A stretch of DNA of 63,405 nucleotides, filler included, from Dugesia japonica (lineage: Eukaryota): assembly GCA_001938525.1 (NCBI GenBank). It is 6 parts of 6 records of this genome, joined end to end, with 100 filler letters (N's around TTAATTAATTAA, not from the genome) between each part and the next. Parts side by side here need not be neighbours in the genome. Positions count along the whole stretch, not along the records: positions 12,361 to 21,212 come from MQRL01637244.1; 5 more parts are not named here. One strand, 5' to 3'. Positions 1-63,405 of the stretch are shown here, one piece after another. The translations under genes were made by a program, and so were the position numbers. The notes under the pieces were generated by a model. The model made no database searches. It was not told the DNA's origin and saw only the letters and a program-made list of their open reading frames with translations. How positions within the stretch are numbered: the first letter of the stretch is position 1; each line of letters opens with the position of its first letter.

Positions 1-544
1 AGGCACTCCTTCATCTCTACTCTTTTCTCAATGTATATTTATAAGAGGGAAGGTACTCTCTCAGAGCTATAGCTTATTTTATATTCTCTGCAAATATCAC
101 CTTTCTATTTACCATCTTTAATTCTACATGTTTCTCCTTTAATATAGCCCAATACAATTCTGCAGTCAATTCAAAATATTTGATAATGTGACATGTTATA
201 TTTACATTGTTTATTACTAATTTATTATTTTGAGCAGAGGTATCAAAACAATATATTGGATACAACTTACTTCATTGTGTAATATTTAATTGAGGATGAT
301 TCATAAAAGCTAAACATGATATGGAATCATGTTACTATTATTTTGTAGTTCAAATTCCATTCGATTAATTGGATAATTTGAATTATTTAATTGTATTTGT
401 ATAGTTTTTAAATAGTAGGTTTTATCTAAAACTTTTTCTTTGTTTTGTCTGCTTGTTTTACTTCCTTTGTTGTATAATATCCTTGAATAAATAGATTATT
501 GTTATTTGTATATAGATTATTACTAGTCTTTAATCCAGATATTA

Positions 545-3146
545 TAAATCTTGGTTTATATAAGGAAATAAGTATTATATAATAATTTCAGCTAATATAA
601 AGTGATCAAATTCCATTTTAAAATGTAATCAATTCTTTTTCAAATGTAATTATTTTACTAAGCTTGTGTTGTAGTAGTAAAATCAACGATTTTCAAAATT
701 CGATTAACTACAGGCGTGTAAATGAAGAGGTTAAAGTTTATTTTAAAANTGTAAAAGATTTAGTAAAAAGATTATTTACAAATAAAGATTTTACTGAGGA
801 AAAAATGGTAGCAAAGATGCTAGCATACTGTTCAGATAACAAAAAAGTTGAAGAAGTGACTTTGCGGAAAGGACAGTATATAGAAGAAATTTAAGAAGCA
901 ATGACGTTAGTAGATCGAGTAGAGAAAAACCGAGATCAAGTTTATGCAATTACCTGTTACGCAAAAGTTACAAGTCAAAATTATGAGAAACCTGTAAATC
1001 ATACTGTGAATAAACATGTGGATCAAAGAAAGGAAAAAAATATCGAATGCTGATATGTCATAAGATCGGTAATACTAATGCAAATTGTCCGACCAAAAAA
1101 GTGATTGGACTCGTCATAAAACAGACATATAAGTCAAGATTTTCAAAATAAAAAACCAACAAAATGTTTTGGTTGAGAAAAGTTTGGCAATATTAAAAGG
1201 TTATGTCAATAAGTGAGGTGTAAACAATGTGGTAATGGTAGACATAGAGCAGAAGAGTGCTATACAAATTTGAAAATGAAAAGATCAAATGAGAAATTTA
1301 TGACTGTAGAAAGATTAAGAAACCGATACAATCGAGTACACGTGATTGAAAATGAGGATGCCAATACAAACTATGGATATGTGGAAGTATATGAAAGTGA
1401 TTCTGAAAGGCAGTACCCTTGACTCCATCAGTAAAGGAGTTGGTTGGAGCCTTCCATTGTTAAATGAAATGAGTAATTATCCTCAAAGGATCGAAAAGTC
1501 TGATGATAGCGGGGAAGTTACAGAAAAATTTTACAGGTTCCTAAAGAGGAAAAACATTCGTACCATAAATTGCAAGGCAGACCAAGTGTTACGGTATCAA
1601 TTCAAGGAAATAAAGATGAATGTCTATTAGGTATAGAGACTAGAATTAACGTTATGAGTTTGAGAAAATAATAGTACGCTGGACATTGTTGGGAAAGTTA
1701 GAATTGGAGTGATAATTGATGAAGTTTGCAAAGAGATTACTTTNTTAGTTGCTGAAAGAGTGACACCAGATCTGATAGGATGCTGATAATTTTGATAAAC
1801 CAACTTATGCAAAATGTCGATAGCAAAACGGATAAAAAAAGTCGAAATTAACATTTGCAATATTGAATCAAAATTTGGGAGACAAATTAAAAAGGGAGAA
1901 CGATTTACAAGAGCCTTAAATACTTTAAAGGTTAAAGACAATTAACGGTTATTAAAAGTAATTGGAAGTAAAGAAGATGCTTTTGTGGCAGATAAATTGT
2001 ATGTAGAACGCACTGATCGGACAAGTTACAAAATCATCACAAGTGATAAACTAATCAATGTAAAACCGTACAGGCAACCAATGAGTTTAGAATCTAAAAT
2101 TGAAGAAGCTATCTAAAACCTTCTCGAAAATAATATTATCCGGAAATGCAACATTGCGTGGAATACCCCACTGGTTTGTGTTTGATAAAAAGAATAGAAG
2201 GACATAAGAATATGTTTGGATTTCAGACAACGTTATGAGTTTTGATTAATCAACGTTATGGATTTCAGGCGATTGAATGNNNNNNNNNNNNNNNNNNNNN
2301 NNNNNNNNNNNNNNNNNNNNNNNNNNNNNNNNNNNNNNNNNNNNNNNNNNNNNNNNNNNNNNNNNNNNNNNNNNNNNNNNNNNNNNNNNNNNNNNNNNNN
2401 NNNNNNNNNNNNNNNNNNNNNNNNNNNNNNNNNNNNNNNNNNNNNNNNTGGCATCGCAGCGGCACCAAGGACATTTCAGGAGATGATGACCAAAGTGGTA
2501 GGCGGAATCAATGGAAGAATGGTTTATCTTGATGACATTCTGATATTTACGAACAATAAAGATCAACACTATGAAGTCATTGAAAAAGTATTGACGGAAA
2601 TAATGAAGGCTGGTCTAAGAATTGATCTGGAAAAGTTTCAGTTTTTTCAATTCGAAATCAAATTTCTTGGGCACATAATTACTAGAAACGGTGTCAGAAC
2701 TGATCCGTCTAAAATACAAGCAATAGGAATATTTGGCAAAACTAACTGTGTGAAGAAGTTATTAAGTTTCTTAGGAATATGTAATTATTACAGAAAGTTT
2801 ATAGAAAACTACGCAAGGAAATCAAGGATCTTAGAACAGTTGTGTAGCAGACCAAGCAACAAGAAAGAAGAAAAACAAGGAGGTATGTGGTACAAGGAGA
2901 AATTGGACAGCGATTGAAAAGAAATGTGGAAAACTTAGAAGTTACCTAAAAAGGGGGATATAAGGAAATAATTATTATATAATAGTTTTAGCCAATAGAA
3001 AGTGATCAAATTTCATTTTAAAATGTAATCAGTTCCATTTCAATTATAATTATCTTACTAAGCTTGTGTTGTAGTAGTGAAATAAATGTCTAAAAATATT
3101 AATTGTGATTTGCAAAATGAATTAACAATTGAAGATTTACTTAACA
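545..3146 (+). mobile_element. Internally deleted Ty3/Gypsy LTR retrotransposon (partial 5' LTR, gag, protease remnant, RT, PPT, 3' LTR; no RNase H or integrase)
   Basis: Zinc knuckle CKQCGNGRHRAEEC (1213-1260); RT motifs FGIAAAPRTFQ, VYLDDILIF, FLGHII, FLGICNYYRKFI (2449-2830). Purine tract ~2860-2885 is followed by TGT. Direct repeat between 560-683 and 2958-3083. Confidence 0.93.
2886..3146 (+). repeat. 3' LTR (~261 bp, TG...CA) of the Gypsy element
   Basis: Starts TGTGG right after the polypurine tract and ends TTAACA. Homologous to 560-683 and to the LTRs at ~42767-42960 and ~61246-61430 (minus strand). Confidence 0.85.
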
Positions 3147-4179
3147 GTTTATTAGCTACATTTCCTAATTTGAGAGAATAACTAGTTCCTGCTGAAATTG
3201 AATTCTTTCCAACATCTCGCTCTAAAACCGTAATTTGAATTGGTTTTGTTTTGAAGCTAATAACAAAACTTCTTTTGAAGCGAATAACCAAACTTTATTA
3301 AAATTCATTTTCTTTATTATAATAATATAATGTATCATAGATTAACTAAAATCAATTCTTTTCAATTCAATTTTATTTCTAACGTTTCTTGTTTTCATTC
3401 CATTTAAACATCAAACAGAAAGTAAAAAAGAAGGATATATATAATTATATTTATTTATTTTTTATATATTTATTTATTTTATATATACATATTATTTATT
3501 TCTAGGTGACAACAGGTTTATTGGTTGCGATTCTTTCTAAATAATTTAATTCTGCTTTTGGGTTTAAAGTATATCTGGAATATGGAGTTCAAGAGTTTTT
3601 ATTTCTATTGTCGCTTCATGATTTGTTTTACCAAAGAATATTATTTCATCTCGTTTATTTCTATTACAATCCAACTGAATAAAAACATTAAATAGTAGTC
3701 TATTATAAGCCAAACAAATTTCTTTTTGAATAATAACCTTCATATTTAGAAGCATAAAATTCCTTTCTTCTTTTGAAGCTTGTATCATCTACTGTTCCTA
3801 AATCATGATCAGGAATTCATCCATATCATTTTCAATCAACCAANNNNNNNNNNNNNNNNNNNNNNNNNNNNCTTCTGTAGTATATTTTATTTCAATCTTG
3901 TAATACAACATACTTTTTCCAGTATCCAATGGATTAGTACATTGTAATGATTGGAATTGTATTTCTCTTGGGTTGCTTAAATTTACCATTGAACCACTAG
4001 TAGGACTAATTTTCAATAGATCATTTTTATTTTGATGGTGAAGAAATTTACTATTCACATCTAACTCCATTTTCTATGGTAGTAATATAAGGGTACTATT
4101 ATAACAATGGTAATCATAAGGGTTATTTTATAAAAGTCTTTCCACCAAGATTCATGTTTATATTTATTAATTAATTTAA

Positions 4180-5215
4180 CCATTATTCAATTCCATTTAA
4201 CAAGTTCCTTTGTACTCAACTCGATCATTTTCTGTAGTAATAATATTTCAATATTTAATTATTTTTCTTCGCTTGTCCATTGTCCCTTTTAAAATCTCCT
4301 TTGTATGGATCTTGTTGTTTTAATCTAGTTTCTTTTAATCTTTTCTTCATCATATTCTTTAACTGTTTTTAATTCAGACTCTAACACATCTTTTTCAACT
4401 TCTAAATCATGTATTGTTTCTCCGGCAATTTCAACAGCCTTTTCCATGGTTCTATATTTTATATACGTATTCACATTATTCTAGAAGAGAAGAATTATTA
4501 ATTGTCATTTTATCTTTTCTAAAGTCTTGGGTAAACTCTTTATTATTTTTTACTACTTCAATAATACTATCAATTTTTTATATACATAATATGAATAAAG
4601 TGAGATTCTTACTAATCTACTATACTTACTTCCTTATTAAACCCAGTGAAGCGAGATTCATTCCAATCTACTTCTTCTTTATAGAATCCTTACTTTTCCT
4701 CATTATATTACTAATTTCATCATCTTCAGATTCTTCTCCTGCAGCACTTAAATTTGGTATAGGTTTATTTACATTTGAATTTCCAATAGAATTCTTGAGT
4801 AATTCTCAATAATTATTAGATTTTACATCTGGATGTTGTAAAGGATCTTTTAAAACACTAATTAAATTTTTCCTGTGAACTGATATTAATTCTTATAATT
4901 TCGCTTCTTTATTTTTTCTAGGTTCATGGGTTAATATAAAAACCCTTTTTTTCTTGTTCAAAGATGTAATCTCCCTTGTTAAATTTTCATAACAATCTTT
5001 ATCTATATTAAACATTTATCTTTGTACAAATTTCTTTTTGGATTTCTTTTTCAATTTGTTTTTTCACAAAACTTCATTAAGTCTTCTTGTATTAATATTT
5101 ATATTATCTGCTACATCTTTATCTGTTATTGAAAGGTTTTCTAGTTTCATTGTCTTGTATGTATCTATAATTTTACTTTAAATCTCTTGTTCAAGATCAT
5201 TCCTTTTCTAAAGAT
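4180..5215 (-). pseudogene. Decayed K/E-rich ORF(s) of the Polinton upstream of the MCP, function unknown
   Basis: Strong T/C skew on the plus strand, co-oriented with the MCP and lying between it and the AGTAGT end. Broken K/E-rich minus-strand frames. Confidence 0.4.
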
Positions 5216-5530
5216 AAATTATAAACTTCCTCTTAGCTCCTCTTAGCTCCTCTTAGACTCCATTTAGCTTTTAAAAACGATATATATTACAAGATTGGAT
5301 AACAACAGTTCTATATGGATATAAGCAATTAAACAATAACCAATAATCCATTATGCAATAAACCATTATGTAATAAGCAATAACTAATAAAGCAATAAGC
5401 AATCAACCATTAAACGATAAACAATAAAACTTTTTTATTTTTAACAAATATTAAATATTTAATATTAATTCATCAAATTTAAATTTATAAACGATCAACG
5501 ATCATCGATCATTTTTATTATATCTCCTAG

Positions 5531-5641
5531 AGTAGTAGTATAAATGAAGGGAGAGGTCTCTCTCTTCTTCGCTTTCCTATTCTACAAGGAAGTCTTGTAG
5601 AATAGGGGGAGGGGGCCTTTCCCCTCATTTATACTACTACT
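5531..5641. repeat. 111-bp imperfect palindrome with AGTAGTAGT...ACTACTACT ends; probable Polinton terminus
   Basis: Outer arms AGTAGTAGTATAAATGA / TCATTTATACTACTACT and inner arms CCTATTCTACAAG / CTTGTAGAATAGG are exact reverse complements. Confidence 0.8.
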
Positions 5642-6159
5642 AGCAATATAGCATTATAACATGAAATCAATAAAAAAAATTAAAAAATAACTATTCAAAT
5701 GCTTAATATTAGTTTATGATAATAGTTATTACGAAATAATTTAAAAGTAAGTCGGTGTAATCTACAAATAATTAATTCTATATTAAAATGAAAATATAAT
5801 TGATAATCACAAAATTACATTGGAACAAGATATCTTACACTGCTGTCATAACAAGAAATGATAAATAGTAAAAGATCGATTATTACCATCTTCGTAATTA
5901 TTTCTAATTCTAATCTCCGATAGCTCTTCATTCCTTCTTATATGTAATCAACCCTTTAGTTTAATAATTATCATATTTAGTTTCTCCTAACTTAACAATT
6001 TATAACACACTGAAATTTGTTTAATATTCACTACTTAAAACTGTTAGTAGTCTACCAACATGATTATCTGTTGGAACTTATTTAATCGCTGCATTCTTCG
6101 ATAGTTAAGATATGCTCTCCAAGTAAGACACCGTCTTTGTTCATTTATACCACAGCTTA

Positions 6160-6510
6160 TACTAATTGATAAAACATCCCTCGATAATCAGTAAAATATC
6201 ATTCATTAATTGATAAACCATCTTGTAACAAGCATTCTCAGCAATTTGTAAACCATTTTCCAAAAATCTTTCGACAAGTTGTAAAACATCGTTCGTCTTG
6301 GATCAATCCATAAAACCCATTTCATCAATTTAAAAACGACTTTTAATAACTTGAAAACATCTCTCCGCAATTTGTGAAACACATTTCAACAATATTTCAA
6401 GTATTTTTCAACAATCTGTAAAATATCTTTCAACAATTTAAAAAGTCCTTTTCAACCATTTGTAAAATATATGTTTCACCAATCTGTAAAACATCCTTTC
6501 ATCAATTGGC
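6160..6510. repeat. Degenerate ~21-bp tandem array (consensus ~TTGTAAAACATCTTTCAACAA)
   Basis: Repeated tgtaaaaca / ttcaacaat / ttgataaa units visible through the interval. Confidence 0.7.
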
Positions 6511-7859
6511 ATATGTGGATAATCTTGTGGAAAGTCACACAAAAATTAAATTTTCACAAAAAGATGAAAAATTACTTTAATATTATATTGATTTCTACTT
6601 GGAAAATAAGTAAACAATCGTTGCAATAATCAAAAATTTCAACTAGTAATTTACGCTTTTAATTTCAAAATTTTTGTGAAGTTCTGCTGTGATTTTCTAT
6701 TTGTTATATTTGCTTTAATATCAGTATTTTGTTCGTCTCTTTTGACATTTCACTGTAGGTTTTGTGCTTTTGTTGAAAGATTTTGTATTTCCATCTCAAT
6801 GATTTTTTACATGTAAGACGAGTGGGTTTTTTCCACCATTTTCTTTCTCTCACAGAGTTTTACTTTTAAAAATTCTTGTTGTTATATGGTTGGTTATACG
6901 TATCACTGGTTATACGTTACTCAAATTTGTAACTATTGTTGATATAACAATAGATTTGAACATAATTTACAATGACTGCTGCTCAAAATGTAGCTTTAAC
7001 TTCAAAGTTATGTTATGACCGGTTAATTATATAAAGCATTCATAACAATAGATATTTTTCTTAATATTTTTTTTACCGGTTAACATAAATTTTGAAACTT
7101 CAAACTTTTGTGCGTTTAACTGACACAATAAGTTTCAAAATTTATAAATAAAAAATTATATTTATTTAAAAATAACAAACCGCATTTGAGGACATTCTTA
7201 ATTTTTATTAATAAAATTACAATACAAAATAAATTTACAAATATTTACTGTTATAAATACACATTTACTATTCTTTCTATTTTATCAAAAATAGTAATTC
7301 TTGTCTCAATAATAATACTTTTACAAATAACATTTACAAACAACATTGAAAACTAACATTATTTAAAACTAATATTTATACTAGTTTTACAAATTATTTT
7401 ACAAATTATATTTACCTTATCTTTTAGCAAACTATTTCTACTTAATATCCATAATATTTCCTGTCTTTTACATACAAAATTTTATTGATTTTTTTTTCTA
7501 CGAATATTATTTTAATTTCATTTTTCATTTATCATAGATCTACTTTTATTTATATCTGTACATAATAATCTTTTTACATAATAACTTTATTTGTAAATAC
7601 TAATATTTTGGCTTGGTCCAGCATTTCTCATTTGATATTTTTGTGTTAATTCACTCGATTTCGTTGTTTAATATAATTACTTCTGCTCTAATTTATTGTT
7701 TAATTATTTCCTTTGTCTCCCGAAATTATCAATTTCTGATTTATTATTTTATTTTTATTAATGCCGTAATTTCTTCAAATATTAATTTTATTACTCGGTT
7801 ATTCATTTCTTGAATTCTCCTGATTTCTTATTTAAATCGGTAGCTGTTCCGGCCCAACA
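6160..7859 (-). mobile_element. Probable 5' part of a large TGTTGGG-family LTR
   Basis: The minus strand begins TGTTGGGCCGGAACAG at 7859, like the starts at 15190, 35792 and 43957. It is followed by an A-rich tract and a tandem array. The distal end was not found. Confidence 0.45.
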
Positions 7860-8667
7860 CACCAAAATATTTTATAAAAATTAAACTTAAAATTTAAGTA
7901 AGCCTTATGCAATAATAATCTTTACATAATAACTTTATTTGTAAATACTAATATTTTGGCTTGGTTTAGCATTTCTCATTTAATATTTTTTAATAAATGA
8001 CGACTACCTTATTACGTGCAAGCTTATTCTTGCACTAGTACATATTTTAATATAAATATATTATGTATCTGTAAGTACAAATNATTGTAAATTTGTTATT
8101 TCGATTACTTCTTATAAATGCGATATTTGATATGTAATGATGATACAGTAATTGATTAGAATCCTGATATCAATGATGAAACTCATATTTCCAGTGAACA
8201 TGTTTTATATTTTATCCATGTATAATCAAGTGACATTATACAAACATTTATGAATCAAAACCAAAGGGCGATGTAAATCCAACCACTAAATAATGCCTAC
8301 GAACATAATTAAATTCTAAATTGTGAAATTTGGTTGGAAGTAAATGTTTTTGACAAAAATATTAAAAAACTTTCTTTAGTATAAGTCATTGTCAACATGT
8401 TCAGAGTTCTTTGGAATTCAGTCGAGCTTTTAGAGTTATTTCTATTTAATTGGTGAATTATATCTATTTCATATTTCATTACTATCTGTGAAATGTAATT
8501 TTATTTTTATGAATATTATTGAGTGTGTGTGAATAAGTAAGAGTATTAAACTAAAAAGTTTGAAAATAACAACTCTAATTTGATAGAATGAATAAATTAA
8601 AAAAAGTATAAATTTATTTTTAACTGATATTACTAAAAATTAATAGGTAGAATGTATTTGTCTAAAT

Positions 8668-8762
8668 TTAACAAGCCACTTTTTTCATTCTAACTTGACA
8701 ATTGCTGCTTGTATCAACAGATGATAAAGGATTAGAAGTAATATGAGAATCTTGAAAAATCA

Positions 8763-8793
<31 letters not shown>

Positions 8794-9671
8794 TGATTGC
8801 ATAGGATGGATATTTAGAGGCTGTACTTTAGTTGCTGGTGGCAAGTGATAAATTGGACTGGATGGACGAATAGCAAAATCATACGGTAAATTATTAAAAG
8901 CCTTATTTAATGATTGACTTGGTTGATTTCGACTATCTTCTGCATCTAAATTCCGGTTATATTCGCCAATTGATGCTACCGGATACGTAATTGGCGAAGA
9001 CCCATTTGATGAATCATCAATTTTGGATTTAGGAGTACAGGGAAAACAACTTTTTATGTTCATTTTTATGATTTCCTGAGCTTCATTACAAATACTTGTC
9101 TAAAGGTTTAGTATATTATTAAAATATTATTGTTTCTATTTACTTTTTTAATTCTTGCTTTTTGCCATGCTTTATAAAATAATTCAAAAACCGCCACAAG
9201 TAAACCGATAGCTATTCCACAAAATAACATAACAAAGACTCCTCCAACTTCTTTTATTCCAAGTGAGCTTGTTGAAGCAGATTTCTCTGGTGGGTCGCAT
9301 GGTTTCGTGATATTATATTGACGCCAAAAATACCGACGCAGTTTTTCAATTTCTTGAGACTTTTGTAGTTTAAGAATAGATTCGGAAATAGCATCACGAT
9401 AACGAGAACCTTCAAAAAATGTATATCATAAATTATTTAAAAATTAACCTTCCGGTAAGCCAATTCCATATCCTTTAGAATCTAATAAACCACCAATTCG
9501 CATTAAATCACAATCCCTTTGTGTATAATATTCATTCGTCGTAGATTCCAAAATAAATGCATAATCTGAATTTTTAACTCGTTCAATTCCTTCTTTATTA
9601 CCTTTCACATAGACCGAAGGATTTCTATTCATGTATTTATACATGTTTTTATATGTAGCAAGCTCAGATTT
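8668..9671 (-). CDS. Ionotropic glutamate receptor (kainate/AMPA-type), last three exons: 9671-9449, 9409-9144, 9099-8668
   Basis: S2 domain [49 protein letters not shown]|[15 protein letters not shown] and M4 helix [35 protein letters not shown] introns 9410-9448 and 9100-9143 keep the frame to the stop at 8668 (C-terminus MKKVAC). Confidence 0.95.
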
Positions 9672-10566
9672 CTAAAATATAAATTAAAAATGAAATAGAT
9701 CCAAGTGCATCTGAACAAAGATCTTCCCCAGTCAAGGTCAAATGAAATGCAGCCAAGGTAATTTCCATGGCAAAAATTAATAGGTCAATGTCAATTGTTT
9801 TTGTTTTAATTTTTAAAATTTAAAATTTTTTTTAAACTTATTAATTTAACATTTTTGAAAGTTTTTAAAGGTTATGGTGACAAATTTGTTATTGTTAGAT
9901 TATAATGTGTTTAATAATAAAAAAAACTATAATAAAGAAGATTGGTCAATAGCACTGGGTTATATAGGGTGATTCAACTCGATGAGTAATGCCTGATAAG
10001 TTATTCAGATTAGTCATAGGTATGATGGATCATTGTAAAAAATTATTAAATGTTAACATGCATTTTCAAGTTTTTAAAGATCACTGTGTGTAATTTTGAT
10101 CCAATCAACACAAAACATTAATATCATTAGATGCAGAATGAAAGACAAACAAAATGGTTTAATTAAAATTTAGTCGAGCAAGTAGATAAAAAGTTATTTA
10201 AGATTAAAAATTAAAAAGATAAGCCGCAATATTGAAACTTACAGCTTTGAATTCTGTATCATTCGATAGAAAATTGAAAACTACCCACGTAAGGTAGTAT
10301 ATCAACACAATTTATACTATCATAGTACAACAAATAACTTACCCCTAGTCAATATCTTTGATTTTAGATATGGAATAAAAAATAAGATTGAATTGTTTCA
10401 TAAACTTGTATCGTAAAATCCTTAATTTCCAATGAAAATTTCAGTTAAAGAAATATAATTTTTTCAGGCCAGGTTCAAGTAGAAACATTTAAACTCAACA
10501 AATAGGGTATCTGTGATTGACTGAAATGTATCTTTAGAATTCTAAAATAATGTAAAGTTAAAAATG

Positions 10567-11012
10567 GTTACACGTCAAAACCGCACAACAATAACAGCGC
10601 AGAGCAATAAAAAATTTTGGTCAATTTAAGAATAATTTCAGTAATTTTAGTAAAAAATTTCCTTGGGTTGATATTGGTAAGAAAATTTTGACGGAAATTT
10701 GGGGGGAAGCCGATTTTGTTTAAATATTTAAATTTTTTAAAAATTAATTAAAATTTTCATGAGAATCCGGGTGAACATCTCAAAATTTGAAAATTTTAGA
10801 AAAAAAGTTTTATCGAGATTTTTACTTTAATCGATTAAGAATTCAATAGAGATCATTCTTCAAAAAATAAAAATTTATCAACCAAATTTGACAATCCCAA
10901 GGAAATTTCTAACCAAAATTGTTGAAATTAATCTATAATTGACCAAAATTTGTATTGCTCTGCGCTGTTGTGTTGTGCGCGAATTTTACTTCGCAGTTTT
11001 GACGTGACACGG
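10567..11012. mobile_element. MITE with ~100-bp terminal inverted repeats, in the iGluR intron
   Basis: cacgtcaaaa...cagcgcagagcaata...ttggtcaatt...tttccttggg is mirrored by cccaaggaaa...aattgaccaa...tattgctctgcgctg...ttttgacgtg. Confidence 0.8.
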
Positions 11013-11374
11013 TTAAAAGGTTACTGAATTTTTAAAATGATGACAGACACCATTTTGAAATATAAGATACCTATAAGCTACCTAAAGGACGACTATCGCA
11101 TAGTACTTCGTTTGCACATAGTTTTCAAAACAGAAAATAAAGAAATCTGTTTTTTTGAATTTTTTTTACTTAATTTTTTTTAAATCACTTTTTTTGTATG
11201 AAACGTTTTTTATACTTTTTATGGAACTTATATTTTTAGCTTAAATATGAATCAAGTCATTCTCCGGTAGACTTTAATCACAAAACTGTGTATATATCCT
11301 CATTACTTTATCTAAATAAACTCCTGTTATATATTTCATTATGTCCAGTATGTTTCTGGTGGACAAGACGATAG

Positions 11375-11560
11375 AAACCCTAGAAAAATCCTATAATTCC
11401 TTACAACTTTGTATAAAACTATATTAAACCCTATAAATTACTAAAGAAACACTATAAAACCCTATATTACCTTATAAAGACTAGATAAATCCCAAAAGGC
11501 ACTTAAAACCTTATGGACCATTTACAAGCCAACAAAATCTAATAAACACTATAAAACGAT
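11375..11560. repeat. Degenerate CCCTATAA(A)-type short-period repeat
   Basis: Recurrent ccctataa / actataaa units; the reverse-complement family occurs at 12361-12560 and 38600-39130. Confidence 0.55.
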
Positions 11561-11799
11561 TAAATCATGCACGTGTCAACAAACCAATGAATTCTAAATA
11601 ATTATGCATAAATAAATAATTCTTCTGAATAGAATAATAATTACAAAATAGGATGATTCTATGATTCCATGCTATAAGTTAACTGGAAATTTTAATTTTT
11701 CAAAATACTACAACTCTAATACTGAGAGATTCTTAGCGACTGAAAATTAGGAAAATTCATTCACTTAAATAGCATTTGGATATATTTTTGGTAACTTTA

Positions 11800-12260
11800 T
11801 GTTCCGAAATTTGGGATTTCTGATTTATTTTGCTGTACGATAGTCCGTTTGGATGTTCATTTATTATTCACACATTATTTAAAAGAGTCACGAGCTCTTC
11901 CAAGGAATTAGAAAAAACTAAGATATCATCCACATAAAACAAGGCTTTGACACCATTTATCCCGATTAATACTTTATTCATAAGTTTTTGAAACTGTCCT
12001 TGAGCAGCAGCAATACCAAATAGAATTCTTGTAAAACAAAATTGTCATAATTTTGCTGAAAATGCTGTCTTTTCTTGTGATTTTTCATCCAATTCCACTG
12101 GATAATAAGCATTTCCAAGATGAATTGAACTAAAATAACGTGCATCGTGTAAAGTATCCAATACTTCTTCCACATTTGGTATCGGTAAAGCTTGTCTAAC
12201 AGTTATTTTGTTTAGTTGTCTAAAATCTAAACACAATCTTATATCGTTTTTATCTTTCTT
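11800..12260 (-). mobile_element. Ty3/Gypsy reverse transcriptase fragment
   Basis: IRLCLDFRQLNKITVRQALPIPNVEEVLDTLHDARYFSSIHLGNAYY...KTAFS, FGIAAA and YVDDILVFS, with stops and frameshifts. Confidence 0.93.
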
Positions 12261-12304
12261 NNNNNNNNNNNNNNNNNNNNNNNNNNNNNNNNNNNNNNNN
12301 NNNN

Positions 12305-12316
12305 TTAATTAATTAA
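12305..12316. other. Artificial contig spacer TTAATTAATTAA inside an N run (also at 21257, 30842, 40298, 52998)
   Basis: The identical 12-mer, giving stops in all six frames, is centred in 100-nt N-padded blocks five times. Confidence 0.95.
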
Positions 12317-12360
12317 NNNNNNNNNNNNNNNNNNNNNNNNNNNNNNNNNNNNNNNNNNNN

Positions 12361-14240
12361 ATATGGTTTTTATAGGGTGATTATAGGCTTATTATAGCAT
12401 TTATAAGGTAATTATAGAGTTATTATATGGTTTTATAAGGTAAATATATGGTTATTATAAAGTTTTATATGATCTTATAGTGTTTTTTACCGGGTTCTTA
12501 TTAAAATTATAAGGTTTCATATGTCATTGTTGTGTTTTATTGGATTTAATATGATCTTATTGGTTATAATTTTGGAAATTGCATAAATATCTATGTAATC
12601 CTTTGAAAAATTGCATGTAAGTCTATGTTGTATTTTCAAACATAACATAACATATGGCGCTAAATGTTCACAAAATTAAATGTAAAACATAGGAAAAATA
12701 ACACAAATATTGCATAGAAGACAATAAAAGTTTACATAAATTGCTAATACGTATATTTTATATTTTCAAACCCAACATAGATGCATGGAACGTTTTAAAA
12801 AGATAACACAGATGCCATTAGAGTCTAATACAATAAATTCATACCCAGTTAGCTAATTGAGTCTTATACATAGAAAATCAATGAATATTATAAATACAAT
12901 TAACATCATAGAGTTATATAATACACACAATACATCTAATATGCCAATATAATACATACAATAAATCCAATAGTATGTTATAATACACACATTACACTCT
13001 AAAAAGTCATATAATACACGTAATTTACACAATATAGTGATATAATAAAAGCATAATATACTATTTATTTATTTAATACAACAAATATACCATATAATAC
13101 ACATAATACACAAATTAATGTCATAAATTACACACAATATACTATATAATACACACAAAATACAAAATAAAGTCACTTAAATACACAGAATAAACCTAAA
13201 GAATATAAATAAAAACATACAATACACACAATACAGTTAATAAATGCCTAAAATAAGCATAATAAAGACATAAAATACATATTATAAAACCAACAGAGCC
13301 AATAATAATAAATCCGATAAGACATACAATAAAATTATTTAACTAAAAGAGTCATTGAATGCACATAAATAACTCAATTGAACTAGTTCAATTCACATCA
13401 TTAACTCCATACTTACATTTAAATGCGTATAATAAACCAAATATATTCATAAACATACAATAAACTCAATATAGTTGTATAATATACATACCAATACCCC
13501 GATAAAGTCACTTAAATACACACACAAATAACCTAGTATAGTCTTATACGCATGAAACCAACGTGTCTTATAGATAATAAACTAATGAGTCTTATACATT
13601 AAATCCTATAGATTTATATAATACACATATTATACACAATATAGCTGTATAATACATTTAATAAATCATAAAAAGTCAATAAATACACACAATTAAACCA
13701 ATAGGGTTACCAAATACATACATACAATAAGCCATATAATACACAGACAAATTATTTAATGCACACAATACACTCAATATGGTCACAAAATACAAACAAT
13801 AAACCAAAACACATATAATACACACTATAAACCTAATAGTGTTTTATGATACACACTCTAAACCCATTAAGTCATACAATACATATAGTAAACCATATTG
13901 TCACTAAATACACACATGCAATGAAACCAATAAAAGTATATACATAGTAAACTCAATCGAGTTTCTTAATTACATACAATAACTCCTATAGAGTAATAAC
14001 TACATAACACACTCAATATAGACATAAAATGCATACAATAAACCGAATAATTTCATATAATACACTCGCAATGAACCTAATATTAACAATAAATACACAC
14101 TTCAATTGGACTAGTTAAAAGATACAATAAACGTCATAAATACAGTTAAATTCATACAATAGACCTACGTTATACTATTAAATACCCTAAATAAAGTCAA
14201 TAGAGCTATTTATTACACATAATACATAAAAAATACTCAT
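12361..14240. repeat. Degenerate satellite-like tract (TTATAGGG-like units, then ~30-35-bp AATACACATAATAAACC-like units)
   Basis: Dozens of aatacaca / taatacac / taaacc motifs; related reverse-complement array at 37860-38210. Confidence 0.75.
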
Positions 14241-14659
14241 CAATGTAAAATAATATTAAAGTCGACCGGGGGAATATTAAAATTTAATACATATTAATAA
14301 ATCATAAATACATGTCAGGCGATGAAAATGTAAAATTAACAAAGGACTTAACATCTGATTAGTAATGGATTTGTATAATATTATAGACAATATGTTTGAA
14401 CATATAACTCCATCGGTTCAAGATAATAATAGTTAATATTAATCTAATAACTATTTAATAGTATTTGATGTTCAAGAAAATGATGTAAAAATAGTTGAAA
14501 TAGATGCATTGACAGAGGAAGAGATGAGCGATACTCAATCTGATCCAATTACTTACATTCCGAATAGGTTAAATATAACTCTAAGTAATATGCCCATTGA
14601 TGTAATTCTTTGTGATAGGTTATCTCGAATTTTAGAGAATTTAATAATTTTTAATGATG

Positions 14660-14935
14660 TAGCTAATGAAAAGAATCAACAAATACAAATATACATTTTA
14701 CAAACAAACTTTGAGTTAAATAGAAATTCAATAATTAATAATAGCAACTGCGTTATCTCTTTCAAATTAGGTAAGCGAGACAATCCACAAGGATAGTTTT
14801 TACCATGATGTATTGAGTAACATTTTTACCAAAAAACTTGAATATGTTTACGATGTAGAAGTTGATTGGAAAACAAAATATAATTACTTTTATCTAGACT
14901 ATGAAAATACAACATTAATGACAAGTTTATTTGGG
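14660..14935 (+). pseudogene. C-terminal remnant of a Polinton packaging ATPase
   Basis: YILQTNFELNRNSIINNSNCVISFKLGKRD and WKTKYNYFYLD match HISQTYFHLDKKSIRNNFICFKFFKLNKTD and WKTKYNYYYLD of the ATPase at 32822-33622. Confidence 0.75.
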
Positions 14936-16224
14936 TGAGTTACATAAATTAATAAAATTAATATATCAATCAAAGAAAGTTTTGGCAATTTGAGTAATTT
15001 GAAAATACATTTTCTTTTCCAAATTAAAAAAATAGAAGATTTTATTCTTTGTCTTTTTGATTGGTGGAGCTCCAAATAACCTCAAGATTATTGTATAATC
15101 ACTTTAATCCTGAAACCTATATATTATTACTAATTCATGTGGATTGTATGGGACACCACAAGGATTGTAAACTGATTTTAAATTACTATTTTTGGGCTAG
15201 AACACCAAAAATTTGTCGAAATAATAAAGGAGTAAAGAATAGGGAAAATGTGTAAAATGAGGACGAGTAGACACCAAATTGATGAACTGGACCAAAAAAT
15301 ATTATCTTGAAAATCATTATTATTATAATTATGGGTATTNNNNNNNNNNNNNNNNNNNNNNNNNNNNNNNNNNNNNNNNNNNNNNNNNNATTATTATGTA
15401 ATTATTATTATTATAATTATTATGGCGAATTTTGGAAAATACCGAAAAATTAAAATCAAGCGTAGAGGACCCAAATCTAATGACACGAAAGTAAAAATAT
15501 ATGTAAAGAAAAGTAATGATAAATTGAATAATAAAAATAATATAAAATAATAATATAATAATTTATTAAAGGGGTCTCTTCGACCCTATTTCATTATTAT
15601 AATAACGCTGTATCGAGTTTAATATTAATTATTATATTTTAATTAACCTGGTCCAGTCACGATTATCTGGTTTTTCCCTGCGATGATTCAGACGAAACAC
15701 CAGACAGTGAAACAAGGACATTCTCCTGATGACACGAATTTGGTTTTTCCAAATTCGATGTCAATCATCGTCCGGATAGAGAAATCCAGAAATTCAGTTA
15801 GAGACAAGAAGCCATAGCCAATGGGAGGAGGCTATTTTAAAATGGAGAACGACGATTGGTCGAGCAATAAGGGCTCGTCAATCTAAAAATGATAAAACCG
15901 AATAGCCAGAAAGAAAACACAGCACTTTGTTTATACTGATTTTAAAAAATTTACTAAAAAAATCTTTAAATCAGGAAAACCTCCATTTAAAGTTGAATAA
16001 AATTACTAGAGAAACCTTTGAAAGAGAGAAAACCTTCATTTACGATTGGATAACAGGACAATTTCATTGAACCAGAGGCGAAAATAGAGATTAAATAAAA
16101 AGTAAACTTTAATTTGTATATTGTGCATTTAACCATCATCTTACCTATATGTATCTGAGTGCCTTACCCTGAATCTGGAGATCGTGCCCTCGAAAATATA
16201 TAATGTATATGGATGGCCTTACTT

Positions 16225-16595
16225 AAATAAGATGACGAAGAAAATCAGCATATTTATCCAACAAGTAAATAGGAGATGATGAATGAAAATCAGGACGTTC
16301 ATTATGTAAATTCGCACGAGATGATGAAAATGAAGATTCAGCACGTTTATTAAGTAAATTTTATATGTGATGAGGAAGAGAAATCAGCACATTTACCAAG
16401 CCAATTTACATGAGATGATGAAGAACAATCAGCATGGTTATTAAGCAAGGTCTTACGAGATGATGTAGAGGAAAAGGCAGCACTTAATAAGCACACTTAT
16501 TAAGCAAATTGTATGAGAGAATGACGAAAAGTCAGCAGATTTATTAAACCACTTTCCATGAGATAATAGAGAAAATTTTGGCACGTTTATTGAGC
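16225..16595 (+). repeat. ~42-43-bp tandem repeat inside the LTR (about 8-9 degenerate copies of GAGATGATGAAGAAAATCAGCACGTTTATTAAGCAAATTTTACAT)
   Basis: Periodic gatgatgaag...tcagca...ttattaag units. Confidence 0.85.
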
Positions 16596-16597
16596 TA

Positions 16598-16933
16598 TTG
16601 AACGAAAAACTGGGAAACTACGAGAAGAAGAAGACGGAGATGCTTCGCAAAGGTGGCCAGTTGGTGTCCAAATTCAGAATAGTCAAACAGCAGCTGATCG
16701 ACACCCAAAGTTCGTTTCAACGATGTCAGCAGGAGAACAAACAGCTTCGCAAGGAAATGCAGTTGATCCAGGAAGGAGTAGTAAAATTGATTCAGGGTCA
16801 CACAGAGAGTGGTGCACTGCTGGGTCAATTCGAAGATCGGCTCCTGTTGAAGACACCCGAAGGTATTGCAGAGAATACCAGCTCCCCGAGTCCTATCATT
16901 GTAAAGGTGAAGTCATTAGCAACGGCTAAATAA
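16598..16933 (+). CDS. LTR-encoded coiled-coil ORF A (start uncertain)
   Basis: 111-codon open frame, GC-rich relative to its flanks and rich in Q/E/K/L heptads; AATAAA overlaps the stop. Confidence 0.55.
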   Translation: MNEKLGNYEKKKTEMLRKGGQLVSKFRIVKQQLIDTQSSFQRCQQENKQLRKEMQLIQEGVVKLIQGHTESGALLGQFEDRLLLKTPEGIAENTSSPSPIIVKVKSLATAK

Positions 16934-17254
16934 TAAACGTTTACGAGCGATCGAATTCTGTTTTATTTGTTTTATTTAAAAAGATTAAATTCCAGTGATA
17001 TGTACGTCACTTTGTTAGTAAATATTTTGAGTCTACCGAGGTAATAGTGAGTCGTATGAACATTATTTATCCACCAGTTATCATTTTTGAATAAGAATTT
17101 AATTACTGAGAGAAATTTAATGATTCGGGTAGTTCAGCGAAATAAATTATTTTTCTTTATAAATTATGATAATTTAAATTGAATCTGCTACATCTCATAT
17201 TGTTCGTATAATTAATAAAAACGAATGCCAATTGAATAATGTCTCACATTTCAG

Positions 17255-17613
17255 TGAACAAATCAAACGACACAAAAGGATTGCGAGTGGATGGAAGTGA
17301 TTTGCAGCACCGATGGAAAGAAGAACGGAGAGAATTGAAAAATGAAATTCTGCGACTGAAAGGACAAGTGCAGAAGTCGGCAGCCTAATACAACCCGATC
17401 AAAGAGAAGGAATTGTCCTTCCAGCTTGCAAACCGATTGATGGCCGACATTATCAAGATGTACGCAGATCGAGAAAGCTCCATGTTCGTATCTCTACGCA
17501 CGTTATGGCTCAATTATCGATCCACAGAAGAGACAAGCACAATAACGGAATCAACAATCGATAAAGGAAATATACTTGTAACAATAAATGTTAATGGGTG
17601 TAGTTTGGAGTGA
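17255..17613 (+). pseudogene. LTR-encoded coiled-coil ORF B (W-x51-RE family), one premature stop, preceded by a tttcag acceptor
   Basis: LQHRWKEERRELKNEILRLKGQ...KEKELSFQLANRLMADIIKMYADRESSMFVSLRTL aligns without gaps to 40706-41016 and 46690-46986. Confidence 0.7.
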
Positions 17614-17888
17614 TTATTGTGCTTGTATTAATTATTGAGTTGAAAGTACTAGATTTATTTTTACTGAGCATGTAAGATCATTGCTGTCTGGGTTCACAGA
17701 TTTAATAAGTAAGACGTGATACCGCAAAGTCGCGCTGAACCCGTGGAAAGAAAGGGGTGACATAAATACCTGTGGTTTTTGCATATGCCCCTAGACATGT
17801 AAATGAATTACTAATTATTAGAAGCGAGATTGATGAGTTCAAAGATAGGATTTTAAGATACCAAATTCTAAAAACCCAACAAGTATTT

Positions 17889-17907
17889 TGGGTGCTCAGC
17901 CGGGATT
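17889..17907 (+). promoter_or_regulatory. Primer-binding site, tRNA-Pro-like
   Basis: TGGGTGCTCAGCCGGGATT versus TGGGGGCTCGTCCGGGATT (complement of the metazoan tRNA-Pro 3' end): 16/19 match, 7 nt after the LTR end. Confidence 0.7.
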
Positions 17908-20900
17908 CTTGGTTTTCTTTTCAAAATAATATCTGTTTTAACTGAATAAAGTGAATAGAAATGATCAAATGAAATTTTGATTAATCAATGCAACCGAATT
18001 TGAATGAAAAATTTGTTGGAGACTAATCGAATGTTAATAAAATTGGTGGATTAAATGAACAATATTTTGGTAGAAACCATGATGATTATGATGACAAGAA
18101 ACTAAAACATGAAGAAGAACAGTAAAATATTGAGATACATTTCATTGAATTGAGAAAAGAATTGATGCATATCAATTATTTAAGAATTGATAAAATTATA
18201 ACAGAATTTGATAAATAATGAAAATTTCAAGTGATAAATTCTGATTTAAATTGTTTTCAAGAGCACGATCATCCGTTTGGCTTAATGAGAAAATTTAATT
18301 TTCCAAATATTTATGAATTTCTTAAATTTTATGCGGGCACTCAGATCATGTAAGATTTAATTTTGTGCATTATTTAATAATGTTCTTAACTTTGCGCATT
18401 TATATTTTATGAATGTACTTTTTTAACATGCGCAGTGTAATTTATAATTTATTTTATTATTATTATTATTTGGTCAGCAAATTCTCATAATAAATTGCAG
18501 TAAATGATTTTAGTAAACGGCTTTAATAAATACATTTTAGTAAAATTTGAATAAAATTTGAATCAATAACTTGATTAGAACCAAATTGTGGGTAATTATT
18601 TTAGTAATACTCTTATTAATAGTGAAATAATGATTTTAATGCCGAAAATACTCTGATATTTTATATTTTTATTTATGTATAGTATTTATATTATATAAAA
18701 AATTTAAATTCGATCTATTTACCTAATTAAAACAAAGTGAAAGTTTAGAAATTTAGATATTTTAATTTTATTTTTATGTAATTTAAATAGATAATTTAAA
18801 ATCCACTCATAAATAATAATTATTAAAGTAAAATAGAAGTTCAATAGAAGTATTGAGTTAGTTTAATATGTAATATTAGTTGGTACAGACAGGCAGAGAA
18901 TTAGGAACATAGCATGCATTCAAATCAATATTGACATAAGACAATTGAAATGCACACAGAGCATAGGAACATAATACGATACATGCAAAGCATAGTAGAG
19001 ATTTTGTGCAATGAGTGGCGATAGGTTTGAGTAATTAGAGGTGCAGCAAGTGAATGAGAGTTGAATTTATGCGAGTATAGGGACTGATTAAAAGAGTTAC
19101 GTCAGTATTGCTGTATTGCGATTTGGCATAGGCATCGAGTTATTGTGTGTGTCATTTGGCGATGCTGCAAAGATGATGATGAGCGTCAACAAATAAAGTA
19201 AGATGTACAAGCTGCTAAATGACAGAGAGTCAGAAGACCTGGACTATCTATCATGCGACAGTGGGATTATTTTACATTATACGTCTATTGATTTAAATTG
19301 AAAAGAGATAGTGGATGCTATGAAAGAGTGGTTCAAATGTCTGGTAGGTGCAAGTGGGCTGGAGGACTTGCACACATCGGGCATTGGGATCAACATAGAT
19401 TCATCATCAATAATCGACAAATAACAATGATTAAATCTCTAGCCAAGTGATTTGGAAGTGAAATGTGTGTGAGATAGAAATCAGGACTTATACGCACTGC
19501 ATCTCCGAATTAAGGGTTATGAGACATCAAATGTGTATGCAAATATTAAATTAAATAAATTATAATAAATAAATGAATGACGATAAAATGATAATGGAGT
19601 GGTTTTGAATGAGCATGGTGGTGAAATTAGAAGATGGATCTCGCAACTCTTCTCATTCAGAGTGCCTCAATTCAAGCATCACCTATTGAATGAATCGACA
19701 GATAAACAATGATCAGGGCGAGTAGTTTAAGTAAAACATCAAATTCAATTTGCTGCAGATGTTCATGGAATATCTGTTGAGTAAATGGCATGCATTGTAG
19801 ATAAAAGCGGGGGAAATTAGATTGACTCACAGGTCAGTTGTCTACGAAGATAATAGTAGTAGAAAATGGACGTGAGTCAATAGAAATTTGACGTTCGTGC
19901 ATCTAAAAGAGCAGCATTAAAAGTGTAGTAATGGTGAGGCAAGTATTAAATAAATTTTAACATGCATTTAGCAGCAGAAAATCGTAACGAGAAGCGAGTT
20001 TTTGGAGTGGGTAAATCAATGACCAGTAATAATATAGTAACAGAAGCGTAAATGAAATTGATATGCAGGAATAAATGAGTAAATAAAAAGCAACGAGGCG
20101 AGTTAAAATTCTAAATGAGCTGAGATATGACTAAATGTAAATGAAGCAGATCAGAATAAAGTAGAAGCGATAACGACTATAAATCAAAGGATAATAAAGT
20201 AGAGTGAGAATTATTGAGATTAAAACCTCCATTGAGAAGGTAAAACAATGAATAAGGGGATTAAATTAATGGATTGAGACGTATCCTGTTGTGATGTGAT
20301 AACAAATCAGAATGAATAATAATATTAAAGAAACGAGATAAGGTGACGATATGCAAAATGTTATTGATGAATAATGAATAAATGGTACCGACAATGGAGT
20401 AATAGTAACTGAAAGTAATGAACGGAGATGGGGACGAGGTGTGCAAGTGGAGTTCTGTGGTTACGGAGTCATATGAAACAATAAACGAATAGTTGAATAA
20501 TGGTAGAATTAAAGTTGGGAGAGGTAATTGATATTAGTTGTGATTTAATTGATGGTTTCATATGAGATAATTATTTGGAATTTAGATTTAAATGTTGTTG
20601 GAGAATTTTATTGTAGTGATTTGGTGAGGTATAATTTCGAGCGTAACCACAGATATGTGAAAGCACCCGAGGAAAAGATTTCATAATGGTGGATGTCATT
20701 TTGGCAAATAGGGCCCGCGATTAGTAAGCTGGAACTTTAAGCTTGATCAACTTTGAAGTGACAGCCGCAATGATCGTTTAATGACTGAAATGATTGAAAG
20801 TGTTATTGACTGTGGGACAGGAATCTTCAAAGTAGTTATTGGAGTGGAAGATCTTCCTTGGATATGCTGGGACGGACTTCGAGCTTCGACGCTTCGGATA

Positions 20901-22099
20901 AGGAGTACCGATCTCGGAAGTCGGATACTTTGTCTGACTTCCACGCTGGGAGAATGGAGTTTAGTCCAGGCGAGATTAACTCAGGAATTCCAGGGGAATA
21001 AACAAAGGAGCTGGCAACGAGCATCGCGTCTATTAAGCTGACCACTTATGGCGTTCGGTTGGTGAGAGTGCGCCTTGACACTAACTACCTACAGCTAACT
21101 ACCATAGCTCTACAAAGTTTTAGATTTGATGGTGAAAAATCCCGGTAGGACAAGGCCACAAATTGTCCGTGGTATCTTGCGATCAGAGGACTCAGTGTTG
21201 ACGAGATGGTACNNNNNNNNNNNNNNNNNNNNNNNNNNNNNNNNNNNNNNNNNNNNTTAATTAATTAANNNNNNNNNNNNNNNNNNNNNNNNNNNNNNNN
21301 NNNNNNNNNNNNAAAATTTTGACCTTTGGAGGAGGGCTGATACAGGGCTCCAGTGTCTACTTACTATAATTGTATTGAATATTTCCTTTGACATTGTTAT
21401 AATCAATTGATTAATCAAACTAATAGGTAGTATTATAATTCTGAAATAAATAATTTTAATAACCATTAAATAATAATAAATTTACTTTAATTAAATTCTT
21501 TCTCTTGATGCCCTTAGATCGTCAATTTGAATTACCGTAATTCTAAAATTAAAATCATAATTATTAAATAATAGCAATAACTTTACATTCTACATCAATA
21601 CACTTGCGAAATTCATATTTTCATTATTATTAATATTGTTCACATCCTAAAAGTATTAGGTTGGTAAGAAAATAATTGCGGTTTTATATAATATTACTTT
21701 AAAACTAATTATTTAAAAAAACCATTTGTTTTAATATATAATATTAATAATATTAATCTATATGTCATTTTGAAGCGAATATTTAATTCTACATTATAAA
21801 AGTAATATTTTATTTTTATTACTATTTTATTGTGAAATATTATTTTTGGAAGACATGTTAAATAAATATCAAATACGACCAATATTCTTATATGAATTTA
21901 AACTGGGATCTTAAGCAGCAAAGACGACTAGGAAAATCAACAACACATTCGGCAATGAAACTGCAAAAGAAAGAACGGTCCAATTTTGATTTTAAAAATT
22001 CAGGAGTGAAGATATAAGAGAAAATGCAAAAAATAAAATAAAAAGTCTTTATTCAATGACTAACTTATTTCAGATTTTTCTGAAATTTTAAGGTACATT

Positions 22100-24008
22100 C
22101 CATATAAGGGTCCATATTAAGAACTTTTTGTTCAAATTGACTACAAAGTTTTAAAAAATTCGACAATTTTTTGATAGTAAACATGTTCTCTTATATAACC
22201 TCTACATTTTCTTCACTTTCATCATTCTTTTTATTGCCATAACTTGTCAAAATATTGTCAACAGTAATATTTTCTTCATTATTTACAAGATTCTCAGTGA
22301 TATATTCTGATTCAAAATTTCCAAATCCGTCCCCACTAACTCTCATACCTAAAGTCACAATTTCCACAATTTCTTGAATTTCAATTACAGTTCCCCTAAT
22401 GCAGCTTTCTGGCAATAATTGTTTTCATATAGCATTCATTGTTGAGTTTTTAATTTCATCCTACACTAATTTAATATTTTTACAGAAGTTAGGATGTTAA
22501 ACTGTCGCCAATACTTACGAATTGAAAAACTAGCTGGTCTATCAGTAGCTTCAATTAATTGTTGAAGATCTATCCTAGATAAAACATCTTAAATGCCGCA
22601 ATGATGCATTAGTCCATCGGCTGAATTAAGGGTGTCTTATTTGAACTCAGAAATATCTCTTTAATGTTATTGTGCAATTCAGTTAAATGTGCTGGGTGAC
22701 TTGGTGCATTGTTTAGTATGAAAATAATTTTAAAGGTTATATTTTTGTTTCTATAGTAAGTCTCAACTTCTATAAAAAAAGCAATTTAAAAACCAGTTCT
22801 CAAAACGCTTTGCAGTCATCCAAGCTTTTCTGTTTGATACCTAATGAAATCGGAGTGAGTTCTTTGTTATTAAAAAGCACGAGAATTTTCAGATGTATAA
22901 ATAAATAGCTATTTGTTCTTAAAATCACTAGCTGCATTTCCGCTCAATACAACTATCTTTGGAAACCTGGAACAGTTTTCTCTTCCTTTGTTTTAAACAT
23001 TCTACTGGAAATTCTTTTCCAAAATAATCCAGTCTCATCCGCATTGAAAACGTGACTTGGTAAATATCCATCAACATCAATGATTTTTTTAAGTATTTGG
23101 ATATAAAGATGCAGCTATTGTATCAATATTGGCTGCTTCGCCTGTAAACTTTATATGATGTAGATTCTGGAAAATGTTTTAACTTTTCAAAACATCCTTT
23201 AAGGGCTTTGAATTTAATTTCTCCAAGATAAGATGACCCAGGTTCTTCCTTTTGTAAGCGATTAAAGATTAACGAAGCTGTAGTTCGAATAATCTCACCA
23301 CTAAGTGCTATTCTCTTTTGATCTTCAATCTTAAAACTTATTCTGTTTTTTCAATTATTGAATTTTAAGGTTTTTTGAAATGTTTTTGCAGCTAGCGATT
23401 TGGAACAAGTTACTGAACTTTTAATTTTTCCTACATTTAATTTAATTCTTCTTATGCTGGACTCGTTCATTTGGTGTCTATTAGCTATAACTGATATTTT
23501 TTGCCATTTTCTAGTTGCTTCACAATTTCAAGCTTTACCTCTAATGCCAAAAATTTATTTTTCCCACCTTTTCTCATTATTATATCTGGGCTATAAAAAT
23601 TATTAAAAAACCTTTGTAATTATTAAATCACAAATTTTATTTATGGTTACATCTTTTAATTTACACGAATATAATTTTCTTGAATTTAATACATAAATAT
23701 AGATTATACAACACTTTTAAATATATATTAATTAAAATTATGTAATTTTATATCTCTCCTTCTAACATGACTACTAGAAAATTAAACTATCCACATTCTT
23801 TTTAAATAAGAAGAATGTAAAGATGAAAATACGGTGAAATTTTGGTTTCATATATTTTACTGGATTCACCAGTATGAATCAACTGATTTTCTTTATTATA
23901 AATTTTAAAAAAATAGCGCAGCTACGATTTTAGTACCGCCAGGATTAAAGTTTTGGTATTAGAACTTGGTGGTGCAATAGCGAAACCGCACAGGTAGAGA
24001 CTTTACTG
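22100..24008 (-). mobile_element. Tigger/pogo DNA transposon remnant (CENP-B HTH plus DDE_1 transposase pseudogene)
   Basis: GYLPSHVFNADETGLFWKR, HIKFTGEAA, LNNAPSHP and LIQPMD motifs on the minus strand; the 5' end reads TA|CAGTAAAG at 24008. Confidence 0.9.
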
Positions 24009-25309
24009 TATATGTAATAACAATACAGCGCTGTAAGGGTTTGATTTACTTTCGCCTGTTTACTCATTCACTCATTCTTAGCTGTCGCAATTAGTTACAT
24101 TGGGCTTATACTAGCCGCATCTTCCGGTTACTTTCGTTAAGTTTATCAATACTTTACTTGATTTAGTGCTTTTACTTTTGTTCTTTTTTTGCGATTCTTT
24201 GCAACTAAATTTGCTTCTTCTATATGAGAGTCCTTATTCACTTGACATTATAATGGTCTCGTAGCACAACGAATCAAGGTCTTTGGACTTGATCAAACAA
24301 ACCGCTTCAGTCTGCGAGTAATAATATTGTAGTAATCAATTTGAATTTTGATAATTAAATATTTTGAATAGCTGAAATAATTACATTTTTGTTGGGTTAC
24401 GAATTATTTTGTATAATAAAAATTAACATATAACCATAAGAATCAATAAAGAGACCTTTCGAAATATTTTAAATTTTGCTTATTTTTCATACAGTTAAAT
24501 TAAACAAATGATTTTTAGTGAAATAAAAAAATTCTTATTTTTAAATTCTTAAAACAATGTTTTCAATGCAAAAACCGGTGCTTCCTTAATTATGTTGATG
24601 TTTTCACAGATTTTTGAGCATCACAAGTATATGCGCCATTTTAAATGAAACAATTATGACAGGTCTCGATTTAATCGTGAACTCAATAAACATAAACTGT
24701 TGGGAAACTAAATTTAGATTTCCTGAAAATGCTAAATTATTTAAATTATAAAATATTTAGCAAATTTTACAAACAAAAATATAAAATTTATAATAATTAT
24801 AAGTGATATAAACAATACAATCGTAAAGTCTTTACTGTTCGTCTTTAATAATTTATAACAAATTTTTTATAATTGGATTTGTACAAGTACTTCTATTAAC
24901 ATTCAAAATAATTTGTTTAATTTTCACTGTAGTGATCAGTCGGGTTTGAAGTGCTGAAATTAAAAAGATATTTTTAAAGATTTCTTTAAATAATATAGAA
25001 AAATTAGAATTCCATTGTTTAATCACTTCAATTTAAAAATACTTTAAGTTGGGAAATTTTTCAATCTTTTTAGAAAAAATTTTAAATTGATTTTTCGTAA
25101 AAGTTAGAATTAGATTTTAATTAGTTAATTTAAAAATCATTTAATAAAAAATTAATCTGATTTCAACTGCTTATAATAAAAACATTTTAGTGTGAATAAT
25201 TTGAAAATATTGTAATAATGAATAATTAAAATTGTTAATTTTTTAAATTATAATAAAAATAAAATAATGCTATTTATTGAAATATTTATTTGTTGCAATT
25301 AATTTCGAC

Positions 25310-26340
25310 GGAATAACCGACATCATTAGGCAATTATTGATTGTTAAAACAAACTTTTTAGAAAGTTTAAATGACTATATAATTTCAATTATGAAATCTC
25401 AAAAAATAATCAATAAAATAATCTAATTTGATGATTACTTATTAATATTCCATTAAAAGAGACTGTAAATTTGTATTGAGAAATATGGAGTGATAGCTGA
25501 TCTTTTCGTGATCTTTTAAGGTTCAATTTGTTTTTAATGATGAATGGTATAGATAGATTGATGCTGTGGCGATGGGATCCCAATTAGCTCCAACATTAGC
25601 TTCTATTTTCTTGTCTAAATTAATGAGTAAAATTAATGATTATTCTTCTGTTAACTCCTTTGGTTTATAAATGTTATGTCGATAACATTTTTCTTGTTTT
25701 TGAAAATCGTTCAAAAAAACTGATACTGATTTTTTTATAATTCTCACCAGTTTTGTGCCATAAAATATAAAGGTAAAATTAGTACAATACTAATTCATCG
25801 TTCTTGATCCCTCTCTTTTACTTTCATCAAAGCAGATAAAAGTCTAAATAAATTAATTGAATTACTTCATAGAAATGGGTATTCTAAATTGTTTACAGAC
25901 AAATTAGTTTATGAAACATTGAATAAACTAAATAGTGATTTGTCTCATGCTGATGTATTCTAAAGGCTTTTAAAAAATTAAATTTTTAATTGAAAATGCT
26001 CTTAGGAGTATTTTAAATATAAAAGTTGTATCTCAATATCATAAGGTTATTTATGTTCAATAAGAAATCTGTAACCCTTTTAGGCTTTTGCTTTGATCTG
26101 GTCTATCATTGTTTAATGTAATGATGCTAACGCCATATACACTGGAGAGATGTCTCGTCATCTCTGCACCAGAGATCAAGGGCATAGTCAAAATAGTGGA
26201 AATAGTAATTATGTTGAGTATCGAAGTAAATGTATAAAGTCAATAGGATTTGTGATTTTAAAATCTTGTTTAGAGAATTTAAGAATTATTGGGAGAGAGT
26301 GATGTGTGAAGCTTTGTTCATAATGGATAAATGATAATAC
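25310..26340 (+). mobile_element. Penelope-like element remnant (RT plus GIY-YIG)
   Basis: FVFNDEWYR..DAVAMGSQLAPTLASIFL, YVDNIFLVF, NGYSK and YTGEMSRHLCTR...GH, R..CEALFI motifs. Confidence 0.85.
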
Positions 26341-26559
26341 AAATTTAAATAATCTAAAATAAACTTACAATAAATTTTATTTTTAATTCAAGAACAGTTC
26401 TGATAAATATACAATAACCATACAAAAGTCTAAAAACGTAATTGAATTTTGAACATATTTTAATACGCCAAATAATTAATAATTTATTTAAAATTTAATT
26501 ATTTCACTTAATCTTCGAGCATTCTTTATATGGAAAAATTTGCTGATAAAAAGCAAGAC

Positions 26560-27530
26560 AAAGGTATTTTGGTTGTCACAATTTGTTTGAATGGCTGCAA
26601 ACGACATTCGAGACCGACTGATCCAAGACTGATGTTCAATAATTGGTTTTAAATGCAAATGAAATTCAAAAAAATAAAATTATTAAAACAAATTCCTTGG
26701 TACATTGACTAAAACTTAATTTGCAAACATGGTTTTGTGTATATATGCAAAGGGGAGGCAAAAATGTTTAGAATGCAACCGTGGGCGTACAATATGAAAA
26801 TATGACACTTGGTAAGTAATATTTGAATGACTTTTAAGTGCAATAAAGTGAGAAATCAAAACTTTAATATCAAAACTAGAAATATTAAAAATTGTAACAT
26901 AAAGTGCTATCTTTTTACAATAAAGGATAAAGAGATTAGAAGCTGCGAATTAGTTTAAAATCTTATTTACAGATATATGTATGTCAATTAGAGAAACAAG
27001 AGAGCGGAAAGATAGATACTTGTTTTAATTGACCAGTTTAGGAAATAATATGCAAATACAATTTTAAGATCTGCATACTGAGATTTGGATGACTAAGATA
27101 AATACGAAAAATATCTGGATTTCAGCTATGAGAGTTTGCAAAGAAGCTGAATATTAACCTTTGCTTCTCGAGCTAGTATTTTCAAAGTACAAATGAACTA
27201 ATTAAAAGACAGTTTCAAACAATTCAGGATTTAACAAGTGCAGTACTTATGGAGAGAGAAACTTCTGACTTAGAACTTTCTGACTTATCAGCAAACGAGT
27301 TTACGATAAACATTACAAGGCTAAAGAAGACCGGAAAAAACTGGCTTAGATCATTTTTGAGAAGAATATAACCAAAAAAAGGTAAATGTAAAGAAATCAA
27401 AAGAACATATTCCAGAAGTATCTGCTAATATGAAATTTAGAGTAGGGATTTTGCCCTCATAAAAATAGAAACAAGAAATAAAATCAAAGAAAAGTCAATA
27501 GATTCATGTATCATAAGTTAGAAAAATTTC
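26560..27530 (+). mobile_element. Decayed Gypsy integrase fragment
   Basis: LVLIDQF and REFAKKLNINLCFSS*YFQSTNELIKRQFQTIQD resemble the rve core (SPYHxxTNGxxERxxRTI). Confidence 0.7.
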
Positions 27531-27859
27531 TAGACCAGGATGTGACGTAATCTCTGTTCACACCTCACAATATAAACAACAATACGTGTAAAATTTCACA
27601 CCTTTAATGCCAATTTCACAGAAAAAATGCAAACAATGGTTTTGTATAAACGTATCAAATTTTCAAACATTGTTATTTTTACACATTTGACGTAAACTTT
27701 CGTACTTATAAAAACAACGAAAACTTTTCTATTATTTTTATTAGCGTGATAATATTCAAAAGCATTGCATTATTGTTATTTAAATGTACTATTAAGGTTT
27801 GAACTTTCACACCTTAATGTAATCTATGAAATTTCACACCCTAACCTTAACAATTTTTT

Positions 27860-28037
27860 TCATATCAAACATAAAGAAATTGAAGTCTTCAAACCCTTTC
27901 AAAACAAACATAAAGTTTTATCAGAAAATCATCATTATACATGGAAAACATTAGGAACAGGCAACATTTCTACACTTCACAGAAAGAAACATGAACAAAT
28001 ATTAATTAAAGAGGAAAACCTAAGATCAATGTGGTGA
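27860..28037 (+). pseudogene. C-terminal half of a GIY-YIG endonuclease (Penelope-like)
   Basis: HIKHKEIEVFKPF...TWKTLGTG...RKKHEQILIK; close paralogue of 31240-31431. Confidence 0.6.
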
Positions 28038-28596
28038 ACAATTACAATAATTAAAAGAAAATTTTGAAAAAAAGAGTTTATATCAATATCAATAAATAAT
28101 ATGTTTAAAATAAATATATTTATATAAAATATATTTATTTTCAAAAAATTTTCAAAGAATATACTGAATTTAAAATTTTTAATTATAAAATAATAATTGT
28201 AGAAAAAATTTTCAAAATTTCTAATATATAAAAATTATGATCGAATAAAATTTTAAAAAATCCCTAATATATGAAAATTATATCAAAACACAACTAAAAG
28301 TTAAATATCTAAAGAACTTTTTTATTTAATTAAAAATAATTTTTAAAAAAAATTTTTTTGAGTTATTTTAAAACTAAGAAGTAAAATTCACAATTAAATA
28401 AACCAATAAAATTTCGATAAAATCTAAAGAATTGAGTAATAAAGGTCTATTGCATTGAATCAATCAAGAAGCCATGATGTTCCTGAAGAAAACTATTGTT
28501 GAAAATTTGAATTTCTTTACAAAAACATTTTATTTTATTTTGATTGAAACTTTTTCTTTATTTTAATGAAATTTTAAATAGTTATTGATAATCACA

Positions 28597-28980
28597 TTAA
28601 CATTTTTTATACTGGCTTTTAAGCCATTCAATACAATATTGTCCACATAGAAATGTCAATGGATTCTGATACATGATTTGATTGTAATCGACACGTTGTT
28701 GCATACTCTCTAATTTTGTTATCACCAATGGTGGATAAAACATACCCATCGGATCAAATACACGACTAATATTTGGATTGACATAAATAGCAATACAATG
28801 CTCACCATTCAAATTCGAGGTATGTGTATTGATTACAAAGCATCCGTTTTGTAAAAAGTTCGGTAATCGTTCCAGAGGATACACTCCTTTGAATAGTCTG
28901 CTTCCAAAATCACGTTTCAATATTATTTCAATCTGAAAAGTACTATCAATCAATAAATTCTCTTTATAAAAGCCATTCAT
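28597..28980 (-). CDS. Polinton adenovirus-type cysteine protease (adenain)
   Basis: FKGVYPLERLP...VINT...GEHCIAIY...FDPMG...YQ...CGQYC with the H/D/Q/C catalytic residues; frame intact. Confidence 0.9.
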   Translation of the reverse strand: MNGFYKENLLIDSTFQIEIILKRDFGSRLFKGVYPLERLPNFLQNGCFVINTHTSNLNGEHCIAIYVNPNISRVFDPMGMFYPPLVITKLESMQQRVDYNQIMYQNPLTFLCGQYCIEWLKSQYKKC

Positions 28981-30270
28981 ACTTCATGCTATGCCATACA
29001 CACATACATGAATATATTGTTTATACAATCATTACTCCATTTTTAGTGATTTGAATTTCAGAATCAAATACTCCATATGAATACATTGTCACTGACTCCG
29101 TCAAGGCCTTATGAAATCGTACATCCAACTTGAGATTTCCGGTTTTCTTCAATTGCGGTTGATCAACAGCAAAGTTCGGTGCCAATACAAAGGTAAAAAC
29201 TTATACGAATCGTTAAATTCCTTCATTGTAATACCATTGTTNCGATCTACATTTAACAGACCCATGTTACGAATAATCGATTGCACATATGCCTCAGTAT
29301 AGTCAGTATCAAAGTCAGTAGTATATATTTCTCGATAATCAACGTTTCTTATGAAGCCAAAATTTGAGAATGTCGAGCAAAATGAGCCGTAATCACCACT
29401 TGCTTGTTTCAATGATCCAAAAGCAATCAAAACAAATTTCGGTAATCGTTCATCGAAAAAAAGACTATCTTTATATCCCCTATGTGAATTTTTTGGAATC
29501 GTAAAATGCACGATGTTTGTTTTCTGGAAAGAATAGATTGCACTTTGATGTTTCAATCCTTGACGATATCTAATCATAACTGATCGATAAACACAAACAC
29601 GTTGCACTACTAATTTTGCTTCTATAATGTACGGTTGGAGATTCATCTCAACTGTTTCAGTACCCTTGGTATATTTATAAATTACCGAACCCATATTTCT
29701 CGTCAATTTGATTGTCACACTGACTTCCGGCAACAAATACTTTGGTTGATCAAAGAAATTCAAATTAAGTGCACTACAGAGCGTTAGCTTTGCAGACGCT
29801 TTAATCCAACCTTTTCTCTTGTCATCTTCTTTATGATAACCAATAGCTTCAAGAAAAGGGTTTTTTGTATCCGATACAAAATTCAATGCGGCTTCAATTA
29901 CCNCCTTTTGCATATACGTATCATTTGTATCTTCAACCTTTACATTATTTAGTGTTAATGATGCTTCTTTGAATAGAGTATGAAGCAAATAATTGGAAGG
30001 AATCATGTTGGTAGTATCAGTTTATGTAGAATCCGTTTCATAATGTTTCACAGTCTTCATTTTAACAATGAGCAATGTATGATTCAAATCCAAGTAATCA
30101 TTATTTGAACCAATAAAATTGAATTAAATTTGTTGTCCAGCATACACAGTTATAGAATGTTTTAGGTAGATTTCTTCAAATTTTGAGCTTTCAACAACAA
30201 CCTGTGATATTTTGTGGTGAAAAAGCGATATTTCAGTTTTTCAGGCATACATGGTTATTTTGCTAAGATG
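28977..30270 (-). pseudogene. Polinton major capsid protein (PY/hexon-like)
   Basis: NYLLHTLFKEASLTLNN, NFFDQPKYLLPEVSVTIKLTRN, LPKFVLIAFG and upstream DYLDLNHTLL; frameshifted at both ends. Confidence 0.88.
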
Positions 30271-30279
30271 GTTTTATCT

Positions 30280-30659
30280 AATCGTCACCTTTTGTTTATA
30301 GTCGATGTTATTTTATTTTTCCGTTTACGTATTCCCCTACCATACTGTCCACCAACAACTTCCTTTAATGCATTAAGTGCATTTTCTTTCACATCTGGCA
30401 ACATATTTAGTACTTGGTTCTTGATTGATTATTTAAATGACTACTTCTTGCTTATAATATCATCAACAGTTTTTAGTGCTGCTCGCCCTACTGACTTTGC
30501 AATTGGAAGTCCAAATTTCTGCAAAATTGGAATTGCAGAACGTCCAATTCTATAGAGCTAATTTCCATCACCTTGCTGTTGTTGACTACTGATAAAGTAT
30601 GGCAAGTCTCCACCCATTTGTGGACGACTATACATTGTAATAATAGCTTGATCAACCAT
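30280..30659 (-). pseudogene. Polinton small amphipathic/basic virion protein (QxGxG type, cupiennin-like in adintovirus nomenclature)
   Basis: MYSRPQMGGDLPYFISQQQQGDG...RSAIPILQKFGLPIAKSVGRAALKT...QYGRGIRKRK, lying between the minor and major capsid genes. Confidence 0.7.
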
Positions 30660-30689
30660 TTCAATAATTAATCAAATGGTAATCAAATT

Positions 30690-30797
30690 TTTTATACTTG
30701 TCGAAAATGTTAAGTTAAACTTGTTTTTGATCCGTATGGAAAATCAATCAATCTTCCCGCATCGTCACATATGTTTACTTCAATTTTGTTGATGGAA
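30690..30797 (-). pseudogene. C-terminus of the Polinton minor capsid protein (penton/PX)
   Basis: IEVNICDDAGRLIDFPYGSKTSLT matches the I.I.D..G..I.F..G terminal motif; truncated by the contig end. Confidence 0.7.
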
Positions 30798-30989
30798 NNN
30801 NNNNNNNNNNNNNNNNNNNNNNNNNNNNNNNNNNNNNNNNNTTAATTAATTAANNNNNNNNNNNNNNNNNNNNNNNNNNNNNNNNNNNNNNNNNNNNCTA
30901 AATATTTAATATATTTAGTATTTATAATACACGAATAAAAAATTGTAATATCTTAATTGAAAATAAAAAATTATTCTTAAACCAAAAAC

Positions 30990-31431
30990 AAACACAGTTA
31001 TTAAATTACCTTTTATTAATGAGAAATGTACTCAAATCATTCAGAATATAATAAAAAATGCTAAACTCAAACACAATCCAAGAATTATTTTCAAAACGCA
31101 AGCACCTTTAGGCATCCAATTACAGAAACCAAGACAAACGTTTTGTGGTCCCAAATGCATTTGTGATGGTAGAAATATATGGAATTAGAAACATGTCACT
31201 TATAAAATAACATGCAGAATCATCTGAACAAGAGTTAAGGATCATTTGAAACAAAAAGAAAGTGAAGTATTCAAACACTTTCAACACAAACATAAATTTT
31301 CACCAGAAAAACATCACATTACATGGAAAACACTAGGAACAGGCTACATTTCTAAATTCCCTAAAAATAAACACGAAGAAATACTAATCAAACAAAGCAA
31401 TCCTAAAATAAATATAATTTACAATAGTTAA
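30990..31431 (+). pseudogene. Penelope-type linker plus GIY-YIG endonuclease with the core deleted
   Basis: IKLPFINEK...RIIFK...CGPKCICDG...VTYKITCR//RVKDHLKQKESEVFKH...HEEILIKQSNPKIN. Confidence 0.7.
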
Positions 31432-32821
31432 ATTAAATAATTAAATATAAAATAAGAATTAAAATTANNNNNNNNNNNNNNNNNNNNNNNNNNNNNNNNN
31501 NNNNNNNNNNNNNNNNNNNNNNNNNNNNNNNNNNNNNNNNNNNNNNNNNNNNNNNNNNNNNNNNNNNNNNNNNNNNNNNNNNNNNNNNNNNNNNNNNNNN
31601 NNNNNNNNNNNNNNNNNNNAGCTTTTATATTAAATGAATTCTATAAAACGATCAATGGTTATGCCCAACAATTATTCTCGCAATAATTGCAATGGTAAAA
31701 CAATTAAATCTTGTTCTGATACTGAAAAAACTTTGTTAAGCTTAAGGTTTTTATTAATAAAAATGGAACGAAGTGACTTGGAACTTCGTGACTCGGAATA
31801 GCGCGATAAGGAAAGAATAGTGGAAAAAGAAATAATAGAATTTTTTCCATTTAGAGTTGTTTATTAAAGATCATAAAGATTGTGAATGTTTTAAACATAT
31901 ATTTGAATATATTAAATCTAAATCTAATAAAATCGAAATTGATCCCAACATGTTCCATTCTAATTCAAGATTTTAAGATGATGTAAGTTTTAAAGAAGAT
32001 TTAAGATTTGAACGTAAGACTAGTCATAAAGTTGAATTTGAACCTAACGTTGATTGTGAACCAGAATTAGAAACCTCCAAAGGTAATTATGTATATAAAC
32101 CAGAATCTAGATCACTACTTGAATATAATTTTAAATATGAAATTCCCAAAGAACCCCGTCCCTAAGAAATTGAACTTATGGATAAAGTATTGATTGAATA
32201 TAAACTATAACAAACCAGAGGGCTCCAACTAGAACAATCATTACCTTTAACATTAGCCTTCAACAAGTATTCAATCTAGAAATAAAGATTTCAAAGACTT
32301 ATTTTTAAGATTTTTCAAAAGTATAAAAATTGATTTACCTCAGATTATACCAATTGAAAAGAATATATGTATAGATTCAATAATTAATAATATTAAAACA
32401 TTATATTCTAATTTAATTAACTTAAAAAATAAATCAAATGAAGTTTATTATAATTTATGAAGACATTTTAAAAATTTAGGTAAAAGAGTTAAAAGGAAAA
32501 AACATGAACCTATGAAAATATTACAAGAAAAAAATACAAAATATATGATATAAACTATTAATATCCATTGATATTCATTACTAAACTAATGAAATATTAT
32601 AATTTATGTAAACGTTTCCTAATTTTATTTAATTGTACATTATCTTGGTATCGGATAAATAATAATTTAAAAAGAGTAGAAGAAATTTTAAATCAAGAGA
32701 AAATAATTTAAGATGTAGTCATTTTAAATGGAGAAGAAAATTCCAAAGGTCCCCATAAAGATGATTAGTAGAGGTTTCCTGACTGGAAATTATTACCTCT
32801 TACACTCTCACTCTCACTCTT

Positions 32822-33622
32822 TCACCCTTGAAATCGCTCTTCTTCTAACAAATCTTCTATTAAAACTTCAGCTACTCTATCTAAATAATAATAATTATAC
32901 TTTGTTTTCCAATGTAAATTTACATTATAATGATATTCCATTTTACTTAAAAATATCTTATAAAATAAATCATAATAAACATTATCTTTATCAGTTTTAT
33001 TTAATTTGAAAAATTTAAAACAAATAAAATTATTTCTAATAGATTTTTTATCTAAATGAAAATAAGTTTGTGAAATATGATTTACATTACAATTTACATA
33101 TCTTCTTCTGGTAAAATAACTTTTCTGGATTTCTTGATCTTTTACATCATCAAAAATTATTAAATTCTTTTTCAGTTTAGATAATTTATCACAGGGAATA
33201 ATTTCCTTTGATTTACTACTTAGAACTACGTTTATCCCAGAAGAGTCAATAAATCTTTGTTTATTTTTTAAATATTTGTTTTCTATAAACCATTGAATAA
33301 CTTGCAAAGGAGTAATTAAAGAATCAGGAACTATGTTTTGATGTTTAAAATTAAAATGATATCTTGTTTACTTAATCCATTTTCAAAACCTTGATAAATA
33401 ATTGTAATTCGAATTGATTTATAGTTGTGGAATAAATTATAAAAGAGTCATAATCTAAAAACTCTGGAGTTAATAACATTTTCATTAACAAAACATTTTT
33501 ACCTGATCCTGATGAACCAATTATTAATAATCTAAAATTAGATGGAAAGATTTTATTACTAAATATTTTTTATTTTTATTTCAGAACAACGCAGCCGGAA
33601 TTTTAAAGATCAGTCAGGACAT
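32822..33622 (-). pseudogene. Polinton A32/FtsK-like packaging ATPase
   Basis: FRLLIIGSSGSGK (Walker A, ~33500), LIIFDD (Walker B), YFTRRR..NCN...ISQTYF and SIRNN. Confidence 0.9.
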
Positions 33623-33640
33623 TTTTATTAAATAAAAAAT

Positions 33641-34350
33641 TTATAAACCAGTTTTCTGTAGTTTATTACTATAAAATCTTCCCAAAATCTTTTCGTTTTC
33701 TAAATCACTAATTCCATAACTAAAAGGTTTTGTTTTATAAACTTGGGCTATAATAAATATTTCATTTGTCCATTTAGCTGTAAAACCTTTTTTAAATTTA
33801 TATTTATATTTAAAGATTCTAAATCTATCACCAATTTAAAATTTTTGTTTAAAATTAAAGTTATCATTTTCATGGTTATGTTGATTTATTATTTCTTTTG
33901 TTTTATCTGGATTATCAGTAGCATTGTTTGGTGATAACATAATACTAGAATGAATTGTATTATTATAATCGTTTACATTCTTTTGTAATAAATTATTATT
34001 CCATTTTTTGTTTCCAACTAATTTAAAATATTTCCAAATTTTAGTTTTTAGAGTTCTAATAAATCTTTCAGCAAAAACTGATTTACCATCATTTCAGTAT
34101 GATATAAATTAATATCATTTTTTTAAGAAATTTATTAAAGTACTTTGATCCAATTGCAGATTCTTTGTCAAATCAAATTTTGCTTGGTACTCTGTTACTA
34201 GTTTCAAATATATTTTCATAAGCTTCTCGTAAAGATTCTTGATTTTTAAATTTCATTGGAACACAAAAATTAATATAAATCAATACAAACCAAAATATAT
34301 CTATAACCGTCAGTTGAATTTTTAACCATATCTATAATATCACAACCTCA
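33641..34350 (-). pseudogene. Polinton RVE integrase, core and C-terminus
   Basis: CDIIDM...GYRYILVCID, P.KI*FDKE, VFAERFIRTLK, YNNTIHS and GRFYSNKLQKT. Confidence 0.88.
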
Positions 34351-34354
34351 ATCT

Positions 34355-35792
34355 ATTTACCATCTAACAAATGACCAACAATTAACAACAATAAAGATAA
34401 ATAAGTATATTAGTGAAATCTTAATAATATCTATTACTGCAAATTGATAATTTTGAGACGATTTCTTCGACCTGAGGCCTATCACCTTTTTCCGTTTTAT
34501 AACACGAACCAGGGAAGATACCCACTGGAAACAGTTATCTTTCCTCGTTCCTGTTATTGGCAAATAGTACCATTATATCAATACAATCCTCCAACAACAA
34601 CTTATTTTAAATAAGACGAAACATGTAATAATTAATAATCACTGAGCCAATAGTAAAACTAGGTGGATAGTTTATTCATAATAACCAAATTATAAATTGA
34701 ACAAATATTTTATTAATAAAAATCACTTCAGGAAAAATATTTTAATAATAAAAAGCATTTCAGGACAAATATGTCCATGAATCATGAACAATTCAATGAA
34801 TCTCCACTAATGATGACATAGCTAACACAAATCAAACAACAGACAAAAATTTAATTTGAGGCATAATAAGTCTGATCTAAACTACTACTCGGTGAAATTT
34901 GATAAGGGCTCAACTTTCTTCTCAACTCACAGTCGCTATCTCACAACTCTTTTCTTAATTTTCGGAATTCAATTCCCCTCAAACTATACTCGTAGAACAT
35001 TCTCCTTATGATCTCTATCAGTCTCGTACTGATCTCAAATCTCTTTTCATATAGTTGATCAATNNNNNNNNNNNNNNNNNNNCCCTTAGTCTCACGAATT
35101 ATTATTTCAACAAATTTGGTGAGAAAAATTATCGCTCACTCCCTAGCATACCACGATCATCTCTAAAACCTGTCAACACCAAAACAAAAATGACACTTGG
35201 GTAAATAGTTATATTTTAAGGAATGTTAATAATAAAATTTATGATAAAAATAAAACATTAAAAAATAAAAACAAATAAAAATTACTCTGTTATTGTCGAT
35301 AAGTTGCGTTTTCAACAGGAATAAATCATAACTTGCCACAATTATTCGTATATAAAAATCTTTTTTAAAAATGGAAATGAATAACTTGAATGTTTCTCCG
35401 TGTAGCGGTATTTTATTCCTTCTCGGATTTGAAGATTGAGGAGCTCTCATTTCTCACCCAATCGTTGGTCCTTATTCCACAATCTTGGCATCCTATTGGT
35501 TCCTGGGGTCAGATTTTCTCAAATCTCGGAAATGATCGCACCACAACTTTGCTTGCCTACATGCACGATTGATTGACAACGAATTTGGAAAAACCAAATT
35601 CATGTCGTCAGGCAAATGCACCAGTTTATACTGTCTGGTTTTCCAACTTATTCATCGTTTGGAAAAACCAGACTTAAAGGTGAATGGACCAGATTAAATG
35701 AATTTTTTTAATAATATTAAACGCTAATTAGCGTTTTTTATAATAACGATAATGGGCCGTAGAGGAGTAAAATTATGTGTTCTGGCCCAACT
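34355..35792 (-). mobile_element. ~1.4-kb LTR-like insertion (TGTTGGG family) splitting the Polinton integrase
   Basis: Begins (A)GTTGGGCCAGAACAC on the minus strand; 35560-35765 is homologous to 15570-15775. The integrase frame stops on one side and resumes on the other. Confidence 0.7.
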
Positions 35793-36050
35793 TTACTTTT
35801 AAATATTTGTTTGGTTTTCTATAATCTTTATGTAATTCATTTGCTAATATTTCTTTATTTTCTTTATTAATAAAATTATTATCAATAGAGCCGTCGCCTA
35901 AAATAAGTTTACCTTTTAATGCTAATTTTACTAAAGCTCTTTGTATTTTTTCAGAAGTAGTTGGATTTGGAATATTATTTAAATCATGAACTAAATTTCC
36001 ACATTATTAAAATTAATGTTTCCACATCTAAAGATCCTAAAATTAATCTC
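35793..36050 (-). pseudogene. PLA2-like C-terminal segment fused to the Polinton integrase N-terminus
   Basis: DLNNIPNPTTSEKIQRALVKLALKGKLILGDG continues in frame into EILANELHKDYRKPNKYLKVK, the integrase N-terminal LAxELHK motif. Confidence 0.65.
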
Positions 36051-36339
36051 ATGGATTTACATAAACTTGGAAAGGAATTATTTCTAAAGTTATTTTATCT
36101 CCCTCTTTAAAATCAATCTCTTTTTTATAATATAACATTGAATTACAAATATCTCATGAATTTGATGATTGTAAAGATTGAAAACCTTTATCTCCTGAAG
36201 ACATTAAATTTTTAATTGAACCAGATGATGGTGAAATTCATACCGCGTAATATGAAGTCATCATGCAAAATGGATGCTCGCATCATGCACAATGCATGTT
36301 TCCGTCATGGATGAATATGAAAATATATGTTTTATTATA

Positions 36340-36860
36340 AATGAAATTCTAAATAACAAAAGAGGAGAGTCCATAGATATTCATATGATAAAATATATAT
36401 TTAAAATAACAAAAAAGGAGAGTCCATAAATATTTACATGTTTTATTATAAAATATAATTAAAATTAACCAAAGAGGGGAGTCCATGGGTATTTACATGA
36501 TAAAATAAATGAAATATATATTCAAAAGAACCAAAGAGGGGAGTCCATGGAGATTTACATTATAAAATATTTATATTATGTAAATTATTCATAGAGAAGA
36601 GTATATGTGATATTTCAATTTAAATATATAACTATTAAAATTAACCAAAGAATGGAGTCTATAGATATTTACATGATTTATTATAGAATATAATTAAAAT
36701 TAACCAAGGAGGGGAGTCCATGGATATTTACAATTTAAAATATTTATATTTTGTAAATTATTCATAGAGAGGAGTGTTTGTATTATTTCTATTTAAATAT
36801 TTAACTATTAAAATAAACTAAAGAATGGTGTCCATAGATATTTACATGATGGAATATTCA
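36340..36860 (+). repeat. Complex tandem repeat (AACCAAAGAGGGGAGTCCATGGATATTTACATG core), possibly Polinton subterminal
   Basis: At least seven copies of the gagtccat(a/g)gatatttaca core with ~55-65-bp spacing and a higher-order duplication. Confidence 0.8.
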
Positions 36861-37439
36861 AAAAAGAATATATATTTAAAAATTCATAAAAACATGGAAC
36901 GTTTCTTTAATAAATTATAAAAGTGTGAAACCTGTTTTGTTAACAAGTTAATTTTAAGTAATTCTAACTAATGTTTATAAAAACCTAAAAGTAAATATTT
37001 TTTATCAATTAAATTTTAAGTATTTTCTTATTAAAACGTAACAAGTTTCATTAATAAAAAGCGACGACTATCATTTCAATTTATTAAATTTCTATAAGCA
37101 TATGAATAATAAAATATAATATATTTAATTACTCGAACATTAAATATCTAAATATTGAGGCAAATTGATATTATCTATACTTCAGATGTACTTGTATTGC
37201 ATCTGTGTTGCAAATTTTCAAACAAATTGAATAAATCTGAAGTAATGTCATCCATATATCCTGGAAATTTAAAATTTATTTAAGTACAAGTATTACTAAT
37301 TTCCCTGTTGAGAATACAATTATGTATCCTTTTCTTTTAAAAAGTTCATAGCTTCTTTTAAACCATCAAAATAAATTAATTTACGATGAAGATCTTTAAA
37401 TATAGGTAATTTAGAAGGAGGAAAACAGGGAGAGTTTTA

Positions 37440-37810
37440 AGTTAAAAAAAACCACATCAGCGTTGCAATTTTTAATAGAAAATTTCTTTAGTTTTACAAT
37501 TTTTAATAAAAATCTCATAAGCGTTACAATTTTCCATTAAAAAACTTATCAGTCATGCAATTTGCCTATAAAAAACAAATATCTAGTGACAATATTTCTA
37601 TAAAAAATATATTTTTAGTGACAATATTTCTATAAAAAACATATTACTAGTGACAATGATTCTATAAAAACATATTAGTCATGCAATTTGTCTATAAAAA
37701 CACAATGGGATACTAGAACATGTAGTGACAATTTTGTTTACAAAATGATAAAAACATAGACTTTTTTCTATATAAAATAATAAAACCATAGAAATTTTCC
37801 ATATAGCTAA
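37440..37810 (+). repeat. ~31-bp tandem repeat (TAGTGACAATATTTCTATAAAAAACATAT)
   Basis: Repeated agtgacaat / tctataaaaa units. Confidence 0.75.
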
Positions 37811-37859
37811 TAAGCCTATATAAAAAAGACTTATAAGTAAATATTTTGACATTTAAATA

Positions 37860-38210
37860 GGGTTTATGAGTGTATAAAGTTTAAGACTGAAGAGGGTTAA
37901 AGAAGAAAGAGGGTTTATGAGTGTATGTTTTGCATGTGTACCTAGTATTATATGATTTATTTATTTAATTCAGATGACAAATTATAGTTACCAGGTTTTA
38001 TTGACATAGCAATCATGTAATATAGGGTTTATGAGTGTATTTATACATAGTAATCTTGTATTATATGGTTTATAAGTGTATTATTTACTTAGTAACCTTG
38101 TATTATTTACACAGCAAAAATGAAATATAAGGTTTATGAAATATAAGATTTATGAGTGTATTATTTACATAGCAACATGTATTATAAGGATTATGAGTGT
38201 ATTATTTAAA
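37860..38210 (+). repeat. ~35-bp satellite (GGTTTATGAGTGTATTATTTACATAGCAA)
   Basis: Repeated ggtttatgagtgta units. Confidence 0.75.
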
Positions 38211-40353
38211 TAAAAACCATATGACTCGTGTTCTTTGTTTAATTGAATTCGTGTTGCATTCTCCTTGTTATAGTTGCTTTCGTCTTGCATATTTTTGGTT
38301 ATAGTTACATTTTTGTTTGAATGTTTAATTTTTTTGTTTTTTTAAATAAATGGTTGATTTCTGTAGGAATTGTAAAATTTCTTTAACTTTTATTTTTTTT
38401 TCGCTTAAAAATTTTTTTTCTCTTTTTTTTGAAAACATTTTTCATTTGTTAAATTTTATTTTAAATTTTTCTTTTTTTTGTAAATTTTTTTCTTTTCTAA
38501 ATTTTTAAAAAAAAAAATTTTTTTAATTTTATTTTTTGAAAATCTTTTTGAAATTTTTTTTTAGAAATTGTATTCAGCGTTTCTCTTAAAGTTTTTCAAG
38601 ATAGGGCTATAGGGTTTTATAGAGTTTATTAGAGCTTTTTTATGGTTTTATAAAGTTTTAAATAATCTTATTAAGTATTATCGAATTATTATTATGTGCA
38701 CCAAATGAAACATATACATAGATAAAGGACAATTAACGCACAACAAACCATGAATCTTACCTATACAACACAGATGCAAGTCAAACAAAGATATTTCAAC
38801 ACGATTTCAACTAGAACAAACAACATGATTCATACTTGTGTATGTAAACAAAGACATTATAGGTTTTCAAGTAGGAATGTTATTATAGAAAAGGTCGATT
38901 AATAAGCAAAAATAAAGTTTTTATTTACTTTTGTAGAAATTTACAGGGTAACTATAGAGTTTCTTATGGTAATTTTACGGTAATTATATGAATTTAATAG
39001 AGTTTGATATGGTTTACATGTTTTAATAGGGTTTTGTATGGTTTTATAAGGTAATTATATAAGGTATTTTTAAAGTATTTTATATGGGACTTGTATGTTT
39101 ATTAAATTGTGATTTCTAAGGTAATTATATAGTCTATTAGAAAATAAGTGAATATTTATTTGTTAATTTATTTTAATGATTTTTTTTATTTTAGATATTA
39201 ACAGAATAAATTCAAGGAAAAATATTTCAACAAATATAATAAGTTTAATTAATTAATTTATTGTTACTGATTTATATTTAAGACTGAAAAAATAAATGAT
39301 GTGTCTAAGGAATTTTATGACAAAGGAGTTTATGAATAGAGGTTAGATTTATTAAGATTAAATTTNAGGTTAATGACTTTGTTTAATAATTATAAGTTAA
39401 TGATTTTATTTTAATAATTTTAAGTTAATTATTTTAATTTTATTATAATTTCATTTCAATTTTTAATGTAATGATTTAAACTTTACATAATATTATCAAA
39501 TTTAACTTAATAATTNNNNNNNNNNNNNNNNNNNNNNNNNNNNNNNNNNNNNNNNNNNNNNNNNNNNNNNNNNNNNNNNNNNNNNNNNNNNNNNNNNNNN
39601 NNNNNNNNNNNNNNNNNNNNNNNNNNNNNNNNNNNNTAAAATCTAATTTATAATTAAGATCTAGATTTAAACAATTGTACATAATGACTGTGATTATCCA
39701 TGTTTTATGAGCAATAAATTTTATGTTTTTATTAGTCTTTTCTTTTGTTTTATATATTATTTTTAACATTGTGTGAAAAGCATCTAATCTTAATATTGAT
39801 CGGGGAAATTCACTTCAAAATTTGAAAATTCAAGCAAAATAAGTTTTCCCATTGACTTTCTATGAAAAGTCTATAAAAATCATTAAATTACTTAATTTAA
39901 ATAAGAATCTTAAAAAACAGTAAATTTAAAAAAATCATAAAAATCAATTAATTTAAACAAAAAATCTTAAGTTTGCCGTGTGAATAACTTTGACCTACAC
40001 TTATTCGATCTTGAAATATTACACAAATTAGAATTAGGTATAATAAGCCACGTGGACCTTGAAAATTCAACATTAAAAAGGTTCAGAAAATCAGAATCAA
40101 GAGTAGATAGATAGTAGGGGTCAACCTCTGCACAAATGCAGTACCCCCCTCCGACGTAATCGGATTATTACATAACTGTGGTTGTATTTTTCTAATGTAA
40201 ATAGGCGGTGGCACACAATTGTGTGCGTTACATAATGTAATTAATCTTGTCGCNNNNNNNNNNNNNNNNNNNNNNNNNNNNNNNNNNNNNNNNNNNNTTA
40301 ATTAATTAANNNNNNNNNNNNNNNNNNNNNNNNNNNNNNNNNNNNNNNNNNNN

Positions 40354-41276
40354 ATTATTCAGAAGGCACGTGATATACAGCTGGAAATGGAAGAGCATAT
40401 GAAGATGTCGACTAGATTGTCGGGGAAGATCGANNNNNNNNNNNNNNNNNNNNNNNNNNNNNNNNNNNNNNNNNNNNNNNNNNNNNNNNNNNNNNNNNNN
40501 NNNNNNNNNNNNNNNNNNNNNNNNNNNNNNNNNNNNNNNNNNNNNNNNNNNNNNNNNNTGATGCAACAGTAATGAAATAAGTAAACACGTCACTTTTAAA
40601 ATGAATTTTAATTTTTGAGTATCTGGGCTAATTACAATAAGTTACAATTGATATAATAATTTTTTAATTATGATAAAAGTTAAAAAATATGCTGTTATTT
40701 TCCAGTGGCCGCAGTGAAAAAGATAACGGATTCATCGACAACAGCGATTCAAGCCAAGTAGTGTGCAATGCAGCAGAAATATAAGTCCGAAATTGTAGAG
40801 CTACAACATAAGAACACCCAACTCAGAAGTAAGGTGAGTCGATTACAGGAAAAAGATCTGGCACTATCCCAGACGTGCCGAGCAATGGCGGAGATAATCA
40901 AAACATATGCCGATCGCGAAGGAGTATTAATCGCCACGGTCCGCACTCTTACTCAAGTGTCAACATCCTCCAAGAAGGCGAATACAGAAGCAGAGATTAT
41001 TAGCATTGACGAATAAATCATTGTGTGTATATAATATATCTTCGTTGAAATTATTAACTTTGGAAAGTGTGAATATTTAAGAGCCGAAACAAACAGAAAT
41101 TAAAACGCACAAGACGGGATACAGCATAGTTCCGCTGAATCTGGGAAAAGGGGGATCGTGTTACGAGAGAGAGTAACACAAATTTCTGTGGTTGCTAGGT
41201 ATCATCCCCCAGACAAAAAGACATATTCAGAAATAACGAGAGATTAAAACAAGATCAAAAGCCTAGCAACCCAACA
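40354..41276 (+). mobile_element. 3' portion of a large TGTTGGG-family LTR
   Basis: Ends AACCCAACA and has the same layout as 16750-17881, including the acgtcactt...tttgagt motif and ORF B. Confidence 0.7.
40706..41016 (+). pseudogene. LTR-encoded coiled-coil ORF B homologue (conserved W codon is now TAG), after a ttccag acceptor
   Basis: IQAK*CAMQQKYKSEIVELQHK...QEKDLALSQTCRAMAEIIKTYADREGVLIATVRTL. Confidence 0.7.
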
Positions 41277-41289
41277 AATATATTTTGCA

Positions 41290-42960
41290 TATCTATTCCT
41301 CCCATCAGATTTAGTGTCATTCTTTCAGCAACAAAGAAACTTCATTAATTATCACTTCGGTTCTAACTTTTCCTACAATTTAAAGTGTACTGTTATTTGC
41401 ACAACGCAATCTTTCATCACTCATTTCTAAATGAACTTCTTGTAATTTTTGAAAACAACTCAAACTTATCACGTTAATTCGAGCCCCTGAATCTAATAAA
41501 CATTTGACTTTATTTCCTCGAATTGATACCGTAACACTTGGTCTGCGTTGAAATCTATGGTACGAAATATTTATTTTCTTTTCTGCTTCAACTATTTCTA
41601 CCCATTCTACTTTTCTATCATCCGCAAAATTTTCCCTCTTAAAGAAGCTATATACTTTTTCTGTAACTTTTCCGATATCATCACACTTTTCAACTCTTTA
41701 AGGATAATTACTAACTTCATTTAACAATGGATGGCTCCAANNNNNNNNNNNNNNNNNNNNNNNNNNNNNNNNNNNNNNNNNNNNNNNNNNNNNCTTTCAT
41801 ATGCTTCCTCATATCCATCATTTGTACTGACATCTTCATCTTCAATCACATGTACTCGATTATATCGATTTCTTAATCTACCTGCAGTCATAAATTTATC
41901 ACATGTTCTTTTCGCTTTCTAATTTGTGTAGCACTCTTCTGTACTATGTTCATCATTACCACATCGTTGATACCTTACTTCTTGACATAACCATCTAATA
42001 TGGTCAACCTTTCCACAACCAAATCATTTTGTTGGTTTTTTAATTTGGACAATCTTGACTTATATGACCTGTGTTATCACAATTCCAATACTACCACTTT
42101 TTTGGTAGGACAATTTGCTTTAGTATGACCGATCTTATGACATAAACAACATTCTATATTTTGTTGTTCCTTTCTTTGCTCCACATGATTCACTGTATGA
42201 TTTACAGGTTTCTGATAATTTCGATTTGTAACTCGCGCGTAACTTCTAACTGCATCAACTCGATCTCTGTTTTTCTCTACTTGATTTACTAACGTCATTG
42301 TTTCTTCAATATTTTTTCTTGTTTGCGCAAAGTCACTTCTTCTTCAACTTTTTTGTTATCTGAACAGTATACTAGCATCTATGCTACAGCTTTTTCCTCA
42401 GTAAAATCTTTATTTGTAAATAATCTCTCCACTAAATCTTTTACATTTTTAAAATATACTAGAATCTCTTCATTTCTACGCCTGTAGTTAATCAAATTTT
42501 GAAAGTCTTTGATAACATCTTTCTCTTTCTCAAATGCCATAAACGGATCTGAAATCATTCAAATTTTTTGAACGTCTTTGCATATTCTTCCAACAAATCT
42601 TCATCTAACATACAAGATACTAATCTCTCCTGTTGTTTCACATGGGTGATGTTTTAAGCTTCAAAATACAATTCACACCACTTGATGAATTTCTCAATAT
42701 CATGTCTGCAGAACACATTCGGCAATTACCTCTCTGTAATAGAATCGGTATTTACCGCTGCCACCATGTTAGATAAATCTTAAATTGGTAATTCATTTTC
42801 CAAATCACAACTAATATTTTTAGACATCATTTATTTTACTACTAAAACACAAGTTTGAAATAGAAAAATATAAATGAAATCAACAATTTCAATATTAATA
42901 TTCAGATAACTCGTTTTCTATTGGATGAGATTATTAATTAATAATTATTTCCTCATATGT
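41290..42960 (-). mobile_element. Gypsy element 5' part (LTR, PBS, gag, protease), same family as 545-3146
   Basis: Protease CLLDSGARINVISLS, zinc knuckle CCLCHKIGHTKANC and high nucleotide similarity to 690-1790. Confidence 0.92.
42754..42766 (-). promoter_or_regulatory. Primer-binding site, tRNA-Leu
   Basis: TGGTGGCAGCGGT directly after the LTR end TAACA; complementary to the tRNA-Leu 3' end ACCGCUGCCACCA. Confidence 0.85.
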
Positions 42961-45900
42961 ATGATTTCATATATATCTGTAGGCAACTTTTTAATCATTT
43001 TTTCTTTCGTTTTTTGACATTTACATCTTTATACAGTTTTATATTTTATATCAGTTTTATTTTCCATATCAAATTTTCTCGAAATATATCCGTGAACCTT
43101 TTACAATCAGAATGACATAATAATTGATGTTACTCTGATTAAAAAAAATGCTGAAGTAATAATTTTTAAACTTAAAAAATGTATTTTTTTATAGGTATAA
43201 AATATGTACATACATATATGCTCGTACATGTGTGTATTATGATTATAATATAAAGTTTTTATTAATAATGAAACCAATTAAATCAAATTGAAAACAATTG
43301 AAATAATATTCTTGGCAACTGGCAACTAAATTAAAATTTGGATTTAAAAAGAAATCATTTTAAAAGAAGAAATAAAAGAAAACAGAATTTAAAGAATAAT
43401 AGAAAGGGAAAATAACTTTATCAAGGAATAGAAGTTATTCCTTTGAAAAATTTGATATTTTGAAAACGCAAAAATTGCCTAATTGATTTGACTACCACCG
43501 ATAATTGGAGTATTCCGAAAATATGAAATTCTACAAATCGAAATATATATATCCAATCTAAACAATAACTAAAATATTAAATCATTTTAAATATCCCATA
43601 ACGGCGACAGTAAATTTTATTCAGTGTTTCTTCGAATTTTACATAATTAATAAACATTATTGTAACAATAATCTATCTGTTTTTGTTTATGACTGTTGTA
43701 AAAATTTTGTATAGTTTAATCCAGGTACCCGTTACTGTAATCTTCAATTAACAACTATAATAACCCAACTCAGTCATTTGTTTTACGTCTGCTCAGGTTT
43801 ATAAAAGCATCTGCACAATATTCACCCCGGTTGTCCCAATATTGAGGCAAGAGACTCTGTCGGGCCCAATATAACTCTCTGATAATATCTAAATTAAATC
43901 AATACAAAATCTACCTATAAAGTAGCATTATAAATAATATTAGATATTGATATACATGTTGGGGTGAAACACATGATTAAAAGAAAATGCATAATCAAGG
44001 GGGTCCAAGCTTCAACTAATTAAGAAGAAATAAAATGCAGAGAAACTAATTAATAATAATTCTCATTTCGATAATAAATCGTAAATAAATAATCAAAAGA
44101 AAATCAGAAGAATATAGAAGCAATAAAAATAATAAAAGATAATAATAATAAACAACCACAATTATGAAAATTAAATGTTATAATAAATAATAAGCGGAAT
44201 ATGATCAAAAATATTGTTGTGGAATAGATAAATAAAAACTTTAAAAAAATAAATTAAGTAATATTGTAAATAAGCTAGAATAAATATATGAAATAAAAAC
44301 TGGGAATTTGTGCAAAATAATAACTGAATTCGTAAATTCAAATTTAAAGTTAAAAAATGACAAATGAGTAAATTACAACGTTTGTAAAGAGTACTGGAAT
44401 TACGTAATTAATAGAATAATAAATGAGAAATGATATTTTAAAAAAGGAAGGAATGTATTAACGGTGAAATTGTAAAGATGTATATAAGCTAATGATTATT
44501 AAAGTATAAATTAGGAAACATTGAGGTAGAATTTTAAGAAAAATATTTATAATATTAATTAAAATAAATTAACAATTATAATAAAAAGATCGAGAATAAA
44601 ATCAAAATAATACCTAAAAATTCGACGAAGGGAAAAATGAAAATTTACAGTTATTTATACCCTTTTAAAATCAATTGATCATTAATCAGGTTAACATGAG
44701 TAAACTCAAGGGTCGGCTCATTATCAACGTCCAACAAGGGACATGAAGGAAATTCGAACAATTAATTAATCTCCATTTGACATGATAAACAAGAAAATCT
44801 CTTTTTAGCTTACATGGAGTAAATATTAAGAAATCATTGAAAAATAAAATTAAATATTTTATATTATAACAAAGAGTTAATTAAGTAAAAATATTAATTA
44901 TATATATAAAATATCATGTAATATAAATAACTATGAACATAAAGATGTTTATAGATCAATTAAAGAGGTATAATATCAGATTGTAGTATTAATAAGGGTT
45001 AAGTAATAAAAATGTAAATAAAATGATAACTTTCTAAATGACATAAAAATTAAGAATAATAGTTAATTATGCTCAAAATGATTATTAAACATATCATATT
45101 ATATTTTAATATTATTATGATGTACATAATAGTGTAAATAGCCATATTAATACAAATCCAATTTTTCTAAAAAATATTAAATATAAATGGAATTGGTATC
45201 ATGACAATGCTGCAAATAAACACAAAAAATGGTCAAAGTAAAACAAAGATGTCGAAATTTTAAAGAAACTTAAATCGGATTAATTATAACAGAACCACAA
45301 ATTTTTCTAAAATGATGAGAATTCATTCTTATGGATGACTTTGTGGCTATGCATAAAAACTGAATTGGAGCGACCAAACTTTAAAGAAATAATAAAATAA
45401 TTTATCTCGTTAGCTTAGTGAAGGTTATAGACAAATGTTATTAACAATTTAAGTTATTATAAAATTTGAGGCGTTCAAACCCGTACCTGACAGTAGGATG
45501 GAAAATTAATATACAGCCAATGAGAGATCAGTGTGACAGGCTTATTCCTATTGGATCTTTAAATTTGTAATTTTTATTCTTGATGACATTTTATTTGATA
45601 CACATTTTTATTTGTTATTATGTGAAAAGTAGATTGTGCATGTGTGTGTAATACTATTTAAACAATTGTAAATAATCCATAAAATTCGGTTAAAAGTGCT
45701 ATAACACGATTAACACTGTGTTGAGAAATAAATTTATTATTGAGTTAATAAATTTTGTTTGAATTGAATTATAATTCACGAGATTTTAGAACCCTTAGAT
45801 GGACTTTTACTTGAGCAAGGAGCAGATTTAATATAATATAATTTTAATATAATTTAATATAATTTTATAATTTAGCAAGCTTAAGTGTTGGAAACCCAAA

Positions 45901-46689
45901 CAATATTATAAGAAAATAAAATAGAAAATTAATTAAATTTTTATGAAAAAGAAATTCAATGTAATCAAAAATCAGTAAAAGAGGGATATGTTCTCTCTGG
46001 AAAGCCAAAAAAGAACGGAAAAAGAAAATCTACAAAAATAATGACATGGGTAATTGAGTTTCATAACAGAAAAACACTAACATTATCAAAAGAGTCAGAA
46101 AAAAGGGTTAAAAATCGGGTAAATGAAGGGCCATAGAATAATCAGAAGACAAAATCAGCAGGTTCTCTAAAAATAGGCATCAATAGAACGGCTAAAAATC
46201 ATGGAAAATCCTAGAATTTTGGAGTTGGTGCCAATTAGAAGACGGATAGCTGAAAACAAAGATAGCACCCATTACAATGAAAATTGGGTTGTATGAAAAA
46301 TTATATAAAACCCCCCATAACTTATACATTGTTACCCTAAAAACGTTTGAATTAAATTAGTCTCTATAATTTTATATTGCAAGGAAATAACAACCGTCTC
46401 ATTCGTTAAAGAAAAGCTGATTTGGGAAAATTACGAGTTATTATAAACGAAACGCTAAGTGCACAATAATCAATTAACAGTTCATGAGAATTTGAATTTA
46501 TCGTTTAATCATCAACCGTAGCGGAATTATATTATTTTCGAAGTATGTTTTGGTTGTTTTATTATTATGTTCATGTAATAAATTTTATTAAAAACAAACG
46601 AATCGTTTAATTACTATTTATTTCACTTAATATATGGTCATTTTACCGCCCCTATTAAACAAATACGCGAAGACAGCGAGGACATCAAA

Positions 46690-46986
46690 ATGTCCTGGGA
46701 CTTGAACCGCTTAGCAAAAAGAAAGTGGGAGGTTAACAACGCCACTGCTAATGGTAAGGTGAAACAGTATAAATCTAAATGTCAAGATTACCGGCTTGAA
46801 GCCGAAACCTCTCATTCGCAAGAGAGTATGTGGAAAAGGCAACTGGAAAGCCTAGTCGAGAAGATAACCGCACTTCATGCAAGAGAAAATAAACTGGTAG
46901 CAGATATTTTAACTGTTCGTAAGAAAATGCCCTTAGAGCCTTTACTTATTGATAAATCAACACAAACCGCCCAGAATCTAAATTGA
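46690..46986 (+). CDS. LTR-encoded coiled-coil protein, W-x51-RE family, intact 98 aa
   Basis: ATG in AAAATG context, open frame and downstream AATAAA; W1, E33, I47, R53, E54 and T63 are colinear with the other two copies. Confidence 0.7.
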   Translation: MSWDLNRLAKRKWEVNNATANGKVKQYKSKCQDYRLEAETSHSQESMWKRQLESLVEKITALHARENKLVADILTVRKKMPLEPLLIDKSTQTAQNLN

Positions 46987-47126
46987 CATTGTAAATGTTG
47001 TGTGGAAAATAAATATATGAATGAAGTATTGTCCTTTTCACGAACTTTGATATCGGTTTTAAACTTTGCTTAATTATAAAAACATCGGTATCTGTTGATT
47101 GTAATAGTTTTTTCTTTACTTTTAAG

Positions 47127-47488
47127 TGCCTAGAATACGACTCTCAAACAGACTCCTTCGATGCCACAAAATAATCCAGAAATTACTAGTAGAGCGACAC
47201 TTTACTAAACGATGCAAATGATACTTACTGAAACACATTACCCAGCGCAACCAATTAATAAAGAAGTTAAAAATTGTGAATAAAAAGAAGGACGAGCTAG
47301 CCAAACAAGTCAAGCAGATTCTCACCAATAAAATCGAATTCTTAAAAAGGTACATCGCTGACCTGTCTACTCATTTAGAACTAGAAACGTGGACAAGATG
47401 GAACAGCAATGACAATGAGGCAGTATTTGATTTTTCAAATGACGAGCCAGCCCAGTGGCTAGACCCTGAGGTGCTGAATTATATGTAA
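47127..47488 (+). pseudogene. Second LTR-encoded basic coiled-coil ORF (one stop) after a tttaag acceptor
   Basis: VPRIRLSNRLLRCHKIIQKLL...RNQLIKKLKIVNKKKDELAKQVKQIL...; AATAAA downstream. Confidence 0.5.
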
Positions 47489-47849
47489 TGTGTGTACAAA
47501 ATAAACTTTTCATATTTAATCTATTTACTAATATTTTTGATCAGTTTGTTTAAATGGGGAAGTCTTGAACCCGAAACAAAGGTGTACAAGTGTGGACTCC
47601 AAGTAAGCAATGGGAGTCAACCACTTTACACTGAAAACCTAAATAAGTACTTTAAGTAAATTCTTCGAGGGGTCCCCTTAGGTCTGGTTTTTACCCCCTG
47701 CCGAATTTTACCATTTGCGACTCAGCTGGAACCCCAACATATATAATATAAACTTCCTAATAATGAATATAATCAATCAATTTGACTCTTATTTTTTTGG
47801 ATCAAAATTTTATTTTGAATTGTTTAAAACAATATTTTCGATCAGTATT

Positions 47850-48450
47850 CAATTTCTTTCAAAGCATAAGTTCTCTTTAATAACATCGATTTCTTTAAAC
47901 ACCTTTGCCATTTACAACCATCATTTTGTACTATTAGTGCTAATATTTTAGTGTTGAATTTTCTAGATTTTGGTTATTTATGGATCTAGCATTGGACCCA
48001 CGTTTCATAATCTGTTCTTGAGAGAACAATTGTATTAAATGTTCTTCACCTTTTCCATTTTAATATTTAAACTGATAAGATAGTTGATCCAAATCTGAAA
48101 TTGTATTGTTATTGGTCTTTAAGTCTTCAGTATAAACGTTATTGCTTGATAATCAGATATTAATCAAAATATCTGTCCATAAAAATAATATTTAAAATGT
48201 TCTGTGAAATTGCCAAAATTTCTTTCCTGGTAATACAATAGCCCAAATCGTGTTTACTCATGGCTAGAAAAATCCAAAACCAAACTTTTCAAAAAATGAG
48301 TCATGGATTTAGATCCATAAGCAATAACTCTTTGCTTTCCATCGTTAATAATTTGACTAAAGACTTCATCTATTCTAACAAAGTTGGCATCTTTATCCAA
48401 TATAAATTCTTTAGAAAAATTTTGAAGAGCTAAGAAAATCATTTGCTCTT
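47850..48450 (-). mobile_element. Gypsy RNase H fragment
   Basis: FSKEFILDKDA...VFSQ...QRVIAYGSKSM and YCITRKEILA. Confidence 0.85.
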
Positions 48451-48459
48451 AAACCAGAA

Positions 48460-49490
48460 ATTACAACGGATGAAATGCCGAAGTTGGCTGAAAATTTTGA
48501 GAAGAACGATAAAATCTTTGTGGGTCACAGATAAATAAATTGACATACTCAGATGTGGTAGCTGCAAGTTACAGACCAAAAATTAAGAAAATTGATTTAA
48601 AAGGTTCTAGATACCATAAACCCAGGAATAATGAAATAGAACAAGCAATTCATATTGTTGAAGAACTCAAAAATTTCAAAAACAACAGAGAAGGTTAATT
48701 TAGCAATATTCAAACAGTTTACATGAAGTTTATTGCAAGGACATTGTACAATAAATCAAAATGACTCCACAACCAAAAGAAGAACAATTAAAATAAGGTT
48801 CATGCTTTTGCTGTCATCTGATGGGTCACATACGTAATAACTGCCTTCTTAAATTAAGTTGCCTAATTTTTGGTAAAACGGGTCACAGTTTTAGAAACTG
48901 CTGATTACTTGGAATTTAGATATATCACAACAATAATTGTGTGAAATGCGTTTCAGAAAAAGATGACAGTGTGGATGAAAGAAATAAAGATTTAAAGGTG
49001 ACCAATCATGATGATGGCTATTTAAACGAAAGAGACTCCATTGTTTCAATTTCCTCGAAGTCAATACAATTAAAACTGAAAATCGGAATTGTTATATGTA
49101 TAAGAAGAATGATNNNNNNNNNNNNNNTATGTCAAAGGTTTAAGAAAATAGTCTAAATGTTGTAGGATACTGGTGCTTCAATATCAGTGATGCATACAAA
49201 GTTATGGAGGGTGTGGATCTTTTCCCTTAGATAGATGCAATATTAAATTTAGTGATTCGTGTTCAAAAGAAGCCGTGAATTGTTCAGGAATTGGAAAAGT
49301 TGAAATTGAATTTAGAAATGTGAAAAGAATTGTTTACATTGTGATTGTTGATGGATTAAATCCAGAATTTATTGGTGGAATTGATATGTTTAATGCATTT
49401 AATATTAAATTAAAAATGCTAAATATATTGTATTCAGAGAACATTAACAGCAAATTTCCTGATTATGATAGTTATAAGATAGTTTTTTAA
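48460..49490 (+). mobile_element. Decayed Gypsy gag-protease fragment
   Basis: CFCCHLMGHIRNNC knuckle (~48803), DTGASISV (~49167) and FIGGIDMF. Confidence 0.75.
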
Positions 49491-49758
49491 AAAACAGATT
49501 TAAATTTTTTATTTTTGAAAATGGAATTTATTAAAATCAAAAGTATATTTAAAATTGTATCAAGAAAATAATTTATAAAATAAATTTGTAAAATTTCAAG
49601 GATTTTTAAAATATAAAATTAAATGAATAAAAGATGTTTATATTTAGGTATTTTTTTAAATCAAGATATATTAAAAATAGAATAAAATATAAAATTAAAA
49701 GAATAAAATATTTCTGTTTTAGTGTATTTTTTAAAATCAAAATATAATTTAAATATAA

Positions 49759-50447
49759 TTGTTAGGTGAATTTGGAAAACTCGTCGAATCATTAACATCA
49801 GAATTTAACTCCATAAATTTATTAAAATAAAAACTATGCTTAACACTATTTTGTTTATTTAAACAAATTAAAATCATGTGTTTTCATTGGTGATCATTTT
49901 GCAAAATAGAAAACTGTAATTTATTTATTTAAATTTAATTTAANTTATTTCAGANATTTTATTTATTNATTTAAAATTTAAGACAAATTTTCTTTTACGT
50001 TAAAAATTTTATTTATTAAAATTTACTTTAATCAATTTTTAATCAATCCAATCATCATTTTTGAATTTTTTTGAATTGAAACTTTATTTATTTAAAATTA
50101 ATTTAATTCAAACATTTTATTTATTTATTTTAAATTTAAGACAGATTTCCGTTTACTCAAAAGTTTTAATTTATCATTAAAAAAAATATTTGTTATTTAA
50201 ATTCTTCATCAATACTTTNNNNNNNNNNNNNNNNNNNNNNNNNNNNNNNNNNNNNNNNNNNNNNNNNNNNNNNNNNNNNNNNNNNNNNNNNNNNNNNNNN
50301 NNNNNNNNNNNAAATATTTAGTATTTTCCGTTTTTAAATATGAATTTTTAAATTTGTTTGTTTAAACAAATAATGATGTTATAGTATTTATTTCAATAAA
50401 TTTTGTGGAGTTGAATTCTGCTGTTAATTTCCAAACTCATCTAACAA
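49759..50447. mobile_element. AT-rich MITE/foldback with ~120-bp TIRs
   Basis: ttgttaggtgaatttggaaa...cagaatttaactccataaaatttatt is mirrored by aataaattttgtggagttgaattctg...tttccaaactcatctaacaa. Confidence 0.75.
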
Positions 50448-51079
50448 TAGTAATGTAATTGTTTTTATTTTTTTTATTTTTAAAAAATACGTGTATATAC
50501 CTATGTATATAAAAATATTAAAAAGAAATATGAGTCAATAATAACTATTGACGAAATAATACAAAATGGTAATTTAAAAACTTATACTCTTGGCAACCAA
50601 TGAGAATTCCATTTCAACTTTCCAACCAATAATTCAAGATTTCACAATAAAGATAACCTTTAAGCTTATCAAGATAATACTTGTTACTATATGGTGAAAC
50701 AACATTCTGGTTGAAGAAGAATAAATAATAAAATAAAAATTTGGCAACCGCCAAAAGTCGGACTTTTATAAAGTTTGTAAAATTTGCTGAAAATCCTAAA
50801 TCGAACGATTTATCTCCAACCAACAGTAAATTTAATTAGTTTTTTTATCTTTGACCAAGCCATGAATTGTTAAATTCTATTTTTCAGCTAAAGCAGCAAA
50901 ACCTTGTTCAAAAATGTTCACTTTTTATTCTTTTAATACTTACAATTTAAAGAATATGAACTTCTTTTACCATTCATATTTCAATTTGGGGATTAAAAAA
51001 TTATTAACTAATATTAAAATTTAAACAATTAATATTTATTTATTTATTGAATAGATTTCAATGGAAATTAAGACTTTGT

Positions 51080-52750
51080 ATATAATTACTTTAACTATAG
51101 TTTTAAATGTGTAAATTAAACAGGATAATGAAGGATTAATTGCATAATGATAGGAATTTTGAATTAAGATACGAATACGCTCAACAAATGATGCTTTTGG
51201 ATGAAAATAAATTTATATTTTAATGAAATGGAAATTTCATCTTCTTCCTGAAAATATTATGGACGCAGTTTGATTGAATCAAGAGCAAATAAAACAGTAG
51301 CAACCGTGCGAGGTAACATTTTGTTAGCTATAAATAATGTTAGCGTTTTACCTAGGTGAATTAATGTTTTGAAAATTAAGTCTAGAGCTTAGTATAACCC
51401 CGCAAAGAATTCAATTTGGCATCTCCAAGAATACAGATCTTTTGAATAGAGCCGTTGACTCGGAATCCGAGTACAGACTCGCAATCCTTTGGTTTGGGTT
51501 CATATTTCATAATACTTGCTTGATCTTTAAGACATACTTAATTTCTATTGGTCAATAGTATCAGTACTTTGCATTGTATATCTATCTCTAACCGATGTTT
51601 CTCCATATCTCCACTCGTTATGATGAGTGGAGGTTTGAGCATATGATCGAGTAATTAAAGTGATGACAATTGTGGTTATTTTTTAAAGTCATGAGAGAAA
51701 GTTAAGTGCCATGTGAGCTTAGTGTTATCCTGAGGCCCAGATTTTATAACAAGAAAATGATTCATACACCCCTTTGTAGTTAATTAAATATTGTCAATAA
51801 ACAGCAAATTATAACAGCACGATTTGTCACCAAGACCATTATTAAATAACCTCCCACATTCGCGCCAAATTTCATCATTATTTCGAGTCAATAACACTAC
51901 ATGGGAGGCACTGCTTACTAGAAAAGATAAGTTAAACTAGTTAAAAAATCCCTGTTTTAATTTATCATGAGCTGAGAATCATAATATGTTAGTTAGTTAT
52001 TTCTAGTATGGACGCTTTTAATTTATCATTTTACTTATTACTTAGTTCCTAAAAAGGTGAGTTAATTTTAGCTCTAATCACTGGTATAAGTTTAATAAAA
52101 GAATTTAAATAAACGAAAGTTATATTATATAAAAGAAATCCGGTTATGGAAAGTTACTTTATTGTAATTCCACCCATTACACATTAAATTAAAATTACAT
52201 CAATAAAACTAAAAACTAACAAGGACTGCATCTCAATCTGGAGCAAGCACATAGGGATCATTACATTCGTTACTTCTTCACCAATATTCTAAAAAATCCT
52301 TCTGAGTCAGAAATCGCTGTTGGAATCAGTTAACAAGAGATTACCTTTAACTTATAATTTCCCAGTTGAATTTGCTTTGCTTTTCAGAATTATTGGGATT
52401 CAAAATTGACTTTAACTAGCGTTTGGTTTAAATTTTGCTTCCGAATTTTTTATGAATTGTTTTCCGTCTGAAATTAAAACGGTATTTGTACTGTTTCTCT
52501 TTACATCCTCGGTCCTTTCATTGGTCATTTAACATCGTACGATTTTTCTAATGTTTATATTGGCTTGATCGTGACATGAGTTCTTTTTATTGGTACTTAT
52601 TTTAGGATTCCAAAATTATTGGAATATTTTGTATTATTGTAACTTCTTTCTGAGTCTCATTATGATTTTTTTAACTTCAATTTTCGAAATCTCCTATTTT
52701 GTCTTGACAATAATACATGGGAAGTCGTCGTTTTTGCCATATTTCACAAA
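51080..52750 (-). mobile_element. Possible highly decayed LTR retrotransposon remnant
   Basis: PBS-like TGGCGCGAATGTGGG (tRNA-Lys-like) at ~51853-51867 on the minus strand and broken coding-like frames; no firm domain. Confidence 0.3.
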
Positions 52751-54479
52751 ATATTTAATTTTCTTTTAAAAATAAATTATTTTAATTTGTTAGATTTATT
52801 TTATTTAAATAAATAAATTATTTATTTTATTTTCTTCTTAATTAATAATTTGATGTTCATTTTTTTGTTTTCTGAACTAAAATTAATTTAAGTTCGTCGT
52901 TTTTTCTTTCATTAATTAATTTAATTAATTCCTTTAATTTATTTTCTCTTTCTNNNNNNNNNNNNNNNNNNNNNNNNNNNNNNNNNNNNNNNNNNNNTTA
53001 ATTAATTAANNNNNNNNNNNNNNNNNNNNNNNNNNNNNNNNNNNNNNNNNNNNTCATCAACTTTTGAATAACGTGTATCAGAGATTTTCAGTAATCAAAC
53101 TAACACCACTAAATAATTACCAATCTGTTATAATTCGGAACAATTAAACCAGTTTCAAATGAAATATGGCGAATTATTTGTGAGTAATTTAAAACTGGGA
53201 TGTGAGTATTTTAAAAAATGGATTTGAATCTAATATATAAGGAATGTAAAGTTTCGTCATCGAGGAAAAATGGAACAGTGCAACAAGCATCTTTAAGAAA
53301 AAAATGAAAATAAATTTTTAAAATTATAAAAATTATTTTATGAAATTATGTTTAAAAACAATTAAAGATATATGTAAAATAAAAGTATTTTAGAATTAAA
53401 ATCGATATTTTTAAAAAAACATTTTATTAAAATTTTTCAGATTATTTGTTTGAATACTGTGAATTGTTATTCATCTTTTTTCACTTTCATCAAAAAACTT
53501 TTAATAAGCAATAAAAACTTATGAAGAGTTGTGAGATTTTGAATTTAACTATTTTGTGCATGATGCACAATTTTATTCAGAAAATTTAAAAAATTATGAT
53601 TTTTATTATAGGTTTTTAAATTTCAACTAATATATTAAAAAACGAGTAGTGTTTTTCTGTTCCGTTGCTTGGGTTTGATGCTCAAAATTTAAAATTTTAC
53701 ACTATAGGTAAAACACTAAAACATAAAGAGTGAACATGATCAGACAACTTCCTGAAGTAATTGATGTGCCAAATAAGACTGGTGGTAGGTGTGAAAATTA
53801 AAGCGAACAAGAGGTCAATTGTACAACAGAAAGAAAGAGAGCATGTGGAGGGCACTGATGTCGAGCGTCTTTTAAGCAAGTCCTGAGCAAACGAACGAAT
53901 AAGGTCAAAATTGTGTACCTAACTTTGGAAAACCTTTTAGCAGACCTTATTTGCATGCGATATCGACGGTAAGATGTATCTTTTTATCTTTTCTTTTGTA
54001 AAAATATAATATAAAATATACATAAAAAAATTTATTAAAAAAAATTCTACGAATGATTTTTTTGCGCATTCGTTGATTACGGGGCGACTTGCGACTCATA
54101 AAATACCCAGTAATATAATAATAACAATAATAATTGTGAGGAATATGTGATTTATGAGAATTTTTATGTTTAATTGCAATTCTTTTATGTTATCTGTTTA
54201 TTTGAACTTTTAGAACTTTCTGTGTTTTTATTTGAATATTCTATTTTGTAATTGTTAGGTGGATATTTTTAAATAATTAAGATTTGTTTACTTTAGAATT
54301 TGTAATTAAAAATCTCTAAATTACATTGTAAACTTTTTATAACTTTTTAATAAGTATTATTTTGTAAAGTTAAAATTTTAAAAAAAAATCTTTTAAAACA
54401 TGCTTTCATAATGATCATTGGGATTCTAAGTGAAAAAAATTGGTAATACTTTCATAAATAACTTAACACGTCATTTAGT

Positions 54480-54870
54480 TAAATATTTATTTAGTACAAG
54501 TTTCGACAGGTTATCTGGCATCTTCAGGCAAACTGTTTAAAACTAAGAATAGAGTATAATCTAAAATTCCGCATTTTGCAAACGATTATTTAACAGTCTC
54601 AATAAAATTCCAATTAATTAAAGACATTTAATAAAGATTTAGAAACACCAGTCTGAACTTTAATTTTTGGATCATATGATCTAATCATCAATGCCTCACA
54701 CATGATTCTTTGATAATAATAATAATAATCTTTAAGATTTCTGCACAAAATTGTGAAATTATTAATATGTATAACTGATTTACACTGAATATTGTGTTCT
54801 TCAATATTACTACGACTACTTAATCGACTATGTTCCTGAATCCTTTTATAGAGATAACGGGAAGTTGCTC
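54480..54870 (-). mobile_element. Penelope-like element 3' fragment (GIY-YIG plus hammerhead-like motif)
   Basis: TSRYLYKRIQEHSR...NFTILCRN...RIMCEALMIRSYDPKI, followed by CTGAAGA...GAAAC at 54500-54527. Confidence 0.8.
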
Positions 54871-55057
54871 AAGATGATTATTAGAAAGAATTATGTGCGA
54901 ATTCAATAATTCTGTGAGAAATCTAGGAAATAATTATCCACCTGGACCTATAATTTTAACAGAAAATTTGAAAAATTTAATAATAAAAATAACTGAAATA
55001 ATGAAAATCAGAGATATCAACCATCAGTTTCAATGAATAAATTGCAATAGCTCAGAT

Positions 55058-56130
55058 CAGCGATTCTTAACATATGGTCTGTGGACCAATTGTGGTCCGT
55101 GGACTAAAGCCAGATGGTCCGTGAAGACAATTTAAATTACAAACTGTAGTAATAAAATTATTGATCAATAAAATATTTAATAATACCAAAAATTCATATT
55201 TTTTAGTATTTTAAATTGTTTATTTAGATCATTGATATTCGAAATTTTCATATTAAATTTACTTTTAATATTCGAAATTATAACTAAAAAGCAGAATTAA
55301 TAAAATTATTAATTAATAAAATATTTAATAATACCAAGACAAATTATATTTTCATATCAATATATTTTTTTTAATATTATTATTAGTAAGATATTTTAAA
55401 TTTCGTTGAGAATAAAAATTTTTTACGACTTTTACGCAGACTATGCAAGCAAATGGATCAGTGGATGAAAACTAGATCAATTAAACAGGGAAGTGTTAAC
55501 AAAGAAAACAATAATGAATTAAATGAAGAATTGAATGAAAATGCTGAACAAATAATTGTCGATCAGGAAGTTAGTGAAATTGACATTGATAAGTCATTTG
55601 TACGAATGGTGAACTGTAATCCATCAGCCTCCAATAATTTGCAAAGAAAACTGGTTCTTCGAAAATATGATGACAACTATATAACGTATGGATTTACTTA
55701 CATGCTTGAAAAAAATGAACCATTGCCACAATGCGTTCTGTGCTATGAAGTTCTTGCGAATGAAAGCATGAAACCTGAAAATCTAAAACGTCGTCTTCAG
55801 TCAAAACATGTCTTCCGGACAAACCAGATGAGTGTTTTCATTGTAAGCCAAAAGAACTCAAGCAATACAATGCAACTTTAAAAAACAACGAATATGAAGG
55901 GAAAAACTCCGGAAGCTTCATATGACATAAGCAAACTCATTGCGAAAGCTGGAAAACCACACGCAATTGGAGAGGAATTAATTTTCCCAGTTGCAAAAAT
56001 TTTTTGTCAGACATGTGCGATGATAAAATTAATAGTGAATTCGATGTAGTACCACTTTCAGATGGTACTGTCTCTCTTAGAATTTGTGATATGGCTGGTA
56101 ATATTAGTCGAAAATTTGAATATTTATAAA
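55058..56130 (+). mobile_element. hAT (Buster/Charlie, ZBED5-like) transposon 5' remnant
   Basis: TIR-like CAGCGATTCTTAAC; LRKYDDNYITYGF...PQCVLCYEVLANESMKP..LKR; EASY...IAKAGKPHAIGEELI; VPLSDGTV..RI.DMA. Confidence 0.9.
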
Positions 56131-56712
56131 ACAACAATTTAATTTTATCAAAGCTATGAAATCTCAAATTCGATCAAAGGTTAAGTCCAACATTTATTCT
56201 CTCAATAATTGTATATTATATATAATCCGCTAATAAATCCATTTGGATAATTTATTTTTTATAGTATCATGATTGCTATTTTTATTAATTAATTTTTTAA
56301 TTAATTTTACCGATGAGTATCTTCTGTAAGACTTTCAGTAACTTTCCTTTTAGTAAAAACTAAACATTGTTTTAAACACATTTTTGTGGTATTCATCATT
56401 TATGGCCAAAATTAATGATCCATAAGTTTTTAAAACTGCTTAATAATTAAGACATGTAAAGCAAGTGGTGTATGCACGAACCCTCATAATACGACACTGT
56501 ATATTCATAAATTTTAATTAATCGTTTTAATTGTTCGTGTTTCTTAACTCGATACAATTAATCGATACTTATAATTGCTTGACATATCGATATTTTATTT
56601 AGAATTATATTTTGTTCTTTTTTTATTTAATTGGTTTTGAATCAAAACAATTATTGTTAACATCATTAATTTATTAAAGTTATGCCGCATTATTATGATA
56701 ATTTTTATTTAG

Positions 56713-56915
56713 GAATGAGTACAACTCATGAAGTCATTGTGGCTCGACATATGGGAATATCAGTTTTTGCCATATCTCTTATTACAAATGAATGTATTCT
56801 TGAACACGATTCTGATAAGGCAGTTGATCATGTAGAAGTTCTTGAGATAGCTAAACAAAAGGCTTTAGTAATGCAGAAAATTATGGAAAATTTGGTTTCT
56901 GAAATAGATATATAA
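56713..56915 (+). CDS. PNP: Purine nucleoside phosphorylase, terminal exon
   Basis: ttttatttag acceptor followed by GMSTTHEVIVARHMGISVFAISLITN...DHVEVL, the trimeric PNP C-terminal signature; AATAAA at 56961. Confidence 0.92.
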
Positions 56916-57275
56916 ACATACATTTATTAGTTGTTATTTTTCAAAGAAATTTGGAATAATAATAAAATGGTTCTTTTAAATTATTTACTAAACGTTACTT
57001 TTATTTGAAATATTATTGTCCCCTGAATTTCAGTTAGTTAATAAAATTTATCAAATAATTGAAACAAAAAAATTTAGTGTATATTTTAATTAATTTCATT
57101 TTCCAATTAGAATTTGTTATTCTATTATTATTTCCATTCATTTCCTTATTTTGCAAAAATTAGGAATATTTGATACCAGTTACAGGGTTTTTCAAATTAA
57201 TTTTAGAATATTTTTTAAGTGGTTTGACATATAATATGAAAATCTACAAACCTTGATTAAATAAACTTAATAATA

Positions 57276-58010
57276 CGTGGTGCGCGAAAAGTCCTTGGAC
57301 TTGATAATTATATATTTAAAGGTGAATAATAACCAGAAATAAAAAATAGTAACAACATAAAAAATGCATAAAATTTTATTTAAGCTAACTCATTTTCAAA
57401 AATTCCTCTATTGGCTTTGATACAGGCTTAAAGATGTCTGGGAAACTGGTCTATCTCGGCGCGCACTGTTTCCTCGTTGATTTCGTTCCATACTTGTACC
57501 AAATCACGTTTTAATGATTTGACAGAATTATGGCTCTTAGAACAGGCTTTAATCTGAAGAATTCTTTATATCGCATAGTCCAAGGGGTTCAAATCTGGCG
57601 AGTACGGTAGCCATTCCTGGGAGGTTACATAATCCGGAAAATTGTCCTCTCAACATTTTTTGGGTTATTTTTGCTTTATGAGTGGGTGCAGAATCCTGTT
57701 GGAAAATCCAATCATCATTTGGATAATTTTTTTTTGAACCAAGGCGTCCCTGCCACTTAAAAAATGTCCGAAATATAATTTCTGGAATTGATTTTCATAC
57801 CATTTTCGACAAAAATCAGCTTAGTTTTGCCTGAAAATGACACTGCAGCCCAAACCATGACCTCTGCTGGTTTTGAGTGCGAGAAACAATCTTTAACATT
57901 TGGTTTGCTACTGAAGAAGATGGAGAAAGAACTCTATCATGTTGGATGTTGTGGGTTTGCTCTATACTAAAATGTTTCTCATCAGAAAAAAGCATACTTT
58001 CATGAAAATT
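57276..58010 (-). mobile_element. Tc1/mariner superfamily DD37D (maT) transposase remnant with 3' TIR
   Basis: LFSDEK, VMVWAAVS, FQQDSAPTH and WLPYSPDLNPLDY, with 37 residues between the last two Asp after correcting one frameshift; TA then CGTGGTGCGCGAAAAGT at the end. Confidence 0.9.
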
Positions 58011-58631
58011 GTATAAAAATAGAAACAAAATATTAGGTTGGTGCATAATTAACGATAACTTTTAAAATTTATAACATTCATAAAAATTCTATAACCAATC
58101 CATAAATAATTTCAAAAAAATAATTTTTTTGATAATATGTGTGTCAAAATTTTGATCCACAGACAAAATGGCCAAAAAATAAAAATATACAAAAGTTTTT
58201 TAAGAGGTTTTAAAGATTATATTTGGAAATCTAATCTAGGAATTCAGAATATTGAATGGTGATCGCAAGAGTGTGAGCCAAGATTCAAAGTAAAAATATG
58301 GAACATGTATGATTCTGTTATTTTAGATGGAAAGCGTACAAATAACGTTGTCCAAGTTTTGTATTTAAAGTTTCAAAGAATGATAAGAACATCTAATGCA
58401 CAATTATGGAAATTCCTAGAATTTATTCGAAAGTACCAACATAATAGTGAAATATTAATTCTTCAATTATATGCATGACATACTAAAACTAAATCCCCAA
58501 GCAAGAAAATAAATATTATTAATAATGATAAAATTGAGGAATTAGGAAGATCTTATAGTGAATTTAGAAGAACTAGGAACATAAGGAAATATCTTTTAAA
58601 TAACGGAAGACACTTGAAAACCATTTTTCCA

Positions 58632-58632
<1 letters not shown>

Positions 58633-58701
<69 letters not shown>

Positions 58702-58780
58702 NNNNNNNNNNNNNNNNNNNNNNNNNNNNNNNNNNNNNNNNNNNNNNNNNNNNNNNNNNNNNNNNNNNNNNNNNNNNNNN

Positions 58781-58847
<67 letters not shown>
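58633..58847. repeat. (TAA)n microsatellite with an internal gap
   Basis: Pure taa repeats on both sides of the Ns. Confidence 0.98.
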
Positions 58848-58949
58848 TCTGAAGAGAGAAATTAATAACTTATTAATCACTTTCTAAATAAAGTTATTTT
58901 TTTAATAAAGTTATTATTTATTATTATTATTAATTATCAATCTATTTAT

Positions 58950-59295
58950 TCAAACAAATATTCTGAAAAACCAATTTAATGTGTCAAATTTATTTTCAAT
59001 TGCAAAAGATCAAAACGATGTTTTTCTATTTTCATAGAGAGTTCGAGAAAATGTTCAACAAATTTTAAATTTAATGTTATAATTAGTTACCAATGAAAAT
59101 TAATTTTAATCAGATTAATTTAAATTGGGTTTCTATTTAATCGTTTATAAACAGAATGAATTGAGCAATAGTTTTTGAAGAAAAAGCATAGCTAAAATAT
59201 TGAACTCTCTATGAAAATAGGAAAACATTGTTTTGATCTATGCAATTGAAAATGAATTTCACTTATTAAATTTGTTTTTCAAAATATTTGTTTAA
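58950..59295. mobile_element. Palindromic MITE (~100-bp arms)
   Basis: ttttcaattgcaaaagatcaaaac...ctattttcatagagagttc is mirrored by gaactctctatgaaaatag...gttttgatctatgcaattgaaaa. Confidence 0.8.
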
Positions 59296-59449
59296 TTTAC
59301 AGATCAATGGAAAAGTTAAAAATGAAATATTTTGAAATGAAAATCTTAAAATTATAATTTCTGAAATGAAATTTAATCTATTTATTATTCAAAAAATCAA
59401 AATCTTTTTTTTTGCATTTTTTTTATATTTTTTGGCCATTTTTTCCTGA

Positions 59450-59610
59450 TAATAAAATTTCTATTCATGCTTGCTTTATGCTCTACCACTTCGAGAAGGA
59501 ATTTAAAGCGGCGGAGTCTTTTTGTAATTTGAAAGACCTTTTAGTGGAGGAACAGTCAGCCAAACATGTTGAAGGATTATTCAAAAAGTTCAAATCGGGT
59601 TTAAAGATAA
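59450..59610 (+). pseudogene. Mariner transposase N-terminal HTH fragment
   Basis: MLYHFEKEFKAAESFCNL...LFKKFKSG resembles the Mos1-type HTH. Confidence 0.65.
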
Positions 59611-60809
59611 TTGTTAGAAGACATGATAATGATAGTAAAATTATATTTTATGATATAATTTTTTATTTAATTTTGAGGAAATCTTCAGCAGAGCCTGTAA
59701 AAACAGTGCAACCACACAAGGCTCCGCGTCGTTTGCGTTTTAACAAAAGGTACTAATAAATTATTTTTATCTTTTGATTTTGAATAAAATTTACCCTAAA
59801 TAGTTTTATAATAATTTAAAACATAAAATTAATTATATTAATAAAAGTTTTCTAGTGTAATATTAATGTGTATAAAGTAAAACTAAAACAACAATCTTTG
59901 ATTCTACTTATGACAATTTTTTTATAATTATTTCTGTATGAAATTTGTTTCAATGCCCCACTAGAAAACTTAGCACAGGGTCCCACTTTGTTTGTGCCGG
60001 CTCTGGTGGAGAACATACTCAGTCACAAGCACATCAATCTAACAAACATATTAAATTTCAAAACATCCATACTGGCGGGGTATACATGAAACACTGAGCT
60101 CAAATCCAGAATAATTAATAGTCAATTCAGACAATTTGAGTCGATCAGACAAAGTTACGTACAGGATATTAGTTATAATTAAAACTAATAAAATTTGCTT
60201 CTCACTATTTGCTAAAACTAAAAAAAGATAGAACCACAGTTTTATTGATAATCATAAACATTAAAATCGTGACAAAATGGAGATTAAAAAATTGTTACAA
60301 AATTTTGATAATTTTCGAGATTACATTATCTTTTATACTACAATAGTTAGGCACCAAAAATTAATTTTCTTGGTAATGACCAATCAAATACAAATAAAAA
60401 CTGCAAAATGACTTTTCTCTACGTCCATTGAACTAGCAATAAACATGATTTAGCCAAATCGAAATTATATTACTCACATGTCGACTTTTGTTTTATGAAC
60501 TTGGTTCACTTTTATAATTACAATTAAAATTTGGTCTGAAAAGAGTGAAGAAAAATAGCTTTACTTGCCAAAATCTCTTTAAGATTCTCTTGAAATGAAA
60601 AATATTCTGCAATAACTGTAAAAAAGAGTGAACTTATAAAAATAACTTCCACCTAGTGTTAATAGGTTCTTCAAATAGAAACTTTATAAATATTGGGAAG
60701 ATGAGATTATTATTAAATGTCATAATATTAATAAAAAATACTATAATAACCAGATAATAAAACTTTGAATAACAAAATTCAAGAGAAATAATTAATTTAT
60801 TCTATCTAC

Positions 60810-61430
60810 TAACGTCATTGTTTCTTCAATTTCTTCTATATTCTGGCGTTTCCTCAAAGTCACTTCTTCAACTTATTTGTTATCTGAACATAATAGCATT
60901 TTTTCTTCTGTAAAATTTTTATTTGTAGATAATCTTTTTACTAAATCCTTTACATCCTTAAAATCAACTTGAAACTCTTCATTTCAACGCCTGTAGTTAA
61001 TCAAATTTGGAAAATCCTTGACAATATCTTTCTCTTTCTCAAATGCCAAAGTAAATGAACCTAAAACCATTCACCTTTTTCGACGTCTTTGTATGTTCAT
61101 CTAACAAACAAGAGACTAATCTTTCCTGTTTGTGTAATGCCCTTAGCATAAAAATCCAATTCGCAACGCTTTATGAATTTTTCAATAAAATCTCTACATA
61201 GCACATCTGATAATAACCTATCTGTAATAGAATCCGTGTTTACCATGTTAGGTGAATCTTCAAAAGATAATTTTTTTTCCAAATCAGAACTATTACTTTT
61301 AGACATATTTCTATTTCACTATTAACTCAGATGACTCATTTTAATAAATATATGGAAATAAAAATAAATCAATATTAATAATCATTTCAATCGCTTTTTA
61401 TTGGCTGAAATTATTAATTATTTCCTATTA
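60810..61430 (-). mobile_element. Gypsy LTR plus gag N-terminus, third copy of the family
   Basis: MSKSNSSDLEKKLSFEDSPNMVNTDSITDR...IEKFIKRCEL; nucleotide similarity to 42290-42830. Confidence 0.88.
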
Positions 61431-63405
61431 CCCAATATAATATTTTCGAAAGATTTCTGGTAGCAAAATGAAAATTGCAAATTTTAAAATTAATAAATCC
61501 CAAATTATTGAATAAATTCATTTTTAACAACAAATAAAATTTTTTATTTCAAAAAATTATTTGTAGTTAGAAACGAGTTTATTTATTGACAGATCAATTG
61601 TTTTTTTAAAAAAAATAATTTTTTAAGTTTTAAAACAATTTAAAAAATAGATTAACCAAATTATTGAAATTATTAATTATGTTTTTAATAAAATTTTCCT
61701 GCTTTATCAAGCAAATTCTAAACATTGTTTTCCGTAGTATTGAAATCGGCTACATTTTTCAAATAATAAATAATACAATTTTCTTATTCTATATTATTAA
61801 TATTAATTAATTATTAATATATTATTATAAATTCTCCGAAGAAAATTATAAAAAAAGTGATACAATAGCAAATATATTCAGAATAAAATTATTTAATGAA
61901 ATTACAATTGAGGCGAGAATACAATTAGAGTTTATACAACAATATTGTTAAAAACGAATGAAGTAGTAAATAAATATTTCGAAATGATAAGTAACAGTTA
62001 AATTGAAATTTATCAAATCACTAATAATATGTTATATAGGAAATTATGAGAAATACTTTGGCAAATATGAGACACGAATGTTCAGTTATTCAGTGTATTA
62101 TTCAATTGAATAATAATAATAATAATAATAATAACAGCAGCTTTAGCAAATAAGTCTTTGGATATCGTTTTTCTTTAACAGAAAACAGATGGTAATTAAA
62201 TTTAACACAAATGTTAATATACTTAAGCAAATAAATTTTAATTTCATTTATTTGTATTTTAAAGAACACGTGTTTGTCTAATTACTGTTTCAATGTACAA
62301 GATTTAATAAATGCACTATATATATATATATCACGGACGGATCCTAAGGAGAGTGATCAACCCTCATAGTAAGATTTATAAATTAGCAAATTTTCAAAAT
62401 TATCAGTCACTTTCACCAAAAACTATAAAACAATATGGAAAGTCTGCCCACTATAATGAAAGGTCGGGAAACCTCACAGTGCAAAAAGTAGGTACACATA
62501 CTCTATGCAGCTATGAGACTCTTTCTGTAATGCTGCTGGGAAAATTTTAAGTAAAAATAATTGCTTTCTGAGATATTTAATCAAATATTTGGTTTGAAGT
62601 AGAATCTTTCTTATTTTCCACAATTACCTGATAGTGCAACTTCGGCGGAAAGAAATATGTCATGCTTATAAAGAATAAATTCTTATTTAATAAATAAAAT
62701 AGGACAAGATAACTTGTTAGATTTAGCGTTATTAAATATGCATATGGATATTTATGTTAAAATTTATGATGTCAATAGTGAAAATAAGAGGCTAGATTTC
62801 CTAATAAAATAAGAATTAGTTTAATTTAAACCAGGTACCTTTGTTTATAGTTCTGATTACAACAGTATATAAGTAATTTTTTTGTTATAAGGTGGATATT
62901 ATAGATGTAATATTTTTGTTGAAGGATATACGTGTAGTAGTTGAGAAATAAAAATAAAATAAAAGTATGAATTTGAAACTACAAAAGCTCAAATAAAAAC
63001 ACATCATAAAATTATTAATGTAAATTTGAATGTATATAATATTGTAAATAAAATTGTAAAAAACAAATTATGTAAAATAAAAATAATGAAATAAACAATT
63101 TAAAATCGATTTATAATAATAAGAGTGTATCTAAAAGGGAAAACATAAATTGATAACTGATAAAAATTCAAATAAAGTCTAAAAACCTCAAATCATCGTT
63201 AATAATGCGAAATTATTTTGTAGATGAGAAAGAAGGCAAAATACATTATGAAAACATTGAATAATTAAATTTAGATGAAATAATTAATGTAAGCCATGTA
63301 AGTAGTTTCCTCAGAATCTTTTATTTTGTTATTTGGTTCCATCTGACATTGTGTACAGGTCCCACACTGTGGTCTCGACAACATATCTGCATTCGTGTGT
63401 TTTAT

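Follow-up and report, generated by a model that had tools for sequence, protein, structure and literature searches.

The window analysed here, a stretch of 63,405 nt, is animal genome DNA. It is gapped and repeat-rich, has a GC content of 27%, and contains exons of a kainate-type glutamate receptor as well as relics of gypsy gag, protease and RT. Elements A and B within it each carry a copy of a short coiled-coil gene, ORF2, and both copies are broken, with one in-frame stop codon apiece. These features are collected in Table 1, together with a third element, C, and a minus-strand fragment, D.

Table 1. Positions of elements A to D and their parts along the window.
Feature	Position	Strand	Remarks
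Element A, probable 5′ LTR, ~2.7 kb	15145..17881	+	50-N gap at 15340-15389; 5′ boundary tentative
CCAAT + ATTGG pair	15818..15859	+	likely internal promoter
Donor-like site	16102..16108	+	sole GT(A/G)A between promoter and ORF1; preceded by A
ORF1 of A	16159..16933	+	AG|TG head; stops and frame changes; AATAAA at stop
ORF2 of A	17254..17613	+	AG|TG head; stop 17386-17388; AATAAA at 17583
Non-coding 3′ end of LTR A	17614..17881	+	most repeated block
PBS-like site	17889..17906	+	7 nt past terminal CA of A
Decayed, repeated start of A internal region	17907..18350	+	~450 bp
Fragment D	35380..35764	-	homologous to 5′ and promoter part of LTR A
ORF2 of B	40705..41016	+	AG|TG head; stop 40759-40761; tail IISIDE; AATAAA over stop
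3′ end of LTR B	41017..41276	+	common with A; 5′ part lost in assembly gaps
Element C, probable solo LTR from a different family, 3.8 kb	43957..47739	+	TGTTGGGG...CCCCAACA
ORF1 of C (third copy of the preliminary description)	46690..46986	+	98 aa; intact; own ATG
ORF2 of C	47126..47488	+	120 codons; one stop (47219-47221); AG|TG head

The ORF2 copies of A and B are true homologues beyond doubt. Their Smith-Waterman score of 112 was reached by none of 5000 plain shuffles and by none of 5000 heptad-preserving shuffles, and the similarity thus survives a shuffled coiled-coil control. Both match the profile of a coiled-coil family, here called YADRE, significantly: against 17 outside proteins A scores 79.7 bits and B 65.1 bits, where the best shuffle reaches 15-18. 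A preliminary description of this DNA had joined the two with ORF1 of element C in a single family conserved without gaps, counted from a conserved W. The residues it listed do occur in its ungapped register (33 E/D/E, 45 D/E/E, 47 I, 53-54 RE, 63 T). Read as conservation, these three-way identities are at chance level, with C agreeing at 4 of the 20 columns in which A equals B, a count that 4857 of 5000 shuffles equal or exceed. The family stands for A and B, by shuffles and by the outside profile, but not for C, which fails pairwise, profile and column-match tests alike. The A-C score was equalled by 641 of 5000 plain shuffles and the B-C score by 1266 of 5000. C reaches 6.7 bits on the outside profile and does not match the family significantly, since 44 of 3000 plain shuffles score as high, as do 133 of 3000 that preserve the heptads. 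On the core matrix it ranks twelfth among segments of the window, level with unrelated frames, and its DNA has no significant likeness to A or B. Neither the absence of gaps nor the W held up. The best local A-B alignment contains a 7-residue gap, 7-residue indels occur among YADRE family members, and the N-terminal coils of A and B score 35 when shifted and 17 when not; 15 outside proteins have a residue in the W column, and in just two of them is it W.

Element C has perfect 8-bp inverted termini, and its flanks, TACA and TATA, are equal in three of four letters. A search for homologues of its ORF1 at 53-172 aa found none, and the Atlas gave weak unnamed neighbours only. Its ORF2 is built like that of A and B, with an acidic aromatic tail and an AATAAA 14 nt past the start of the stop codon; the homology is non-significant, and Pfam assigned the part at 47222-47485 to no family. 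ORF1 of A showed no significant homology to the ORF2 family, ORF1 of C, the frames of fragment D or a B fragment at 40354, and a marginal one to ORF2 of C (53 of 3000 shuffles as high). Downstream of the fragment D promoter, at 34850-35061 on the minus strand, lies a coiled-coil-like frame whose similarity to ORF1 of A is non-significant (216 of 3000 shuffles as high). Downstream of element C, 48400-49490 holds a decayed gag-like frame with two zinc-knuckle-like motifs, recognised by eye, and a protease-like frame.

Relatives of ORF2 exist outside the window. A HMMER search over 1.84 billion proteins, with no length filter, returned 5 proteins of 83-112 aa in its first round and 17 in its second; look-ups of 15 of these 17 added two cluster members, giving 19 relatives without internal stops. 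Seventeen of the 19 are 89-115 aa long and the other two 83 and 63 aa. None has a name, and their sources are short contigs of ENA, JGI or Logan. The 17 outside proteins share 23-85% mutual identity, and ORF2 of A is 66% identical to one of them, P0003, over 105 aa. Scans of viral, metagenome and prokaryote contigs for the DNA context of the relatives were empty, and the protein-library matches included no named host homologue. The earlier statement that the protein belongs to no assignable family was borne out, with no significant match in Pfam, PHROGs, PDB sequences or PDB folds. Pfam gave scattered generic coiled-coil matches in at most 3 of the 17 outside proteins, PHROGs matched 0 of 17, the best PDB sequence had a non-significant E of 0.027, and a Foldseek check against the PDB gave no match.

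The 35-codon core of A and B has a pS of 0.89 and a pN of 0.32, with identities of 0.57, 0.80 and 0.26 at the three codon positions. Synonymous sites are saturated, and dN/dS was left uncorrected because pS exceeds 0.75. Together with the relatives, these values support the long-term purifying selection on an element-encoded coiled-coil protein that had been proposed, for A and B though not for a family of three. That ORF2 encodes an element-borne protein under selection is, in our judgement, very likely.

Element A begins TGTATGGG at 15145, a tentative and imperfect LTR terminus, and terminates CCCAACA at 17875-17881, as does B; the ends fit the pattern TGTTRNR...YNYAACA given in the accessible part of PMC3601003. 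Its non-coding 3′ end aligns with that of B up to the terminal ACCCAACA, and its promoter region aligns to fragment D, each with a score reached by 0 of 500 shuffles. The 3′ block likely contains R and U5. In the PBS-like site of A, the first nine letters match a PBS-Pro 9-mer at eight of nine (PMC10602909, in part). No such site follows the end of LTR B, which 24 nt separate from a gypsy gag-protease relic on the minus strand. A six-frame Pfam scan of 17890-21210 gave no match, and no second LTR copy, gag or pol for A was found within the window.

Depth was summed over the contigs of two runs aligned at 80% likeness, and the sums, which are not copy numbers, are read only as many related copies whose coding parts are better kept than their flanks. 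Depth is 2.5 and 17 in the bin 14968-15101, and 168 and 323 in the following bin; since this rise falls in the bin with TGTATGGG at 15145, the LTR would be about 2.7 kb long. Depth reaches 69,000-87,000 in 17648-17781 and 39,000-56,000 inside the PBS-like site, and is about 90-1250 across 17916-18317; the longest exact-match contigs have a depth of 3-5. On both coiled-coil frames it is 750-2960, against 440-690 in the spacer between them and 2-14 over most of the preceding stretch; over 16576-16843 it is 750-2700, against 2-14 over 15906-16575. Near the 5′ part of LTR A, 15504-15637 has a very high depth of 35,000-68,000, partly beside AAT repeats. The assignment of A as an LTR is strong but incomplete, and we think it likely that the ORF2 gene lies inside an LTR. 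The setting once claimed for three copies is well supported for A, supported in B by the 3′ end common with A, and plausible for C.

The layout of the gene is unusual. ORF2 of A and B has no ATG at its head, and opens at a pyrimidine-rich, splice-acceptor-like AG|TG situated 69 (A) and 67 (B) residues ahead of YADRE. Fifteen of the 19 relatives start 63-68 residues ahead of YADRE, and P0003 and P0012, which are called longer, carry V at 69 and 67 before it. The first M of the relatives may be a true ATG, contrary to a split start. ORF1 of A and ORF2 of C also open at AG|TG. By tests of AGTG and AATAAA that were defined after data inspection, as was that of the tail motif described below, a frame of 95 codons interrupted by no more than one stop follows 9 of 269 AGTG sites, the heads of ORF2 in A, B and C included; six of the nine are on the plus strand, and the four of these six that have an upstream stop within 12 codons are ORF2 of A, ORF2 of B (two sites) and ORF2 of C; AATAAA occurs within -30 to +25 of 5/5 stops, versus 0.224 for background stops. 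ORF1 of A has a coiled-coil-like frame open over 16562-16933 and a 45-bp tandem repeat, delimited at 16223-16448 or, more widely, at 16223-16590, whose translation is a decayed acidic/basic repeat of 15 residues and which is almost copy-specific by DNA depth. The donor-like site in the leader of A may serve as a splice donor. It is preceded by A, so that splicing to AG|TG would make an ATG.

RNA depth in one direction, from run X6, is 0.7-4.8 over 15772-16843 (4.8 in the bin 15772-15905, which covers the promoter region), 0-0.19 over 16844-17245 and 3-15.7 over 17246-17513. Coverage of ORF1 and ORF2 is mainly one-directional and that of the spacer very sparse, in small counts; under the commonest strand convention the X6 reads would be antisense. 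Since 363 of 388 X6 reads are less than 95% alike, they come mostly from relatives. Run X9 contributed 39 reads only, almost none over the ORFs, and the RNA alignments listed include no splice joint across either proposed intron. We infer that ORF2 is expressed and spliced, and a spliced last exon seems to us the more probable form of the gene, by a modest margin of belief.

The model of one relative, P0006 (pLDDT 88.6), is a single helix over residues 9-86 with a loose, low-confidence tail. Two chains are predicted to form a parallel, in-register coil, with a score of 0.59 against 0.00 for the best control, contacts that agree to at least 89% and pLDDT of at least 80. Microbial pairs reach the mark for a dimer in 21 of 30 cases and animal pairs in 7 of 16, as against 0 of 23 for single chains; coiled-coil dimers may pass this test through likeness to solved coils. 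A parallel coiled-coil dimer is accordingly a prediction, one that we hold to be probable. Conserved residues lie both on the predicted interface and on the outer face, where L53, Q57, R60, D64, K67, D71, A74 and T82 of P0006 are nearly invariant.

The helix core, not the tail, is the most conserved part. In 17 of the 19 relatives a variable linker leads to a short hydrophobic motif and then acidic residues at the end of the protein. The consensus for a SUMO-interacting motif (SIM) is a core of (V/I/L)(V/I/L)x(V/I/L) that lies between acidic flanks where the protein is unstructured (PMC3174244, in part). By this measure the tail is strict in 8 of 19 relatives (VVDL) and in B (IISI), relaxed in 17 of 19 and absent in A; 9 of the 17 tail motifs begin with T and so depart from the strict consensus. 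In piRNA silencing, SetDB1/Wde is recruited through contacts between SUMO and SIMs (bioRxiv 533091, in part), and avidity for SUMO chains increases with dimerisation (PMC3901395, in part). As the tail resembles the consensus, SIMs have this role in silencing and dimers gain avidity, we favour as a hypothesis a bivalent SUMO decoy or adaptor. Of the functions first suggested (silencing suppressor, Gag cofactor, restriction or immunity factor), the SIM-like tail would best suit a silencing suppressor. Binding of SUMO by the tail is possible at somewhat less than even confidence, and an anti-silencing role is rather unlikely.

We propose that the gene of which A and B hold broken copies is a conserved one, of 90-100 residues, in the probable LTR (likely the U3) of an LTR retrotransposon that is abundant and of animal origin. 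Splicing would join a short leader with a terminal A to AG|TG and so form the start codon. ORF1 and ORF2 would be alternative last exons, each with its own poly(A) site; use of an acceptor would activate the poly(A) site close to it, which would leave full-length RNA free to read through. The two acidic tails of the dimer would then bind SUMO, and this binding would likely weaken SUMO-dependent silencing of the element. As a whole, this account, from a spliced LTR-borne gene through a dimer to a SUMO-binding anti-silencing factor, is tentative. We speculate further that the LTR is a self-contained gene cassette, and that thousands of LTRs, solo LTRs included, use a start made by splicing to express a dimeric SUMO decoy that blunts piRNA/SUMO-guided heterochromatin silencing in trans, although this fullest version is improbable as stated.

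The same gene in the same setting could instead act on the particle of the element: it would pair with Gag or with an Env-like coil as a coiled-coil partner, or inhibit either as a dominant negative, and in this way control assembly or copy number. A long amphipathic helix with a predicted dimer would suit such a partner, and Burro polyproteins carry Smc-like coils and Env-like parts (PMC6431247, in part). Pfam, PDB sequences and PDB folds reveal no Gag or Env homology, however, and the separate conserved acidic tail is left unexplained, so we rate this reading as unlikely. Equally unlikely is a host-facing adaptor that uses its conserved outer helix face to bind some host protein, though not SUMO. 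The eight nearly invariant residues outside the predicted interface speak for it, and its tail would be another short motif, such as a clathrin-box-like one; yet the clathrin box is leucine-led, and the V/T first position and acidic flanks of the tail fit a SIM better.

Two further readings are less probable again. The first is a bZIP-like zipper that, in the manner of HBZ of HTLV, would partner host transcription factors at the LTR promoter. It has in its favour the parallel coil with a core Asn, a sub-threshold bZIP_2 match of B (E 0.071) and weak Atlas neighbours with HALZ in 11% and bZIP_2 in 15% of members; it has against it that no basic region is conserved ahead of the coil and that the Pfam matches of the 17 outside proteins include no bZIP family. 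A captured host exon, a dispersed host gene family or a non-LTR repeat (DNA transposon or Polinton cargo) would account for acceptor and poly(A) features typical of ordinary exons, for Polinton-like relics nearby and for the lack of a paired LTR or pol linked to A, but sits poorly with a PBS-like site of very high depth just after CCCAACA, non-coding 3′ ends common to A and B, terminal repeats of just 8 bp in C and the absence of a named host homologue among the protein matches.

Returning to an LTR-borne gene for a dimeric protein, a close parallel in mode is sag of MMTV (and in part nef of HIV), an accessory ORF within the U3 of an LTR that is expressed from spliced RNA or U3 promoters (PMC12789967, in part). 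Sag, a retroviral protein, is a superantigen of the type II membrane class, whereas the present protein is a predicted soluble coil that shares no sequence match with it, encoded by an exon without ATG in an LTR with two ORFs, each with its own acceptor-like site and AATAAA. In the MDG1 group (412, mdg1, Stalker), two small accessory ORFs are under purifying selection, and a short transcript stops at an early poly(A) site; sORF1, of ~110 aa, is nuclear (bioRxiv 2025.03.14.642691, in part). Like ORF2, it is small and under selection, and an early poly(A) site lies after it. The MDG1 ORFs differ in lying upstream of gag in unspliced RNA, with sORF1 a predicted helix-turn-helix and sORF2 a membrane protein, as described in the accessible part of that source; here the ORFs precede the PBS-like site, are likely spliced, and ORF2 forms one long predicted helix. 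We therefore do not place ORF2 with Sag, sORF1 or sORF2.

Composition and repeat content suggest a planarian host, though only as a conjecture; in a planarian, the element would most likely belong in a Burro context. Burro/GYPSM1 elements have long LTRs. They are giant gypsy-like elements of planarians, number in the thousands, and have accessory ORFs, domains related to ubiquitin and SUMO, and a polyprotein of Gag, MATH, BIR, BCL2, Env-like parts and Pol (PMC6431247, in part). The likeness, which is by description only, lies in high copy number, long LTRs, an AT-rich host and accessory ORFs; the difference is that the accessible text of PMC6431247 does not place the accessory ORFs within the LTR. 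At the level of the tail, ICP0 of HSV-1 turns a SIM against SUMO-dependent intrinsic defence, and Daxx has a SIM at its very C-terminus (PMC3174244, in part); here the SIM is predicted, and the protein has no RING or enzyme domain, so that only a decoy or adaptor is possible.

The YADRE family and its gene layout were not found described in the literature consulted, and go unmentioned in the accessible parts of PMC11410931, PMC8532177, PMC7264820, PMC3601003 and bioRxiv 2025.12.11.693146. Supplementary files, Repbase, Dfam or the original Burro paper may already annotate the ORF; ORF2 is probably an undescribed accessory gene in two LTR-like copies. Retrotransposon LTRs are normally masked as non-coding, and an LTR-borne protein family still conserved at identities as low as 23% would escape both transposable element and gene annotation. 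Solo LTRs could still express the ORF2 protein. Should the tail bind SUMO, this would be a rare silencing suppressor encoded by an animal transposon, small enough for direct test. Even if SUMO has no part in its function, the family is one of accessory proteins that has no name and whose genes are unusually laid out.

Other repeats and host sequences share the window. One gypsy family has left three relics, at 558-2917 (plus), 41300-42958 (minus) and 60798-61438, with gag and partly protease and RT. Rfam and tRNA scans gave no matches. Polinton-like relics occur at 14443-14900, 28597-30021, 32822-33367 and 35773-36003. By their motifs, these are capsid-, protease-, ATPase- and integrase-like; their sole Pfam support is a weak Peptidase_C5 match. 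The kainate-type glutamate receptor exons lie at 8668-9671 on the minus strand, and 56670-56915 is presumably a purine nucleoside phosphorylase-like host exon. Tandem arrays are present at 12850-14260, 36324-36880 and 37466-37705, with units of ~31, 53-62 and 32 bp.
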